From assembly GCA_052389695.1 (NCBI GenBank), contig JBQTHQ010000057.1:11774-75773 (forward strand): a stretch of 64,000 nt of DNA, in the 5' to 3' direction. Below, piece by piece: positions 1 through 64,000 of the stretch. The notes below the pieces were generated by a model, which worked only from the letters and a program-made list of their open reading frames with translations, made no database searches and had not been told where the DNA came from. How positions within the stretch are numbered: the first letter of the stretch is position 1; every line of letters starts with the position of its first letter. This stretch comes from Bacteroidota bacterium (GTDB taxonomy: Bacteria > Bacteroidota > Bacteroidia > 2-12-FULL-35-15). The position numbers and the translations under genes are program-made.

Positions 1-144
1 TCATAGTGGGTTATCAAATTGTACTGATAAGCCACAAATATATTAGATACAAAAAACATAAATTATTGCATAATAACATAATATAATCGTCTTTAATATC
101 TTATAATTATGTTATAAAGTAAATATATTTATCTTTGTTGCATA

Positions 145-525
145 TTGCATTATAAAATAATTTATTTGTTAATAACATTAAATAATTTACTTATGAAGAC
201 AATTCCAATTTCAAAAAAAGAGCTGGTTATGGCGTTGTTAAGAGATCATCTGGTAAGTTATCGCTTGGTTCAGGGACTTTTAAAGACGGGCCTGGATAGT
301 TTCAACTTCGATCTCTATACTGGCGACATCATATTTCAGTTGATGGGATTTGGTAGTAGTGAAAAAGAAGAAGAACTATTTGAAGAATTTTTGAACTGGT
401 CGGAGAAAGTAATGAATATTGATTTTTTAGGAGAAGATCGTATTGAACCCCTGAATGACCTGCGGGATGAAATTTACAGCAAGCTAAAAAAGGAACAGAA
501 ACTACGGAAATTAAAAAAATATTGA
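145..525 (+). CDS. hypothetical protein
   Basis: 126-aa ORF in an AT-rich region with charged C-terminal tail; no recognisable motifs. Confidence 0.3.
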   Translation: MHYKIIYLLITLNNLLMKTIPISKKELVMALLRDHLVSYRLVQGLLKTGLDSFNFDLYTGDIIFQLMGFGSSEKEEELFEEFLNWSEKVMNIDFLGEDRIEPLNDLRDEIYSKLKKEQKLRKLKKY

Positions 526-750
526 TTGAAAAATATAAATACCACGCCTATGAAAAATAGAATGATTCACAAAATGATAATGACAATAGTGTTCGTTATA
601 CTACTACCATTGATTACCGCAGAAATACTAATAAAAAACCCGAACGATATTATCGCACGGGTTAAATTAAGTTTTCAGCTAATGCTCTTTGTAGTCAATT
701 TAGGAACCCGAAATAATTAACCATAATCTGATTGTTCTGCTTCCGGAAAG

Positions 751-1107
751 TTAAGCAATGTTTGCATGGCTCATTGTCCTGCATTCTTCAGCGCAATTGC
801 GACATACTTCCGCACATTTTTTGCAATGCTCCATGTGCGAATGCTTCTCACATTCTTTAGCACAGGCATCACAGATTTCTGCACATAAATCACAAAACTT
901 ATTTACAAAAGAAATAGTATGCTCGTCTGACCTGGCCATAAAAGCGGCTGCTGTGCGACACATATCAGCACAATAACGGTTAAGTTCAATACATTTTTCA
1001 AGCATTTTGGCATCGTTTTCATGCAGACATGCAGTAGCACAATGCTCACATTCAGATGCACATTGATTACAGGCATCTATACAGGTTTTAAATTTTTCGT
1101 GGCTCAT
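751..1107 (-). CDS. four-helix bundle copper-binding protein (Cys-rich, DUF326-like)
   Basis: 118 aa with repeated CxxC/CxxxC spacing (CIDACNQCASECEHCATAC ... CDLCAEICDACAKEC ... CKKCAEVCRNCAEEC), the typical pattern of this family. Confidence 0.75.
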   Translation of the reverse strand: MSHEKFKTCIDACNQCASECEHCATACLHENDAKMLEKCIELNRYCADMCRTAAAFMARSDEHTISFVNKFCDLCAEICDACAKECEKHSHMEHCKKCAEVCRNCAEECRTMSHANIA

Positions 1108-1160
1108 AATTTTTGTTTTAAAAATTCTCCTTCAGTTCGCTGTTGCCCGGTTTGATTTAT

Positions 1161-2501
1161 TTACATACTCATCGAGCGCATTTTCATTTTCATCATTCCC
1201 GGATTAATTCGCAGATAAACCTGTGCGCTCAAAGGATTTTTTCCATAAATGCTATTTAATGCTGCTTCGGTACTGAACATTGTAGCCTGCACTCCGATCA
1301 CTGCATTGGTCATAAAGACATTTAACAGTGTGTAGTTTGTTCCAATGGTAATAGCATTAATCATAAAATTTTTGTGCGTATCAAATAATGGCTCAAGCTC
1401 TAATTCTTCTGCCGCTTTTTGAATACCCTCATATCTGCCATACAAAGCCCATTTATTTAATTGCAAATTGGATTCAAGTAAAAAAGAAGGTGTAGTGTTA
1501 TGATCGCTTTTTTCATTTTGTCCCCATACAAACGTATTAGTGAAATGGCTCTTTTCTCCAAACATTATATTATACGCAATAGAGGCAGTAGTTCGCCAAA
1601 TATCTATTTCTGATTCGAGTTCTTCCGGACTATTTATAAAAGCTCTTGATACCTGCATGGATATATTACTTGTTGGATTGAATGATAAACGATAAGAATA
1701 AGAATCGAACTTCGGTTTATCGAAATTGAACCTGTTCTCGTTTGGTTCACGTCCAGTGAAGCTGGATCCTTCGAGCTTGAATTTTTTATACCTGATACCA
1801 AATGTTGCCACTCCAAATGTAATATGCGTTGCATCTTGCCAGTGATGGCCTAAAGGAGCATCAGGATTATTAAAAGTAGATATGCGGTGCATAAATGCAG
1901 TTGGGCCAATAGTAGGTTCTCCGGGATAGCCAATATATCCAGTTATATCAATATCCTTATTAATCATGTGGGTATAAGCAATGCTTAATTCTGAAAACAA
2001 ATCATGCGGATGTTGCCTGTCAACTAATTTACGTCCGTTCCAGCTCTCTCCCGTTTGAAATAAAAGCGGGTATCCATTACCGCCTTCTGTTAGTCTGTCC
2101 AAAGAAAACATGCCGCCAAAATGAAATAATCCTCTTTTGCCGATATTTCTTTGTCCCATTACCATAAACCAGTTAGGAGCACCCAATTGTTTATCTCCAC
2201 GCTTACCTGCTTTATTTATATCCTGATAATTGTAGCGTAAATAAACACTGCCATGAAACATGAGATTCCATTTACCTGCATGAGCCATATAAGCATATAT
2301 TGGTGTGGAATCCGGCTGCCATGAAGTTCCCGAACCGTTTCTGTTCATCGGGAGACTCCTGGAAAATGAATGGCTCATTATTGGCATGGAATCCATTGAC
2401 ATTTTATTCATGGCAGGCTCCCGGTGTTCTGTATGCTGGGCTAACAAAATATTCCATCCAAATATTAGCGTAAAAATTGATAATAGTAGTTTCTTCATCA
2501 C
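1161..2501 (-). CDS. outer-membrane protein with Met/His-rich N-terminal region (CopB-like candidate)
   Basis: Signal peptide MMKKLLLSIFTLIFGWNILLAQ; Met/His-rich stretch HTEHREPAMNKMSMDSMPIMSH and Met-rich C-terminus; beta-rich composition; adjacent to the copper-binding protein. Confidence 0.5.
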   Translation of the reverse strand: MMKKLLLSIFTLIFGWNILLAQHTEHREPAMNKMSMDSMPIMSHSFSRSLPMNRNGSGTSWQPDSTPIYAYMAHAGKWNLMFHGSVYLRYNYQDINKAGKRGDKQLGAPNWFMVMGQRNIGKRGLFHFGGMFSLDRLTEGGNGYPLLFQTGESWNGRKLVDRQHPHDLFSELSIAYTHMINKDIDITGYIGYPGEPTIGPTAFMHRISTFNNPDAPLGHHWQDATHITFGVATFGIRYKKFKLEGSSFTGREPNENRFNFDKPKFDSYSYRLSFNPTSNISMQVSRAFINSPEELESEIDIWRTTASIAYNIMFGEKSHFTNTFVWGQNEKSDHNTTPSFLLESNLQLNKWALYGRYEGIQKAAEELELEPLFDTHKNFMINAITIGTNYTLLNVFMTNAVIGVQATMFSTEAALNSIYGKNPLSAQVYLRINPGMMKMKMRSMSM

Positions 2502-2739
2502 GTTAATTTAATTCTTAAAGGCATGGAATTTCACTCAAAAACAATACCAGCAAGCTCGCTTGATACTTAGATGAATCCCCGTTTATGCGTTACAAAACAA
2601 ACAAAGGTATCCTCGTGTTTAAACGATTTCTATGATATTCGTCAAAGAGGTATTTTGAATAGCCGGAAAGAGGAAAATAATCCTCACGTTGAGAAATACC
2701 GACTGTATAAAAAAGGTGTATTAAGGAGAGAATTTTAAA

Positions 2740-3033
2740 TTACGGACTGGTATGTTTCCAATCCGGTAATTCGATTTTATTTACATCGCCTTCCAGGAAA
2801 CCAATGACAATCCACTTTTTTCCATTTTCATATTCTGCCAAAAGAGGAATACGGATATCAGTAGAACGGTGAATACTATATCTGTAAAAACCGGGATGGC
2901 GGGAATGGCCATTTACAAAATCTATACTTAGCAGTTCTTTGGTGGAATTAAATTCCACCGTTTCAACCTCTGTACCGGAATTATGTACCGGTTTATGTTC
3001 TGTTATTCTGTTCACTTTACAAAAATAACGCAC
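2740..3033 (-). CDS. hypothetical protein
   Basis: 97-aa ORF without recognisable motifs. Confidence 0.3.
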   Translation of the reverse strand: MRYFCKVNRITEHKPVHNSGTEVETVEFNSTKELLSIDFVNGHSRHPGFYRYSIHRSTDIRIPLLAEYENGKKWIVIGFLEGDVNKIELPDWKHTSP

Positions 3034-3214
3034 CCATTGCCAAGAAAGTCAACTTTGTTGCCTTTTTTAGAAGATTATTTTTTAACAAACAAAACGAAAC
3101 TGATTGATTTACGTGCATATATGGCAGGAGGCATTTTCTCAGTTTTGTAAAACTTGTTTCTACCAACAAATTTCCGCTAAAAATACACCATCCCTCTCCA
3201 ATAATTTTACCCTC

Positions 3215-3570
3215 GCAAAAGTCCTTAAGAGCCGGAGAAAACTAAAGCCTTTAACAAGCTGAATTTTCTCTGCTCCTATAAGACCTGAAAAAACTAAAGT
3301 CCTTAAGGAGCTGAATTTTTAAAGTTCCTATACGACCGCAGAAAATTAAAAGCCCTATAAGAGCTGAATTTATAAACTTCTTTAAAAAGAGTTTTTTTCA
3401 AGCCCTTAAGAGCCGCAGAAAACTAAAGTCTTTAAAGAGCCGATGTTTTCAAGAGGTCTTATACAACCGGAGAAAATAAAAGTCCTATAAGAGCTGAATT
3501 TATAAACTTCTTTAAAAGAGAGTTTTTTCAAGCCCTTAAGAGCCACAAAAAAATGAAAGTCTTTAGGATT
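3215..3570. repeat. degenerate tandem repeat array (iteron-like) upstream of first gene of element
   Basis: Six or more units built on NAGAAAAYTAAAGYC + CTTAAGAGC(T/C)GAATTT at 52-77 bp spacing. A ~130-bp higher-order duplicate contains a 34-bp exact repeat at 3353-3386 and 3483-3516 (cctataagagctgaatttataaacttctttaaaa). Confidence 0.8.
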
Positions 3571-3609
3571 TGCAAAAAGTTCGATTGACAATTTTTACAA
3601 CGCAAGTTA

Positions 3610-6600
3610 ATGACCAGGAAAAAACAGGAAACTTCCGGTAAAGGTGAAAGTGCATCTACCCACAGATGGGCAGATGAAATTATTGCTATTACTGAAAACG
3701 CCAAACAGAAAGGGATTGAAATTCGGTTTAATGCCGAGCCATCCCCACAACTTCAGCCCAAGCTAAGGGCAATGGGTTTCAGGCATAGTAAAATGAAAAC
3801 CATGTGGTACGGTGATAATACACCGGAAGCATGGGAATTTGCTGAAAAGGTTAAAACGACACTTCCCGTTTCAACCGATGGACCTGAACTTTTTTTGTCA
3901 CCTTCTGTGGAAGCTGTCCGAACCAATATTGAAAACAGGGAGTTCAGCTTTGTAATGATTACGCTCAAAGATGGGCAGGTTAAAAACTACATCATTTTTG
4001 AATCGTCAAAACCCAAAGCCGAAGTTATTGCCAGCAATTTTGCACACCAGGAATTTGGAGATAAGTTTCTCTCATTAGCAGCTCTGCCCAAAACACACAT
4101 CAAGGAGGCACGTACCCTGTTTGACGAAGGCAAAATCATTTTTCCGGAAGGGCAAAAAGTACCAACCCACAAAGGGAGTGTGATTAAGGGTTTGAAGCCG
4201 GTATCTGAACCGGTAACGGATGAAATTACAGAAACCGATCAGGACAAGCAACGGGAAACAGAGCGCTTGACACTTCAGAAATTTTACCAGTGGGCAACAC
4301 TCCAGCCCGACTTGTCATCAAAGCCAAGCAATGTAAACCGTGAAATTTTTGATAACTGGTTTAAGGAAAATTATCCCAACCTATCGGCAAAAGCTGTTGA
4401 AAGCATGTGGCAAAGCCATAGCCGGATTACGAAATCTTTAAACCGGTTTGAAAAACGTTCCACCGGAAAACCGCTGATGCAACCTTACAGCTCCATTTAC
4501 AAAAAGCTAATGCAGGTTATTCCTGATTTGATAAAACACATTGAGGAAGGAAAGGATAGTGGCAAATCTGTGAAGGATCCAAAAGGCGGCCTAATGGATT
4601 TGAATTTCGATTACCTGGGTAAAGACAAAAAGGGAAATTACCTTATCGCACTTTCGCATTACTTCGAGCAAAATGGAGATATGGTTGCCGATCCCGATAT
4701 GCAGATACGCATATTGCCTGACCTGGAAGCTGCCGAAGCCATGACCTTTCAGGATCAGTTCGGATTCCAGGAAGTTTATCCCGATAAAGGAGACGGAAAG
4801 GAGTACGTTGATTTGAAGCGCAAAAAAGACTTAAATCAGTTCCTAAGCCAATGGCTGACTAATATCATCAGGCAGGGACACAAGATTGATTTAACACAGG
4901 TAGAAAGCGAAACAGAGAACGATGAGAAATCAACCGGGACTGACCTTAGTTTCACAAAACCTGATTTTGAACGCCTGCACACGCCTGAAGAAGAAAAAGA
5001 AATCATTGAGCAATTCTTAGCGCAGGGATTTACAAGACCATTCAGCGCACAAGAAGCATTTGATAAAAACCTTCCGGTGATTGACCTGGAATTCCGCTAT
5101 GTGGAATCAATGGAGTATTTCAGGGATCACATTGAAAATCCACGTAAGGAGAAAATAAAAGAATTGCGGGAAGAACTGAAAGACCTGAAAGGTGAAAAGG
5201 GCGTGAATGAAAAACGAAACTCCCTGAAGGAACAGATAGAGCAGCTGGAAGCAGAAATGACCCTTGCTGAAAAATTAGTTCAGGACGAAAGCCTCATCTT
5301 TCAGGATGATCTCTTTGCAATCATTCTTCAAAATGGTAAACAAAGGGGTTATGCAAAGGAAATTGCAGAAGACATCAGCAGTTTCCAGGACTATGTTGTT
5401 ACCAACATTCTTGATAACCGTGCCATTGAAAGCTACCATAAGGATCCCGTTCAAATAGTGGTGAACGAACTCATTGACGAATATTTCAACTCAAAAGAAG
5501 AAATCAATGCGCCTGAAATGAAATCAGAGCAATCCGATACTTCAAAAAGTGTTGCCACAGACCTTAAATCGGGAGATACTTTTGTTCCAAATGTTTTAGT
5601 TCCTTCAGGTACAACAGAGCCGTTCCATTCACAACTATTTCAGATTTATGATATGACGGAAGTGATTAAAAACAACTTCCCTCACCTGCTGAAAATCTCA
5701 AATGAGAATCTTGGCGATTCCTCACCGATAGCCATGTTTGAACTCATGCAATTTGGACATCCAAGCGAGTATGGAGTTGATGTGAACAGAATAGACTTGC
5801 TTAAAGAATGGGAAAAACAAGGTAAAAGCATCTTTAAAGAGATTGGTTTTCCAACAGATAACAGTTATCCCTATGTAAATCTTCATCTCGGTTATGAAAG
5901 CATAGAACCGCTAAGGGAAATGTTATTTGATAACAACAAGGAGGGAGACGAATGGTGGGCCATTGCCGAACACGCCCGTCCAATTGCAGATGTAAAGAAA
6001 GCTCTGAAAATCATTGACCAAATGATTGAGAAAGAGAAACGGGAAATGAAAACGTATCTCAATCCAAAAACCGGAAAACCCAAATTGGAATACAAGCATT
6101 TGGTGAGGGATGCCGAATTAACCATTGAGAATCTCGAAGACAGCAAAGAAGTTTTACAACACTATTTGAACAATCCGCCTGAAGAAGAAAAAGAGAATAC
6201 CGAAGAAACTTCACAGGATCCGCTGGCTAACGAAAGCGGTGTTTACACTGCTAAAACTGCCGGAGAGAATTTCGAGGAAATCGAAATACCTATGCCTAAA
6301 GGAGCGCAGTTTGAAGCCCGTATTTCCATTGTTAAAACTTCTAATGGTGATTACAAAGTCGGACTTCATGCAGCCAAGAAATTCGGAGATCACGAAGGAT
6401 TAGCATTTCCTGCAAGTGTGGATGGGCAATCCTATTCCACCAAAACGGAAGCATTGAAGTATGGATTAAACTTTCTTGAATTAAGACTTGAAGTTTTATT
6501 AACTGCAAAAGATACTATCCTGGGCAATGAAGAAAAGAAAAAGAAGCAACTGAACATGGCGCTCGATGCGCTCAAAAAGTTTGCGGATGAACATGATATT

Positions 6601-8193
6601 ACGCCTGAAAAGGATCCCGGAAAAACTTCTGATAAAATTCTTTTAAAGGAAATCCACTTAGTTACTTATCCAACCAATAAACGTTTCCGCTCTGAAACAA
6701 GAGTTGTAAAAACCTGGAAAGAAGCGGACGAATATTTCAGGAAGAAAAAGTGGATTGATGAAACAGTCCAATTGAAAGTTATTTGGCAGGACTTTGAAAC
6801 CTTTGAACGCAGGCTGGAATACTCTCATGCACAATTATACAGGGGTAAGAATCCAATCAGCGAATTTGTGTACCAAGCAAATCTTACTATCAGCAAAATG
6901 AAACCTCTCAAAGGTTCACCAACGAAAGAGACGGATGTTAAGAAAGCTCAAAAGTTGATTGCGGGATATTCATTTTCAGACAACGATGTACTGAATATAT
7001 CCGCAGGCATTATCAAAGGTTTGGAAGGTACTTACTGGAAAAAAGAAGACAACAAATATCCACAGGATAAAGCAGTAATCAATGGGATGGAGTTTGACCA
7101 GGCCAGGCTTCGTGAAGCCATCCAAACAAAATTGGAAAAACTACCAATTGAAACGCTGGAGGAAATTGTGCAGGAGCTATCTCTAAAATTCAAGGAGCGA
7201 AGACCGCTTGCTACTTACGAAAAAAGCCTTGTAACCATAGGAAAGACCGGAGACAAAAGAAAAGCAACTTTGATTGCAAGTTACGTGGATGATTTAATTG
7301 TGGACAATGATCTTACCGATAAGACAAACAGTCCCGTGATGACTTTCCTGGTTGAACTGCTTTTCAGTAATGAACAAAAGTTAATTGATTTTCCAATGGA
7401 AGAAACCAGTAAAAAAGAAAATAAAAAAAACTCTTTGAGACAAAAGCAAAGCCAGTATGAACTCAATAAGGAAATTGAAGCACTCATTGAAAAAAAAGAC
7501 AAAGAAGGCAGTTCGTTCAATGAAGAAGAAAAAAATTACATCCGGCAATATACCGGCTCCGGTGGCCTGATAAAAGAAGGCGCTACCGGACGTGGAGTAT
7601 TGTATGAATATTATACCCCCGATGAAGTTGTAAAAAAAATGTGGGGCTTGGCATACAAATATGGATATGATGGAGGTTCAATATTAGAGCCATCGGTAGG
7701 CACAGGCAACTTTTTAAAATATGCACCTAAAGATGCTATCGTTTTCGGATTTGAAACCAACCATTTTTCTGCACGGATAGCGCAAATACTTTTCCCCAAT
7801 GCACATATCCATGAGAAAGCATTTGAAAGTTTATTCTTTGCGGGCAACATTCACCTGAAAGATGATTTTGACCACCCGCTTTACAACCTTGTTATCGGCA
7901 ATCCTCCCTACGGAGATTTTACCGGAAAGTATGCAGGCATGGGAGAAAAGCAGTGGACGGGTGCAACTGAGTATGACCAGTATTTTATCCTGCGTGGACT
8001 GGATTTATTGAAGAAAGGTGGCCTATTGGTCTTTGTTATACCCAGCAGCTTTCTCTCCTACAATGTAAAATCGGCAAAGGTCAAGGAAAAAATTGCTTCA
8101 AAGATTGACTTTATGGATGCGTACCGCTTACCTATCAGAACCTTTGAAACAACGGATATAGGAACAGACATTCTCTTACTGAGAAAAAAATAA
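3610..8193 (+). CDS. giant protein with C-terminal gamma-class N6-adenine DNA methyltransferase domain (DarB-like N-terminal half analogue)
   Basis: 1527 aa; C-terminal motif X/I (YYTPDEVVKKMW ... ILEPSVGTGNFL) followed by motif IV (IGNPPYGDF) and FVIPSSFL. The ~1200-aa N-terminus has no recognisable motifs. Confidence 0.8.
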   Translation: MTRKKQETSGKGESASTHRWADEIIAITENAKQKGIEIRFNAEPSPQLQPKLRAMGFRHSKMKTMWYGDNTPEAWEFAEKVKTTLPVSTDGPELFLSPSVEAVRTNIENREFSFVMITLKDGQVKNYIIFESSKPKAEVIASNFAHQEFGDKFLSLAALPKTHIKEARTLFDEGKIIFPEGQKVPTHKGSVIKGLKPVSEPVTDEITETDQDKQRETERLTLQKFYQWATLQPDLSSKPSNVNREIFDNWFKENYPNLSAKAVESMWQSHSRITKSLNRFEKRSTGKPLMQPYSSIYKKLMQVIPDLIKHIEEGKDSGKSVKDPKGGLMDLNFDYLGKDKKGNYLIALSHYFEQNGDMVADPDMQIRILPDLEAAEAMTFQDQFGFQEVYPDKGDGKEYVDLKRKKDLNQFLSQWLTNIIRQGHKIDLTQVESETENDEKSTGTDLSFTKPDFERLHTPEEEKEIIEQFLAQGFTRPFSAQEAFDKNLPVIDLEFRYVESMEYFRDHIENPRKEKIKELREELKDLKGEKGVNEKRNSLKEQIEQLEAEMTLAEKLVQDESLIFQDDLFAIILQNGKQRGYAKEIAEDISSFQDYVVTNILDNRAIESYHKDPVQIVVNELIDEYFNSKEEINAPEMKSEQSDTSKSVATDLKSGDTFVPNVLVPSGTTEPFHSQLFQIYDMTEVIKNNFPHLLKISNENLGDSSPIAMFELMQFGHPSEYGVDVNRIDLLKEWEKQGKSIFKEIGFPTDNSYPYVNLHLGYESIEPLREMLFDNNKEGDEWWAIAEHARPIADVKKALKIIDQMIEKEKREMKTYLNPKTGKPKLEYKHLVRDAELTIENLEDSKEVLQHYLNNPPEEEKENTEETSQDPLANESGVYTAKTAGENFEEIEIPMPKGAQFEARISIVKTSNGDYKVGLHAAKKFGDHEGLAFPASVDGQSYSTKTEALKYGLNFLELRLEVLLTAKDTILGNEEKKKKQLNMALDALKKFADEHDITPEKDPGKTSDKILLKEIHLVTYPTNKRFRSETRVVKTWKEADEYFRKKKWIDETVQLKVIWQDFETFERRLEYSHAQLYRGKNPISEFVYQANLTISKMKPLKGSPTKETDVKKAQKLIAGYSFSDNDVLNISAGIIKGLEGTYWKKEDNKYPQDKAVINGMEFDQARLREAIQTKLEKLPIETLEEIVQELSLKFKERRPLATYEKSLVTIGKTGDKRKATLIASYVDDLIVDNDLTDKTNSPVMTFLVELLFSNEQKLIDFPMEETSKKENKKNSLRQKQSQYELNKEIEALIEKKDKEGSSFNEEEKNYIRQYTGSGGLIKEGATGRGVLYEYYTPDEVVKKMWGLAYKYGYDGGSILEPSVGTGNFLKYAPKDAIVFGFETNHFSARIAQILFPNAHIHEKAFESLFFAGNIHLKDDFDHPLYNLVIGNPPYGDFTGKYAGMGEKQWTGATEYDQYFILRGLDLLKKGGLLVFVIPSSFLSYNVKSAKVKEKIASKIDFMDAYRLPIRTFETTDIGTDILLLRKK

Positions 8194-8216
8194 AATGATA
8201 AAACAGAGAAACAGAT

Positions 8217-8519
8217 ATGATTTCAAATTACCTGGTGGGATCGGGCATCCTTTACAACAAAAACAAAACAGACATTAATTCAATCAACATGCAGGCAATG
8301 GCAAATGAGAATGACCAGATTAACGAATTAAAACAGCTTATCAATGGAGAATTGAAAGACTGTAATCGCTTCTTATGGCCGAAGGTGTGCGAAATGCAAA
8401 GCACAGATAAAGGAAGGGCAAAGCTGGAAGATATGATTATCCGGTATGTAGCCGAAGAAGGAATGCAGATAGGCTCTGCCATTGCACTTATTGAGCAGGA
8501 GCTTTCGCACATTCTTTAA
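8217..8519 (+). CDS. hypothetical small protein between methyltransferase and helicase genes
   Basis: 100-aa ORF, start uncertain (internal Met MQAMANEND). Confidence 0.3.
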   Translation: MISNYLVGSGILYNKNKTDINSINMQAMANENDQINELKQLINGELKDCNRFLWPKVCEMQSTDKGRAKLEDMIIRYVAEEGMQIGSAIALIEQELSHIL

Positions 8520-8521
8520 AC

Positions 8522-11500
8522 ATGGCACAAGGGTATAAAATGTTCCGAAAAATCGCACAGGAAGTCAACAGGAACTTGCGGGAACGGAAACAAAACTTAA
8601 AGAACATGAAAACAACCGATACCAAAGTCAGTACTGAAACGCTGAAAAAGTTTACCACATTTCTTTTCAGGCACAACACCATTGATGGATATATGCAGGA
8701 TGGGGAAATAAAACAATCCTTCGGACGGATGGGAAAGAAAGCATTTAAGGAGCTTGCTGCATATTTAGGATTAAAAGACTATGATGTTGCATTCAACCCG
8801 GCTGGCCCGGCAGTAAGCGGTGATCTGCGCCTGATGGGAATGTTTGCACCCGATAAAGGAATCTACATTTCCATGAATAAGGATGGAATGAAGTCCGGTA
8901 TTTTATACCGCAGCATCAAACACATGAAAGACTTTTCGGGAGGTAACAACAATTACTTTCCTGAAGGCGACCTCAATCATCCCGATGAAATCAAGGAAAA
9001 AGTGTACAGGCTGTTAAAGCTGGATCAACCCATCACTGCAACCACATTATCAGAACTTAACCGGCTTCCAAATGTATCAGTTGTGAAGATTGCAGATGGT
9101 GGAAAAGAAAATATGGAAGAAAAAGAATTTATCGGGGACAATGACATTACAGATGCCCAATACGCATGGGAAATGCGCCAACTGGAATACCAGCAAATAA
9201 AAGCAATACAAAAAACCGGAAGGCCCAATGTGCTGGATGCCAAAGATGGAGACGAACATGAAAAAATTGTTGAGTGGGCATTGAAGCAAGGCAAGCCTGT
9301 TCCGGCTGATGTATTTGAAGATTATCCCTGGTTAAAGGAAATACAAAAACAAAAGTCCCCAAGTGAAAAAGCTACCAGCACACTTGGACTGTTAACCGGA
9401 GACGAATGGTTCAAACAACACCCGGAGAAAATATTGGGAGAGCAATTCCAAACAACCGACCGTTTCGGAAAACCCGTAACCAAAGTAAAAGGAACAATGG
9501 ATAACATCATTCAGGGTATAGATGTGCCATCGGTAGATGTTCCTGAAGAAACAACCGAAGCCCTGCAAACAGAAATTAAAGAACCCTTACAGCAATTGAT
9601 GAATGATCCTGTAAAGAAAAATAACATCGAGCGTGTTATCAACGAAACTAAAAAAGCACATGCGGATAAGGCAATCAGAAAGCTCAACGGAGAAAAGGAC
9701 AAATACGAAGACGGATGCCCGGAAGAATATTTTTGTTTCGATGATGTAATGCAGCAATACAACAAAGGCATTACAGATGAAGAAATAAAAGCCTGGATAT
9801 GGTACAAGCGGAAAACCGGTGGTTACAACGATGAAAAGGTAATCCTGAATGCAAAGAACGGCTGGTCAAAATATGTTGTTCCATTAGGCCAGGCACATAC
9901 CCACTTAGCAGGATGGCTTAAAACAGGCATCGTTTGCTATTACAAAGGTGATTATATGCCGAGCATTCTATACTATGCCGAGAACATTTACGAACGGCAG
10001 AGTATGCTCCTGAAGGAAAAAGATGCCATTATAAAAGAGTTTGGTAAAGAGCAATACGACCGTCAGTGGGAAGGATTGGAAAATGTAAAACCACCTAAAC
10101 TTACCCTGAATGATCCGAATACTGCTAACCGCTTATTCATCAAACCCGATTCTGCTTTTGCAAAAGAAATCCGTATCAGCCAGCTCGCTGATGAAACAAA
10201 ATTTAATAACTATTCCAAAGAGAAGGGACATTATGTTGAAGGTGCTGTATCATTGGTAGAAGCCTTTAAAACGTGGTTAAGAAATTTACCCAAAGATGAT
10301 TTTAAAAAGTCAACTGACTGGAACATTATCCAGTATTACCTTGATGCGGGAACACCTTCCCGCCATTATGATAAAGAGGAAAAATTGCGTTTAAAGCAAA
10401 ATGCGAAAATGGAAGGCGACCAGTTCTTTGTGCGCTTTCTTGCAGAAGCCTTAACCCGTGAAGACCAGGTACGCATTGAGCAGTTATGGAACTCCAAATA
10501 CAATGGCTATGTAGAAATCAATTATTTCAAAGTACCCGTTGCTTTTACCTGCTCCAGTACATTTAAAAACAAACCCCTATTTATCCGTCCTGCACAGCGG
10601 GAAGGCATTGGCTTTATCAGCGTACACGGTTCGGGGTGCGTAGCCTATGATGTGGGCCTTGGTAAAACTATGACAGCAATTCTTTCGCTTGCACAGGCAT
10701 TGGAAAGCGGACAATGCAAACGTCCTTTCATTGTTGTACCCAATCAAACCTACAAGAACTGGTTAAGTGAATTGCGTGGTGTAGTTGATAAAGGAAAAGT
10801 ATTGCTTTCAGGATTATTGCCACAATACCAGGTGATAGACCTCTACAACCTGGGGACAGAATTTGTTGACCAGCTACGGGATGATAAAGGAAACATCAAA
10901 CCTGTACCGGAGTTCAGTATTTCTGTGTTAACCTATGAAGGATTTAACCGGCTTGGATTTAATGACGAAACCTGGGACACCATTGGCAGCGAGCTGTTCG
11001 ATATACTCAACCAGGGTACAGAAGAAAAACGGGATATGGTAAAGCTCCAGGAAAAAATCAACGAAATGATGGGAAAAGGCATCAAGGGCGGTTCGGTTGA
11101 CATTGAGAATTTAGGTTTTGATTACATGGTGGTGGATGAAGCTCATGCCATGAAAAAATCCTTTACGCAGGTAAAAGGACAAATAAAAGGAGAAACAGGT
11201 GCAAGAGAAAAAGCATCCTACGAAATCCGTTCAGGATCACCGTCCATGACTGCCCTTCGTGGCTTTATGGTTAGCCAGTATATTTTACGCAATAACCAAA
11301 TGCGGAATGTATTACTGCTGACGGCTACACCGTTCACCAACAGTCCGCTTGAAATCTATTCCATACTGGCGCTCATTGGTTACCAGCAGTTAGAAAAATG
11401 GGGCATTAAAAACATCAAAGAGTTTTTTGATACGTTCATCAAAACCAGTATGGAGCTGGTGATTAACGCCAAGCTGAAACCCGAACGCAGAGAGATTGTA

Positions 11501-19693: not shown

Positions 19694-20296
19694 TCATTTG
19701 ATTACACTTGTTAATATTCTATTTATCCATGCAGGAGCAAGTTTGGCATCATGCAAAATGTTTTTCTTTTTTTCCTTTCTCAAAATTTCTAACATTTTTT
19801 TTAGGCTATCATCTTCTACTTTATCCTGGCCAATGCTTTTAAGAGCTTGAATTACAAGACTGCTTATTTCTCCTTCAGCTAATAAATTTTTAGGACTTGT
19901 TTTCTTAAACGTAATTGTTCTTTTCCCAATTTTGATACTTCGTGCAGCTCCGTCCGTAAGAAAAACTACTTTCAATGGCACTTGAGTTGATAACCCCAAT
20001 TTATTTAGAGCTTGGATACCGGTCGGAATTATTCTTGCCCTATCTCTTTTTGCAATAGCTACTGCTACCTGTTCAGCGGAAGGATATAATATTCCTAAAT
20101 CTTTATCCTTTTTAGGATATAGATAAATACCATGAGCTATTCGGACAAGCATTCCTTTCTTCTCTAATCTGAATAGAGCTTTTTTCACACTTTCAGGATT
20201 GCCAAAATCTAAAAAGTCATCTACAAATAGAATACTTCCTTTTAGCAGCTTCTTTAATGCTTCAGCGACTTTATGTTCTACAATTGGTCTTTCCAT
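19694..20296 (-). CDS. AbiEi family antitoxin / transcriptional regulator
   Basis: Directly upstream of and 1 bp from the AbiEii gene. Segment ALFRLEKKGMLVRIAHGIYLYP fits the AbiEi N-terminal winged-helix pattern. The ORF extends to 20470, but the Met at 20296 gives the typical ~200 aa. Confidence 0.65.
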   Translation of the reverse strand: MERPIVEHKVAEALKKLLKGSILFVDDFLDFGNPESVKKALFRLEKKGMLVRIAHGIYLYPKKDKDLGILYPSAEQVAVAIAKRDRARIIPTGIQALNKLGLSTQVPLKVVFLTDGAARSIKIGKRTITFKKTSPKNLLAEGEISSLVIQALKSIGQDKVEDDSLKKMLEILRKEKKKNILHDAKLAPAWINRILTSVIK

Positions 20297-20586
20297 AAGT
20301 ACAATTTCGTCCCAAATATAGTAAATATTTGGGACGGGAAACATTGAGAGCCAATAATTTTTCCAAATAGGTTTAAATCCCCCGGTTCTTTCTTCAAAAA
20401 GTTGTATGCAGCAAACTTTCCTAACTGCCTTATTCTCCTGCATCCACTTGTAAAAGTTGTGGTAAAACACAAGTAACCACCTTTTAAACCACTGTCATTA
20501 CTCAGAATTTTGACCTCGCAAGGTTTAAATACCAATTCACAAAAAGGCAAACGATTAAAATCAAAAACCATTTAAAAATCATTCAC

Positions 20587-20760
20587 ATGGAAAGTAACGC
20601 AGTATCCAACACAAACTGGAAAGAAATCGGAATCACAGCAGGAATTGTTCTTGTGGTTGGCTTTGTTGCCACCCTCGGAGCATTATATGCCCATGAAGGC
20701 ATCAAGAAAATTGCTGCGAAAAAATCTTCTTCAAAGGAGGCTGATTCCAAAAAGGCTTAA
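20587..20760 (+). CDS. small membrane protein
   Basis: 57-aa ORF with one TM (ITAGIVLVVGFVATLGALYA) and a Lys/Ser-rich tail. Confidence 0.3.
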   Translation: MESNAVSNTNWKEIGITAGIVLVVGFVATLGALYAHEGIKKIAAKKSSSKEADSKKA

Positions 20761-20829
20761 GTGTACATAGAGCCTTGCGATTAAAAAAACGACAATCAAA
20801 ACAAACACTAACCATTAACAATTCAAGCC

Positions 20830-21702
20830 ATGAATAAATATAACGAAGAAATTCGCAAGTATGAAAAAGAGGCCGAAGACCGTTACGATGATTATGATGA
20901 CGATAATTACGATGACGACAACTTCGACACCGGCCTGGAAGGGCAAGATTCGTATGATGAAGATTCATACGAAGAAGTAGAATACATTGGAGAGGACAGC
21001 TACGATGATGATTCATACGATAACTACGCTGCCAACTCAATCGGAAAAATCAATCCGAACGACAGAACCCTAACGATCACTATTACCAATACCTCCGGTG
21101 CAGATGCGGAAGCAATTGTATTTGGCGGTAACGAAAACGCAGCGCAACCCGCAGGCGTTCTTGTAGTGGTACAGGAAAGTTCGCACAGCGAAGTGAGAGA
21201 GGAAAGTAAAGCTAATCCTTTCAAAATCCAGGGAATGAAAATGTCCGTGTCTGATCCTTTGCAATTTGACAACGTTTGGAAAATCCTGCGTAAGTCAGCT
21301 GCCGGATCATTCAATTCACACCCGTACCAGCCACGTAATGCTACCTCGCCTCAAAACACCAATCCTAACCTGATTGATGACAGTGCGTTCGAGATGGACG
21401 TAACTGGCCAGGACAGCATCCGCTTTTTCCAAAAGGCTGGCGTAAAAACTACGCTGACCTTCACAATTAAAGCCCGTGTTGATATGGGTAATGTGTTGGC
21501 TGGACAAAATGTGGCAGAAGTATCTACCGCACCACGTCCAACAGGATTGCCTCAAATTGACTTGGCTAAACAGGCTCCTAAACCTGTATTTGGAGTAAAA
21601 CCGAAAATGAAAAAAATGGTTCGCAAAGTAGTTCGCAGACCAATTGGCGGTGGAAGACCAAGACCAGGTGGACCAAAAAGGCTGTTAAGAAAACGCAGAT
21701 AA
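20830..21702 (+). CDS. hypothetical structural-protein candidate (D/Y-rich N-terminus, Arg-rich C-terminal tail)
   Basis: 290 aa. N-terminal DSYDxD/DDYDDD repeats, a central beta-rich region, and a C-terminus RRPIGGGRPRPGGPKRLLRKRR typical of nucleic-acid-binding tails. Followed by a strong terminator. Confidence 0.5.
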   Translation: MNKYNEEIRKYEKEAEDRYDDYDDDNYDDDNFDTGLEGQDSYDEDSYEEVEYIGEDSYDDDSYDNYAANSIGKINPNDRTLTITITNTSGADAEAIVFGGNENAAQPAGVLVVVQESSHSEVREESKANPFKIQGMKMSVSDPLQFDNVWKILRKSAAGSFNSHPYQPRNATSPQNTNPNLIDDSAFEMDVTGQDSIRFFQKAGVKTTLTFTIKARVDMGNVLAGQNVAEVSTAPRPTGLPQIDLAKQAPKPVFGVKPKMKKMVRKVVRRPIGGGRPRPGGPKRLLRKRR

Positions 21703-21732
21703 GCTAAAATTCAGCTTAGGGTTAAACAAAAA

Positions 21733-21768
21733 AGCCAAAGCGGGAACCCTCTCGGCTTTGGCTTTTTT
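21733..21768 (+). terminator. rho-independent terminator
   Basis: agccaaagc / gctttggct 9-bp stem with 13-nt loop followed by a T6 run. Confidence 0.6.
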
Positions 21769-21806
21769 CACAAAATGAAAAGAACAAACCCATTAATACA
21801 ATTACC

Positions 21807-22334
21807 ATGTGTAAAGGAAAGGCACAAAATAGAATTGATTACATCGTCCTGCAAAGACCATCCGAAGCAGCAAAGATAGTTGAGAAATACGGGTATGAAG
21901 CTCCGGGAAAGGTAGATGACCTGGTGAAGTCAGTAAAGCTCCTGGTGAAGAAAAAAGGCGAACCGGTTATCAAGGATTTGATCGGCATACACCCGGAGAA
22001 GAAACTCATCCTGGAAGTGTCTGGTCATAAAAGCAATGAGGACAGCTATTGTGGATGCCACAGTTCCTATTCAGGAGAAACAAAAGAACTGCTTGACAAA
22101 CTATCTGAACTATCAGTAGAGGATCTCACCAAACTCTATGACGATACAAAAAAGCAATCGAAGGATAATCCTGAAGATAAAACCCTGATGGCGCAGGTGG
22201 AAACAGTTTGGGATGAAATCAAACGCAGAAAAAAGCAAACGGAAAAAATTGAAAAGAAACAGGAGAACGGCTTATGGCTGAAAGTTGCTGTTGGAGTAAT
22301 TGTCGGAATAGTCATCGGAAAAGCACTTAGCTAA
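21807..22334 (+). CDS. tail-anchored charged protein (paralog family member)
   Basis: 175 aa, K/E-rich, single C-terminal TM LWLKVAVGVIVGIVIGKALS. Confidence 0.5.
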   Translation: MCKGKAQNRIDYIVLQRPSEAAKIVEKYGYEAPGKVDDLVKSVKLLVKKKGEPVIKDLIGIHPEKKLILEVSGHKSNEDSYCGCHSSYSGETKELLDKLSELSVEDLTKLYDDTKKQSKDNPEDKTLMAQVETVWDEIKRRKKQTEKIEKKQENGLWLKVAVGVIVGIVIGKALS

Positions 22335-22336
22335 AA

Positions 22337-22954
22337 ATGGTCAGAATAATTAACCAAGAGAAACCAAAAGAGCCGGAAGCAAAGCTAACGGAAAAATCAA
22401 AAGCCCTGCTTCAGATTATCGCAATCATTATTGCCGATAAACCTAAAGCCGTTCAGGAACTTTTGGAAAGTTACAGCATTGAGTTTTCGGAGAAGCTGGA
22501 TGAAAAAGAGCTTACCGATAAACTGCTTTCAGCCATTGGAGAATGTGATAAACACTTCAACAATGATTTGACACGGATTATCCTGGACTGCACTCTTGAA
22601 AATGATTATGACGGCTTTGATTTTAAATCTCTTTTCAAAAAAGGAGAAGATTCCGGTGGAGAAGAAAGTGGATCCGGTGGCGGTGGTGGATTATGGGCAG
22701 GCATCGGAAGCGCAATTGGAGGAATTGCAGGATCAATTGGTAGCGGAAGAAGGGCAAGAGAAGAAGCAACCACTAAAACTCTCCAGGGCATATACGCATA
22801 CAAGGCGCAGCTCGCATCGAACGAACAAAACAAAGGTAAAAACAAGAAGCAAATGATAATTGCACTGTTTGTAATTCTTGGATTAGTCCTTCTTGCTGCT
22901 GCCTATTTCAGTAATAAGAAACAACCACAACAAGTACCAGCATTAAAAGCCTAA
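22337..22954 (+). CDS. tail-anchored Gly-rich protein (paralog family member)
   Basis: 205 aa with a Gly-rich segment (GGEESGSGGGGGLWAGIGSAIGGIAGSIGSG) and C-terminal TM MIIALFVILGLVLLAAAYF. Confidence 0.5.
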   Translation: MVRIINQEKPKEPEAKLTEKSKALLQIIAIIIADKPKAVQELLESYSIEFSEKLDEKELTDKLLSAIGECDKHFNNDLTRIILDCTLENDYDGFDFKSLFKKGEDSGGEESGSGGGGGLWAGIGSAIGGIAGSIGSGRRAREEATTKTLQGIYAYKAQLASNEQNKGKNKKQMIIALFVILGLVLLAAAYFSNKKQPQQVPALKA

Positions 22955-22958
22955 TACC

Positions 22959-23402
22959 ATGATACAACAAAACAATTACGGTCTCAACGGTATCTCTAAC
23001 TACTATGGTTATGACGATGACGGCTACGATCATCTCTTTAAAAGATTCAGAGAGAAACGAGCAGAAAAAAAAGAAGAAAGACAGGAAAAAAAAGCCGATA
23101 GAAAACAACGCAAAGAAGACAGGCGTTCCGAAAGGCAAGAGAAGCGTGAACTGAATAGCGAAAAAAAACGCCTGAAAAACGAATTGAAACAAACGCAAAT
23201 TGAGGAGAAGAAAGCCTCGCTCAATATGCTCAATCAACAAGGCCAAATGCCACCTCCGGGACCAGCTCCGGCAAGTGGTGGTGACAATACCATGATTATA
23301 GTTGCGGTTGTTGGCGTTTTAGTCCTTGCTGGTGCAGGGTATATGATGATGAATAAAAAACAAACTCCGGTAATGCAACCGGTCTATGCGAAAGCAGCTT
23401 AA
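22959..23402 (+). CDS. tail-anchored protein with D/Y-rich N-terminus and charged single-helix region (paralog)
   Basis: N-terminal YYGYDDDGYDHLFKRF, an ER/K-rich stretch, a Pro/Gly linker, and C-terminal TM IIVAVVGVLVLAGAGYMMM. Confidence 0.55.
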   Translation: MIQQNNYGLNGISNYYGYDDDGYDHLFKRFREKRAEKKEERQEKKADRKQRKEDRRSERQEKRELNSEKKRLKNELKQTQIEEKKASLNMLNQQGQMPPPGPAPASGGDNTMIIVAVVGVLVLAGAGYMMMNKKQTPVMQPVYAKAA

Positions 23403-23426
23403 TACTAACCATTAAAAACAATAGCC

Positions 23427-24053
23427 ATGATTATCGGAGAAACCTTTAACGAAAACAGCTACTACGGATACGAAGAAGAAAATTACGACTATCTGTTCAA
23501 GCGAAAATCAAAAGAAGAACGTCAGCAAAAAAAAGAAGAAAGAAAGCAGAACCGGACTGAAAAAAAACAGCTAAGACAGGACAAGCGAACTGAAAAAAAA
23601 TTGCAGAAACAAGATCCTGCATCGGGAGGAAAACGCAGACTTCCTATCCTCGGAAATTTTGGACTGTTCGATAAGAACAAAAACAAAAAAAATGCAGGCA
23701 CTTCCGGTGGTGTTGCCAATTCACCGGCAAAAAAAGAACCAGGGGATACTTCTGAACCTTCAACAATTGAAGAAAAAAGGATAGCTATGGCAAGTGCAGG
23801 TGCAGCAGCTACTCAGGATAAATCCGAAGGAAGTAAAACTTCAGGAAATGAATCCGATACAGAAGGATCATCGGTAGCAAAATTAGAAAGCAAAGAGCTG
23901 GATAAAAACGGCAACCCTAAAAAAGAAGCCGGTTTCGGGCCAATGTTCGGTTTTGCCATGCTTGGTATTACCGTCCTGGTTGTCGGAGCGGTACTCTACG
24001 GAGTTAACAAAAAATCCAATCCTTCTCCGCAATCAATAAAAGTTGCAGCATAA
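23427..24053 (+). CDS. tail-anchored protein with D/Y-rich N-terminus and charged single-helix region (paralog)
   Basis: N-terminal YYGYEEENYDYLFKRK, ER/K-rich stretch, C-terminal TM FGFAMLGITVLVVGAVLYG. Clear paralog of 22959-23402. Confidence 0.55.
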   Translation: MIIGETFNENSYYGYEEENYDYLFKRKSKEERQQKKEERKQNRTEKKQLRQDKRTEKKLQKQDPASGGKRRLPILGNFGLFDKNKNKKNAGTSGGVANSPAKKEPGDTSEPSTIEEKRIAMASAGAAATQDKSEGSKTSGNESDTEGSSVAKLESKELDKNGNPKKEAGFGPMFGFAMLGITVLVVGAVLYGVNKKSNPSPQSIKVAA

Positions 24054-24068
24054 TTAAAATTATTTAAC

Positions 24069-24296
24069 ATGGACATTTTAGCAGAACCTATTGAACAGGA
24101 AGTAAACGTTGACGGTGCAACCCCACAGGGGGCGCTATTTATTTCCGTGAAAAATACAGGAGCCAACATCGCAACTTTTAACGGAGTTTCCCTGCCACCT
24201 GGTGAGGCCAAGAGCTATTCTTTTGTTGGTAAAGGTTATAAGGCATTGCCTTATGTAGTCAACGGTTCTACTCTCAAATTACTTTACATCCTTTAA
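24069..24296 (+). CDS. small hypothetical protein
   Basis: 75-aa ORF, beta-rich composition. Confidence 0.4.
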   Translation: MDILAEPIEQEVNVDGATPQGALFISVKNTGANIATFNGVSLPPGEAKSYSFVGKGYKALPYVVNGSTLKLLYIL

Positions 24297-24308
24297 AATT
24301 TAGAAGCA

Positions 24309-24815
24309 ATGATAAGAGCCGAAAAAGCACAACGCATCATGCAGCTTTACGAAGATGATTATGATAACTTCCTCGATAAGCTGAAAGCCAAACGCAAGGC
24401 GAAAAAAGAAGCAGCAGCACAGAAAAAAGCAGAAGCCGATAAAGCCGACAAAACCGTTTCGGAAGCTGAAGCATACAAGAAAAAACATCTTGGTCAAAAA
24501 GCAAAAGACCTCCTGGATAAAGCCGGAGGAATTGAAGGTGCTACCAGTACCATCAAAAACGTGATGGGATATTTCAAGGATAATACTCCTTCGGATTATG
24601 ACATCAACATGGGCGGTACAGGTGAAGATCCCAAACCTGAAAAGAAAATCTTTGGGCTTCCCCCGGTGGCAGTTTATGCTGGAGGCGCAGTTCTGCTTTT
24701 GGCAGGACTTTATGGCTTATCCCGCTTCCTGAAAAATAAAAACGCACAGGTACAATCCCAAACACAAATACCCGCAGCACCTTCGGCAGAACCAGTTTTA
24801 CAAGCAGCAGCATAA
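24309..24815 (+). CDS. tail-anchored charged protein (paralog family member)
   Basis: 168 aa, K/A/E-rich N-terminus, C-terminal TM VAVYAGGAVLLLAGLYGL, Ala-rich C-terminal end as in the siblings. Confidence 0.5.
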   Translation: MIRAEKAQRIMQLYEDDYDNFLDKLKAKRKAKKEAAAQKKAEADKADKTVSEAEAYKKKHLGQKAKDLLDKAGGIEGATSTIKNVMGYFKDNTPSDYDINMGGTGEDPKPEKKIFGLPPVAVYAGGAVLLLAGLYGLSRFLKNKNAQVQSQTQIPAAPSAEPVLQAAA

Positions 24816-24819
24816 TATC

Positions 24820-25617
24820 ATGGTCATTCCAATTCCATCACAACAACAGAAGTTCAAAGTCAAGATAGGCATTCGTGCTTTTGAGCCTTGTGCATTGGCC
24901 GTTCGTTGCTTTGATGCAACTAAACCAAATACAGATTATATCCGAAGGAGAGTTCCTTTTAAGAAAGATGTATTTAAAGGGAAGAATCCAGGGTATAGGG
25001 AATTTACTCTGCCCTTTCCACTTTCTCCCGATCAGCTAATGGTAGAAATGCAGGATAAAACCTATGGTGATGATACGCATTTCAAGGTTGAAAAATTTGA
25101 ACTGGAAAAAATCAAACCAAGAGCTGTTTGGGCTGAACCTCAAATGCACCGTTTTATTGACTTTGCACAGGATTTTGCAAGCAAAGCAGGTTATCTGCCA
25201 ACTGGAGTTTACGACAGCAAGGATGGAGATTTCTTAATCCAATACCTGCCTGTTATTGAAGATGAGCAGGGAGATCCATTAGTTACGCCTGCACGAACCA
25301 ACCGTAAGTCAGGGAGAATGCAAATATCCCAAGCGGCATTTGCTGGCTATACAATCCCGGTAAGGCTTGTGGTAATGTTCCATGAGCGCTTCCATTTTCA
25401 GATACCTACAAGACTTGAAAAACCAGCCGATCTGACAGGAATACGCCTGTACCTGGACTTGGGATTTCCAAGACTGGAAGCGATTTATGCGACTACCAAG
25501 ATTTTTAGCGCACATCCTGAATCAGTAGGACAAGGCCACTTAACAAGAGTAGAGGACATAACGCAATTCATTGATTGGTATTCACAAAAAAACAATTTGA
25601 AATTAAATGAAGCGTAG
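24820..25617 (+). CDS. hypothetical protein
   Basis: 265-aa ORF, no recognisable motifs. Confidence 0.45.
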   Translation: MVIPIPSQQQKFKVKIGIRAFEPCALAVRCFDATKPNTDYIRRRVPFKKDVFKGKNPGYREFTLPFPLSPDQLMVEMQDKTYGDDTHFKVEKFELEKIKPRAVWAEPQMHRFIDFAQDFASKAGYLPTGVYDSKDGDFLIQYLPVIEDEQGDPLVTPARTNRKSGRMQISQAAFAGYTIPVRLVVMFHERFHFQIPTRLEKPADLTGIRLYLDLGFPRLEAIYATTKIFSAHPESVGQGHLTRVEDITQFIDWYSQKNNLKLNEA

Positions 25618-27547
25618 CGGAAACATAGGAATTAATTTTTTAGCGCAAAGCATCAAGAAGATTTTATCTGATAAGAAAAAATCTAATGAGGAGAACTTTG
25701 TCGAAAAAACCTATGAAGGTACTGACGATAATTTCTTTGAGGCTACCAATACTAACCTTCGTGTTAAACTTGGACTGGATAAGAAAAGTGAGAGCTATGA
25801 AAAAGATTTAAAGCGTTTCGGTACAAAAATAAAACTCATTGATGTTGCGGATGATGCTATTCCAAACAAACGCATTAAAGAAGTTTTACCACTTAAAAAA
25901 CCAGCCAAATCTGCCCAGGAAAAGTTTGAGGAAAAGTATGAAAAGGATTTAAAACGCTTCGGTACTCGTCAAGGTATTATCCGGGTATCGAACGATGATC
26001 CGGCAAGAAGGAAAAAACCAAAACCTTTTCCAACCAATTTTAGCAAGGCAGCTTACGACAGCATGATGAGCAAATGGAAAACCCGTGAGGTTACTCCATT
26101 TTCCGTTAATCCATTTTCTGACATCTACCGTGAGTTCCCTAAAGCACAGGTAACAATACAAAACAAATCCACTGAAGAAAAAGAAGTGGTGTTATGGGGA
26201 GCAAATCAGAACATCAGTATAAGCGCACCTGGTCCCGGAGATGTTCAGGATCATACCATCGTTGCACAGATCAGTATTCCATCAGGTGTTCACCCGCAGG
26301 GTATTGTTGTTAATCCAGCCAACCAGCTTGTATATGTTGCCAACCAGTTAAGTGGTTCTGTAACCGTCCTGGATGGAAACAATCAGGTTGTAAAAGTGAT
26401 ACAGCTACAACCTACATTTCCCGGATTTGCTTCTCCCGTTGCACTCACTGTAAACTCCAAAAGCTCCAGCAGCAAGTATGGATATGTTTATGTAGTATGC
26501 TCGGTTGCCAATGTACTTGCGGTAATTGATTTATCGCTGAACGTAATTGACTATGTACCCGTTGGAACCCGGCCAGTTGCAGCAGCTTTCAATCCGGTAA
26601 ACCTTCGTGTATATGTGGCTAACCTGGTGAGTGATAACCTGAGTGTTATTGATGCTGAAGCATTAACCGAAATACCAGGCTCACCACTTCCAACAGGACA
26701 GGATCCTATTGGTGTTGGAGTTGATCCCGTAAACGGAGACATCTATGTTGCCAATTCGCTGGCCAACAGCATTACTGTTTATGATAGCACCAACACGCTG
26801 GCAACCACAATTCCGGCAGTTGGGCAATACCCTGTATCAATCACTTATAACGCTGCTAACGACACCATGTATGCCGTAGCAACCAACAACAATTTTGTCT
26901 ATCAGATCGAAAGGGCAACACATACCATTGTTGGAATAATAGAGGTTGGAAGCAAACCCTACAATGCCTTCTATGATTCATATAACGGTTACCTGTATGT
27001 TCAGAACCGGGCTGATAATACGTTCACCATTATTCGCCCGGACAATAGCAAAGTGGATGGGTTAAGTTTCGGAGAACAAAATATTGGTGGAGCTTTCAAC
27101 AGCTTCAACAAAACAATTTACGTTTCCGATACCAGCAATAATACCATAACCGCAATTGGTTATCTGCCTGTAAGCAGTACCCTTTCTATTAATTCCGATT
27201 ATGCTGAAATGCGTGAGGATCTGCAAAGCAATCCTGCGGTAATACAACACGCAAAATTTGTGGTAACCGGAACAGAAAGATTAAACAGCTTCCGTGTAAA
27301 CAAGTTCACGCCAACTGGTAGTATCAAAAGCAAGCCTATCTCTTTTGAGTTATACGCAAGCCCTCAAAGCATATTGAATGTTGCTGAAGTAACAGAACTG
27401 GCCGGAACTGTCATTGACGGTAAAATGAACTGGAGGTTCAAGCTCCCTGGACTGCATACCGTGAGCATCCTGGTTTGGTATCGCCAATTTGAAGTACGAG
27501 AAATTTTAAGCCCGACAAACAATAAATCAATAATTAAAAATCAATAG
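25607..27547 (+). CDS. YVTN-family beta-propeller repeat protein (receptor-binding/structural candidate)
   Basis: At least six ~40-aa repeats of the YV(A/V)N ... S(V/I)(T/S)V(I/L/Y)D type (YVANQLSGSVTVLD, VYVANLVSDNLSVID, IYVANSLANSITVYD ...). N-terminal duplicated motif YEKDLKRFGT(K/R). Confidence 0.65.
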   Translation: MKRSGNIGINFLAQSIKKILSDKKKSNEENFVEKTYEGTDDNFFEATNTNLRVKLGLDKKSESYEKDLKRFGTKIKLIDVADDAIPNKRIKEVLPLKKPAKSAQEKFEEKYEKDLKRFGTRQGIIRVSNDDPARRKKPKPFPTNFSKAAYDSMMSKWKTREVTPFSVNPFSDIYREFPKAQVTIQNKSTEEKEVVLWGANQNISISAPGPGDVQDHTIVAQISIPSGVHPQGIVVNPANQLVYVANQLSGSVTVLDGNNQVVKVIQLQPTFPGFASPVALTVNSKSSSSKYGYVYVVCSVANVLAVIDLSLNVIDYVPVGTRPVAAAFNPVNLRVYVANLVSDNLSVIDAEALTEIPGSPLPTGQDPIGVGVDPVNGDIYVANSLANSITVYDSTNTLATTIPAVGQYPVSITYNAANDTMYAVATNNNFVYQIERATHTIVGIIEVGSKPYNAFYDSYNGYLYVQNRADNTFTIIRPDNSKVDGLSFGEQNIGGAFNSFNKTIYVSDTSNNTITAIGYLPVSSTLSINSDYAEMREDLQSNPAVIQHAKFVVTGTERLNSFRVNKFTPTGSIKSKPISFELYASPQSILNVAEVTELAGTVIDGKMNWRFKLPGLHTVSILVWYRQFEVREILSPTNNKSIIKNQ

Positions 27548-27549
27548 CC

Positions 27550-28128
27550 ATGAACAACAAATTAAACTACTTAGTGCTTCATTGCACCGCAACACCTGAA
27601 GGAAGACCAGTAACAAAAGATGACATCATTCGCTGGCACACAAACCCTATTCACCTTGGAGGTCGTGGATGGAACCGTCCCGGATATTCTGACCTTGTAG
27701 AGCTTGATGGAGACTTGGTAAGTATCATTCCTTTTAACACAGACGACTTTGTTGACCAGTGGGAAATCAGCAACGGTGTAGTGGGATTAAACGGCAATGC
27801 CCGTCATATCGTGTATGCAGGTGGAATGGACACGGAAAACAAAAAGCCAAAAGATACCCGCACCAAAGAACAATTGGCAACGCTTGAAGTGTATGTAAAA
27901 TACACCATCAAACGCCATCCGAAAATTTTAGTGTTAGGACATAACGAAGCTCCTAATGCAAATGGCAAAGCCTGCCCAAGTTTCAATGTAGGTGAATGGT
28001 TACGTTCCATCGGTGTAGCTGAAGCAAACATTTATAATAAACAAGTTGCGGAAGAAAAAAAGGAAGCAGTAGTAGCTACTACTACCATTGAAGAAATAAG
28101 CAATACCACAACTGAAGCTGAAGCATGA
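27550..28128 (+). CDS. N-acetylmuramoyl-L-alanine amidase (Amidase_2/PGRP, T7-lysozyme-like endolysin)
   Basis: LVLHCTATPEG and HNEAPNANGKACPSF motifs, 192 aa. Confidence 0.8.
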   Translation: MNNKLNYLVLHCTATPEGRPVTKDDIIRWHTNPIHLGGRGWNRPGYSDLVELDGDLVSIIPFNTDDFVDQWEISNGVVGLNGNARHIVYAGGMDTENKKPKDTRTKEQLATLEVYVKYTIKRHPKILVLGHNEAPNANGKACPSFNVGEWLRSIGVAEANIYNKQVAEEKKEAVVATTTIEEISNTTTEAEA

Positions 28129-28319
28129 GAACCATCTTAATACTCGCTGTTGGTGTTTGGATTGGCAGGGAAATCTACACGACACACGCCAAAAATCAGG
28201 CGAAAGAACGTGAAGTAAAAATCCGTAAGGCGCTGGAGAAGTTTATCCAGGAGAAACTGCCAACCCTTACACCAGCAGATATGCAAAAAGAGGTTGAAGG
28301 AATATTAAAAGTGTCATAG
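28125..28319 (+). CDS. small N-terminal-TM protein (lysis-associated candidate)
   Basis: 64 aa, start overlaps the amidase stop (ATGA). TM ILILAVGVWIGREIY followed by a charged tail. Confidence 0.4.
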   Translation: MRTILILAVGVWIGREIYTTHAKNQAKEREVKIRKALEKFIQEKLPTLTPADMQKEVEGILKVS

Positions 28320-28337
28320 GCACAACGAAAAAAGAAA

Positions 28338-28772
28338 ATGGCAACAGTAATACAGGACATCATTATACCGGAGAAAAGTTCCGAATGTTCGGAATGGATC
28401 AGCTATTTCAAGAAGCTGGAAGAAAAGTTCGGTGCGGAGAATGCCAAAACAATTTGGTTAAAGACCTGGCAGGTGAACGGCTCAACAGCTTCCTGTACCA
28501 CTCGCCCGGACTTCAATGCCTTTTTCAAAAAGCATGACATAGATGTTACCAACATGGCCACAGCAGCCGTTGCATCGGCAGCGGACTTGGGAGGCAGTAT
28601 CATGGGTCTTGGTAAAGGCATTACCAAAGTGCTGACCTACGGAGTACCGATTGTAATGACTGCCGTGATTGCAGCTATACTTTATGCCATTGTCAAAGTA
28701 GCTAAAAATACAACTGCATCCGATGTTGCGATGCTAACACCGCAAGGGAGGGCGGCTTCTTTACTCAAATGA
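28338..28772 (+). CDS. membrane protein (C-terminal TM)
   Basis: 144 aa, TM VPIVMTAVIAAILYAIV. Confidence 0.4.
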   Translation: MATVIQDIIIPEKSSECSEWISYFKKLEEKFGAENAKTIWLKTWQVNGSTASCTTRPDFNAFFKKHDIDVTNMATAAVASAADLGGSIMGLGKGITKVLTYGVPIVMTAVIAAILYAIVKVAKNTTASDVAMLTPQGRAASLLK

Positions 28773-29308
28773 AAGCAACCGCAATCAGAATAGCACAGAA
28801 CAATACAAAGGTTCTCATTATCGGAGGCGTTGTAACCGTTGCCGGAGTGTGGATCACTGTTGCTGTGTTTAACCACAGAAGAAAAACACGGGATCAGAAA
28901 GCAGTGGCATTCTTCAGCGAGCTGCAAAGAGATATTGCACCGGATTCAGTAGGACTGGTTGAAAGCAATGCCTTTGACATTCGCTATTGGGAGAATATAG
29001 GGAAGAAAATAAAGAAGCCAATGTATATGCTCACGGTTGCAAGCGCAAAATCCTACGCTAAGGATATCCGGGATTCATGGGGCGTGTTCGATGACGATGA
29101 AGACAAAATAAAAAGCGTATTCCGTGCCTTGAAAGACCAGGTTCAGGTTTCCCAAGTTGCCTCTCAATACTACAACGATCCAAAGGGAGGTAAGATTAAT
29201 CTGATTGATGACCTGAAAAGCAGGTTGGGCAAAGAAGAAGTCGGAGAAGTGCTTGAAATCGTGAAGAAGCTACCACAATACCGTTTGGCAGAACCACCAA
29301 AAAAATAA
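28769..29308 (+). CDS. membrane protein (N-terminal TM)
   Basis: 179 aa, TM VLIIGGVVTVAGVWITVAVF, overlaps previous stop. Confidence 0.4.
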   Translation: MKATAIRIAQNNTKVLIIGGVVTVAGVWITVAVFNHRRKTRDQKAVAFFSELQRDIAPDSVGLVESNAFDIRYWENIGKKIKKPMYMLTVASAKSYAKDIRDSWGVFDDDEDKIKSVFRALKDQVQVSQVASQYYNDPKGGKINLIDDLKSRLGKEEVGEVLEIVKKLPQYRLAEPPKK

Positions 29309-29311
29309 ACA

Positions 29312-29524
29312 ATGGCAGAGACAACACAAGATAAAGAACAGAAAAAAGGATTACTGAAAAAATACCTCGATAACACTTTTGGGGATGAAGGCTTACGCAC
29401 CGATGTAAAAATAACCCTCACCAACGAGACGATTTTCAAGTTCGTTGCTGCGGTGGTTGTGGCTACCGGGTTAAGCACCGCTACTTACTATGTTATAAAA
29501 TCAATGTTCACTGGCAAAGCCTGA
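29312..29524 (+). CDS. small C-terminal-TM protein
   Basis: 70 aa, TM FVAAVVVATGLSTATYYVI. Confidence 0.35.
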   Translation: MAETTQDKEQKKGLLKKYLDNTFGDEGLRTDVKITLTNETIFKFVAAVVVATGLSTATYYVIKSMFTGKA

Positions 29525-29544
29525 CTAAGAAAGGAAACATCAAA

Positions 29545-29904
29545 ATGAAGAAGGCATTAATAGCAGTTTTTTCAATATCAATTACAGCCGGAACGCTTTA
29601 CCTGACTTACTCACAGGTGAAGTCTATGTTCATTAACAAGCTGGTTAAATCCTGGATAGAAGAAGCAAAAAAGCAAAAAAAGGAATTGAGCGAAGACATT
29701 ATCAAACAGCTCAAAGAAGAACTCGATAGACTCTATCTGTGGGAAGTAAAATATTTGATGAGCTATTCATCAAAAGTACTTGCGAAGGCGCCAAAAGAAG
29801 AAACAGAGCCTTTGCTTGCGAAACTTAAAGAAAAGAAGATCAACGATAAAGCCGACCTGAAAGCGATTGCAGGGATTATTCCTTTTTCGGAAAAGGTAGC
29901 ATAA
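29545..29904 (+). CDS. small N-terminal-TM protein
   Basis: 119 aa, TM LIAVFSISITAGTLYLTY, charged helical remainder. Confidence 0.4.
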   Translation: MKKALIAVFSISITAGTLYLTYSQVKSMFINKLVKSWIEEAKKQKKELSEDIIKQLKEELDRLYLWEVKYLMSYSSKVLAKAPKEETEPLLAKLKEKKINDKADLKAIAGIIPFSEKVA

Positions 29905-29928
29905 TTACTAACAAACAAAAATCAAAAC

Positions 29929-30333
29929 ATGGAAACACTATCAGAAATCATCTCGCACATTCAGAACTACATGAAGCTCCTGGACTGGCAGTACATTATA
30001 ACCTTCATCATTATTTGTTATGGTATCAACCATTATAAGGTAAAAGAAGGATTGCAAAAGGCAACTGGAACACAAACCCGGACACGCTACCGTGTTATCA
30101 TCATTGGTGTATTATATGCAACCGGATTGTATTTCCTGCGTGGTTACAAAATTCAGCAAATAGAAAACCTGTTCCAATCATTCATTTTCGCTTTGGTCTT
30201 TCATAAGTTCATTGTGGAAGCATTACTCTATTGGCTCGCAAAACACGCCCTGCCGGAATCCATCTCAAAACATTTACTGAACGAAACACAACTACAAAAA
30301 TTAAATCAAACGAAAGAAAATGGAAAATTATAG
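29929..30333 (+). CDS. multi-pass membrane protein
   Basis: 134 aa with 3 hydrophobic segments. Confidence 0.4.
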   Translation: METLSEIISHIQNYMKLLDWQYIITFIIICYGINHYKVKEGLQKATGTQTRTRYRVIIIGVLYATGLYFLRGYKIQQIENLFQSFIFALVFHKFIVEALLYWLAKHALPESISKHLLNETQLQKLNQTKENGKL

Positions 30334-30613
30334 AGTTGAATCCGAACTATCAGGCATCAGGTGTGATGTGGTTGTTGTCGGTGCAGCCATTGTAGGGGCT
30401 TTACTACTTAACGCATTTATTCTTGTTCAGATTGCAAATGATCTGCATGAATTAAAAAAGGCACAAAAGGAGAAAGATCAAAGCACTTTGGATGAAAATG
30501 AACAAACCATTGCCGAGGAAAAAGTAGCGGAAAATAAATCAACCAGTGAACAGAAATCGGCCACAGAAACTAAAACAGAAGGCGAAACCAAAACTGAAAA
30601 TGAAAAGCAATAA
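30320..30613 (+). CDS. TM plus acidic tail protein
   Basis: 97 aa, TM VVVVGAAIVGALLLNAFILV, overlaps neighbours. Confidence 0.35.
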   Translation: MENYRVESELSGIRCDVVVVGAAIVGALLLNAFILVQIANDLHELKKAQKEKDQSTLDENEQTIAEEKVAENKSTSEQKSATETKTEGETKTENEKQ

Positions 30614-30956
30614 CATTTTTACTTCCATTCTTTTATTTATCTGTTTTGCTCTGTATGTAGCGATAGAGCTGAAAATTCCATGCAAGGACGGAGAAAAAGA
30701 ATGCAGGACGAATACAACACGACTGGAAGCAGAAAATGATTCACTGAGGAAAAACAATAAGATGCTGGATGAAAAGTATGAAAACCTCCAGGCAAAAGCA
30801 GATAGCCTTCAGGAAAAACTCTCCAGTACCAAACAAACGATTGTTCAATTAAAAAATAAACAGCATGAAAAAATTAATGCCATTGATGCTCTTACTAACG
30901 ATGAGCTTTTCGGTTTCTTCTCAAAATTTAACCCCGAAGGTTCAGGTACAAAATAA
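30600..30956 (+). CDS. N-terminal TM plus coiled-coil protein (i-spanin-like architecture)
   Basis: Start taken at internal ATG 30600 (MKSNNIF). TM SILLFICFALYVAI then heptad-rich charged domain. Confidence 0.4.
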   Translation: MKSNNIFTSILLFICFALYVAIELKIPCKDGEKECRTNTTRLEAENDSLRKNNKMLDEKYENLQAKADSLQEKLSSTKQTIVQLKNKQHEKINAIDALTNDELFGFFSKFNPEGSGTK

Positions 30957-31284
30957 GGATACACTTTTTTGCTTTACGATACCTCAAAGCAAGGTAATTG
31001 CAAAGCATTTGGAGAATAACCGGTATTGTGATTCTGTACTTGTGCAAACTGAAAACGAAGTGGAGTTGCTCAACCAACTGCAAATGGTGAAAGACAGCAC
31101 ATTGTTGATTATGAAAATGAAAGCAGAAAATCAGCAAACAATGATTGCAAATCAAGATATAGTTATCGGAGATCTGAATTTAAAACTGGAGCAAACGGAA
31201 AAGAAGTTTAAAAATGAACGATGGCAGAAAAGATTATTCGCTGCCGGCACATTCCTGTTTGCAGCGCTGGCAATTTTAAAGTAA
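30865..31284 (+). CDS. secreted protein with C-terminal TM, encoded overlapping previous gene out of frame
   Basis: Signal peptide MKKLMPLMLLLTMSFSVSSQ; C-terminal hydrophobic FAAGTFLFAALAIL. Overlaps 30600-30956 by 92 nt in another frame. Confidence 0.35.
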   Translation: MKKLMPLMLLLTMSFSVSSQNLTPKVQVQNKDTLFCFTIPQSKVIAKHLENNRYCDSVLVQTENEVELLNQLQMVKDSTLLIMKMKAENQQTMIANQDIVIGDLNLKLEQTEKKFKNERWQKRLFAAGTFLFAALAILK

Positions 31285-31309
31285 AAATTACATACTAATA
31301 CAAATATAC

Positions 31310-33013
31310 ATGAGCTTCATAGGAGGTTATCAAAGCGATGTAAATCTTAACGATATTAATTACGTTGGAGATTTCCCTGCCGATCATGCACTCGGAGGAT
31401 ACGGTGTTGCCACCGGAATAAACGGTTATGTACTTACTCTTAATCCACCATTATCACAATATCGTGATGGACAAAGGCTTGAAGTTAAGTTTCAAAATTC
31501 CAATACAGGAGCTTCGCTTATTAACGTGAATGGAAAAGGAAATATTCCCATCAAAAAGGTGGTGGATAACAACCTGGTGGATGTGGAACCGAATGATTTA
31601 AAGGCGAACCAGCAATATATTTTAATCTTTGATGGAAATGTGTTTCAGGTAGTTAACCTGGACGATAATTCCCCTTTGCCATTGGCAGACGAGAATAAGC
31701 CCGGTGTAACAGAAAGAGCAACACAAGGAGAAGTGAATGCGGGCGTGGACGATGCAAGACATATTACAGCATTAAAACTCACCAATTGGTTTTTAACCAA
31801 AGTTGCAACAGAAGCCACTCCGGGTATTTCCATGATTGCAAGTCAGGCAGAAGTAGATGATGGGGAAGACGATGCCAAATTCGTTACGCCTTTTAAACTC
31901 GCTTCCTACGTTGCAGACAAGCTCACAGGGCTTTGGGAAGACAAAGGATTGATAAACGCTTCCACTAACCCGAACTATCCGGCTGGTCAGGTCGGGGATG
32001 CTTATACAATAAGCGTAGGTGGTAAAATAGGCGGATTATTCGGAGATGATGTACAGGTAAGGGATGTGATTTATTGTACACAGAACAATCCCGGAGGTAA
32101 TAAAGAAGAAGTAGGCTATGCCTGGAATATCATTCAATCCAATTTAGTTCAGGCAACTGAAGCCATTGCGGGTTTTGCTCAAATTGCATCACAAGCCGAA
32201 GTTACAGCCGGAGTAAATAATTCCAAATTCTTAACTCCATTAAAATTGGTAACCTGGTTTGCGGCTCAACTGGCTACGGAAGCCCAAGCAGGCATTTCAG
32301 AAAGAGCAACACAGGCAGAAGTAAATGCAGGTGTGGATGATCTGAGACACATTACACCTTTGAAATTAGTTACCTGGTTTGCATCACAGCTTGCGACCGA
32401 AGTGCAGGCAGGAATTTCAGAGCGGGCAACTCAAGCGGAAGTGAATGCCGGAGTAGATGATGTGCGTTATGTATCACCGCTTAAACTCACTACGTTACTT
32501 AATTCAGTAGTGCAACAAGCTACGGAAGCAATAAAAGGAATTGCCGAAATAGCTACTCAGGCAGAAACCGATGCAGGAGCCGATGACAGCAGGATAATAA
32601 CTCCCCTGAAACTGAAGGTAAGACTTGACAATTACGTCAACCGGGAAGCAATTTTATCTCTTGGCAATGAAAACATCAATCCGAATTTCTTCTGTACTCC
32701 CGGACGGAATAAACTTGCTTTGATTAACGGAAATCTATTGGTTGCAAGAGATTTCAGATTTAAACCCAATGCCGTTCCTGCTGTTGTTGCCACGCATGTT
32801 TTAAACTTTCCCAAACCAGTTTACATTGGAGCTGGCTTTTCAGGAATACTTATCAGCAATGTAGGTGAACGTTTCATGTATAGTATTGATAGCAGCGGAC
32901 GGGTGTCTTTATTCGGAACCTTTAACCAAGCGAATGATGAGCTGCTTTTTAATATCAACCCTTACGTTGCGAAATTCCCAATTGAGTTTCATCCAACTCA
33001 GCCTCCATCCTAA
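31310..33013 (+). CDS. tail fibre protein with Phage_fiber_2-type repeats
   Basis: At least six ~40-aa repeats of the form GI(S/A)E(R/I)ATQAEV(N/T)AGVDD ... (I/V)TPLKL. 567 aa. Confidence 0.7.
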   Translation: MSFIGGYQSDVNLNDINYVGDFPADHALGGYGVATGINGYVLTLNPPLSQYRDGQRLEVKFQNSNTGASLINVNGKGNIPIKKVVDNNLVDVEPNDLKANQQYILIFDGNVFQVVNLDDNSPLPLADENKPGVTERATQGEVNAGVDDARHITALKLTNWFLTKVATEATPGISMIASQAEVDDGEDDAKFVTPFKLASYVADKLTGLWEDKGLINASTNPNYPAGQVGDAYTISVGGKIGGLFGDDVQVRDVIYCTQNNPGGNKEEVGYAWNIIQSNLVQATEAIAGFAQIASQAEVTAGVNNSKFLTPLKLVTWFAAQLATEAQAGISERATQAEVNAGVDDLRHITPLKLVTWFASQLATEVQAGISERATQAEVNAGVDDVRYVSPLKLTTLLNSVVQQATEAIKGIAEIATQAETDAGADDSRIITPLKLKVRLDNYVNREAILSLGNENINPNFFCTPGRNKLALINGNLLVARDFRFKPNAVPAVVATHVLNFPKPVYIGAGFSGILISNVGERFMYSIDSSGRVSLFGTFNQANDELLFNINPYVAKFPIEFHPTQPPS

Positions 33014-33025
33014 TCCTAAAGACGT

Positions 33026-34309
33026 ATGGCAGGCGGTGGATATGATAGCGACCTTAATCTCAATAATGTTAAGTTAATTGGAGATTTCCCGATTGAACAT
33101 TCTCTCGGAGGTCATGGTATTGCTGATAATCAGGAAACCAATAAATACATTCTAACGCTTACTCCACCAATTACGCATTACCGGATCGGATTAACATTGA
33201 ATGTTATTTTCTCTGTTACCAATGAAGGAAGTGCAACCCTGAACGTGAATAATCAGGGTGAAATAACTATCCAAAAGGTTATTGAGGACCGTCTGGTAGA
33301 TCTTGATAAGAAAGATATTGTAGTTGAAAAAGTTTATCTATTGGTATTTGACGGACGGGTATTTCAAATCGTTAATAATTATTCTCCAGGAATCATTGCC
33401 TTTCCAATTTCCTCTGAAAATTCTTTGGGGCTTATTGAAATTGCGACACAGGCAGAAGTAAATACCGGAACAGACAATCAAAGAGCCGTTACCCCGCAAA
33501 AGCTCGCACAATACGTTGCAGATAAAGTTACCGGACTTTGGGACGACAAGGGATTATTGGATTGTTCTTTAAATCCTAACTATCCGGCTGCTTTAAAAGG
33601 CGATGCTTATACCGTTAGCGTTGCCGGAAAAGTTGGCGGACCAGCTGGTACAGATGTACAAGTTAGAGATGTTGTTTACTGCACAATTAATAATGCAGGA
33701 GGCACAGAAGCAGCGGTGGGTGCATCATGGAATGTAATTCAGGGAAATCTTGTTCAGGCAACCACAGCACTGGCCGGAATAGCAAGAATTGCTACACAAG
33801 CTGAAGTAACTGCCGGAGTAGACGATACCAAATTTGTAACACCTCTAAAGCTCATAACCCTTTTAAACAGTAAAAAGATGCGAACACAAATCCGTTTTCA
33901 ATCGGATTCACTTCCTGAATCAGAAGTCCCGTCAGGTACATTAGCTGACTATCATTTCGGGATAATACCCGTTACCGGTATTCCGGCAGGATCCACCATA
34001 CGGCAAGCCTCATTGTCCTGGGAAGGGTATCTAAGGAATTTAGATACGGATAGTCCCAACAGCTTCAATAGCGGAAATCTCGCAATGCAGAGAGACGGTG
34101 GTGCATTTAGCAATTATCTGAACGTTGTAACCAAACTCCAGTTAGGCCCAGGGCAGGTAACCTTCTTCAGGTATGTAGAGGACGATGTAAAAAGCCTTGC
34201 AATAGGTAATGGAACATACCTGGCCAAATTAGCTAATCTAAGGGCATTAGGAAAGAATATAGCGATTGCCGGGCACTGGACACTTGAAATTGATTATGAA
34301 ACACCCTAA
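33026..34309 (+). CDS. tail fibre protein, paralog with different C-terminal domain
   Basis: N-terminus MAGGGYDSDLNLNNVKLIGDFPIEHSLGG parallels MSFIGGYQSDVNLNDINYVGDFPADHALGG of the upstream gene. Shares IATQAEV ... TPLKL repeats. C-terminal 150 aa are unrelated. Confidence 0.65.
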   Translation: MAGGGYDSDLNLNNVKLIGDFPIEHSLGGHGIADNQETNKYILTLTPPITHYRIGLTLNVIFSVTNEGSATLNVNNQGEITIQKVIEDRLVDLDKKDIVVEKVYLLVFDGRVFQIVNNYSPGIIAFPISSENSLGLIEIATQAEVNTGTDNQRAVTPQKLAQYVADKVTGLWDDKGLLDCSLNPNYPAALKGDAYTVSVAGKVGGPAGTDVQVRDVVYCTINNAGGTEAAVGASWNVIQGNLVQATTALAGIARIATQAEVTAGVDDTKFVTPLKLITLLNSKKMRTQIRFQSDSLPESEVPSGTLADYHFGIIPVTGIPAGSTIRQASLSWEGYLRNLDTDSPNSFNSGNLAMQRDGGAFSNYLNVVTKLQLGPGQVTFFRYVEDDVKSLAIGNGTYLAKLANLRALGKNIAIAGHWTLEIDYETP

Positions 34310-34320
34310 CCCCCTTTAAA

Positions 34321-34677
34321 ATGGACTATATAAAACTTATAGCAATACTGTTCAGCGCAACCGGTTTTTGGAAACTGGTGGAGCTGGTGATCCGGTTCCG
34401 GTCAGACAACAGAAAACAATCAGCCGAAATCCGAAACCTGAATGCACAAGCTGAAAAACTCACTTCTGAAAATTGGATTGAGTGGTCTAAAACCCTTGAA
34501 AAAAGAGTAAAAGAACTGGAAGCCGTTGCTGAAGAAAACAAGGAACTCAAAAAACAAATCGAGAGCCAGCGCAACCGGATCTGCGAGCTGGAGAATAAAG
34601 TTGACAAAGTGGAAAAGGAAAACGAGCAGCTACGCAACCAGGTAAAAGAAATTTCAAAAACACAGGAACATGAATGA
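34321..34677 (+). CDS. N-terminal TM plus coiled-coil protein (fibre assembly or spanin-like candidate)
   Basis: 118 aa, TM LIAILFSATGFWKLVELVI followed by heptad-rich ELE/KELKK region. Confidence 0.4.
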   Translation: MDYIKLIAILFSATGFWKLVELVIRFRSDNRKQSAEIRNLNAQAEKLTSENWIEWSKTLEKRVKELEAVAEENKELKKQIESQRNRICELENKVDKVEKENEQLRNQVKEISKTQEHE

Positions 34678-34807
34678 CCAAAGTAAAGGAATGAAACTGC
34701 TTTACACAGTATTCCTTCTTGCAGTAACTGCAAGAACTGTTATTGCATTATACGACAGGTTTACGCCTAAAGAAAAAGAATGTGATTGTAAAAACAAATT
34801 GAAGTAA
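34670..34807 (+). CDS. small single-TM protein (holin-like candidate)
   Basis: 45-aa ORF overlapping both neighbours; TM LLYTVFLLAVTARTVIAL; immediately upstream of the M23 peptidase. Confidence 0.25.
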   Translation: MNDQSKGMKLLYTVFLLAVTARTVIALYDRFTPKEKECDCKNKLK

Positions 34808-34808
34808 A

Positions 34809-35339
34809 ATGAAAATTACACGAAAGCAGGTATATTGGGGACTTGGCATAACAGCCGGTTTAATTACCATTGGTGTATTGGTTCACAAACACCGCAAGAA
34901 AATTAAGGAAGTTGCCGAAGAAGCAAAAGAAAAAGCAGAAAGCTGGCTTCGCCCGGTAGTAGCTAAAATTACCAGCAAATTCGGATATAGGACAGATCCA
35001 AAAACAGGAAAACAGAATGCCTTCCACAATGGAATTGATTTAGCAGTTCCTTTAAATACCCCAATTAAAAGCCCAATGCCGGGCATTGTTGATGCTGTTA
35101 CTTCAGGCGGTGATGGTGGCAACCAAGTCATTCTTAAACATGATAACGGGTATAAAACCGGCTATGCTCATCTCAATAAAGTGCTGGTAAAAAAAGGAGA
35201 TAAAGTAAAACAAGGAGATGTAATCGGATTATCAGGTAATACAGGTAAAAGCACAGGCCCTCATTTGCATTTGACACTTACCGATAATTCAGGTGCTAAA
35301 GTTGATCCTCAGAAAATGATTTATTCGGGATTGGTGTAA
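34809..35339 (+). CDS. M23 family peptidase (peptidoglycan endopeptidase) with N-terminal TM anchor
   Basis: HNGIDLAVP ... GYAHL ... GDVIGLSGNTGKSTGPHLH motifs; TM GLGITAGLITIGVLV. Confidence 0.75.
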   Translation: MKITRKQVYWGLGITAGLITIGVLVHKHRKKIKEVAEEAKEKAESWLRPVVAKITSKFGYRTDPKTGKQNAFHNGIDLAVPLNTPIKSPMPGIVDAVTSGGDGGNQVILKHDNGYKTGYAHLNKVLVKKGDKVKQGDVIGLSGNTGKSTGPHLHLTLTDNSGAKVDPQKMIYSGLV

Positions 35340-35344
35340 AAGGT

Positions 35345-35590
35345 TTATTTACCTTCTTTATTGAATATGTGCAGTTCACCGCCTTCATTGTGCATACTAC
35401 CGTATATAATACCATGAAGATACACGATAGAGCCTTTTTTTAAAGTGAGTAATCCTTTAATTGTTCCAAAAATTCTTGTCGTAATATTTTCTTCAACTGT
35501 TACATTGTTCGCCTTTAGATCATTGTACTGAGTGTTGCGTTTAATAAAGACATCACCAGTCGTTTCCTCGTTAATATTAACTAACTGCAT
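35345..35590 (-). CDS. bactofilin-like small protein
   Basis: 81 aa with Gly-spaced hydrophobic repeats (IFGTIKGLLTLKKGSIVYLHGIIYGSM); weak call. Confidence 0.3.
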   Translation of the reverse strand: MQLVNINEETTGDVFIKRNTQYNDLKANNVTVEENITTRIFGTIKGLLTLKKGSIVYLHGIIYGSMHNEGGELHIFNKEGK

Positions 35591-35685
35591 AGGAGACGGA
35601 TTGAGATGGATAATTTAGGCTACGCAACAATCTTTCTTGATGCTTACAGCACCTATGTAAAGGCTTATTTTGTTGGTAAGGAATT

Positions 35686-35723
<38 letters not shown>

Positions 35724-35847
35724 CGGAAATGCGGGTTTCGGAAGGGGTGTTATTTTTAGTAATTGTTTTGTAATTCACATTATTCATATAACAAAGGTAG
35801 TAATTTATAAAGGAATTAAAGTTATTGAAAAAAATGCGAAAATATTA

Positions 35848-36507
35848 TTACTTCTTATTTACTAATAAATTTTTTGCTACCTCGTGGCTCAGAAATACTT
35901 TTTCTTTTGCATTTATTTGTACCTGAATAGATTTATCAAAGCCTACTATTTCTATTAATTTAATTTCTTTTCCAATAGCCAACCCTGTTCTATCGAGATA
36001 CTGGAGAAAGTTGGCCGAATGGTCAACAACACCTGTCATTATACAGCTCTGACCTGGATTAATCTCAGCGAGTAAAAGAGATTTTTTTCTATTAAAAACA
36101 CCTTTGGCATCAGGAATAGGATCACCATGAGGATCTATTTTAGGATAATTCAGAAACTTATCAATACGGTCTATCAGCTCATCCGAATTAATATGCTCCA
36201 GCTGCTCGGCCATGTCATGTACCTCGTCCCATTTAAAATTAAGTTTCTCTACAAGAAACACTTCCCATAGCCGGTGCTTTCGGATAATACTTACCGCTAT
36301 GGTCTTTCCTTTCTCTGTAAGGGTAACACCTTGGTATTTCTGATAGTTAATTAGTTTTTTCTCTGCCAGCCTTTGTATCATATCAGTTACCGTAGCAGCT
36401 TTGGTATTCATGCGTTCAGCAATAGCCGTTGTGCTAACAGTTTTTCCTCCTTTTTCTAATAGCTTGAAGATTGCCTTCAGGTAATTTTCTTCCGTAAACG
36501 AGTTCAT
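35848..36507 (-). CDS. DtxR/MntR family metal-dependent transcriptional regulator with FeoA-like C-terminal domain
   Basis: EENYLKAIFKL, TVTDMIQRLAEKKLI, IRKHRLWEVFLVEKL, DEVHDMAEQLEH, DPHGDPIP motifs. Confidence 0.8.
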   Translation of the reverse strand: MNSFTEENYLKAIFKLLEKGGKTVSTTAIAERMNTKAATVTDMIQRLAEKKLINYQKYQGVTLTEKGKTIAVSIIRKHRLWEVFLVEKLNFKWDEVHDMAEQLEHINSDELIDRIDKFLNYPKIDPHGDPIPDAKGVFNRKKSLLLAEINPGQSCIMTGVVDHSANFLQYLDRTGLAIGKEIKLIEIVGFDKSIQVQINAKEKVFLSHEVAKNLLVNKK

Positions 36508-36557
36508 GCCCTCAAATTTACAGCAAATATAGTAATTTGACCGGTAGAATTATTTAT

Positions 36558-36587
36558 TTAGACTAATCTAAATATTTTTATTAGATT
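36558..36587. promoter_or_regulatory. candidate metalloregulator operator in divergent intergenic region
   Basis: Imperfect palindrome TTAGACTAATCTAA (36558-36571) plus TTAGATT half-site at 36581-36587, upstream of the lipoprotein operon and divergent from the DtxR-family gene. Confidence 0.3.
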
Positions 36588-36607
36588 TGCATAAATATTT
36601 ATCAAAA

Positions 36608-37837
36608 ATGAAGCACTTAAAATATATTTATGTCCTTTCTGCTATAACCGCAGTGGTTTGTTTGCTGGTAGCTTGTGAAAAGATGCTGCCTCCAGCACCA
36701 AAGGACGATGAAATCTTAGACGGCCCCATTGAGGGACTTTCGGCAGCCGAAAATGCTCAATTCCTGGCAGGAGATATTGCCTTCAACGATGAAGTGTTCA
36801 CACCTGAAAACGGACTTGGACCTTATTTCGTTGCTTCCTCCTGTGGAAGCTGCCATGCCGGGGATGGTAAAGGACATCCTTTTACCACGCTTACCCGATT
36901 CGGGCAAAGCGATAGCACAGGCAATCAGTTTCTTGATTTTGGCGGTCCGCAATTGCAAAACAGGGCAATACCAGGTTATACACCCGAACAAATACCTACC
37001 GGAGCATCGTTCGCTAAATTTACTCCGCCTGCCACTACCGGCTTGGGTTTTCTCGGAGCATTAACAGATGCACAGATACTTGCCAATGCTGATCCGAATG
37101 ATGTAAACGGAGATGGAATTTCAGGAGTTGCTAATTGGATTTCTCCACCTCCTTATTTTCAGCCCCGTTGGTTTCATCAGCCGGTTAGTGGTAAATACGT
37201 TGGTCGTTTTGGTAAAAAAGCCGCAGCCATTGACCTGTGGCATCAAACAGTAAATGCCTACAATCAGGATATGGGCGTAACTTCTGAATATTCCAACGTT
37301 GAGCCTGCGGTAAATGGAGTACAAAGTCCTTATGGCGACAATGCCCCTGATCCTGAAGTAGCATCTTCAAGAGTTCTGAACGTGCTGTTTTATTTAAGAA
37401 CACTGAAAGCCCCGGTGCAACGCAATCAAAATGATGCAGAAGTACAAAGCGGAAAAAATGTGTTTAATAATATCGGTTGTAATAAATGTCATACCTCTGA
37501 ATGGACAACGCCACAATCGGATATCGCTGCTTTATCCTATAAAACATTTTATCCTTACACGGATCTATTGTTACACGATATGGGTTCAGGACTGGATGAC
37601 GGTTATACCGAAGGAAACGCCAAAACAAGTGAATGGAAAACTCCGCCTCTTTGGGGATTGGGATTATCAAAGAACTCACAGGGCGGGCAATATTTCCTGA
37701 TGCATGATGGTAGAGCAGGCAGCATTGATGCAGCCATTCAATTGCATGAAGGAGAAGCTCAGAACATTAAAAATCAATACAACCAGCTGAGCGAAACAGA
37801 CAGACAAAACCTGATTAAATTCCTTGAAAGTTTATAA
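36608..37837 (+). CDS. di-heme cytochrome c peroxidase-like lipoprotein (DUF1111 family)
   Basis: Two CxxCH motifs (CGSCH, CNKCH). Lipoprotein signal MKHLKYIYVLSAITAVVCLLVAC from ATG 36608; the TTG at 36587 given by the ORF track is less likely. Confidence 0.65.
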   Translation: MKHLKYIYVLSAITAVVCLLVACEKMLPPAPKDDEILDGPIEGLSAAENAQFLAGDIAFNDEVFTPENGLGPYFVASSCGSCHAGDGKGHPFTTLTRFGQSDSTGNQFLDFGGPQLQNRAIPGYTPEQIPTGASFAKFTPPATTGLGFLGALTDAQILANADPNDVNGDGISGVANWISPPPYFQPRWFHQPVSGKYVGRFGKKAAAIDLWHQTVNAYNQDMGVTSEYSNVEPAVNGVQSPYGDNAPDPEVASSRVLNVLFYLRTLKAPVQRNQNDAEVQSGKNVFNNIGCNKCHTSEWTTPQSDIAALSYKTFYPYTDLLLHDMGSGLDDGYTEGNAKTSEWKTPPLWGLGLSKNSQGGQYFLMHDGRAGSIDAAIQLHEGEAQNIKNQYNQLSETDRQNLIKFLESL

Positions 37838-38274
37838 TGGACAGAAAAGAATTTATTAAAGCCTGTGGTTACTCTTGTTTAGGGTTGATTGGGCTTTCAC
37901 TTTTGGATTCATGTACTTCTGTAAAATACGTACAAGCCGGGGCTGAAAACAGCCAGCTAAAAATTGCCCGGTCTGAATTTTTTGAAGTGAAAAAAAATAA
38001 AACGCAAACCAGGCGATATGTAATAGTGAAAGCAAACACACTTAATTTTCCGATTGTACTGTACCGTTTTTCTGATGCTGATTTTTCAGCTTTGTTACTT
38101 CAATGTCCGCATCAGGGAATGGAGTTGAACGTAAATGGTGATTTGCTTTCCTGTTCAGCACATGGCAGCGAGTTCAACAACAAAGGAGAAATTATACAAG
38201 GCCCCGCAGAACAAGGTTTAAAAAAATACAAGGTTACTTCTGATACTGAAAATATTTATATACACCTAACATGA
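37837..38274 (+). CDS. Rieske [2Fe-2S] domain protein
   Basis: CPHQG ... CSAHGSEF Rieske-type motifs; N-terminal signal/Tat-like segment. Confidence 0.65.
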   Translation: MDRKEFIKACGYSCLGLIGLSLLDSCTSVKYVQAGAENSQLKIARSEFFEVKKNKTQTRRYVIVKANTLNFPIVLYRFSDADFSALLLQCPHQGMELNVNGDLLSCSAHGSEFNNKGEIIQGPAEQGLKKYKVTSDTENIYIHLT

Positions 38275-39497
38275 AAAAAGTTTTTCTACTTCTTATCGCA
38301 GTTATTTCAATAACTGAATGTTTTGCACAAAAGGATACTTCCTTTATAAACCGGATCCCGCAAGATACAAGCAAATTAAAAATGAATATGGATGCGGTTT
38401 ACAACCGTCCGTTTTTACAAATGGGAAAAGTACCTATTTCGATTGGTGGTTATGTGGAAGCCAATAGCAGCTATTTTGGTACGGATGGCGTGAGCGAAGG
38501 GCTTTCTTTCCAGCTTCCACGCTTAACTGTATTTATGTCTTCCACAATAAAAAAGCGCATTAAATTTCTTTCAGAGATTGAATTTGAAGAAGGTGGCAGA
38601 GAAGTTAACATAGAGTTTGCTTCTATGGATATTGAACTGCATCCCTTATTTAATTTACGGGGTGGTGTGATAATGAACCCAATCGGTGCATTCAACCAAA
38701 ACCATGATGGTCCGAAATGGGAATTTATCAGCAGGCCCATATCGGCAACAACCATTATTCCTTCCACCTGGAGCAATGTAGGCTTTGGTATTTTCGGAAA
38801 GTATGGACGTAATAATTTAGTATGGGCTTACGAAGCCTATTTTACCAATGGCTTTGATGATAAAATTATTGCCAATTCAGAAAACAGGACATGGCTCCCT
38901 GCGAGTAAAGAGAACCATGAACGTTTTGAAGAAAGTTTTAACGGTGTTCCACTCATAACCGCAAAAACAGCCATTCGACACAGGAACATCGGTGAAATTG
39001 GCATCTCCTGGATGGGCGGTGTTTACAATAAATTTCAGGAAGATGGTTTAGCGTTGGATGTAAAAAGGCGAGTAGATTTATTTGCTATTGATTTTAATAC
39101 AACTCTACCTGGAAGCAGAACCTATATTAATGGTGAATGGGTATGGGCTACTATTGACGTACCAGCTACCTATTCACAGCAGTTCGGCAATAAACAGGAA
39201 GGTGGATTTTTAGATATCGTCCAGCCTATTATAAGGCGTAAAATGTTCGGATGGGAAAACAGTACCATTAATATTGCTTTCAGAACAGAGTATGCAGATT
39301 ATAATGTCGGCACTTTTAATGAGACAGGAGGAAATATGTATGACCACATCATTGCGATTGTACCAGGTATCAGCTTCCGGCCATCACCTCAAACCGTTAT
39401 CAGGGGGAATTACCGATACCATTGGCAAAGGGATCTGTTAGGAAATCCACCTGCATTAACCGCAGGTTTCCAGTTTGGATTTTCCACTTACTTCTAA
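38271..39497 (+). CDS. outer-membrane beta-barrel protein
   Basis: Signal peptide MKKVFLLLIAVISITECFA, alternating amphipathic beta pattern, C-terminal FSTYF. Confidence 0.5.
   Translation: MKKVFLLLIAVISITECFAQKDTSFINRIPQDTSKLKMNMDAVYNRPFLQMGKVPISIGGYVEANSSYFGTDGVSEGLSFQLPRLTVFMSSTIKKRIKFLSEIEFEEGGREVNIEFASMDIELHPLFNLRGGVIMNPIGAFNQNHDGPKWEFISRPISATTIIPSTWSNVGFGIFGKYGRNNLVWAYEAYFTNGFDDKIIANSENRTWLPASKENHERFEESFNGVPLITAKTAIRHRNIGEIGISWMGGVYNKFQEDGLALDVKRRVDLFAIDFNTTLPGSRTYINGEWVWATIDVPATYSQQFGNKQEGGFLDIVQPIIRRKMFGWENSTINIAFRTEYADYNVGTFNETGGNMYDHIIAIVPGISFRPSPQTVIRGNYRYHWQRDLLGNPPALTAGFQFGFSTYF
39454..39497 (+). repeat. 44-bp direct repeat, left copy (3' end of the outer-membrane-protein gene)
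   Basis: cattaaccgcaggtttccagtttggattttccacttacttctaa recurs at 50831-50874 with one mismatch. Confidence 0.85.
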
Positions 39498-39608
39498 CGA
39501 ATATTCCAATTTCACTTTATAATCAGGTGGCTTTTTAAAAATATATTTAAGTATTTGCTTAAATAATAAAATAATTATATCTTTGCCCATGAAAATAATA
39601 TCAATTCT

Positions 39609-39989
39609 ATGAGTGATAAAAATGTATGTATTCGTGTCTATGCTGATGTCACGCAAATAAAGCAATGCAGAGACAGAGTAAAAGCAAATGAAAAATCATT
39701 AGAACAGCTTTCCAATGTGCTTTCGTTAGCAGGGAATGATGTTCGTTTGAAGATCCTGTATTTATTGGAGGGTGAAAATGAATTGTGTCCCTGTGATATG
39801 AGCGATATTTTAGGAATGAGTATTCCGGCAGTATCACAACATCTCAGAAAATTAAAAGACGGAAACATTATTGAAGCAAGGCGTACCGGCCAAACCATAT
39901 ACTATTCGCTTAAAGATGAACATTTGAAAATCCTTAAACCGTTTTTCAGATACATCAATGCACAAAATCTTACTTCAGAAAAAGCATGA
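39609..39989 (+). CDS. ArsR/SmtB family metalloregulator
   Basis: LAGNDVRLKILYLLEGENELCPCDMSDILGMSIPAVSQHLRKLKDGNII matches the HTH_5 and metal-site pattern. Confidence 0.75.
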   Translation: MSDKNVCIRVYADVTQIKQCRDRVKANEKSLEQLSNVLSLAGNDVRLKILYLLEGENELCPCDMSDILGMSIPAVSQHLRKLKDGNIIEARRTGQTIYYSLKDEHLKILKPFFRYINAQNLTSEKA

Positions 39990-40585
39990 AACAGGGAAAG
40001 CTAATAGGAGCCGGACTTTTATCAGCTTTTGCGGCATCGCTTTGCTGCATTACCCCCATTCTTGCCTTAATTGCGGGAACAAGCGGAGCAGCTTCTAATT
40101 TTTCGTGGATTGAACCTGCACGGCCTTATCTTATTGGATTTACAATCTTAGTCTTAGGTTTCGCCTGGTATCAGAAGTTGAAGCCTGCAATTAAAGCTGA
40201 CAATTGCGGATGCGAAGTCAAAAAAACATCTTTTCTGCAATCAAAGCTATTCTTAAGCATTGCTACTGTTTTTGCAGCAATAATGCTTTCATTCCCTTAC
40301 GTTTCTCCGGTTTTTTATTCAGAGGAAAAAAAGCAGATTATAATAATAGATAAAACCAATCTTCAAACAGCAGAATTTGAAATTTCAGGAATGACTTGCG
40401 AACGCTGTGAAGATCATGTAAAACATAAAGTAAACAAACTTACAGGGATTGTTAATACGACTGTTTCTTACAAAAACGAAAATGCAGTTGTACAATTCGA
40501 TAGCACACAAACAACAAGAGAAAAAATCACAGAAGCAATTAATTCAACCGGATACGAAACAACAGCGATATTCATCAAAAAATAA
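39986..40585 (+). CDS. MerT-like mercuric/heavy-metal transport protein fused to C-terminal HMA domain
   Basis: TM1 with CC pair (ASLCCITPILALIAG) typical of MerT. C-terminal GMTCERCEDHV heavy-metal-associated motif. Confidence 0.65.
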   Translation: MKQGKLIGAGLLSAFAASLCCITPILALIAGTSGAASNFSWIEPARPYLIGFTILVLGFAWYQKLKPAIKADNCGCEVKKTSFLQSKLFLSIATVFAAIMLSFPYVSPVFYSEEKKQIIIIDKTNLQTAEFEISGMTCERCEDHVKHKVNKLTGIVNTTVSYKNENAVVQFDSTQTTREKITEAINSTGYETTAIFIKK

Positions 40586-40591
40586 AATCAC

Positions 40592-41329
40592 ATGAAAAAA
40601 CTAATTCTATTATCATGTTCACTACTTGCAGTATTAGCGTTTACATTTAATTCATGTAGTAATAAGCAACAGGCAGGAGCCATTTCATTTTATGAAGTGC
40701 CTTTAGTATGTGGTGCAGCTCCCGAAATTGGCTGTGGAAGCCGTATTAAACCTCTCTTTATAGATACTGAAAAGGAAAAACAAATCAAAGAATCATGGTC
40801 CAACAGAGAAGGAACTGTAATTGCGATTGTATGGAACGAAACAGATAAAAACGCCCGTGAAAATTTAATTCAACCACTTTTTAAAAAACATACCATAGAT
40901 GCAAAATTGATTGCGGATAGCGATAAGATAACCGGGCTTACCGCAAGCCTAACAGGAAAAGACCAATGGTATAAGGGCATGGATGTTGACAAATTAAGCC
41001 TGGAAGAAGCGGGCGTAATTGCAGAAACCATGACCGAATTTGCAAAGAAAGACGGATTGATTAATGTGGAAGAAGCGGCTGCAATTAAAAAAGACATGGA
41101 AGATTATTTTAAAAAGGAATTGGTGCTTGTAAGAACGTGTGATGAATTAAAAAGCGAGGAAACACAGGAGAAATGGAGAAAAGATGGGTACAATATTTAC
41201 GCAAAGCACATTGGAAAGGAAAGAGCAGATTCAGTAAGTGTAAGGTTTATGAAAATACAGGAAGATGCCTGTAAAAAAGAATCTGCCTGCACTAAAGAAG
41301 GTAAAAAGGACTGCTGTAAAAAGAAGTAA
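40592..41329 (+). CDS. lipoprotein with Cys-rich C-terminus
   Basis: Lipobox LAFTFNSCSN; C-terminal CKKESACTKEGKKDCCKKK. Confidence 0.4.
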   Translation: MKKLILLSCSLLAVLAFTFNSCSNKQQAGAISFYEVPLVCGAAPEIGCGSRIKPLFIDTEKEKQIKESWSNREGTVIAIVWNETDKNARENLIQPLFKKHTIDAKLIADSDKITGLTASLTGKDQWYKGMDVDKLSLEEAGVIAETMTEFAKKDGLINVEEAAAIKKDMEDYFKKELVLVRTCDELKSEETQEKWRKDGYNIYAKHIGKERADSVSVRFMKIQEDACKKESACTKEGKKDCCKKK

Positions 41330-41331
41330 TT

Positions 41332-41550
41332 ATGTCGAAAGAAGTTATATTAAAATCCGTTATTACCTGTCCTCATTGCGGGCATCAAAAGGAAGAAACC
41401 ATGCCTACTGATGCTTGCCAGTACTTCTATGAATGTGAAACCTGCAATGCAGTGCTGAAACCCAAGCAGGGAGATTGTTGTGTGTTTTGCAGTTACGGAT
41501 CAATAAAATGTCCGCCTATCCAGGAAAGCGGGAAATCATGCTGCCATTGA
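41332..41550 (+). CDS. small Cys-rich zinc-ribbon-like metal-binding protein
   Basis: 72 aa with CPHCG, CETC, GDCCVFC, KCPP, SCCH clusters. Confidence 0.4.
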   Translation: MSKEVILKSVITCPHCGHQKEETMPTDACQYFYECETCNAVLKPKQGDCCVFCSYGSIKCPPIQESGKSCCH

Positions 41551-41581
41551 TACAATAAGGTTAAAAAATGTAGTTATGTGA

Positions 41582-41938
41582 TTGACAACAAGTTGTTTTA
41601 ATGCTTATATTTGTCCCGTGAGATATTTCAGCTTCATATTATCTATATACTTCTTATGGCTTTCAACAGTAAGTTGTGCTGATGAAACGTATGAGCATGA
41701 TAACTGCCAGTCAGTTGCTTGTGCCCACATAGCTGCCGGAAATGATAATGGAGATGATTGTGCAGACGATGCTTGTTCTCCTTTCTGTACTTGCAGTTGT
41801 TGTCATGGCTTCACGTTAATTTCAAATTTCAGTAATAAAATAATTGTATCAATAGAATCCCCTTCTCTTAATACATATTCCGAAAATCATCTGCAAGAGA
41901 TTTCCCGATCCATCTGGCAACCGCCTAAAATTTCCTAA
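41582..41938 (+). CDS. Cys-rich hypothetical protein
   Basis: 118 aa; DACSPFCTCSCCHGF cluster; weak ORF. Confidence 0.25.
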   Translation: MTTSCFNAYICPVRYFSFILSIYFLWLSTVSCADETYEHDNCQSVACAHIAAGNDNGDDCADDACSPFCTCSCCHGFTLISNFSNKIIVSIESPSLNTYSENHLQEISRSIWQPPKIS

Positions 41939-42215
41939 CCGTTTTTTTGATGAATTAATTGCTAAGGATTAAACTGTCCTGGCTTAAGCTATTGCTGCTT
42001 ATTCATCACATTAATAGTATTCAACTGTTAGGTTTCCTGTATTTAACTTGGTTAAAAAAAAGAAAAAAGTAACCCTTATGGGTATTATGAAAACAGGGTT
42101 TATTATCCTGTTTGTAATGCTTATCCTGTATAGGAATAATTGACCGGGTGATACATTATATTCATCACTTAAATAAATAATCTTGACTGCGAACAGTCAA
42201 ACAAAAAAATAAACT

Positions 42216-42440
42216 ATGAAAAAATTAATTTTCTCAGCAGCTATATTGGCACTTATCACAGTTTCATCCTGCAACAATGAAGTAGATACAAAAATGTGTG
42301 AGGAACACGCAAAGAATTGTCCTAAATCTGAAAATTGCCCTGAACACCCCGAATGCGAAGCGCATGAACAGTGTGCAAAGGATAAGGAGTGCAAAGATCA
42401 TCCTGCCTGCGCTGCATTTGATAAGAAAAAAGGATCCTGA
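42216..42440 (+). CDS. Cys/His-rich periplasmic lipoprotein (metal-binding candidate)
   Basis: Lipobox ITVSSCNNE; repeated CPEHPECEAHEQCAKDKECKDHPAC motif. Confidence 0.5.
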   Translation: MKKLIFSAAILALITVSSCNNEVDTKMCEEHAKNCPKSENCPEHPECEAHEQCAKDKECKDHPACAAFDKKKGS

Positions 42441-42516
42441 TAATCAAAATAAAACGGAGAGTGCAGTTTCAGTAATCTGAAGCTGTACCCATTCTGTAAC
42501 CTTAATATTTAAAAAT

Positions 42517-45500
42517 ATGATTGATAAACTTATTGGGTTTTCCATAAGAAATAAATTCATCATCGGGCTTTTTACAGTTGCCCTGATTGTATGGGGAGTT
42601 TATTCTTTAAGGAAATTACCTATTGATGCCCTGCCTGATATTACAAACAATCAGGTGCAGGTGATAACAGTAGCTCCTACGGTTGCTGCCCAAGAGGTAG
42701 AGCGTTTTATAACTGCTCCTATTGAAATTACAATGGCCAACCTGCCGGATATAACGGAAATACGTTCTATATCAAGGTTTGGATTGTCTGTAATAACCAT
42801 TGTCTTTGAGGATAAAGTGGATGTTTACCACGCAAGGCAATTGGTAAATGAACGCTTAAAACTTGCCGAAGATCAAATTCCAAATGGTTTAGGAAAACCT
42901 GAACTTGCACCGGTAACCACAGGTTTGGGAGAAATATATCACTACACGCTCCATGCAGCCAAAGGGTATGAAAAAAAGTATTCTGCAATGGAACTGCGAA
43001 CCATCCAGGATTGGATTGTAAGGCGACAGTTAGCAGGAACTCCCGGAATTGCTGAAATAAGTGCCTGGGGAGGACAAGTAAAACAGTATGAGGTAGCTAT
43101 TGATCCGGCCAGGCTCAACAGCATGAATGTTACCATTCCTGAAGTGTTTGAAGCGCTTGAACAAAGCAATGAAAATACAGGTGGCGCTTATATAGAGAAA
43201 GGCTCTAATGCTTATTTTATAAGGGGCATAGGGCAAGTTACCAGTCTGGAAGACATTCAAAACATTGTAGTAAAAAGAGTAAATGGAATACCGGTTCTTA
43301 TCAGCAATGTGGGAGAAGTGCAGTTTGGAAGTGCGCCCCGCTATGGAGCCATAACCCGGAATGGCGAAGGTGAAGTAGTTGCAGGAATTACATTAATGCT
43401 GAAAGGAGAAAATTCTTCGGAAGTAATTCAAAATGTGAAAGAGCGTATAGAAAACGTGCAAAAGTCCTTACCTGAAGGTGTAGTGATTGAACCTTTCATT
43501 GACAGGTCGGAATTAGTAGATCGGGCTATTCATACCGTTTCAAAAAACCTGATTGAAGGAGGACTAATTGTAATTTTTATCCTGGTATTGCTCTTAGGTA
43601 ATTTACGGGCAGGGCTGGTAGTAGCTTCTGTTATTCCTTTAGCAATGCTTTTTGCCATTGCCATGATGAATGTTTTTGGAGTATCAGGAAACTTAATGAG
43701 TTTGGGAGCTATTGACTTTGGACTTATTGTGGACGGTGCAGTCATTATTGTAGAAAGTATCGTTCATCGAATAACCAGCAGTCGTTTAACTAATGGACAG
43801 ACTAACTTACTCTCCCGGCAGCAAATGGATGAACAGGTATATGAAGCATCCGTTAAGATTCGTCAGTCAGCAGCCTTTGGTGAAATAATTATTCTAATTG
43901 TGTACTTGCCAATTTTGACATTAGTTGGCATAGAAGGAAAGATGTTTAAACCAATGGCACAAACAGTTGGCTTTGCTATTCTTGGAGCGTTGATTCTTTC
44001 ACTTACTTATGTACCCATGATGTCCGCACTTTTCCTTAGCAGAAAAACTGAACATAAAAGAAACATTTCCGATAAAATAATGGATTTCTTTCATCGCTGG
44101 TATGAACCATTGATACTTGGCGCACTGAAATATAAAAAGACCGTGATTATTTCATCCGTAGCATTGTTTTTAATCAGTTTACTTGTATTCTCACGTATGG
44201 GTGGTGAGTTTATTCCAACGCTGGAGGAAGGAGATTTAACCGTTGAATTTGCAATGATGCAAGGGACCTCTTTAACACAAATGGTTGAAGCCACTTCAAA
44301 GGCTGAGAAAATTTTAAAAGAGAAATTCCCGGAGGTAAAACAGGTAGTATCGAGAATAGGAGCAGCAGAAATTCCCACTGATCCCATGCCTATTGAACGG
44401 GCTGATATAATGATTTCCATGAAAGAAAAAGATGAATGGACAAGTGCTGAGAGTAAAGAAGAAATGATGGAAAAAATGGAAGCAGAATTATCCGTTTTAA
44501 CAGGCGTAAATCTCGAAATGACACAACCCATTCAAATGCGGTTTAACGAATTAATGACAGGGATCCGACAGGATGTGGCTGTGAAACTTTATGGTGAGGA
44601 TATGGATATTCTCGCAAGAGAAGCGGATGAAATTGCCAAAATAATTTCAACCGTTGAAGGTGTTACAGAACCAACTCTTGAAAAAGTGAAGGGCTTACCA
44701 CAGATTACGGTTAAGTATGACAGGAGAAAGATGGCTCAATATGGACTTAAAATTTCGGAAGTAAACCGTGTGCTGAAAACAGCCTTTGCCGGAGAAGTGG
44801 CAGGGGTTGTTTTTGAAGGCGAAAAAAAGTTTGATATGGTAGTGAGATTGAAAAAAGAACTTCGGAAAGATATATCCGATGTAAGCAATTTATATATACC
44901 GCTTGAAGCAGGGACACGCATTCCATTGAACCAGGTAGCTGATGTTCAATTTCAGGAAGGTCCGGCACAGGTTTCAAGAGATGATACCAAACGTAGAATT
45001 TTTGTAGGCTTTAATGTTCGTGGCAGGGATGTTCAATCCACAGTGGAAGAAATACAGGGAAAGCTGGAGAGCCAATTAAAACTTCCTCCCGGTTATTACA
45101 TTACTTACGGAGGTCAGTTTGAAAACCTGATTGAAGCGAAGGAAAGGCTCTCTCTGGCCGTTCCGGTAGCCTTAGCCCTTATCATGCTTTTATTATTCTT
45201 CACTTTCGGTTCTATGAAACAAGCCGTACTCATTTTTACTGCAATTCCACTTTCTGCCATCGGAGGCGTATTCGCTTTATGGGCAAGAGGAATGCCTTTT
45301 AGTATCTCTGCCGGAATAGGCTTTATTGCACTCTTTGGGGTAGCTGTACTGAACGGAATTGTACTCATAGGATATTTTAATCAACTAAAAAAAGAAGGTA
45401 TGACCGACATTCTTTCACGTGTGCTTGAAGGTACAAAGGTTAGGTTAAGACCAGTGATAATGACAGCAGCCGTTGCCTCATTAGGCTTTTTGCCGATGGC

Positions 45501-46923
45501 TCTTTCAAACTCTGCCGGAGCAGAGGTTCAAAAACCTTTGGCTACGGTGGTGATCGGTGGACTTATTTCTGCAACGCTACTCACCTTATTAGTCTTACCT
45601 GTTCTCTATATGTTGTTTTCAGGTAAAGAAGAAAAAAAGGATGGGAATGCAACTACCGCTTCTGCCCCTTTAATGATTCTTTTACTTATAGGAGGTAGTT
45701 TTCTGATCCCATCAAAAGCTCTTGGTCAAACAAACACTCCCAATGCCCGGAAGATAACGCTTGATGAGGCCATCAGCGAAGCTGTGAAAAATCATCCAAG
45801 TATGAAAGCCGCTGGTTATGAAATTGAAGTTCAGCAAAAACTCAAAGGGACTTCATTTGATCTGAACAAAACAAATCTTGGTTTCGAGTATGGACAGATT
45901 AACAGCATAAATAACGATACGAAATTCACACTGTCGCAAGGGTTTGAATTTCCTACTGTTTACACCAATAAGTCGGCACTGGCAAATGCTAATATAAAAG
46001 CAAGTGAACAGCAATTAAATCTCACGAAGGCCGAATTAATAAAAAATGTTAAGAACGCCTATTATGAGTTTTCCTCTGCCAATGCTAAAAGAAAGTTATT
46101 GTTATTGCAGGATAGTTTGTTTAATGATTTTGCAAAGGCAGCGGAGTTGCGGTATAAAGTTGGAGAAAGCAATTACCTGGAAAAAACAACAGCAGAAATG
46201 CAGTTAATGGAAGTACGCAACCAGCTTGTTCAGGCAAAGGCTGATTGGCTAATTGCTCAGAAGCAACTGCAAATTTTGCTTAATACACAGGATGAAATTT
46301 CTATTGCAGAAGATGCTCCCGCTAAAAGGTCATTTACTCTTTTGCTCGATTCCTCCGCAATTGCTCAAAACCCTTATCTATCCTATTTAAAACAGCAGTT
46401 AGAGATTAGCCATTACGAAACTAAAATTGAGCGTTCAAAAATGCTTCCTGATTTTAGCATTGGATATTTTAATCAGTCCATCAATGGAATAGGATTTAAT
46501 GCCAATGGAACAGAGCAAAACTTTAGCTCTGGTAACCGCTTTACAGGCGTTCAGGCAGGTATTGCCATTCCTATTTGGTTCAAACCACACACTTCAAGAA
46601 TACAAGCTGCAAAGCTCAATGAAAAAATTGCTGAAAGCAATTTGCAGTCTCAGCAATTAATTATGCAGGGGCAGTTAAATACAATTGCTCAGGAGTTTCA
46701 AAAATACCAAAGCACCATAGATTACTATGAAAAGAGCGCACTTCCACAGGCCGAGCTGATTATACAGAATGCAAACAAAGCATATAAGGCCGGTGAAATT
46801 GGCTATTTTGAATATCTGCAAAGTTTAAATAGCGGAATAAAGATTAAGACCGATTACCTGAATTACCTGATGCTCTATAACCAATCCATCATTTCCATTG
46901 AACTAATTACAGGAGGAAAATAA
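42517..46923 (+). CDS. czcA: CzcA/CusA-family heavy-metal RND permease fused in frame to a TolC-like outer membrane factor
   Basis: First ~1045 aa match CusA/CzcA (start MIDKLIGFSIRNKFIIGLFTVALIVWGVYS, 12-TM organisation). Without an intervening stop, a signal-peptide-like segment (MILLLIGGSFLIPSKALGQ, ATG at 45673) follows, then a ~390-aa TolC/CzcC-like domain. Confidence 0.75.
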   Translation: MIDKLIGFSIRNKFIIGLFTVALIVWGVYSLRKLPIDALPDITNNQVQVITVAPTVAAQEVERFITAPIEITMANLPDITEIRSISRFGLSVITIVFEDKVDVYHARQLVNERLKLAEDQIPNGLGKPELAPVTTGLGEIYHYTLHAAKGYEKKYSAMELRTIQDWIVRRQLAGTPGIAEISAWGGQVKQYEVAIDPARLNSMNVTIPEVFEALEQSNENTGGAYIEKGSNAYFIRGIGQVTSLEDIQNIVVKRVNGIPVLISNVGEVQFGSAPRYGAITRNGEGEVVAGITLMLKGENSSEVIQNVKERIENVQKSLPEGVVIEPFIDRSELVDRAIHTVSKNLIEGGLIVIFILVLLLGNLRAGLVVASVIPLAMLFAIAMMNVFGVSGNLMSLGAIDFGLIVDGAVIIVESIVHRITSSRLTNGQTNLLSRQQMDEQVYEASVKIRQSAAFGEIIILIVYLPILTLVGIEGKMFKPMAQTVGFAILGALILSLTYVPMMSALFLSRKTEHKRNISDKIMDFFHRWYEPLILGALKYKKTVIISSVALFLISLLVFSRMGGEFIPTLEEGDLTVEFAMMQGTSLTQMVEATSKAEKILKEKFPEVKQVVSRIGAAEIPTDPMPIERADIMISMKEKDEWTSAESKEEMMEKMEAELSVLTGVNLEMTQPIQMRFNELMTGIRQDVAVKLYGEDMDILAREADEIAKIISTVEGVTEPTLEKVKGLPQITVKYDRRKMAQYGLKISEVNRVLKTAFAGEVAGVVFEGEKKFDMVVRLKKELRKDISDVSNLYIPLEAGTRIPLNQVADVQFQEGPAQVSRDDTKRRIFVGFNVRGRDVQSTVEEIQGKLESQLKLPPGYYITYGGQFENLIEAKERLSLAVPVALALIMLLLFFTFGSMKQAVLIFTAIPLSAIGGVFALWARGMPFSISAGIGFIALFGVAVLNGIVLIGYFNQLKKEGMTDILSRVLEGTKVRLRPVIMTAAVASLGFLPMALSNSAGAEVQKPLATVVIGGLISATLLTLLVLPVLYMLFSGKEEKKDGNATTASAPLMILLLIGGSFLIPSKALGQTNTPNARKITLDEAISEAVKNHPSMKAAGYEIEVQQKLKGTSFDLNKTNLGFEYGQINSINNDTKFTLSQGFEFPTVYTNKSALANANIKASEQQLNLTKAELIKNVKNAYYEFSSANAKRKLLLLQDSLFNDFAKAAELRYKVGESNYLEKTTAEMQLMEVRNQLVQAKADWLIAQKQLQILLNTQDEISIAEDAPAKRSFTLLLDSSAIAQNPYLSYLKQQLEISHYETKIERSKMLPDFSIGYFNQSINGIGFNANGTEQNFSSGNRFTGVQAGIAIPIWFKPHTSRIQAAKLNEKIAESNLQSQQLIMQGQLNTIAQEFQKYQSTIDYYEKSALPQAELIIQNANKAYKAGEIGYFEYLQSLNSGIKIKTDYLNYLMLYNQSIISIELITGGK

Positions 46924-46924
46924 T

Positions 46925-48319
46925 ATGCGAACCATAAATAAAATTATAAAAATGAAAACAAATATATTTTTCATAGCCTTACTCACGCTATCCATGTTAT
47001 TGAATAGCTGTGGTAACAAAGCGGAAGAAAAAACCGAAGCAGCCGGTGAAGCCCATGCAGAAGAAACCACAGAGGATGTGAAGTTTTTGGAACTTTCTGC
47101 CGAAAAGTTTAAAGCATCCGGTGTTGTATTGGGTTCTATCGAAGAAAAAAACATGAGTGATATCCTTAAGGTGAATGGTGTACTGGATGTACCTCCACAA
47201 AACTTGATCTCGATAAATGCGCCTTATGGCGGTTTTGTAAAGGAAACGGACTTGTTGGAAGGGACAAAGGTAAAGAAGGGACAAATGATTGCTGTTTTGT
47301 CTAATCCAGAATACATTCAAATGCAGCAGGATTACCTTGAAAACAAAGGAAAGTTAGACTTTTTGGAAAAAGAATACCAAAGACAGAAAGAACTGCAAGC
47401 AGAAAATGTTACATCCGCTAAAACTTTTCAGAAAGCTGAATCAGAATACAAAAGCACGTTTGCAATAGTCAAAGGTTTAGAGGCTAAACTTGCACTGCTT
47501 GGTATTAGTAAAAACAACGTACTCGAAGGTAATATTACCTCTAATATAGTGATTACTTCTCCCATTAACGGTTATGTTACTAAAGTAAATGCCAATATTG
47601 TAAAGTTTGTAAACCTACAGGATGTGATCTTTGAGATTGTGGATACAGAGCATTTGCACGTTGAATTAACTGTTTTTGAAAAAGATATTTCTAAGATAAA
47701 GGAAGGTCAAAAGATACGTTTTACGCTTGCTAATGATCCGGGTATAGAATTAACAGCAAGTGTTCACCTTATTGGAAGATCATTTGATGAAACACGTAGC
47801 GTCCGCATTCACGGCCATTTAGATACAGAAGATCCGCATCTATTACCAGGTATGTATGTGAATGCCGTAATAGAATTAGGAAATGAAAAGGTAAAAGCTG
47901 TTCCAAAAGATGCAGTGGTGTTATCAGACGGAAAAGAGTTCATATTTATTCGTAACAAAGACTGCCAGCAGCATCCTGAATGCAGCGCTCACGAGCGTTG
48001 TGAGCCGAACGAAAATTGCCCGGAGCATCCCGATTGTGAAGCACATGAAAAATGTGCCGGTAAATCTTGCAAAGAACATCCTCAATGTGCTGCACATGAT
48101 GGGGAAAGTAAGGCTGATACAGCAAGTGTGAAAAAGGTGGAAGACGAGTATTACACTTTTACTAAAGTAGAAGTAAAAACCGGTATTGCAGATGAGAGCT
48201 TTGTTGAGTTGAAATTAACTGAACCCATACCTTCCGGTGCGAAAGTGGTGACAAAGGGAGCTTTCTTTCTATTATCACAAACAAAAATGGGAGGTGCAAT
48301 GGATGCTTGTGGACACTAA
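46925..48319 (+). CDS. efflux RND periplasmic adaptor subunit (CzcB/CusB-like) with Cys/His-rich C-terminal extension
   Basis: Membrane-fusion-protein architecture (lipoyl and beta-barrel segments). C-terminal QQHPECSAHERCEPNENCPEHPDCEAHEKCAGKSCKEHPQCAAHD. Confidence 0.75.
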   Translation: MRTINKIIKMKTNIFFIALLTLSMLLNSCGNKAEEKTEAAGEAHAEETTEDVKFLELSAEKFKASGVVLGSIEEKNMSDILKVNGVLDVPPQNLISINAPYGGFVKETDLLEGTKVKKGQMIAVLSNPEYIQMQQDYLENKGKLDFLEKEYQRQKELQAENVTSAKTFQKAESEYKSTFAIVKGLEAKLALLGISKNNVLEGNITSNIVITSPINGYVTKVNANIVKFVNLQDVIFEIVDTEHLHVELTVFEKDISKIKEGQKIRFTLANDPGIELTASVHLIGRSFDETRSVRIHGHLDTEDPHLLPGMYVNAVIELGNEKVKAVPKDAVVLSDGKEFIFIRNKDCQQHPECSAHERCEPNENCPEHPDCEAHEKCAGKSCKEHPQCAAHDGESKADTASVKKVEDEYYTFTKVEVKTGIADESFVELKLTEPIPSGAKVVTKGAFFLLSQTKMGGAMDACGH

Positions 48320-48334
48320 AAAATATTAATACAT

Positions 48335-48400
48335 GGGCAGAGACCTGGTTTCTTTTGGTTTATAACAATAAACTTTTTTCATAGCCAGGTTCTCTTGCCC
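48335..48400 (+). terminator. long hairpin downstream of the efflux operon (terminator candidate)
   Basis: gggcagagacctgg ... ccaggttctcttgccc imperfect inverted repeat with a ~36-nt T-rich loop. Confidence 0.3.
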
Positions 48401-48407
48401 ACCATTA

Positions 48408-48785
48408 TTGAAGAAAATGAAATTTTATACAAAAATACCGGATGGATTAAAAACTTATTATCGGCAGGAACTTGGATTTTATCAGGTTGCTCTTAATAAA
48501 GGAGAGTTTTTAAATGCCTGGAAACATTTGGAAAACGCTCATATACTTGGTCAAGCCTATCCCATTGAGCATACAAAGGTACATTGGCTGATGCTAAAAT
48601 TTGGGTTTAAGATTAAAAGCATCAAAGAGATTGTTGGACAGATACCACGATTAATCTTTGGAGGGATCAAATCCTTTATTGGAAAAATACCGGTTGGAAA
48701 TACGGGTGGTTCTGATGTTTCAGCATTAAAGCCAATGGAAACACCATCACATTTAAAACAGATTTTAGAAAAATATATAGAATGA
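48408..48785 (+). CDS. hypothetical protein (DUF3703-like, commonly next to metal ATPases)
   Basis: 125-aa ORF overlapping the start of the ATPase gene; family call is from memory only. Confidence 0.35.
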   Translation: MKKMKFYTKIPDGLKTYYRQELGFYQVALNKGEFLNAWKHLENAHILGQAYPIEHTKVHWLMLKFGFKIKSIKEIVGQIPRLIFGGIKSFIGKIPVGNTGGSDVSALKPMETPSHLKQILEKYIE

Positions 48786-50791
48786 TAAACACAGATCCTA
48801 ACCATAAACACACCTACGATGCACAAGGCAATATGACTTGCTGCACCCTGGAGGAAAAGATAGATACCCAAACCGGCCAGCCCATCCTGAGTAACGTAAA
48901 GAAACCAGTTCTCCTTGCTAAAGAAAAACCGGCATGGAAGGAATATTTACCCTCCATCATTAGTTTTTTAATGCTGGCAACAGGTATAATAGTAGATAAC
49001 TTTTTTAAACCGGATTTTTATACGAATGCGGTTCGATTAATATGGTACATAGTCGCTTATCTCCCGGTGGGATTACCTGTAATGAAGGATGCAATAAAAG
49101 CCATTTCCAAAGGAGAATTTTTTACAGAGTTTATCCTGATGAGTATTGCCACTATTGGAGCATTTTTTATTGGTGAATATCCCGAAGGTGTTGCAGTAAT
49201 GCTATTCTATGCAGTGGGTGAATTATTCCAGTCCGCAGCCGTTAACCGTGCCAAGCGTAGTATAAAAGCATTGCTTGATATACGTCCTGATAAAGCCACT
49301 GTATTACGTAATGGAACATTAGTTGAAGCTGCACCGGACACGGTAAAGGTTGGAGAAATTATACAGGTAAAGGCGGGAGAAAAAGTAGCATTAGATGGGT
49401 TAATGCAATCGGCAGGAAGCACCTTCAATACAGCTGCCTTAACGGGAGAAAGTAAACCAAACTCTATAAAACAAGGCGAAACCGTTCTTGCCGGAATGAT
49501 TAATCTCGATAAGGTAGTGGAAATAAAAATTTCCAAAGTGTTTGCAGAAAGCTCTCTTGCCCGTATTCTCGACATGGTGCAAAATGCAAATTCACGCAAA
49601 GCTCAAACGGAATTATTCATTCGTAAGTTTTCAAAAATCTATACACCCATAGTTGTATTATTAGCTGTACTGCTAACCTTTATTCCTTACTTCTTTGTTG
49701 AGCAATATGTGTTTTCGGAGTGGCTGTATCGTGCGCTTATCTTCCTGGTTATTTCCTGTCCTTGTGCATTGGTAATTTCTATTCCACTCGGCTATTTTGG
49801 TGGTATCGGGGCTGCATCCAGGAATGGGATTTTGTTTAAAGGCTCTAATTATCTTGATCTTATGACAAAGATCAACACCATTGTAATGGACAAAACAGGA
49901 ACATTAACCAAAGGTGTGTTTAAAGTCCAGGAGGTAAATGCTGTACGTCTTCCCAAAGAAGAATTTGTGAAAATGGTTGCAGCCGTTGAATCTCAATCAA
50001 CACATCCCATAGCTAAGGCTATTGTTGAATATGCGAATGTGGGAGATAAGAATGTTCCGGTAAGCAATGTAGAAGAAATCTCAGGACATGGGCTAAAGGC
50101 AACTTACAAAGAATCTGAAATATTAGCCGGTAATACGAAACTGCTTAAGAAATTCAACATTGTTTACCCGGCTGAAGTGGATGCGATAACCGATACTATT
50201 GTAGTGGCAGCAATAAACAATGAATATGCCGGCTATATTACCATTGCAGATGAATTAAAAGATGATGCGAAAGAAGCTGTTTCTCAGATGCACCAAAGTA
50301 TTTCAAAAATTATTATGCTTTCGGGCGATAAGCAAAGTGTAGTAGATAAAGTCGCAAAAGAACTGAATATAGTAAATGCTTATGGCAGCCTATTACCTGA
50401 ACATAAGGTACAGAAGGTGGAAGAATTGAAAAAGGAAAGCAATCGTATTATTGCGTTTGTCGGTGATGGCATTAACGATGCACCTGTATTGGCATTAAGT
50501 GATGTAGGTATAGCGATGGGAGCTTTGGGTAGTGATGCCGCTATTGAAACTGCGGATGTAGTCATTCAAACGGATCAGCCTTCAAAAATCGTAACTGCTA
50601 TTAAAATCAGCAAGGCTACCCAACGAATTGTATGGCAAAATATATCCTTAGCTTTTGGGGTAAAGGCGATTGTGCTGGCTTTAGGAGCTGGAGGATTGGC
50701 TACCATGTGGGAAGCTGTTTTTGCCGATGTGGGTGTGGCTTTGCTCGCAATTTTGAATGCCGTAAGAATACAAAGAATGAAATTTAATTGA
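48782..50791 (+). CDS. heavy-metal translocating P1B-type ATPase (Zn/Cd/Pb-type)
   Basis: CPC motif (VISCPCALVIS), DKTGTLT phosphorylation site, GDGINDAP hinge. N-terminus has a CC pair but no canonical GMxCxxC. Confidence 0.85.
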   Translation: MINTDPNHKHTYDAQGNMTCCTLEEKIDTQTGQPILSNVKKPVLLAKEKPAWKEYLPSIISFLMLATGIIVDNFFKPDFYTNAVRLIWYIVAYLPVGLPVMKDAIKAISKGEFFTEFILMSIATIGAFFIGEYPEGVAVMLFYAVGELFQSAAVNRAKRSIKALLDIRPDKATVLRNGTLVEAAPDTVKVGEIIQVKAGEKVALDGLMQSAGSTFNTAALTGESKPNSIKQGETVLAGMINLDKVVEIKISKVFAESSLARILDMVQNANSRKAQTELFIRKFSKIYTPIVVLLAVLLTFIPYFFVEQYVFSEWLYRALIFLVISCPCALVISIPLGYFGGIGAASRNGILFKGSNYLDLMTKINTIVMDKTGTLTKGVFKVQEVNAVRLPKEEFVKMVAAVESQSTHPIAKAIVEYANVGDKNVPVSNVEEISGHGLKATYKESEILAGNTKLLKKFNIVYPAEVDAITDTIVVAAINNEYAGYITIADELKDDAKEAVSQMHQSISKIIMLSGDKQSVVDKVAKELNIVNAYGSLLPEHKVQKVEELKKESNRIIAFVGDGINDAPVLALSDVGIAMGALGSDAAIETADVVIQTDQPSKIVTAIKISKATQRIVWQNISLAFGVKAIVLALGAGGLATMWEAVFADVGVALLAILNAVRIQRMKFN

Positions 50792-50830
50792 TAAAATAAT
50801 TGCGTTAAATACCTTTGAGACAGCAGAGAA

Positions 50831-50874
50831 TATCTATTGGCATTAACCACAGGTTTCCAGTTTGGATTTTCCAC
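50831..50874 (+). repeat. 44-bp direct repeat, right copy (remnant of the outer-membrane-protein gene 3' end)
   Basis: cattaaccacaggtttccagtttggattttccacttacttctaa is preceded by attggca, which also precedes the left copy region at 39421 but with 27 nt missing. Confidence 0.85.
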
Positions 50875-50918
50875 TTACTTCTAATAAACTTTTTGAATTA
50901 AAAAGATTAATTTTACAC

Positions 50919-51563
50919 ATGATGATAATGATGCCACCCCGGTTCAGCAAATTCGTACTTACTTCACATATCACTTTCTCAGTTGGCTGGCTTGGTGCGG
51001 TGGCTGTATTTTTGGTTCTCGCCATAACTGGTGTGTCCAGCAATGATACTCAATTAGCTCGTGCCGCTTATCTTGCTATGGAATTGAGTGCCTGGTTCAT
51101 AATTGTTCCATTCTGTTTTGCTTCTTTACTAACTGGTCTTGTACAGGCACTTGGAACTAAGTGGGGTTTATTCAAGCACTATTGGATAATTGTAAAACTT
51201 ATTCTGACCATTGCTGGCACAATTATCCTATTGTTTCACATGAAGCCTATTAGTTACTTAGCAGGCATGGCAGCAAATACCGCATTCTCAAATAACGAAC
51301 TACCTGGATTGCGGATTCAACTCATTGCTGATGCAGGCGCAGCCTTATTACTATTATTGGCAATTACAACAATATCCGTGTACAAACCCTGGGGCAGAAC
51401 CCGATACGGACTACCTGTAAATCAAGAACGGTATGTGCAAGTAGAAAACGGAGGAACAACCAAAAAAAAATCATGGAGATTTTATTTGTTAATTGGGCTT
51501 ATCAGCTTGATTGTGCTGTTTATCATTATACACCTTCTTGGTGGTGGTATGAGTGGGCATTAA
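50919..51563 (+). CDS. integral membrane protein (4-5 TM)
   Basis: Start taken at ATG 50919 (MMIMMPPRF); the ORF-track start at 50862 lies inside the direct repeat. Confidence 0.4.
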   Translation: MMIMMPPRFSKFVLTSHITFSVGWLGAVAVFLVLAITGVSSNDTQLARAAYLAMELSAWFIIVPFCFASLLTGLVQALGTKWGLFKHYWIIVKLILTIAGTIILLFHMKPISYLAGMAANTAFSNNELPGLRIQLIADAGAALLLLLAITTISVYKPWGRTRYGLPVNQERYVQVENGGTTKKKSWRFYLLIGLISLIVLFIIIHLLGGGMSGH

Positions 51564-51585
51564 TTGCGGCACTGACCCACATGAA

Positions 51586-53799
51586 TTAGAATTTTGCTCC
51601 AATACTTACAAAGGCAGTTCTTCCATTTGCAGGCATTAATCCGGGACCAGGATAGCCTCCCGCCCTTCTTGTGAAATAATGCTCATCTGCAATATTATTT
51701 ATACCAGCTTTGAAGTTATATTTTTTCGCAAATAAATAGGTAAGAGAAACGTCCATTACGGTGTAACCTGGTATCTTACCAACTGTAGCTGTCGCATTTG
51801 GCATTTCTGTGTTGACCGCATCAGTGAATACTTCTGCAACCTGATTCATTTGGAAAGTAGCTGACAAATTCTTAAACAAATAAGTTACTCCATATCGTCC
51901 GATAGTTTGCGGTGCGTTTTCCATTTGCTTGTCTTCAATAGATTTTGCAGGATCATTGGCAATTGCCGGGTTATTCCACCGGGTGTATTTAGCATCCACA
52001 TAAGCAAAGGATACATACAAGCGAATGTAACCAACTCGTGAGCTATCAGTAAAAATTCTGATGGGATCAACTTCCACAAAGCTTTCCACACCTTTGCTTA
52101 CAGATGTTCCAATATTAGTACGGAAGGGCAGGTTATTTTGAGTAATAGTTCCTATACGATTATCATAATTCAAATAAAACCCTCCAATATCAAAACTTAG
52201 GTAGTTTTTTATTTTTCCTCTGAAACCAAAATCTGCATTGTAGCCGCTGGCATCTTTCAAATTCGGATCAATAATATCTGTCGTGGCGGAAGGAGTGAGT
52301 TCCGAATAAGTAACAGGCCGGTACGATTGACTAAAATTAGCGTAAAAATTAGTAGTTTCTGTTGTTTGAAACTCCGCTCCACATCCTAATAATAAAATAT
52401 TTCTTTGCTGTTTATTTTCCTGTATTGCTCCGGTTGATGTAGTGTTAATATATCCTTTGGCTGTTGAATTGATAATTTCATAACGTAAGCCGGGAGTTAT
52501 GCTTAGTCGCTTTCCAATTTTAAAAATATTTTCAGCAAAAAGAGCATAATTTTCTGTAATAAAATTCAAATCCCTTCCCCATTCTTTCCCATTTGAAGTG
52601 GCAGAAATAGTGAGGTCAAAATCACTTCCTGTTGTTCCTGTTCCGAGTTGTTTTCGTATGGTTGTACCCCTATAAACACGCACCCCGGCAGCAAGGGTGC
52701 TTTTCTGTTTTAATAAATTGTAAGATTTCAAAAAACGGATTTCACTTCCAAGATTGTTGTATGAATCACGGTCAACCTGGCGTGGATTGTATGAGTTTAA
52801 TGTGGTATTAAAATTATCCGCAACATTTATTGCTTTAGTATAACCAACGCTGTTTCGCTCCGCAATGGTGCTGAAGGCTTTCAGACTGATCTTAGTATTT
52901 TCATTGAATGTATAATCAATCGTAAGAGCAGACACATTCCAGGGAGTGCTAAACCAATTACGACTGCGAAGCGATTGTTTGGGATTGACTGCAAATAGCG
53001 AATCGGTAAGTCCTCCTGGTTGCTGGCTTTGATAATACATCCGGGTATATTGCAAACCTATATTAAGTTTTGATGATAACGCGAAATTAACCGAGGCATA
53101 TCCCGTATTGATATTGTATCTGCTGTTTTCTCTCCAGCCGTCAGCACTGCGGTGGTGAAAATACCCGTAATACGACACTTTTTTGTAAGTACCACCAATG
53201 GCATTGTAGGAGTTGAACAATCCGTAAGAACCGGTTGTTTGCTGTGCTTCAAAAACAAAAGGTTTGTAAGCAGAACCTTTTTTAATTTCATAGTTGAGTA
53301 ACCCGCCAAACTGAGGGCCATATTGTAATGAAGCTGCACCTCTCACTATTTCGATCTTTTCAACCGCTTCCATCGGGGGACTGAAATAAGATTCAGGATA
53401 ACCATACACTTCAGAAGAAATGTCGTAACCATTTTGTCGCACGTTAAATTCCCACGAACGGTTTGGGCTTAGCCCTCTTGTTGAAATACCTACCTGAATA
53501 CCCGACCCATCATTTTCCCAAATACTCACACCTGGTACTTTTCCAAATACCTGACGGGTATTATTCGTGGAGAGATCCGCATCCAGTAAACTTACTTTTA
53601 TCACTTCATTTTTTTTCCCGGAATAAATAGCAGTTCCCTGAATTTCAGGAAGGCGCTCTATTTCATTTTTGGAGAGTTTTTCATTTATTTCTATCTCCTG
53701 GAGATTTATCACCTTAGATGTGTCGGTCTCTTGTCCATAAGAAACAAAGGAAGATATTAAAATCACAAAGCAGATTAATTTAATTGTATGGTTATTCAT
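51586..53799 (-). CDS. TonB-dependent receptor
   Basis: Signal peptide, plug-domain region, 737 aa beta-barrel, C-terminal aromatic residue (SIGAKF). Confidence 0.75.
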   Translation of the reverse strand: MNNHTIKLICFVILISSFVSYGQETDTSKVINLQEIEINEKLSKNEIERLPEIQGTAIYSGKKNEVIKVSLLDADLSTNNTRQVFGKVPGVSIWENDGSGIQVGISTRGLSPNRSWEFNVRQNGYDISSEVYGYPESYFSPPMEAVEKIEIVRGAASLQYGPQFGGLLNYEIKKGSAYKPFVFEAQQTTGSYGLFNSYNAIGGTYKKVSYYGYFHHRSADGWRENSRYNINTGYASVNFALSSKLNIGLQYTRMYYQSQQPGGLTDSLFAVNPKQSLRSRNWFSTPWNVSALTIDYTFNENTKISLKAFSTIAERNSVGYTKAINVADNFNTTLNSYNPRQVDRDSYNNLGSEIRFLKSYNLLKQKSTLAAGVRVYRGTTIRKQLGTGTTGSDFDLTISATSNGKEWGRDLNFITENYALFAENIFKIGKRLSITPGLRYEIINSTAKGYINTTSTGAIQENKQQRNILLLGCGAEFQTTETTNFYANFSQSYRPVTYSELTPSATTDIIDPNLKDASGYNADFGFRGKIKNYLSFDIGGFYLNYDNRIGTITQNNLPFRTNIGTSVSKGVESFVEVDPIRIFTDSSRVGYIRLYVSFAYVDAKYTRWNNPAIANDPAKSIEDKQMENAPQTIGRYGVTYLFKNLSATFQMNQVAEVFTDAVNTEMPNATATVGKIPGYTVMDVSLTYLFAKKYNFKAGINNIADEHYFTRRAGGYPGPGLMPANGRTAFVSIGAKF

Positions 53800-54036
53800 G
53801 GATTCTATTAATAGTTTTTAGTGAAGGGTTAAAAAAATAATGGCGCAAAGTAACGGTAGGAAAAGTGCGAACACAATACCTTAAATTAGGTATTTAGAAT
53901 CGTTCTAAATAACAAAAACCCTTACAAGTGGCTGCTTTTCAGAAAGTAAGATCCCTTTAATTACCTTTTGACAATAAAAATATTTTAGGCAGCAAAATAA
54001 TTTCTATCTTTGTGCGTTACCGCTATATAAAAAAAT

Positions 54037-54429
54037 TTGAAAAAAGCAACTTCCATATTATTAGCATTCGTTTTTTTGATAAGCACATTAGGCTTTTCAA
54101 TTAACAGGCATTATTGTGGAAATAAGCTAAAGTCCACAGATATATTACTCATACAAAACGATCATATATCCTGCTGTGGAAAAAAGGAAATGCCGAAAGG
54201 TTGCTGCAAGAATGAAACGGAGCATATAAAACTTAAAGAAAACTATGCTCCTGCGCAAGCTGTTGATGTACCTGCTTCGGACTTCATCACTTCTTTTGTT
54301 TTAGCATTTGTTCAAACATTCAATTTTTCCCTTACAGGTTGTGATATTGCCAATTTTTTTGCAGATTCTCACGCACCACCTGGTAAGGCTGTTTCCCGCA
54401 CTATTTTATACAGGTCAATCCTTATTTGA
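54037..54429 (+). CDS. HYC_CC_PP-like family protein
   Basis: Signal peptide; ordered motifs NRHYCG, SCCGKK, HAPPG. Confidence 0.45.
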   Translation: MKKATSILLAFVFLISTLGFSINRHYCGNKLKSTDILLIQNDHISCCGKKEMPKGCCKNETEHIKLKENYAPAQAVDVPASDFITSFVLAFVQTFNFSLTGCDIANFFADSHAPPGKAVSRTILYRSILI

Positions 54430-54574
54430 TTTCTTCATTTCTAACATCAGGTAATAGCTGAACTATTGCCTGTGTTCTTTATTTGTTCCTATACAGGAAT
54501 AAAATTTCCATTCATCATTTATTCCAATTAATCTAAAAAAAAACTGTAACCAGGCAAACGCCTCAAACAACCAA

Positions 54575-55141
54575 ATGGTCCTGCATATTAAAAATATGGT
54601 TTGCAACCGCTGCATCAGGGTTGTTACTGATGAGCTTAAGCAACTGCACTTTTCCGTTAAACGGATTGAACTCGGTGTAGTTGAATTGCTACGTCCATTA
54701 ACTCCTGAAGAAAAGAATCTATTAAAAGAACGGCTTGTTGAGTTTGGCTTTGAGTTATTGGACGATAAAAAAGCGAAAATGATCGAGCAGATTAAAACAC
54801 TTTTAATTGTGCTGGTTCATTATAATATGAATGAAAAGCCTCTACACATGCGGTACTCTGATTATCTTGAAAAGGAGATTGGCATGGAGTACAGCAGCCT
54901 GAGTAAGCTATTCTCCGAAGTAGAAGGAATTACTATTGAGCAATACCTTATTCTTCAAAAAACAGAACGTATCAAAGAGTTGCTGGTGTATGATGAATTA
55001 AATGTGAGCGAAATTGCTTATCAACTTGGATATAGCAGCATTGCCCACCTTTCCACTCAATTCAAAAAAGTTACTGGACACACTCCAAGCGAATTTAAAG
55101 GGTTGCATTTCAAACCGCGAAAAACACTGGATAAGGTATGA
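54575..55141 (+). CDS. AraC family transcriptional regulator
   Basis: C-terminal HTH: ELNVSEIAYQLGYSSIAHLSTQFKKVTGHTPSEF. Confidence 0.7.
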   Translation: MVLHIKNMVCNRCIRVVTDELKQLHFSVKRIELGVVELLRPLTPEEKNLLKERLVEFGFELLDDKKAKMIEQIKTLLIVLVHYNMNEKPLHMRYSDYLEKEIGMEYSSLSKLFSEVEGITIEQYLILQKTERIKELLVYDELNVSEIAYQLGYSSIAHLSTQFKKVTGHTPSEFKGLHFKPRKTLDKV

Positions 55142-55241
55142 CCTCCCCACGATCATATAAATATTGCCCCTTAATATATAAACAGCAGGAGTTTATACCA
55201 GGATACTTTTGTGTCATTAATCAACTTAAAAACAATTTATC

Positions 55242-55970
55242 ATGATGACACACAAGTATATTATCAAAGGAATGACCTGTAATGGTTGCGTAGCCAAAGT
55301 AAAAAGCGAACTGCTTAAACTACCGGATGTACTCAGTGCAGAAGTCAATCTGCCACAGGAAGCTGTAATTACAATGCAAAAACACATTGATACAAAAACA
55401 TTACAGGAAGCAATCAGTAAGGAAAGAAAGTATATTATCACAGAGGACGAGAACGATCACAGCCATCACCAAATCGCAAAAGAGGAAAGTCAAAGTTGGC
55501 TGAAAACGTATAAACCTTTATTGCTTATTGCAGCATTTATAACCGGAGTATCTTTTTTAACAAGCTATAATGGTATTGAGCCTGATTGGACAACGTGGAT
55601 GAATCATTTTATGGCCGGGTTCTTCATTGTATTCTCCTTTTTTAAATTTCTGGACTTAAGCAGCTTTGCGGATAGTTATGCCATGTATGATCTTCTTGCG
55701 AAAAAAGTAAAGGCGTATGGTTATGTATATCCATTCATTGAGCTTGCATTAGGCATAGCGTACCTGATCTCATTCAACCCGCTTGTAACAAACATAGCAA
55801 CCATTGTAGTAATGGGTTTTAGCAGCATTGGCGTAATTCAAAGTGTGCTTAACAAGCAGAAAATACGTTGCGCCTGTCTCGGTGCTGTATTTAATCTGCC
55901 GATGAGTACAATAACAATAATTGAAGATTTACTAATGGTCTCTATGGCTGTTGCAACTTTATTAATATGA
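55242..55970 (+). CDS. HMA-domain protein fused to MauE/DoxX-like membrane domain
   Basis: N-terminal GMTCNGCVAKV heavy-metal-associated motif, then 4 TM helices. Confidence 0.6.
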   Translation: MMTHKYIIKGMTCNGCVAKVKSELLKLPDVLSAEVNLPQEAVITMQKHIDTKTLQEAISKERKYIITEDENDHSHHQIAKEESQSWLKTYKPLLLIAAFITGVSFLTSYNGIEPDWTTWMNHFMAGFFIVFSFFKFLDLSSFADSYAMYDLLAKKVKAYGYVYPFIELALGIAYLISFNPLVTNIATIVVMGFSSIGVIQSVLNKQKIRCACLGAVFNLPMSTITIIEDLLMVSMAVATLLI

Positions 55971-56037
55971 TACAAATTATTAAAAAAATAACGGTTAAAC
56001 TATTGAATGTATTGAAATACATTTTTTTCAAAAAATC

Positions 56038-56694
56038 ATGTTGCAAATGAGTTCAGAAAAATACATACCTGCCCTTCGCTTCAGTTGGTTAACAAAATTA
56101 TACAATCCGCTGATTGCCTTTACCATGCCCGAACTCAAATTTAAAAAGGCATTGATTGAACAGGCGCATATTAAGCCTGTACACAGAATACTTGATTTTG
56201 GTATTGGCACTGCAACGCTTTCTCTTATGATAAAGAATGCTGAACCGTACACAGAAGTAAATGGAGTTGATGTGGACGAAAAGGTGCTGAGTATTGCAGA
56301 AAAGAAAATAAAAGAAGCAAATGCAAATATTACAATTACTAAATACGATGGAGTAAAGCTGCCTTATTCCAATGCCAGCTTTGATCGGGTATTAACAAGT
56401 TTGGTATTTCATCATCTTACTGCGGAACAAAAACATAATTCTTTAGTTGAAATAAAACGTGTATTAAAGCCTACTGGGGAGCTGCATATAGCCGATTGGG
56501 GTAAAGCATCTTCTGTTTTAATGCGTTCCCTGTTCTTTTTTGTTCAGCTATTGGATGGGTTTAAAACAACAAATGATAATGTAAAGGGATTACTGCCCGC
56601 ATATATGGAGAATGCGGGTTTTAAACAGGTAGAAATAAAAAAGAATTACGCTACAATTTTTGGAACGTTAACATTATATAAAGCGATAAACTAA
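56038..56694 (+). CDS. class I SAM-dependent methyltransferase
   Basis: Motif I ILDFGIGTATL, post-I acidic residue, LKPTGELHIAD. Confidence 0.7.
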   Translation: MLQMSSEKYIPALRFSWLTKLYNPLIAFTMPELKFKKALIEQAHIKPVHRILDFGIGTATLSLMIKNAEPYTEVNGVDVDEKVLSIAEKKIKEANANITITKYDGVKLPYSNASFDRVLTSLVFHHLTAEQKHNSLVEIKRVLKPTGELHIADWGKASSVLMRSLFFFVQLLDGFKTTNDNVKGLLPAYMENAGFKQVEIKKNYATIFGTLTLYKAIN

Positions 56695-56699
56695 AGGTC

Positions 56700-57032
56700 A
56701 TGGATGCAACCATGTATAGTAAAACTGATAAAATATTGCTGATGCAACAATTAGATTTATTTACGGAGTATTGTCTCCAGTGCGAATCCCTGCTCCTGGT
56801 TTCAGGAAACGAGAATCATATTGGTATTCTGAGAGATTGCGCTGATCTCAATATTTTATTAAGTCAATATATCAAAAGAAGATCTGCATTAGAAAAACCG
56901 CTTATAAAATGCTGTATTGAATCCTGGTCGTTATGCTCAATTATTCTTTCGGAATATGTGCATGATTCAACCTTTGAAAGGTGCTATGATGTATGTCAAA
57001 CTTGTATAAGCGATTTTAAAGATTATTTATAA
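56700..57032 (+). CDS. Cys-rich hypothetical protein (possible four-helix-bundle metal-binding)
   Basis: 110 aa with spaced CxxC pairs (CLQCES, CCIESWSLC, CYDVCQTC). Confidence 0.3.
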   Translation: MDATMYSKTDKILLMQQLDLFTEYCLQCESLLLVSGNENHIGILRDCADLNILLSQYIKRRSALEKPLIKCCIESWSLCSIILSEYVHDSTFERCYDVCQTCISDFKDYL

Positions 57033-57039
57033 AATTGAA

Positions 57040-59100
57040 ATGAAAAAGATAATTCTACCTATATTATTTTCAACTGTTATGCTTTGTAAAAGCTATGCAC
57101 AAACCATAACAGAGCCATGTTATTTCGATAACTACCAACGCCAGCACAAAGCGCAGGTTGACAAATCGGAAAAAATTATTTCCGATGCCATCCGTAATGC
57201 ACCTGTATATAAAAAATCTTCTTCATCGGGCGGTGTAAAAATAATTCCGGTTGTTGTGCATGTTATTCATAACGGTGGAACAGAAAATATATCTGATTCA
57301 CAAATACAAAGTCAGATTACTGTACTGAACGAAGACTTTAGGAAGATTACGGGAACAAGCGGTGATGGAAATGGAGTAGATACAGAAATAGAATTTTGCC
57401 TGGCAAAGAAAACTCCTGATGGAAAATGTACGAATGGAATTGTTCGGATACAATCTACTTTAACTAATCACCTCACTTATCAGCGGGCGCAATTAAAAAA
57501 CCTGAGTTATTGGGATAATACCCGATACCTCAATATGTATGTTGTTAAAACAATCAACGGCAGCAGCGGAGTTTTAGGTTATGCCTCTTATCCCGGAGGG
57601 CCGCCCGATGAAGATGGTATAGTGGTCAGGCATGATTATTTTGGACGTATCGGCACGGCAGCAACTACACTTGGCAGAACTACCACACACGAAATCGGAC
57701 ATTGGTTTGGTCTGTATCACACATTTAATGGTGGCTGTGGAATTGATACCTGTTCGGACGGGGATTATGTATGTGATACACCACCTGCTATTAATCCTAA
57801 TTATGGCTGCCCTACGATAAATAGCTGCTCCAACGATTTCCCGAATGTGAATGACCAGGTTCAAAACTATCTCGATTATTCCAATGATGGTTGTAAAAGC
57901 ATGTTCACTGATGGGCAAAAAACAAGGATGCACACATCATTGACAAGTTTACGCTACGATATTTGGCAGCAATGGAATATTGATTCAACGGGCTGTGATA
58001 GTGGTAATGTTTCACCTTCTTGTAATGTAATTGCTGACTTTACCTCAAATGCCCAAAATATTTGCATCGGAAACTCGGTTCTTTTTACCAATAAAACCCT
58101 GAACAATCCTTTGACCTTTCAATGGTATTTCACCGGTGGAACACCAGCTACATCCACCGCTTTAAATCCAACGGTTACTTATACTACATTAGGCACATTC
58201 CCTGTAAAGCTGGTAGCAACAGGAAGCAGCGGAATGGATAGTGTGATCCAGTCAGCCTATATTAATGTTACCACGCCTCCCGTTGGCCAGGCTTTGCCAT
58301 TTTTTGAAGGCTTTGAAACATCTGTATTTCCACCAAACGGAATTGTAATTGATAACCCGGATGCGGGCATTACCTGGGAACCTGATACGGTTGCTGTTCA
58401 ATATGCCGGAACCGGATCCTCTAAAATCAATAATCTGATAAATACCAATTATGGACAATCGGATGCCATGCTATTGCCACGCTTTGATTTTACTACGTTT
58501 ACCGGCACTCCTTATTTAAACTTTAAATGGGCGTATGCAAAATCGGATATCAATTATTCAGATGAGTTGATTGTTTTGGTATCGAGCGATTGCGGTGTGA
58601 ACTGGACACAAAAGTTCTATCGAACAGGTACGGCTATGACCACCGGAACAACGCAAACCACGCCTTACATACCTGATACAAATACAGTATGGAAAACTGC
58701 GAATGTCAGTTTAAGCACCTATTCCACAAGCACCAATGTGTTAATCAAAATTGTTAACGTAACCGATGGAGGAAATAACCTTTATATTGACAATATTAAC
58801 CTGGGTGCTATTCCGACAGGGATAGAAGACCATGATGACACAGATCATTCGGTATTGATATTTCCCAACCCGGCAAATACTTCTTTCTCTATCGAATACC
58901 AGCTTCTAAAATCCGAAAATGTTTCTTATGAAATAATAGATATTATGGGTAGAAAAATTGATTTATCAGAAGTAGGAAAACAGCCAATAGGTATTCACAA
59001 AGTTGCTATTCAGACGACGGGATTCGCAGATGGGATGTATTATGTAAAGCTGAAAATAGGAAATCAAATAATGACTAAAAAGATTTTAATTAATAAATAA
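57040..59100 (+). CDS. M43 (pappalysin/cytophagalysin-like) zinc metallopeptidase with T9SS C-terminal sorting domain
   Basis: Signal peptide; TTHEIGHWFGLYHTF zinc site; C-terminal ~80 aa typical of a Por secretion-system CTD (LIFPNPANTSFSIEY ... KILINK). Confidence 0.7.
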   Translation: MKKIILPILFSTVMLCKSYAQTITEPCYFDNYQRQHKAQVDKSEKIISDAIRNAPVYKKSSSSGGVKIIPVVVHVIHNGGTENISDSQIQSQITVLNEDFRKITGTSGDGNGVDTEIEFCLAKKTPDGKCTNGIVRIQSTLTNHLTYQRAQLKNLSYWDNTRYLNMYVVKTINGSSGVLGYASYPGGPPDEDGIVVRHDYFGRIGTAATTLGRTTTHEIGHWFGLYHTFNGGCGIDTCSDGDYVCDTPPAINPNYGCPTINSCSNDFPNVNDQVQNYLDYSNDGCKSMFTDGQKTRMHTSLTSLRYDIWQQWNIDSTGCDSGNVSPSCNVIADFTSNAQNICIGNSVLFTNKTLNNPLTFQWYFTGGTPATSTALNPTVTYTTLGTFPVKLVATGSSGMDSVIQSAYINVTTPPVGQALPFFEGFETSVFPPNGIVIDNPDAGITWEPDTVAVQYAGTGSSKINNLINTNYGQSDAMLLPRFDFTTFTGTPYLNFKWAYAKSDINYSDELIVLVSSDCGVNWTQKFYRTGTAMTTGTTQTTPYIPDTNTVWKTANVSLSTYSTSTNVLIKIVNVTDGGNNLYIDNINLGAIPTGIEDHDDTDHSVLIFPNPANTSFSIEYQLLKSENVSYEIIDIMGRKIDLSEVGKQPIGIHKVAIQTTGFADGMYYVKLKIGNQIMTKKILINK

Positions 59101-59114
59101 GACCATTACCACGT

Positions 59115-64000: not shown

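Follow-up and report, generated by a model that had tools for sequence, protein, structure and literature searches.

A predicted three-gene form of the DarB-type methyltransferase-helicase protein in a mobile element of Bacteroidota

Among the large anti-defence modules that phages and plasmids carry, the methyltransferase-SNF2 dyad is one of the most common, and for its namesake here, P1 DarB, we know of no settled mechanism. By its published definition, the dyad combines LPD36, a domain of four helices that carries a GxG(G/A/S) motif and directly precedes the methyltransferase, with an EcoKI/TaqI-like gamma N6-adenine methyltransferase bearing TP and NPP(Y/F) motifs and an SF2 ATPase of the SWI2/SNF2 clade, encoded on a phage, plasmid or conjugative element (PMC5512222). 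These parts are 'nearly always fused' into a single polypeptide, with a 'conserved gene neighborhood' variant allowed (PMC5512222). P1 DarB is packaged in the virion through an N-terminal, 30-aa capsid-targeting signal (PMC9024508).

The window analysed here, a 64,000-nt stretch of a Bacteroidota genome (GCA_052389695.1, contig JBQTHQ010000057.1, positions 11,774 to 75,773), encodes at 3610-13267 what is, judged from sequence comparison, a three-gene form of this known phage and plasmid protein. Three intact ORFs lie on the forward strand: gene 1 (methyltransferase protein; 3610-8193, 1527 aa), gene 2 (small protein; 8217-8519, 100 aa) and gene 3 (SNF2-type helicase protein; 8522-13267, 1581 aa). 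Coordinates and sizes agree exactly with a first-pass annotation, which had listed ORFs of 1527 and 1581 aa with one small ORF between them. The genes abut, each in its own frame (three in total), gene 3 starting 2 nt past the stop codon of gene 2. They constitute one translationally coupled operon, which continues uninterrupted into the genes downstream.

That annotation had also proposed that a fused, DarB-like architecture is split at this locus, and the profile searches uphold it. The two large proteins hit identical fused PHROGs, in consecutive profile regions, namely phrog_1685 (9.6e-68 and 1.6e-85), phrog_10089, 'DarB-like antirestriction' (1.7e-31 and 4.8e-33), and phrog_11801. The closest annotated relatives are the 'putative methylase' of Leptospira phage LE1 (BX571876.1, 14.6-18.4 kb) and the 'SNF2-related protein' of the Treponema succinifaciens plasmid NC_015386.1, whose methyltransferase is 42.6% identical. 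The single LE1 ORF is colinear with genes 1 and 3 (methyltransferase 35% identical, helicase 28% over 1058 aa): its methyltransferase match (14606-15346) stops at 15346, and the helicase match (15392-18427) follows contiguously, opening at 15392 with a segment termed here 'post-methyltransferase'. Both relatives are fused and lack the N-domain/DUF6908 module of gene 1, the small protein and the helicase N-domain. In another fused protein, P0070, the methyltransferase is 44% identical to that of gene 1 and ends at the same ...RKK; the residues right after it match gene 3 aa 274-317, and identity in the core amounts to 32% across 841 alignment columns. The break between genes 1 and 3 lies precisely where the methyltransferase fold ends. 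Compared with the fused forms, the split form has an inserted stop codon, a 100-aa gene and ~290 new residues at the N-terminus of the helicase protein, and ~390 conserved junction residues lack any counterpart in them.

The DarB-like proteins (PHROG 10089; D6, PEp14, SopranoGao) belong to the same clade, sharing LPD36, the EcoKI/TaqI-like gamma N6A methyltransferase and the SNF2 motor, and P1 DarB-like systems, like the trio, reside on mobile elements. The 'defense against restriction' homologue of the P1-like phage D6 aligns contiguously (methyltransferase 34.8% identical), and the helicases of DarB-like proteins are 21-24% identical to gene 3 over ~700 aa. P1 DarB, however, is a single polypeptide of ~2255 aa with its methyltransferase near the N-terminus, whereas the trio comprises three polypeptides, with a C-terminal methyltransferase in the 1527-aa protein behind ~1270 aa of unrelated domains. 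Among the proteins screened, no homologues of the helpers DarA, Hdf, DdrA, DdrB or Ulx were found. Methyltransferases of this type are carried by ~1900 plasmid and 118 phage records, and in the top plasmid matches every feature listed is annotated as SNF2- or helicase-related.

Set against the published definition, the trio agrees motif by motif: gene 1 supplies LPD36 and the gamma methyltransferase with TP and NPP(Y/F), gene 3 supplies the SWI2/SNF2-clade ATPase, the host is a mobile element, and the modular, multi-domain N-terminal region of gene 1 fits the polyvalent concept (PMC5512222). It departs in having separate ORFs, here and in all 20 related loci. That paper has no three-gene version with its own small protein; the type of host element differs too, no description of gene 1's strictly N-terminal domain was found there, and DUF1249 does not occur in the text (PMC5512222). 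DUF6908 had no mention in the literature searched.

Gene 1 runs from an N-terminal module through a variable middle to LPD36 and the methyltransferase at the extreme C-terminus. Motifs together with Pfam, PHROG and PDB profiles place an LPD36-like helical domain and a gamma-class N6-adenine methyltransferase fold at 7438-8190. The C-terminal methyltransferase seen in the first pass is confirmed by Pfam (N6_Mtase 1.6e-11, Eco57I 3.7e-11; aa 1333-1526). PHROG alignments begin at aa 1263-1284, and the PDB profile search matched EcoR124 HsdM, TaqI and EcoKI M in the methyltransferase region and nothing elsewhere in the protein. The catalytic region contains YYTP (aa 1334-1337, TP at 1336-37), motif I EPSVGTGNF (1360-1368) and NPPY (1431-1434), and the GxGU motif of LPD36 reads YTGSGG (1314-1319). 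In a 32-sequence alignment the GxGU, TP and NPPY motifs are invariant or nearly so, with Y1314, G1316, G1318 and G1319 near-invariant and the NPP of NPPY invariant. The protein ends in ...DILLLRKK, directly at the end of the fold, and no target-recognition domain follows.

Type III (Mod/Res) and Type ISP restriction-modification systems likewise join an SF2 translocating motor to an adenine methyltransferase, in separate subunits in Type III, and the analogy to the dyad has been drawn before (PMC5512222). The homology of the trio, however, is to the polyvalent clade and not to Mod/Res. Family searches detected no nuclease and no TRD/HsdS family in the three proteins, whose unannotated regions could conceal one, and the ResIII match of the helicase protein covers only the motif-I region. 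A further possible analogue, the M.EcoGIX-type single-strand methyltransferases of plasmids, was dropped, as the text of the relevant paper shows no helicase coupling.

N-terminal extensions of more than 1000 aa had been ascribed to both large proteins; this holds for gene 1, whereas that of the helicase protein measures ~620 aa. Both are largely unannotated, and their sole family matches are to DUF6908/DUF1249 at aa 319-424 of gene 1 (Pfam). A strictly N-terminal alpha/beta domain (3667-4149, aa ~20-180) opens with a small beta-beta-alpha-beta-beta unit, IEIRFNAEPSPQLQPKLRAMGFRHSKMKTMWY, and forms an AF2 block of pLDDT 80-90 over aa 21-180. In a representative search this type of domain always stood at the N-terminus of its host protein; the N-terminus of the fused P0070 is weakly similar to it, at a level not significant alone. 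The AF2 model of aa 1-440 (pLDDT 75) is good at the domain level. Foldseek of this model against PDB and BFVD returned nothing with E < 0.001, and the local high-probability matches were only to uncharacterised phage proteins of 50-65 aa. The DUF6908/DUF1249 domain (4477-4884, aa ~290-425; PF21849 1.9e-19, PF06853 8.6e-9) is modelled as a beta-meander flanked by helices and occurs elsewhere stand-alone or within giant proteins of 2300-4450 aa. The N-terminal domain and DUF6908 are modular units, and both extend the known set of such domains in 'polyvalent proteins'. The variable middle (4930-7419, aa 441-1270), with no family or PDB match in Pfam and PDB profile searches, has modules that are repeated or lost among relatives, in which gene 1 ranges from 971 to 1929 aa.

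Between the methyltransferase and helicase genes, a small-protein gene (73-111 aa) is found in all 20 loci. Gene 2 is 50% identical to its orthologue in locus L002 (E 7e-30), and its alignment shows invariant C49, W54, C58 and H98. It has no match in Pfam, PHROG, PADLOC, NCBIfam or PDB and no counterpart in the fused homologues, and its product is a candidate adaptor or assembly factor.

The SNF2-type helicase that had been assigned to the 1581-aa protein is borne out by Pfam (SNF2-rel_dom 9e-13, Helicase_C 1.1e-10) with a complete core. This SNF2/SWI2 ATPase core (10382-12481; dN/dS 0.037) contains motifs I, Ia, II, III, V and VI, among them DVGLGKT (aa 710-716), DEAH (872-875), TATPF (934-938) and QLEGRIWRFGN (1266-1276). 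Upstream of it, the 'post-methyltransferase' segment (9380-10381, aa 287-620) begins EWFKQHPEKILGE...RFGK; in fused proteins it starts ~15-25 residues after the methyltransferase fold. The clade-specific N-terminal domain (8603-9046, aa 28-175) is optional, being present in 13 and missing from 7 of the 20 loci, and has no counterpart in fused proteins. AF2 modelling of aa 1-640 from a 6-sequence alignment gave an unusable pLDDT of 41, and a homologue search with the same residues returned only 5 fragments. The helical, charged C-terminal region (12482-13264) is conserved with the fused homologues.

As the three ORFs abut in three different frames, they might be pseudogene fragments left by the decay of a fused gene that the stop codon and the frame changes have disrupted. 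The comparative data refute this reading, which was left with a vanishingly small probability. Three separate ORFs occur in all 20 related Bacteroidota loci examined, with gaps mostly of 1-39 nt, even though identity among these loci falls to ~34% in the N-domain and ~60% in the methyltransferase. Values of dN/dS are 0.04-0.15 in every segment of the trio (gene 1 against locus L003, 0.07-0.15, with 0.15 in the variable middle; gene 2, 0.15), so that even the small ORF is constrained; the catalytic motifs are invariant, and decay does not account for the conserved junction residues absent from fused forms. The conserved layout and these dN/dS values identify the split as old and selected: the three-gene arrangement is of ancient origin, occurs throughout a Bacteroidota clade and is kept by purifying selection.

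Adenine methyltransferases and SF2/SNF2 helicases in adjoining genes are also the mark of DISARM (DrmD and DrmMI) and BREX (PglX, BrxHI/HII). The trio could accordingly be defence cargo, whether DISARM-like, as the first-pass annotation had offered as an alternative, BREX-like or a new restriction-modification-like system, guarding the lysogen from other phages. The element does carry other defence cargo (AbiEii/AbiEi at 18691-20470, elsewhere in the element; Fic or SLFN-AlbA_2 genes in its relatives), and the Helicase_C region of gene 3 weakly matches PADLOC and NCBIfam models of DrmD, BrxHI/HII and DpdE. These matches, however, involve the generic helicase C-domain only and, at 20-60 bits, fall far short of the curated thresholds of 500-1100: 59.7 bits for NCBIfam DISARM_DrmD (cut-off 610) and at most 49 bits for PADLOC DrmD, with BrxHI/HII likewise giving weak helicase-C matches only. 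The methyltransferase hits only generic MTase_II, MTase_I and orphan-methyltransferase models in PADLOC, with no DrmMI- or PglX-specific match. Neither the scanned ORFs of the window nor the Pfam-annotated neighbours in loci L001-L004 include drmA, drmB (DUF1998) or drmC (PLD), and the BREX search gave no PglX, PglZ or BrxC there; a nuclease domain is likewise missing from the trio and its conserved neighbours. Furthermore, the trio finds its best homologues among fused proteins of phages and plasmids, not in chromosomal defence islands, and it belongs to the conserved backbone of 20 loci while cargo differs from locus to locus. A defence role is therefore quite improbable.

The reading preferred here, to which we assign a probability of about 60%, is that the trio is a split DarB-type dyad that reassembles to methylate the element's DNA and shield it from host restriction. 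The three products would assemble into one machine, with the small protein, the helicase N-domain or both acting as glue. The SNF2 motor would track along the element's double-stranded DNA, and the methyltransferase, itself lacking a recognition domain, would methylate adenines, a modification that could protect the DNA from restriction on entry into a new cell. The anti-restriction role is transferred from P1 DarB, and we infer from the same analogy that the trio may be delivered together with the DNA; more speculatively, the strictly N-terminal domain of gene 1 might target the protein for such delivery, as the N-terminal capsid-targeting signal does in DarB. Several observations count against this explanation. 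The defining fusion is absent; an IMG/VR scan recovered no relative of the helicase protein and, for the N-module of gene 1, only isolated DUF6908 proteins; and no fold or family could be recognised in the N-terminal 1270 aa of gene 1 or in the small protein, which leaves much mass unexplained. The position of the trio between a regulatory or replication-like block and an ATPase gene also means that its members could be early post-entry genes rather than virion cargo.

Alternatively, the trio may serve the element's own DNA metabolism, for example as a replication or recombination translocase with an epigenetic mark for regulation, packaging choice or a lysogeny switch. Its surroundings lend this some weight: the operon is unbroken into its downstream genes, and replication-like neighbours lie nearby, namely a DnaA_C-like HTH protein (15238-15696) and a P-loop ATPase that weakly matches Orc1/Cdc6. 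Directly 5' of gene 1 lies an iteron-like repeat array (3218-3565) with periods of 52 and 130 nt, in which a core of the type CC(T)TA(T)AAGA(G/C) is present in ~11 copies; the array is a possible operator or origin. The same array is present in locus L003, and its core motif recurs 5' of the methyltransferase gene in L001 and L004, with none detected in L002. Nevertheless, the methyltransferase clade is strictly and very widely coupled to SNF2 across phages and plasmids whose replication types are unrelated, which argues for a shared, replication-independent role. The one member that has been studied experimentally is an anti-restriction protein (PMC5512222, PMC9024508), and SNF2 motors translocate on duplex DNA without unwinding it (PMC5512222). 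We consider a role in DNA metabolism unlikely, though less so than defence cargo.

Returning to the host, the trio sits mid-element in an unusual prophage-like element of Flavobacteria-type bacteria. The methyltransferase and helicase genes had been taken for the first two genes of this element, which is wrong: upstream of the methyltransferase gene, on the same strand, lies a conserved block that encodes a wHTH protein (430-478 aa) and a glycosyltransferase (386-415 aa) and is present in at least 10 related loci. A large serine recombinase is also upstream in Formosa sp. A9 (NZ_CP195158.1, element at ~3.42-3.44 Mb), whose element is integrated and whose locus alone reaches far enough. Position 1 of the window falls inside variable cargo between this block and the methyltransferase gene; the element extends past the window's 5' end, and the estimate that the two genes occupy ~30% of it was not confirmed. 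Other products include fibre proteins (PHROG 972 at 1e-54, PHROG 910 at 7.6e-47), lysins (Amidase_2, Peptidase_M23) and a Zot/HerA/A32-like ATPase. A search for tailed-phage hallmarks found none marking the element as a tailed phage. With tblastn, the ATPase and the candidate structural proteins (20830-21702, 24069-24296, 24820-25617) had no match in 50,697 phage records; PDB profile searches gave none for the ATPase or the capsid candidate, and a search for tRNA genes as att sites found none in the window.

It is also conceivable, with a rather low probability, that the trio travels as virion or transfer cargo in an undescribed temperate, tailless, probably membrane-containing lineage of Bacteroidota viruses. 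Such elements, ~40-45 kb long, would encode a serine integrase and an A32/Zot/HerA-type ATPase alongside fibre-like spikes and numerous small membrane proteins, and would have no portal, terminase or HK97 capsid. The N-terminal domain of gene 1 would then be a particle-targeting module, and the split with its small adaptor could be an adaptation for delivering a ~350-kDa machine through a non-tail conduit. The surrounding element may represent a new kind of tailless prophage missed by current viral detection pipelines.

With regard to the split-dyad reading, the natural break separates a catalytic methyltransferase, a motor with the 'post-methyltransferase' segment and a small dedicated partner, and so supplies natural constructs with which to test which parts need to come together for activity. 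Cultured strains carry the family (Formosa sp. A9) or the ATPase marker of the element, which is also present in Pseudotamlana carrageenivorans, making methylome analysis, induction and particle proteomics feasible.

Three genes on the + strand form the trio: gene 1 (3610-8193) encodes the 1527-aa methyltransferase protein (protein 1), gene 2 (8217-8519) a small protein of 100 aa, and gene 3 (8522-13267) the 1581-aa SNF2 helicase protein (protein 3). ORF calls reproduced exactly the coordinates of the first-pass annotation, and the motifs it had named were found in both giant proteins. In protein 1, Pfam places N6_Mtase/Eco57I at aa 1333-1526, with YYTP (1334-37), EPSVGTGNF (1360-68) and NPPY (1431-34). 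In protein 3, SNF2-rel_dom (aa 703-884) and Helicase_C (aa 1172-1275) accompany DVGLGKT (710-716), DEAH (872-875), TATPF (934-938) and QLEGRIWRFGN (1266-76). A PDB profile search matches the methyltransferase to EcoR124/EcoKI HsdM and M.TaqI; protein 1 stops at the last strand of this catalytic fold, lacking a recognition domain. The LPD36 GxGU motif (YTGSGG, 1314-19), the TP motif and NPPY are each (near-)invariant across 32 aligned sequences, and these are the features that define the methyltransferase module of the polyvalent-protein 'methylase-helicase dyad' (PMC5512222).

The proposal that the two giant proteins derive from a known fused, DarB-like protein is borne out by shared PHROG families and by colinearity with fused homologs. 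Proteins 1 and 3 match consecutive profile regions of phrog_1685, phrog_11801 and phrog_10089; phrog_1685 carries the methyltransferase at profile positions 39-280 and the helicase from about 958, while phrog_10089, 'DarB-like antirestriction', is matched at 1.7e-31 and 4.8e-33. In the Leptospira phage LE1, a single annotated ORF takes both alignments, that of protein 1 (aa 1279-1526) at 14606-15346 and that of protein 3 (aa 296-1353) at 15392-18427. The fused metagenomic protein P0070 has a methyltransferase 44% identical to that of protein 1, and both terminate in ...DIL(L/I)(L/M)RKK at the end of the fold. Directly after it, P0070 continues with 'EWFKNHPEKILGE..RFGK', a match to protein 3 aa 274-317, and identity between the helicase cores is 32%. 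Two more fused subfamilies have this 'HPE..LGE...RFG' segment after their methyltransferase. Because P0070, LE1 and these subfamilies run straight into the protein 3 segment, the break between genes 1 and 3 falls at the exact end of the catalytic methyltransferase fold. Compared with fused homologs, three things are inserted: the stop codon, the gene for the 100-aa protein and the N-terminal ~290 residues of protein 3.

The split is old, universal within its clade and under selection. Among the 20 loci covering the trio region, which include some duplicates, the order is always the same: N-domain, DUF6908 and methyltransferase; small ORF; then an optional helicase N-domain, the post-methyltransferase segment and the SNF2 core. 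Every locus has three ORFs (971-1929, 73-111 and 1283-2133 aa), separated in most by 1-39 nt. The small protein keeps 50% identity between distant members (E 7e-30), with C49, W54, C58 and H98 invariant in the alignment. Against the related locus L003, dN/dS (Nei-Gojobori) is 0.04-0.15 in every segment, the N-terminal extension and small ORF included, which excludes gene decay. A protein search found ~69 clusters, exclusively from Bacteroidota, that combine DUF6908 with the methyltransferase and lack an SNF2 domain. When species-representative genomes were scanned, the complete N-terminal module was likewise confined to this phylum, in MAGs of Flavobacteriaceae, Flavobacteriales, Chitinophagales, Bacteroidia and Cyclobacteriaceae and in the cultured Formosa sp. 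A9. The dyad, its DarB link and the existence of neighboring-gene versions were already published; new are a three-gene form that is precise, conserved and equipped with its own small protein, a methyltransferase positioned at the C-terminus of a long protein built of modules, both N-terminal domains of protein 1, and the element that hosts the trio.

P1 DarB, a head component, shields P1 DNA in cis against type I restriction (PMC5512222, PMC9024508). For the trio itself the evidence is homology and domain anatomy; by transfer from this family, its most likely task is to guard the DNA of the element against restriction as it enters a cell. A DISARM-like identity, raised in the first-pass annotation as an alternative, fails, as does BREX: the proteins do not satisfy family-specific models, and the partner genes are absent from the window ORFs scanned and from four annotated related loci. 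Less probably, the trio serves replication or regulation of the element itself. Proteins 1 and 3 would have to reassemble, since protein 1 has no recognition domain and the segment normally following the methyltransferase sits on protein 3. The lost covalent link may be made up for by the small protein, the helicase N-domain or both, and the SNF2 motor would carry the methyltransferase along DNA. The tight abutment of the genes suggests translational coupling and a fixed stoichiometry. The strictly N-terminal domain of protein 1 could, like the N-terminal capsid-targeting signal of DarB, serve packaging and co-delivery; alternatively, the trio genes may merely be expressed early.

Apart from the methyltransferase, aa 1-440 are the best-conserved region of protein 1. 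An AF2 model (pLDDT 75) resolves three units, an alpha/beta domain (aa ~20-180), a helical linker (aa 210-285) and a DUF6908 beta-meander (aa 290-425), and has no significant fold match in PDB or BFVD. An exhaustive HMM search retrieved 2023 proteins at E ≤ 1e-3. The first domain always occupies the extreme N-terminus, in proteins of 250-1600 aa, and two that were checked terminate in the same methyltransferase. DUF6908 is found both on its own (about 135-145 aa) and within giant 2300-4450-aa proteins, among them one with an SNF2/ResIII helicase; in Undibacterium and Dechloromonas the stand-alone form adjoins a serine recombinase, a nuclease, an origin-binding-type helicase and a DNA methylase. 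Given these varied hosts and mobile-element neighbors, both are modular domains of mobile elements. DUF6908 alone is widespread in Proteobacteria, Verrucomicrobia, Actinomycetes, Cyanobacteria and Saccharibacteria, and is found on Promethearchaeota and Thermoplasmatota MAG contigs (L073, L076, L081); its neighborhoods were of mobile-element type in the two cases checked. Nothing known matches the middle region of protein 1 (aa 441-1270), where modules are duplicated or lost from relative to relative.

The methyltransferase and helicase genes had been taken as the first two of the element, which does not hold. A shared block on the same strand, encoding a wHTH protein (430-478 aa, 38-51% identity) and a protein resembling glycosyltransferases (386-415 aa, 40-44% identity), precedes the methyltransferase gene in at least 10 loci, and Formosa sp. 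A9 has a large serine recombinase (540 aa) further left. The glycosyltransferase and methyltransferase genes are separated by a variable slot for cargo (0.75-6.3 kb), which from locus to locus holds Fic/HTH genes, an SLFN-AlbA_2 ATPase, or, in the window and its closest relatives, DUF326 plus an outer-membrane protein. Since window position 104 aligns to position 5835 of the related locus L001, within this slot, the window begins inside the element; the earlier 5' boundary arose artefactually from the window edge together with a strand switch. The slot here (751-2501) encodes a cysteine-rich DUF326 protein and an outer-membrane-type protein of 446 aa, with DUF305 in addition in L001. Directly upstream of gene 1, an iteron-like array (3218-3565; periods 52 and 130 nt, ~11 CC(T)TA(T)AAGA-type cores) is kept in L003, its motif recurring in L001 and L004, and may be an operator or origin.

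The element itself is a more interesting lead than the trio. Downstream, the operon continues into conserved genes ending with a 303-aa ATPase (16609-17520), the element's most conserved gene, with 361 homologs (55-95% identical among the 120 best listed); members match Zot (22/24), HerA/DUF87 (6/24) and Pox_A32 (5/24) in Pfam. The genes beyond it encode a beta-rich protein of 290 aa whose tail is basic, roughly twelve small proteins that have TM helices at the C-terminus, an NHL propeller, an Amidase_2 lysin, two fibre proteins (PHROG 972, 1e-54) and an M23 peptidase. After the ATPase, the downstream segments are 20830-21702, 22337-24815, 25607-27547, 27550-28128, 28338-31284, 31310-34309 and 34809-35339. 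Within 13-35 kb no ORF is large enough for a portal or large terminase, and the ORFs screened match no capsid, T4SS or relaxase family. The element, which has no counterpart among 50,697 phage records or within IMG/VR, appears to be of a prophage-like, tailless, possibly membrane-containing type and looks missed by current catalogues. The adjacent fibre genes (31310-33013 and 33026-34309) share similar N-terminal ~120 aa and an 'ATQAEV.AG.DD...TP.KL' repeat but differ in their C-termini, which suggests alternative or paired receptor-binding proteins.

Related elements occur in cultured strains with complete genomes, Pseudotamlana carrageenivorans (P0283) and Formosa sp. A9 (NZ_CP195158.1, 3,422,086-3,443,489), the latter with serine recombinase, wHTH protein, glycosyltransferase and full trio (1367, 73 and 1421 aa); these carriers make the element experimentally tractable. 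Inserted inside the element on the - strand (18691-20470), where GC content falls to 0.34, an AbiEii toxin (1.4e-35) and DUF6088/AbiEi antitoxin (2.4e-84) constitute abortive-infection cargo. Just before it, a second small methyltransferase-like gene (17926-18469; 'IITNPPFS', weak EcoRI_methylase/MTS matches) seems broken over two overlapping frames (17926-18261, 18113-18469), perhaps as a frameshifted pseudogene. On either side of the phage-like block lie metal-related genes (751-2501 and 35848-51563), the downstream set including a di-haem oxidoreductase, HlyD, a P-type ATPase and, from its N-terminal sequence, a putative DtxR-like regulator. A 1468-aa protein (42517-46923) has an unusual architecture, a complete AcrB/CzcA-type RND pump (ACR_tran 7.4e-287, aa 6-1034) fused in a single polypeptide to OEP outer-membrane-factor repeats (aa 1082-1256 and beyond).

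Follow-up and report, generated by a model that had tools for sequence, protein, structure and literature searches.

A lytic enzyme associated with the membrane and a soluble ATPase for packaging take part in the PRD1 (Tectiviridae) pathway, and P23-77 (Sphaerolipoviridae) is an internal-membrane phage whose shell is built of single jelly rolls of two sizes. In the model for PRD1, membrane proteins enter the host cytoplasmic membrane, and a virus-specific patch is pinched off and coated by cytoplasmic capsid proteins (PMC6356626). The P3 and P6 proteins of PM2 (Corticoviridae) were proposed to template capsid registration on the lipid vesicle (PMC6356626), and by the title of Pawlowski et al. 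2015, as cited in PMC6356626, VP11 of P23-77 is a very basic minor protein between capsid and lipid. In the stretch of 64,000 nucleotides analysed here (the window), an earlier note had described five tandem tail-anchored proteins, a family that it considered unusual in phages. We hold with moderate confidence that these proteins (A to E) are virion-assembly (structural/assembly) membrane proteins of an undescribed tailless, membrane-containing virus-like element, chromosomally integrated in Bacteroidota, which tether the membrane to a shell of the neighbouring protein p290, or to DNA, by complementary charge; the roles proposed for P3 and P6 and the PRD1 membrane-patch model provide the precedent (PMC6356626). 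The suggestion that they are envelope or internal-membrane proteins of a lipid-containing virion is favoured by the context, which includes an operon leading from p290 to a lysin, a Zot/A32-like ATPase, fibre genes, about 15 membrane proteins and the absence of tailed-phage genes. Against this reading stand the lack of a double-jelly-roll capsid protein among our findings, the weak fold matches of p290, the empty searches of IMG/VR and INPHARED, and the failure to find an integrase, Rep or att site.

The array is part of an island of about 32 kb in a Flavobacteriaceae MAG, the gene order of which is kept in about 65 loci across many Bacteroidota genera, often in multiple copies, as in Kordia algicida, Dokdonia ponticola and Aquimarina. 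The conserved order is a small membrane protein, p290, A, B, zero to two C/D-type genes, a 75-aa protein, E, an HExxH protein, a p646-type paralogue of p290 with a beta-propeller, and the lysin. A to E lie in one tightly packed operon with p290 at its start, followed by p646 and ending with the lysin, while the surrounding island holds the Zot/A32-like ATPase, fibre genes with tail-fibre repeats, and two lysins (a phage-type amidase, M23/CHAP lysins and an M23 peptidase were recognised). Hydropathy predicts 14 to 16 membrane proteins for the island, of which seven are anchored at the C terminus. A distant lineage, with an ATPase 31% identical, retains A, B and at least two tail-anchored genes of the C/D/E type. 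The ATPase itself (16609..17520, plus strand) is a soluble P-loop protein of the Zot/A32/HerA neighbourhood (Pfam Zot; phrog_2666, 6e-6) and a candidate packaging or morphogenesis ATPase; all 21 orthologues match Pfam Zot (best 3.6e-7), 5 of 21 match Pox_A32 and 5 of 21 HerA, NCBI names its relatives "zonular occludens toxin domain-containing protein", and hydropathy revealed no hydrophobic segment. Searches of the island genes found no HK97 capsid, portal, terminase or tail genes, no double-jelly-roll capsid hallmark, no integrase, Rep (including rolling-circle) or att site, and no conjugation or secretion-system families. No relative was found by pattern scans of IMG/VR (2.9 million viral contigs), by tblastn against INPHARED or in PLSDB. 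The array lies in the putative particle-building operon of a widespread Bacteroidota virus-like element that is absent from, and unnamed in, the databases searched, and its products most likely connect a lipid membrane with p290, the capsid-like protein.

The five genes are real and conserved. The ORFs (175, 205, 147, 208 and 168 aa) were all found on the plus strand where the earlier note had placed them, and dN/dS values of 0.05-0.28 against relatives show purifying selection across all five. Charged residues make up 27-35% of each protein, and each contains only a single strongly hydrophobic segment of 19 residues (Kyte-Doolittle 1.9-2.8), lying at the C-terminal end with 0-30 residues beyond it, in agreement with the single C-terminal membrane helix described before. 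Hydropathy showed no N-terminal hydrophobic signal segment in any of the five. Across the approximately 65 loci the C-terminal anchor was kept in 64/64 orthologues of A, 63/63 of B, 62/62 of E and 77/79 proteins at the middle positions. Topology was read from hydropathy and charge counts; the K/R counts flanking the membrane helix are similar on both sides in C, D and E, and the membrane cores of the five are Gly-rich. Since the proteins lack a signal peptide, and since a zinc-ribbon-like CxxC-x11-13-CxxC is present in 55/64 A orthologues, the N-terminal parts are predicted by every indicator to be cytoplasmic, and the idea of spike stalks thus found no support. In having the membrane helix 0-30 residues from the C terminus and no signal peptide, the five are like eukaryotic and bacterial tail-anchored proteins of SNARE-like topology, and the 50-residue tract of C (70% E/R/K) and the predicted long helix of A that runs into the membrane recall ER/K single alpha-helix domains, both classes being topological or compositional and not homologous families.

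Although the five had been described as paralogues of one family, relatedness was found within two groups, A/B and C/D/E. In BLASTP among the five, only C against D was significant (E 3e-12). Profile-profile comparison (hhalign), run with the membrane helix removed, joined A to B (94.8% probability, E 5e-8, 59 columns), D to E (95.4%, E 1.9e-8), C to E (89%) and C to D (93%), but gave no significant similarity of A/B to C/D/E. The five fall into two old paralogue groups, A/B and C/D/E. The former is marked by an N-terminal helical domain and the latter by an N-terminal YDxF/L motif of acidic-aromatic type with a basic tract after it; the acidic-aromatic motifs noted earlier, YYGYDDDGYDHLFKRF and YYGYEEENYDYLFKRK, were confirmed. 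Other shared features were upheld in part. With a tract defined as at least 70% E/R/K, Pro-free and with at most one Gly, the ER/K helix ascribed to the ORFs at 22959 and 23427 was found in the first (C, residues 28-77) and in no other of the five, and ER/K character is confined to the window's clade, distant orthologues being simply polybasic. The Ala-rich tails (ALKA, AKAA, KVAA, QAAA) do stand at the termini but are limited to the close clade and rare in distant orthologues, and of the Gly/Pro linkers those of C and E are clear and that of D is partial; B has its linker mid-protein, and A has none.

A175 (21807..22334, plus strand, as are all genes of the array) combines a five-helix N-terminal domain with a degenerate Cys cluster, and a long helix continues into its membrane helix (155-175). 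Its AlphaFold model (pLDDT 70) has helices at 9-71 and 125-174, the latter one continuous helix into the anchor, with no fold neighbour in the PDB; it has 96 close homologues, 459 representatives at E<=1e-3 and a dN/dS of 0.05-0.08. The N-terminal domain of B205 (22337..22954; dN/dS 0.10-0.12) is paralogous to that of A and is joined by a D-x-F-D-F acidic-aromatic motif, a glycine-zipper-like Gly-rich segment and a K/Q/A-rich helix, with the membrane helix at 173-192. C147 (22959..23402; dN/dS 0.07-0.20) carries an N-terminal YYGYDDDGYDHLF motif, the ER/K tract, a Pro/Gly linker and the membrane helix at 111-131, and D208 (23427..24053) an N-terminal MIIGET...YEEENYDYLF, a basic tract, a long low-complexity linker and the membrane helix at 168-193. 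D208 is under the weakest constraint of the five (dN/dS 0.26-0.28), and the C/D positions vary, with zero to two genes per locus in several unrelated-looking clusters. Between D and E the array is split by a 75-aa, beta-rich-looking non-membrane protein (24069..24296; dN/dS 0.02-0.13), matched by tblastn in 65 loci with a median identity of 53% in distant ones, for which family-profile searches gave no match. Of the five, E168 (24309..24815; dN/dS 0.08-0.15) is conserved most widely, and 62 loci have it in this position after the 75-aa gene; it carries MIxGETE...YDDF and a basic tract, its membrane helix spans 114-138, and a tail of 30 residues follows.

In the candidate shell protein p290 (20830..21702, plus strand), a beta-sandwich core (79-214) lies between an acidic-aromatic N arm and a C tail rich in Arg and Lys. 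Its conservation is unusually high, with 356 homologues at 55-98% identity across families and a dN/dS of 0.04-0.07. In its AlphaFold model (pLDDT 61; core about 80) all structural matches, of jelly-roll type, were weak (best PDB E 3e-3) and included nucleoplasmin (probability 0.99), STMV and picorna-like capsids and PRD1 P5. The nucleoplasmin core is a jelly-roll-type beta-sandwich that carries long acidic tracts for binding highly basic partners. Among the neighbours of the p290 core, that of nucleoplasmin/nucleophosmin ranked best (probability 0.99; TM 0.5 on the target), but at E about 5e-3 and 7-12% identity, and p290 differs in also having a strongly basic tail and in lying in a virus-like operon; the likeness is one of analogy, not membership. 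Upstream of p290, a 57-aa single-pass protein, s57 (20587..20760, plus strand), has a 24-residue hydrophobic core between a short N end and a Lys-rich C tail, and would be expected to lie in the orientation opposite to that of the tail-anchored proteins; nearly all loci have a small membrane protein at this position. Downstream of E lies a candidate zinc peptidase, p265 (24820..25617, plus strand), with H188-E189-x-x-H192 invariant in an alignment of 20 orthologues and no match in Pfam, PHROG or PDB. It is followed by the p290 paralogue p646 (25607..27547, plus strand), a candidate for a vertex or spike, in which a YVTN/NHL-type beta-propeller (Pfam Lactonase/NHL match at 217-393) interrupts the beta-sandwich; the two proteins align collinearly in BLASTP, p290 residues 83-108 against p646 182-207 (E 0.017) and 117-176 against 530-588 (E 2e-4). 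The operon ends with an N-acetylmuramoyl-L-alanine amidase, or lysin (27550..28128, plus strand; Pfam Amidase_2 4e-7, phrog_822 amidase 6e-40), directly followed by a small membrane protein (28125-28319). Hydropathy places a C-terminal membrane anchor in a conserved 144-aa protein (28338..28772, plus strand; matches in 61 loci), so that the tail-anchored design reaches beyond the five, and in a small 70-aa protein (29312..29524, plus strand; matches in 37 loci).

Like A to E, P3 and P6 of PM2 are small virus-encoded membrane proteins from the structural region of a tailless phage, and they offer the closest analogy for the role proposed here. No sequence or profile similarity was detected, and whereas PM2 builds its capsid from a double-jelly-roll protein and has a genome of 10 kb, the island measures about 32 kb and yielded only single beta-sandwich proteins. 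PRD1, like the island, has many small membrane proteins; homologues of its P3, P31 and P9 were not found in the island, its terminal-protein and DNA polymerase genes are absent here, and the only link is through the P5 vertex protein, whose fold p290 matches weakly (probability 0.72). The layout of P23-77 is resembled by p290, its larger paralogue p646 and the basic C/D/E proteins. VP11 is not known to have a membrane anchor. The jelly-roll assignment of p290 is weak, and the 320-aa beta-propeller inserted in p646 points to a spike more than to a capsomer.

The net charge of p290 ranges from -18 to -53 in the N arm and from +13 to +38 in the C tail, and the N-terminal parts of C/D/E-type proteins have median net charges between +7 and +23, those of distant orthologues containing Arg-rich runs. 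The charge of the p290 N arm was correlated with the summed charge of the tail-anchored N-terminal parts (rho -0.80 in 54 loci; -0.84 in 17 representatives, a collapsing that handles kinship crudely). A control with p265 gave -0.15 and, after collapsing, -0.50; the charge correlations are thus partly compositional. We propose that A to E would insert into the cytoplasmic membrane after synthesis with their N-terminal parts toward the cytoplasm, thereby marking a virus-specific membrane patch. The basic tracts and YDxF-type acidic-aromatic motifs of C, D and E might then pair with the oppositely charged arms of p290, which would fasten the lipid vesicle to the protein shell and fix its registration, as proposed for P3 and P6, while A and B may supply a second attachment point through their folded helical domain and, in most lineages, the zinc-ribbon-like Cys motif. 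In a PRD1-type vesicle the cytoplasmic face is toward the capsid, and the very basic tracts would therefore miss the DNA, their likeness to nucleic-acid-binding tracts being coincidental; in a variant of the mechanism, the basic N-terminal parts would hold DNA against the membrane.

In an unlikely alternative, to which we nonetheless give some weight, A to E would be membrane-anchored DNA condensers of a wrapped or enveloped nucleoprotein particle; the C/D/E N-terminal parts and the p290 C tail would bind the genome on the cytoplasmic face, the membrane would close around them with the N-terminal parts inside, and p290 would form the nucleocapsid instead of an outer shell. The positive charge of these regions, the Arg-rich distant orthologues and the failure to find a large capsid protein agree with it, as does the PM2 model, in which a virus-specific membrane area meets nucleic acid before pinching off (PMC6356626). 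However, the fibre proteins of the window and p646 have no signal peptides or anchors and must therefore join the particle exterior in the cytoplasm, C-terminal tails of 0-30 residues would give them little hold on the outer face, and in the window's clade Glu residues offset most of the positive charge of the basic tracts, an odd feature if they bind DNA. A particle that is filamentous (inovirus-like) or extruded in some other way, with the Zot-type ATPase driving assembly at the membrane, s57 as major coat and A to E as minor coat or assembly proteins waiting in the inner membrane, seems improbable to us. Nearly all inovirus structural proteins are single-pass membrane proteins. The traits in common are the Zot-domain ATPase (pI in inoviruses), many single-pass proteins in the inner membrane before assembly, and s57, which is shaped like a signal-less inovirus coat protein; nonetheless, the ATPase lacks the membrane helix of pI and also matches the A32 and HerA packaging ATPases, an island of about 32 kb with two lysins, fibre genes and beta-sandwich proteins fits poorly, and neither a rolling-circle Rep nor a relative in the IMG/VR scans was found.

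We give little credence to a role for A to E in lysis or membrane remodelling (as holin-, antiholin-, spanin- or fusogen-like proteins acting on the host membrane at release or entry) instead of as particle tethers. Single-pass membrane proteins do share an operon with an amidase, their cores are Gly-rich, and B has a coiled-coil-like helix beside its anchor, a glycine-zipper segment and a very weak SNARE-domain match (E 0.23), but five to seven such genes far exceed the need of a lysis cassette, three genes separate the array from the amidase, which has its own distinct small membrane protein directly behind it, and the size (110-190 aa) and conservation of the N-terminal parts set them apart from holins, with no match to PHROG lysis families. 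It is similarly doubtful that the island is a non-viral mobile element or a Bacteroidota vesicle or secretion apparatus with the tail-anchored proteins as its membrane scaffold. The empty viral and plasmid database searches, the absence of a recognised capsid, portal or integrase, the unusual conservation of p290 and its likeness to a cellular chaperone fold would suit such an origin, whereas the phage-type amidase, the M23/CHAP lysins, the tail-fibre repeats, the A32/Zot-type ATPase, the multi-copy island with a defence-cargo slot typical of prophages and the lack of conjugation or secretion-system families argue for a virus-like element. Least probable by far is the superinfection-exclusion array of the earlier note, in which the membrane proteins would block the entry of related elements. 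Membrane location and the variable number and sequence of C/D would fit it, but A, B and E occupy fixed positions within the structural operon in essentially all complete loci examined and are under purifying selection; they are thus syntenic core genes rather than variable cargo, with no PADLOC match. The real cargo lies elsewhere, on the opposite strand, where an AbiEii toxin and its DUF6088 partner (18691..20470, minus strand; Pfam 1.4e-35 and 2.4e-84), cargo outside the tail-anchored array, occupy a variable slot, flanked by the ATPase module and the particle operon, in which relatives have different cargo.

All five open reading frames proposed in the earlier note were recovered by ORF calling, each on the + strand: A175 (21807-22334, 175 aa), B205 (22337-22954, 205 aa), C147 (22959-23402, 147 aa), D208 (23427-24053, 208 aa) and E168 (24309-24815, 168 aa), here called A to E. 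Successive genes of the array are separated by gaps of 2-24 bp, with a 75-aa gene (s75, 24069-24296) sitting between D and E and breaking the array. In comparisons with relatives of 34-90% identity, dN/dS was 0.05-0.08 for A, 0.10-0.12 for B, 0.07-0.20 for C, 0.26-0.28 for D and 0.08-0.15 for E, values that are approximate because dS is near saturation; judged by their sequence, the five ORFs are genes. A Kyte-Doolittle scan showed in each protein a single hydrophobic 19-mer (KD 1.9-2.8) at the C-terminal end, followed by 0-30 residues, and charged residues made up 27-35% of the proteins. A C-terminal anchor was also found by hydropathy in the orthologs of A (64/64), B (63/63), E (62/62) and the middle-position genes (77/79), bearing out the single C-terminal transmembrane helix described for each protein. 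With a single helix no more than about 30 residues from the C terminus, A to E fit the tail-anchored class on this point. No signal-peptide-like N terminus was seen by hydropathy: A, C, D and E lack a hydrophobic segment at the N-terminal end, and the hydrophobic stretch at residues 24-33 of B205 falls within a conserved helical domain.

The counts of K/R flanking the membrane helix are similar on both sides in C, D and E. In 55 of 64 A orthologs a zinc-ribbon-like motif, CxxC-x11-13-CxxC, lies downstream of the helical domain (it is reduced to C-G-C-H in the window's clade), which favors a cytoplasmic N-terminal part. Hydropathy and the Cys motif predict N-terminal parts of a cytoplasmic type. 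An assignment of A as an anti-sigma factor (ZAS) was considered and rejected, since its Cys motif is not part of the helical bundle and no sigma gene is nearby.

The array had been described as five paralogs of one family, and this was not upheld. Among the five, the sole BLASTP link was between C and D, at E 3e-12 and 46% identity across 48 N-terminal residues. Family profiles were drawn from the positional orthologs of about 65 related loci, with the membrane helix and tail removed, and were compared by hhalign. A matched B at 94.8% probability (E 5e-8, 59 columns, the common N-terminal helical domain), E matched D at 95.4% (E 1.9e-8, 43 columns) and C at 89% (E 2e-6, 23 columns), and C matched D at 93% (E 3.3e-7, 41 columns); A or B against C, D or E reached at most 34% over 6 columns. 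The pairwise alignment and HMM building that had been suggested as a check revealed similarity within A/B and within C/D/E and none of significance between the groups, and on these profiles the array is two paralog groups of common design, not one five-member family.

The domain shared by A and B spans about 70 residues with the conserved pattern QNrIdYIV...yGyE.P...HPDKkaIL. In the AlphaFold model of A175 five short helices (pLDDT 79-89) are followed by a loop, a helical hairpin and a continuous helix (125-174) entering the membrane; a Foldseek search of this model against the PDB brought up nothing better than E 0.75. B205 (22337-22954) also holds at about residues 105-140 a Gly-rich, glycine-zipper-like segment, GGGGGLWAGIGSAIGGIAGSIGSG, which scores as a second hydrophobic helix in some orthologs (L020, L058) and may be membrane-interacting. 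In the C/D/E group the N terminus carries MIxGETE-like residues, then an acidic-aromatic YDDF[LF] or variant, then directly a basic tract, and the acidic-aromatic motifs of C and D are present as described. For the N-terminal part, net charge has a median of +7 in E and up to +23 in the middle-position genes. Of the ER/K-rich single helices ascribed to C and D, only that of C has the composition of a candidate: a Pro-free tract of at least 30 residues, with E/R/K at 70% or more and no more than one Gly, was present in C147 alone (residues 28-77, 50 residues at 70% E/R/K). D208 was Q-rich and under threshold, and A, B and E did not qualify. Distant C/D/E orthologs are plainly polybasic, the ER/K character being confined to the window's clade. 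The Ala-rich C-terminal ends are likewise present but specific to that clade, and their reading as a conserved tag was dropped.

When the five proteins and their neighbors were searched against Pfam, PHROGs, NCBIfam and PADLOC, only sub-threshold, composition-driven matches were returned, among them Podoplanin, SNARE, Rrn6 K-rich and LPXTG anchor. For C147 the LPXTG_anchor score was a marginal 16.7 bits against a cut-off of 15.9, with no stretch passing alone and a Pfam E of 0.024. A sortase or exosortase sorting signal was rejected, there being no LPXTG motif and no signal peptide, and the host being a Bacteroidota bacterium. Two new tail-anchored families, for which Pfam, PHROG, NCBIfam and the PDB gave no counterpart, are thus far markers of a conserved element.

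The array belongs to an island of about 32 kb on the + strand (about 2.5 to 35.8 kb) within a Bacteroidota chromosome, which from 36.5 kb carries a TonB-dependent receptor, an RND pump and T9SS-tailed proteins. The operon runs from s57, a 57-aa membrane protein (20587-20760), through p290, a beta-sandwich candidate shell protein (20830-21702), A, B, C, D, s75 and E to p265, p646 (25607-27547) and an amidase (27550-28128). The same operon continues past the amidase with about nine further small membrane proteins, two fiber proteins with tail-fiber repeats and an M23 peptidase. The island has 14-16 predicted membrane proteins in all, an indirect sign of a membrane in the virion. Upstream, a conserved module ends in a soluble P-loop ATPase (16609-17520) in which hydropathy showed no hydrophobic segment. 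Its orthologs match Pfam Zot in 21/21 cases and Pox_A32 and HerA in 5/21 each, and NCBI names its relatives "zonular occludens toxin domain-containing protein"; the ATPase and p265 profiles had no match among PDB sequences. HK97-type capsid, portal, terminase and tail genes were all missing from the Pfam and PHROG results for the island. A double-jelly-roll capsid was equally absent from the Pfam, PHROG and PDB-sequence matches of every island protein, within the limits of detectable divergence, and p290, modeled as a single sandwich, is the only beta-rich ORF of 250-400 aa. A search for signs of mobility found no tRNA gene, att direct repeat or integrase, and the contigs of 16-31 kb with close relatives do not define the element's ends.

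The p290 protein has 356 homologs; every one is hypothetical, and almost all come from Bacteroidota. In its model a beta-sandwich core (79-214) lies between disordered arms, with a pLDDT of 61 overall and about 80 in the core. Foldseek against the PDB gave weak jelly-roll-type neighbors only, none better than E 3e-3, including a nucleoplasmin core (probability 0.99), satellite and picorna-like capsid proteins and PRD1 P5. Against BFVD the top match was an unnamed 643-aa uncultured-virus protein (E 4.8e-5), with Virus NIOZ-UU157 also found, a name met in the literature only in a paper on a Chryseobacterium phage and in another on virus-host patterns in ancient DNA; these were treated as generic beta-sandwich matches. 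The p646 protein is a collinear paralog of p290 in which a YVTN/NHL beta-propeller of about 320 aa is inserted between the homologous segments. In the conserved 265-aa p265 (24820-25617) the residues H188-E189-x-x-H192 are invariant, and searches of Pfam, PHROGs, NCBIfam and PDB sequences gave no match; the protein is a candidate for a zinc peptidase, as yet unclassified, within the particle operon. Across 54 loci the net charge of the p290 N-arm ranged from -18 to -53 (median -34.5) and that of its C tail from +13 to +38 (median +25), and the two were strongly anticorrelated (rho -0.94, or -0.98 after collapsing to 17 representatives). N-arm charge also correlated with the summed N-terminal charge of the tail-anchored proteins (rho -0.80 over 54 loci, -0.84 over 17 representatives); since the p265 control, at rho -0.15 over 54 loci, reached -0.50 after collapsing to 17, part of this charge signal is compositional.

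Related loci numbered 114 in the contigs of 185,579 species-representative genomes (one genome per species), and the comparisons use the best 80 of these. One of them, on the Flavobacteriaceae MAG contig CAYLVB010000004.1 (L003), is the window sequence at 100% identity. The element occurs in the cultured marine genera Kordia, Aquimarina, Dokdonia, Formosa, Nonlabens and Fulvivirga, in Flavivirga, Splendidivirga and Roseivirga, and in many MAGs; some genomes are multi-copy, with two copies in Kordia algicida OT-1, Aquimarina latercula and A. algicola and four in Dokdonia ponticola. In every sufficiently complete locus the order is a small membrane protein, p290, A, B, zero to two tail-anchored genes, s75, E, p265, p646 and a lysin, the middle genes varying in number and falling into several clusters. 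In a set of 1.84 billion proteins, 459 representatives (clustered at 50% identity) matched the A-family profile at E<=1e-3, including shorter forms of 112-180 aa that keep the domain, a Cys cluster and the C-terminal helix. The metagenome search proposed for the family was negative in its IMG/VR part, where single-protein and profile scans found no relative. INPHARED searched by tblastn with p290, the ATPase and p646 gave nothing but a beta-propeller match, PLSDB searched with p290 gave no match, and a literature search found no description of the element.

A more distant lineage was seen on three metagenome contigs of 8-16 kb (L084, L085 and L086), with an ATPase 31% identical, shorter A and B genes, an HExxH protein, a RusA gene, a 1089-aa Zeta-toxin protein and a 29-aa membrane protein in place of s57. 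It has three tandem tail-anchored proteins, of which at least two match the C/D/E profiles and have FFGKKARKRRK-type N-termini, and the third is of similar design with a weaker YFLHKKK-type start. A 241-aa protein of this lineage, missed by the p290 profile, has an acidic-aromatic N arm and a basic tail in the charge layout of p290.

Phages of the tailless, membrane-containing kind are believed to be common in water although they are very poorly sampled, and no part of their virions is less well understood than the membrane proteins. We give about an even chance to the explanation that A to E are membrane proteins of a tailless, membrane-containing phage-like element. The earlier note had raised membrane proteins of a lipid-containing virion. 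What is shown on this point is the fixed position of A to E inside a particle-type operon, beside the strongly charge-blocked p290; the particle itself is a predicted one. In the proposed mechanism A to E would become anchored in the cytoplasmic membrane, their N-terminal parts on its cytoplasmic side, and mark a virus-specific patch, and the basic tracts and YDxF-type motifs would pair with the oppositely charged p290 arms, fastening the membrane to the shell. Such fastening is the role proposed for P3 and P6 of PM2, and would be compatible with the membrane-patch assembly model of PRD1 (PMC6356626). As the fibers and the window's p646 are without signal peptides, the outer surface of any particle would have to be completed in the cytoplasm, which favors an internal over an external membrane.

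In their proposed function A to E come closest to the PM2 and PRD1 membrane proteins and to VP11, a basic protein of P23-77, with no detectable homology to any of these. In Tectiviridae and Corticoviridae a double-jelly-roll capsid is defining, and as it was sought in the island and not found, the island was not filed with this group; their packaging ATPase is of the FtsK/HerA (A32-like) type, a type that Pox_A32 and HerA match in 5/21 orthologs each of the island's ATPase, with Zot in 21/21. Sphaerolipoviridae encode two homologous single-jelly-roll capsid proteins together; the collinear paralogs p290 and p646 might be such a pair, with weak fold matches and, in p646, a large inserted propeller. 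A further and tentative reading, to which we assign a minor share of probability, is that the element represents an unrecognized lineage of membrane-containing viruses or virus-like particles across Bacteroidota, having a nucleoplasmin-like single-sandwich shell protein with long acidic-aromatic and long basic arms, and a particle assembly based on charge-block pairing of that protein with a tail-anchored polybasic array. So read, the organization appears unlike that of any tailless phage family compared, and current virus-detection pipelines appear to miss it.

Several other explanations were weighed. The basic tracts might instead hold DNA inside a wrapped core, as they and the p290 tail resemble nucleic-acid binders. 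This bears on the topology of the preferred reading, since the cytoplasmic face of a PRD1-type vesicle is directed away from DNA, and the wrapped-core explanation therefore keeps a low probability. An inovirus-like assembly is more doubtful still: the Zot domain of the ATPase and the coat-like s57 recall inoviruses, but those carry a membrane helix in their pI-type Zot ATPase, have small genomes and lack lysis genes, while the island has an ATPase lacking the helix, a size of about 32 kb, fibers, and amidase and M23 lysins. We regard as equally improbable that the proteins act in lysis or membrane remodeling, given that holins and spanins are small, lie beside the endolysin and have little soluble domain, whereas A to E have N-terminal parts of 110-170 aa, three genes separate E168 from the amidase, and no PHROG lysis match was obtained. 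A non-viral apparatus has a similarly slim probability. The superinfection-exclusion array also raised in the earlier note is very improbable, there being no PADLOC match and the genes being fixed core members of the operon in about 65 loci.

Should the element make particles, as in the preferred reading, the viruses of Bacteroidota would gain a new kind, and cultured hosts would offer a tractable system for the coupling of a lipid vesicle to a protein shell, with p290, A and E as marker genes for finding such elements in metagenomes. Should it make none, the array is nonetheless an unusual conserved membrane scaffold that calls for explanation.

Other features were seen in and around the island. 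At its left edge direct repeats, four of ~50 nt and two of 85 nt, form an iteron-like array (3219-3557) in a 1.1-kb non-coding gap just 5' of a 1527-aa methylase gene; the array could be an origin or regulatory region. The left third (3610-13267) is taken up by two giant genes, that for the methylase (DUF6908/DUF1249 and N6 methylase) and a 1581-aa SNF2 helicase, whose presence in only few relatives suggests anti-restriction or other cargo and not core functions. A DNA methyltransferase (phrog_799, 3e-29) at 17926-18469 is split across two overlapping frames (17926-18261 and 18113-18469), and so is either a pseudogene with a frameshift or the product of misassembly. Cargo is concentrated between the ATPase module and s57, in a hotspot whose genes always lie on the opposite (-) strand and differ among relatives: in the window AbiEii and DUF6088 (18691-20470, -), and in relatives (L083, 1257-9445; L089, 19-6985; L087, 4531-9221) either AbiE with an MmeI-type restriction enzyme and an AAA_23 ATPase, or a restriction system of type I, or else a hybrid sensor kinase accompanied by a hydrolase and KAS III (lipid enzymes). 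The adjacent fiber-like genes (31310-34309; 567 and 427 aa) have their N-terminal ~30 residues in common and together carry eight copies of a 40-residue repeat, ATQAEVNAGVDDxRxITPLKL, matching tail-fiber phrog_972 and phrog_910. Outside the island, a single ORF of 1468 aa (42517-46923) holds an entire AcrB-type RND pump (Pfam ACR_tran, 7e-287) together with an OEP/TolC-like domain, an unusual fusion of pump and outer-membrane efflux protein.

Follow-up and report, generated by a model that had tools for sequence, protein, structure and literature searches.

Why should the last 44 nucleotides of a putative outer-membrane protein gene recur, detached from the gene itself, on the far side of a heavy-metal efflux cluster? 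The locus lies in a 64,000-nt stretch of a contig from a metagenome-assembled Bacteroidota genome, which we call the window and to which all coordinates refer. The first copy of the repeat, at 39454-39497 (CATTAACCGCAGG...TTCTAA), comprises the last 14 codons and the TAA stop of a 408-aa open reading frame (ORF) at 38271-39497, here named OMB. The second copy, at 50841-50884, begins 11,387 nt after the first and matches it at 43 of 44 positions, the sole mismatch being a G to A change at 50849. The repeat is genuine, and a chance match is not expected: with up to three mismatches allowed, the 44-mer was found twice in the window and not once in 100 shuffles. A preliminary description of this DNA had reported that the end of the gene, stop included, recurs about 11.3 kb downstream with one mismatch, and this stands, although the second copy does not end at 50874, which is the start of an antisense ORF, but at 50884. 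An attggca motif precedes both copies as described, but 28 nt rather than 27 are missing, and the two occurrences are therefore out of frame. Antisense ORFs ending in SGKSKLETCG and a stop do occur at both copies, but they are a mechanical result of the repeat and not independent evidence for it.

The genes around the repeats fall into a module A, (DtxR)-DHOR-Rieske-OMB, and a module B, CzcA/TolC-CusB-(DUF3703)-P-ATPase, arranged as follows:

35848-36507, minus strand: DtxR/MntR-type metal-dependent repressor, part of module A (Pfam Fe_dep_repress, Fe_dep_repr_C, FeoA)
36587-37837, plus strand: di-haem oxidoreductase (DHOR), first gene of module A (Pfam PF06537, 6.6e-62)
37837-38274, plus strand: Rieske [2Fe-2S] protein, second gene of module A (Pfam PF00355)
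38271-39497, plus strand: OMB, 408-aa putative outer-membrane beta-barrel gene, intact, third gene of module A; ends in repeat copy 1
39609-39989, plus strand: ArsR/SmtB regulator (Pfam HTH_5)
39986-40585, plus strand: MerT-HMA metal transporter (Pfam MerT and HMA)
40592-41329, plus strand: 245-aa protein, no family match
41582-41938, plus strand: DUF6660 protein
42517-46923, plus strand: 1468-aa fusion of a CusA/CzcA RND pump with a TolC-like outer-membrane factor, opening core module B
46925-48319, plus strand: CusB/CzcB-type membrane-fusion protein (Pfam HlyD_D23, HlyD_3)
48408-48785, plus strand: DUF3703 protein (Pfam PF12487)
48782-50791, plus strand: Zn/Cd-type P1B heavy-metal ATPase, which closes module B (Pfam E1-E2_ATPase, Hydrolase)
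50792-50840, plus strand: 49-nt spacer from the ATPase stop to the orphan tail, with an in-frame TGA at 50816
50841-50884, plus strand: repeat copy 2, the orphan OMB tail (14 codons and TAA), interpreted as a gene relic
50931-51563, plus strand: memb, 210-aa membrane protein (homologues 205-212 aa)
51586-53799, minus strand: TonB-dependent receptor, with which the right-hand metal module begins (Pfam)

The second copy is a gene tail and little else. On the right, the copies cease to match immediately past the TAA. The sequence in front of the 44 nt of copy 2 shows no significant similarity to the whole OMB gene (p about 0.1), and reaches p = 0.012 only when the target is restricted to the last 150 nt of the gene. 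The TGA at 50816 leaves only 21 open codons before the stop of the orphan, which has no start and no upstream OMB coding sequence. The homologues of memb span 90% of its 233-aa ORF, and translation probably begins at the ATG at 50931, so that the gene would not overlap the repeat. The right-hand module continues beyond the TonB-dependent receptor with HYC_CC_PP/DUF8199, AraC, HMA-MauE and methyltransferase genes. The metal-resistance region is also linked to a phage-like block.

Pfam and NCBIfam bore out the enclosed gene content that had been proposed, namely ArsR, MerT-HMA, CzcA/TolC, CzcB and a P-type ATPase. In the 1468-aa fusion, ACR_tran covers residues 6-1034 and OEP begins at residue 1082 (Pfam), with NCBIfam TIGR00914 scoring 1203 bits against a cutoff of 701 and TolC also matched, while the ATPase exceeds the cutoffs of both TIGR01525 (540 bits, cutoff 346) and TIGR01512. 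With pump, membrane-fusion protein, outer-membrane factor and P-type ATPase all present, the enclosed genes are predicted to form a CzcCBA/P1B-ATPase heavy-metal efflux cluster. The same four components make up CzcCBA RND and P1B-ATPase (ZntA/CadA-like) clusters elsewhere, including those of the plasmids pHALHY01 and Hymenobacter sp. HDW8 p_unnamed1, which are likewise mosaic, plasmid- or element-borne and accompanied by ArsR/MerT accessories. Unlike them, the window has pump and outer-membrane factor fused in one protein, and a tight link to an uncharacterised DHOR-Rieske-OM-protein unit under a DtxR-like repressor. The OMB protein itself had no Pfam, NCBIfam or PDB match. Its homologues in Bacteroidota metagenome-assembled genomes, at 75-97% identity, number more than 5,700, and the C-terminus, ...GFQFGFSTYF, is kept across the family. 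A signal-like helix at the N-terminus, numerous long beta strands, the terminal ...GFSTYF and a beta-rich AlphaFold model of low confidence (pLDDT 47) make an outer-membrane beta-barrel plausible.

Comparison with relatives covered 80 species-level Bacteroidota genomes (OMB loci), 80 memb loci and roughly 170 related loci overall. The orphan tail is also present at 6558-6602 in a relative about 91% identical to the window (L088), so the event is old, one of the two possibilities that the preliminary description had raised. The two sequences share 90.6-93.3% nucleotide identity, with 21% divergence at four-fold sites, and the right-hand module is collinear between them at 93.3% through 57566. 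The 49-nt spacer is common to this relative only and has no significant similarity to the OMB gene. At the left, the same OMB-to-ArsR junction is found in L001 at 87% nucleotide identity and in L006 and L007 at about 100%. Both junctions are thus old and stable, the right one being shared with L088 and the left one with L001. That a chimeric join at a shared k-mer created the arrangement is extremely improbable; the source is a contig of a metagenome-assembled genome and repeats are classic misjoin points, but the independent Logan assembly of L088 (SRR24524411) reproduces the right junction together with the particular 49 nt to its left, the left junction recurs in ENA and Logan contigs (L006, L007, L001), and a misjoin would not yield another copy whose flanks are unique.

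The geometry, a gene 3' tail on both sides of an 11.3-kb metal-efflux segment, had been described correctly, and it had been taken to mean a discrete island placed by site-specific recombination. Direct repeats of the kind expected of an integrated island, IME or CIME (cis-mobilizable element) are indeed present, in two copies matching at 43/44, the first of which is the real end of OMB. The fullest form of this explanation is a decayed, CIME-like integrative element, in which the ArsR-to-ATPase segment entered the OMB 3' end site-specifically and brought a replacement tail, the 44-mers being attL and attR and the integrase lost or acting in trans. CIMEs and other decayed integrative elements with attL/attR at a gene 3' end, such as those in streptococcal ICE/IME tandem arrays, are documented as an outcome of ICE/IME decay (PMC5704250). 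Like them, the window has direct repeats of which one is the functional 3' end of a target gene, the left copy completing the gene and the right one being an orphan, with adaptive cargo and no integrase or transfer genes between; the edges of identity are sharp, and the DNA after the OMB stop is highly variable among the close relatives L001, L018 and L002. It differs from them in showing neither a cognate recombinase nor a partner ICE/IME; presence/absence polymorphism, an empty site and foreign composition are likewise lacking, its "cargo" is the usual neighbor of the target gene in many genomes, and a second lineage (L062, below) carries at the corresponding place an internal gene fragment rather than a tail. 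Short direct repeats at a gene 3' end are also known from the same phylum, in the Bacteroides mobilizable elements NBU1 and NBU2, whose integration sites are the 3' ends of tRNA genes. These elements have their own integrase, tRNA gene targets and 13-14 bp of identity, none of which was seen in the window.

Most of what was found runs against the island. A Pfam scan (E <= 1e-4) of all ORFs of about 150 aa or more gave no recombinase, integrase or transposase domain in the interval, as had been stated, nor in any scanned ORF of the 64-kb window. GC content is 0.37-0.40 inside the repeats and 0.36-0.41 outside, so that the composition is not foreign, and both flanks of the interval are also metal-resistance genes. 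An empty site, with OMB followed directly by memb, was found neither in the 80 OMB loci, the 80 memb loci and smaller sets, nor anywhere among the roughly 170 loci, none of which outside the window lineage has an orphan; memb elsewhere adjoins AraC, HMA-MauE, ATPase or RND genes and never directly follows an OMB in the same orientation. Relatives spanning a junction are few, but the two close ones that do so are both in the occupied state (L001 at the left, L088 at the right), the pattern that the preliminary description had itself named as contrary to its reading. A 30-mer of the OMB tail had no match in the JGI metagenome or IMG/VR collections. The non-coding DNA on the inner sides of the repeats, 49 nt on the ATPase side and 111 nt on the other, is very short for arm-type att sites. 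Moreover, the orphans of the window and L088 show two differences in 44 nt, and the ancestral orphan reconstructed from them agrees with the OMB tail of the window at all 44 positions, whereas the OMB tails of relatives vary freely at synonymous sites (that of L018 has 6 differences in the final 27 nt). Because the orphan matches its own lineage's tail at synonymous sites (43/44 today, 44/44 in the ancestor), an origin within the lineage is indicated rather than an incoming, ready-made attachment site; an imported attP would not be expected to share one lineage's synonymous codon choices. Site-specific island insertion is thus poorly supported, and we consider a decayed integrative element unlikely.

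Module order among relatives offers another explanation. DHOR, Rieske and OMB are kept together in nearly all of the 80 genome loci where the contig is long enough, the divergently transcribed DtxR-type repressor gene lies upstream of DHOR in most related loci, and Czc/ATPase genes are habitual neighbors of the unit in many Bacteroidota and on plasmids. The order A-B was found in 13 of the 80, all lacking the orphan. The reverse order, with the ATPase directly upstream of (DtxR)-DHOR-Rieske-OMB, is clear in seven (L008, L030, L034, L038, L053, L063, L075), to which two loci with only a distant ATPase (L061, L087) may be added, giving 7-9 of 80. Plasmid pHALHY01 has B-A and Hymenobacter sp. HDW8 p_unnamed1 has A-B. 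As B-A is common in genomes and occurs on pHALHY01, the position of the orphan is often occupied by a full OMB.

These observations are consistent with the orphan being the dead relic of a second OMB copy that once lay just downstream of the P-type ATPase. An A-B-A arrangement would have arisen in an ancestor of the lineage, through duplication or through homologous recombination between elements with opposite orders, and a deletion of the redundant second A, running from 49 nt past the ATPase stop into OMB, would have left only the final 44 nt in front of memb. The 11.3 kb between the copies would then be no discrete mobile island but the ordinary efflux partner module, set within a wider mosaic of metal-resistance genes. 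Duplication followed by deletion is the tandem-duplication/random-loss route to gene-order change, which leaves gene relics. As with such relics, A-B and B-A are circularly permuted among relatives, a truncated fragment with partial OMB homology and no start sits where the other order has the full gene, and neighboring genes show clean, gene-sized deletions. Such deletions are demonstrably frequent in the cluster: DUF3703 is cleanly absent from L088 (indel at 48416-48761), memb is deleted there too, and L152, L165 and L166 carry truncated memb genes. Homology to L089, L090, L172 and L175 ends at the ATPase stop codon.

A comparable remnant was found in L062, which has an OMB 64% identical at the amino-acid level, the order A-B, and then, some 185-210 nt after the ATPase, an OMB pseudogene fragment. 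This fragment of 252 nt (residues 142-226) is 74% identical in amino acids and 76.6% in nucleotides to the intact OMB of the same locus and has an in-frame stop; L062 was the only one of 7 other A-B loci with at least 0.8 kb readable there to have such a remnant. Being internal and diverged, it is best taken as an analogy and not as the same event, and the window lineage would be a second, independent case of an OMB remnant after the ATPase. A decayed integrative element leaves this fragment unexplained. Unlike a typical duplication/loss relic, the orphan is unusually short and well preserved, and no intermediate with both copies complete came to light: an intact extant A-B-A was not seen, the 10-kb flanks being too short to show one, and the OMB-to-memb adjacency implied in the ancestor was found nowhere in the fetched loci. 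We regard a deleted second copy as having about an even chance of being the true history.

The edges of the repeat bear on a further explanation. Identity ending exactly at the stop, and the abrupt left edge of the ancestral 44/44 match, also fit an att core or a single crossover, and insertion could have been driven by homology without a dedicated enzyme, either as a Campbell-type single RecA crossover of a circular module B carrying an OMB tail or as an OMB tail and memb patch pasted from another element. A single crossover duplicates exactly the shared homology, as the ancestral match and abrupt edges would require, the orphan derives from the lineage's own OMB sequence, memb turns up in many contexts as a wandering accessory gene, and modules are visibly shuffled between relatives. 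Against this, 44 bp is close to the shortest length at which RecA recombines efficiently, no donor was seen, whether OMB then memb or a module B bounded by an OMB tail elsewhere, and the present data are equally compatible with deletion of a second copy. We think such an insertion rather unlikely.

The preservation of the orphan deserves separate comment. The window and L088 differ at 2 of its 44 positions, against 21% at four-fold sites (P = 0.003), and at 2 of 69 when the 25 nt upstream are included (P = 2e-5 against four-fold sites), the boundaries of the longer stretch having been chosen post hoc; other spacers are 79-99% identical individually and 89% pooled. The contrast over 69 nt, with the same caveat on its boundaries, is also what a decayed integrative element might show. 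A relic evolving neutrally would not be expected to surpass four-fold sites in conservation, yet the orphan does, though it is no better conserved than other spacers. The orphan and the preceding 25 nt might therefore be kept by function, as a memb promoter or operator, as an element at the end of the ATPase transcript, or through gene conversion from the intact tail. We consider this very improbable, as the orphan is not clearly exceptional among the spacers, stays in L088 despite the deletion of memb, gave no promoter-like, terminator-like or Rfam match, and occurs in no other lineage among the fetched loci.

Whatever the origin of the repeat, its two 44-nt copies would permit a RecA-type exchange that removes exactly the efflux module, without a scar, and leaves OMB intact. 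The duplicated tail could even be a working recombination handle, serving as an att site for a recombinase encoded elsewhere, on the phage-like element or the chromosome, or as a maintained patch of homology for precise gain and loss of the 11.4-kb efflux module; such a role would also account for the conservation of the orphan beyond that of four-fold sites. We find this doubtful, and quite unlikely overall; if true, it would represent an integrase-less system of cargo exchange in uncultured Bacteroidota that leaves OMB undamaged. An active att site would imply a trans-mobilised metal-resistance cassette in an uncultured lineage, and the evidence does not favor one. Most likely, the repeat is a fairly ordinary leftover, a scrap of a deleted second OMB copy in a reshuffled metal-resistance cluster. 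As a relic it would be only a small historical marker, suggesting that the A-B and B-A orders are interconvertible through a duplicated intermediate and that metal-resistance regions may evolve by clean, gene-sized gains and losses.

The 44-nt repeat in this region is real, but its explanation is ordinary, and it makes a weak case for a new mobile cassette. A 408-aa putative outer-membrane beta-barrel gene (OMB) ends in 44 nt, stop codon TAA included (CATTAACCGCAGGTTTCCAGTTTGGATTTTCCACTTACTTCTAA, 39454-39497), that recur 11,387 nt downstream; the second copy (50841-50884) matches at 43/44 positions, the exception being a G-to-A change at 50849. The preliminary description had reported this repeat, but placed the end of the second copy at 50874. 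A search of the window at up to three mismatches returned exactly these two sites, and 0 matches in 100 dinucleotide-preserving shuffles. Identity ends directly after the TAA on the right, and ungapped extension to the left gives only 8/14 matches. No inverted or other repeats besides the 44-mer were found at the ends of the interval, an Rfam search of the whole window gave 0 matches, and a promoter and terminator scan around the downstream copy (the orphan) found nothing on the repeat itself. The antisense peptide SGKSKLETCG, ending in a stop, is present at both copies as first noticed, but is a mechanical consequence of the repeat.

An attggca motif does precede both copies, but the gap is 28 nt rather than the 27 first counted and the frames differ, which rules out an in-frame deletion and leaves the motif to chance. 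Homology reaching upstream of the orphan was not accepted either: the 49-nt spacer that separates the orphan from the ATPase stop has its best local match to OMB at 39320-39341 (18/22), and p falls to 0.012 only for a target confined to the gene's final 150 nt, being about 0.1 when the target is the whole gene or the matches are scored as a collinear chain.

The features concerned, with families assigned by Pfam and NCBIfam, are as follows.

38271-39497, plus strand: OMB
39609-39989: ArsR
39986-40585: MerT-HMA
40592-41329: 245-aa protein without a family match
41582-41938: DUF6660
42517-46923: 1468-aa CusA/CzcA pump fused to a TolC-like domain
46925-48319: CusB-type adaptor
48408-48785: DUF3703
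48782-50791: Zn/Cd-type P1B ATPase
50841-50884: orphan
Right of the orphan, real start probably 50931: 210-aa membrane protein (memb)
Right of memb: TonB-dependent receptor, HYC_CC_PP/DUF8199 protein, AraC, HMA-MauE, methyltransferase

The searches confirmed the enclosed ArsR, MerT-HMA, CzcA/TolC, CzcB-type and P-type ATPase genes, which are ordinary members of CzcCBA/P1B-ATPase clusters. The fusion of an RND pump to a TolC-like factor is widely conserved in Bacteroidota and also occurs on plasmids (pHALHY01, 1451 aa; Hymenobacter HDW8). Exact-protein look-ups for the ATPase, the TonB receptor and a further protein of the window, P0121, found none on record, and in IMG/VR OMB was without relatives and the ATPase had distant relatives only.

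The repeated tail is the end of the third gene of a module (A) that consists, in the window, of a minus-strand DtxR-like repressor followed by a di-haem oxidoreductase (DHOR), a Rieske protein and OMB. The OMB protein had 0 matches in Pfam, NCBIfam and PDB; its AlphaFold model, whose confidence is too low for searching by fold (pLDDT 47), shows a signal-like helix followed almost wholly by long beta strands, and an outer-membrane barrel is plausible. The family's C-terminus reads ...GFSTYF; its homologues number over 5,700, are 75-97% identical and come almost exclusively from Bacteroidota metagenome-assembled genomes (MAGs). The DHOR-Rieske-OMB unit (36587-39497), often with the divergent DtxR-like repressor, is tightly conserved across Bacteroidota, in the 80 genome loci examined, and nearly always embedded in metal-resistance regions.

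Module order was surveyed in 80 species-level genome loci of OMB (L008-L087), and module A was conserved throughout. The efflux module (B: CzcA/TolC, CusB, sometimes DUF3703, P-type ATPase) lies directly downstream of OMB in 13/80 loci (order A-B), and directly upstream of module A, with the ATPase adjoining it, in 7 clear loci (order B-A), plus 2 with a distant ATPase only. Complete plasmids show both orders, B-A on pHALHY01 and A-B on a Hymenobacter plasmid. Since both orders recur in loci and plasmids, the enclosed genes are habitual partners of the OMB unit and not a foreign insertion specific to this genome.

These results bear on the earlier suggestion of an island inserted by site-specific recombination. 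The geometry is like that of CIMEs, remnants of integrative elements in which attL and attR persist at the 3' end of a gene (PMC5704250), and the sharp repeat edges would fit an att core. Excision would give an attB junction of the OMB tail followed by TAAACTTTTTGAATT... and an attP junction of ...GAGAATATCTATTGG, the 44-mer and CGAATATTCCAATTTC.... Unlike in CIMEs, however, no cognate recombinase, empty site or polymorphism, or foreign content was found here. The statement that no recombinase lies between the repeats held, and extends to every ORF scanned across the 64 kb, where no recombinase, integrase or transposase domain appeared. The predicted empty site, OMB with a co-oriented memb immediately next to it, was absent from the 80 OMB loci and from 80 memb loci; in one of the latter, L166, OMB and a truncated memb converge. 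GC is 0.37-0.40 inside the repeats and 0.36-0.41 outside, with no contrast in the composition test. We consider a decayed att-flanked element unlikely. The repeat edges would fit a single crossover equally well, and homology-driven insertion, of Campbell type or as a patch, seems to us slightly less likely still. We judge it improbable that recombination makes active use of the tail, be it as the att site of a trans-acting recombinase or as a maintained homology patch.

Metal genes lie on both sides of the interval, at 751-2501 and continuing rightward to the end of the window, so the 'cassette' sits within a much larger metal-resistance region. The same region holds a mobile-element or phage-like block of about 32 kb (3219-35339), flanked on both sides by metal-resistance genes. 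It has iteron-like 49/85-nt direct repeats (3219-3557), genes for a 1527-aa N6-methylase, a 1581-aa SNF2 helicase, a weakly matched terminase-like ATPase, an amidase and an M23 peptidase, and two T4 gp34-like tail-fibre proteins with a 59-nt repeat family (31712-33843). On the minus strand at 18691-20470 it carries an AbiEii nucleotidyltransferase toxin and its DUF6088 partner, a type IV toxin-antitoxin/abortive-infection pair with a GC of 0.34, below the surrounding sequence. The end of the block adjoins the DtxR-DHOR operon in two related loci (L001 and L002) as well, and block and metal genes therefore appear to travel together.

Both junctions of the interval recur in relatives. The left one, OMB then ArsR, is shared with L001 (87% nt identity over 5.5 kb) and with two near-identical contigs from other samples, and the right one with L088, an independent assembly (SRR24524411) 90.6-93.3% identical over 43927-57566, in which the ATPase is followed by the same 49-nt spacer and orphan tail. 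Since each junction is found again in independent assemblies, a faulty assembly is largely excluded. The L088 orphan retains the G absent from the window's and has one private change besides, so the ancestral orphan was a 44/44 match to the OMB tail of its lineage. In four further relatives of the ATPase (L090, 88% nt; L089, L172 and L175, 80-82% nt) homology to the window is lost at the ATPase stop and there is no orphan. Scanning every fetched locus (80 OMB, 80 memb and extra loci) in six frames for the tail motif gave no orphan beyond the window's, that of L088 having been detected by DNA match, and an exact 30-mer of the tail had 0 matches in JGI metagenome contigs and IMG/VR. Relatives' OMB tails vary freely (in L018, 6 of the last 27 nt differ), and the orphan matches the synonymous codon choices of its own lineage.

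The two orphans differ at 2/44 positions, against 21% at four-fold sites (P = 0.003), as retained function would predict, but the orphan is no better conserved than other spacers between window and L088 (pooled identity 89%). We regard retained function as very unlikely. Over 43927-57566 intergenic spacers are 79-99% identical and four-fold sites 79%, a pattern that suggests dense regulatory constraint or patchy recombination.

One spacer, directly after the CusB stop (48320-48408), holds a conserved hairpin of about 85 nt and about -31 kcal/mol. Copies with 76-93% identity recur across several metal clusters; a single contig has as many as three, and the genes that follow them differ (L088 4394-4481; L172 2160-2238, 3180-3248 and 8949-9028; L175 3553-3628; L089 983-1036; L002 20026-20100). 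RNAalifold predicts 21 pairs, 3 with compensatory changes, and Rfam gave 0 matches for it; it may be an RNA with a regulatory or terminator role, or else a small repeat element.

Clean deletions the size of a gene are plainly frequent in this cluster: in L088, about 91% identical, DUF3703 (48416-48761) and memb (50930-51574) are each precisely missing, with about the first 11 nt of memb remaining. An independent parallel comes from L062, a distant MAG of order A-B whose OMB is 64% identical in amino acids to the window's. About 185-210 nt after its P-type ATPase lies a 252-nt OMB pseudogene fragment (19448-19699; residues 142-226, with an in-frame stop), 74% (aa) and 76.6% (nt) identical to the intact OMB on the same contig. 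Being internal and diverged, the fragment cannot be an att site; it is a decaying second OMB copy, by analogy with which the window's orphan would naturally be a relic too. L062 is the only one of the 7 other A-B loci readable far enough past the ATPase to carry an OMB remnant there; the window's lineage is the second case.

The best explanation, in which we place about even confidence, is a deletion: the orphan would be the relic of a second OMB copy. An A-B-A arrangement would come from a duplication, or from homologous exchange between an A-B and a B-A element; the redundant second A would then be deleted, from just past the ATPase into OMB, leaving 44 nt ahead of memb. Supporting this are the lineage-matched codons, the frequent clean deletions and the short non-coding arms within the repeats (only 111 and 49 nt), and the features looked for in a gene relic were found, apart from neutral drift, on which the comparison points both ways (fewer changes than at four-fold sites, about as many as in other spacers). 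Against it, neither a complete A-B-A nor an OMB-to-memb adjacency was found in the fetched loci, the sharp repeat edges would suit the rival readings just as well, and the orphan has changed less between the window and L088 than four-fold sites have. The repeat is a useful marker of reshuffling among these metal-resistance modules, and RecA acting on the two copies could remove the efflux module precisely.
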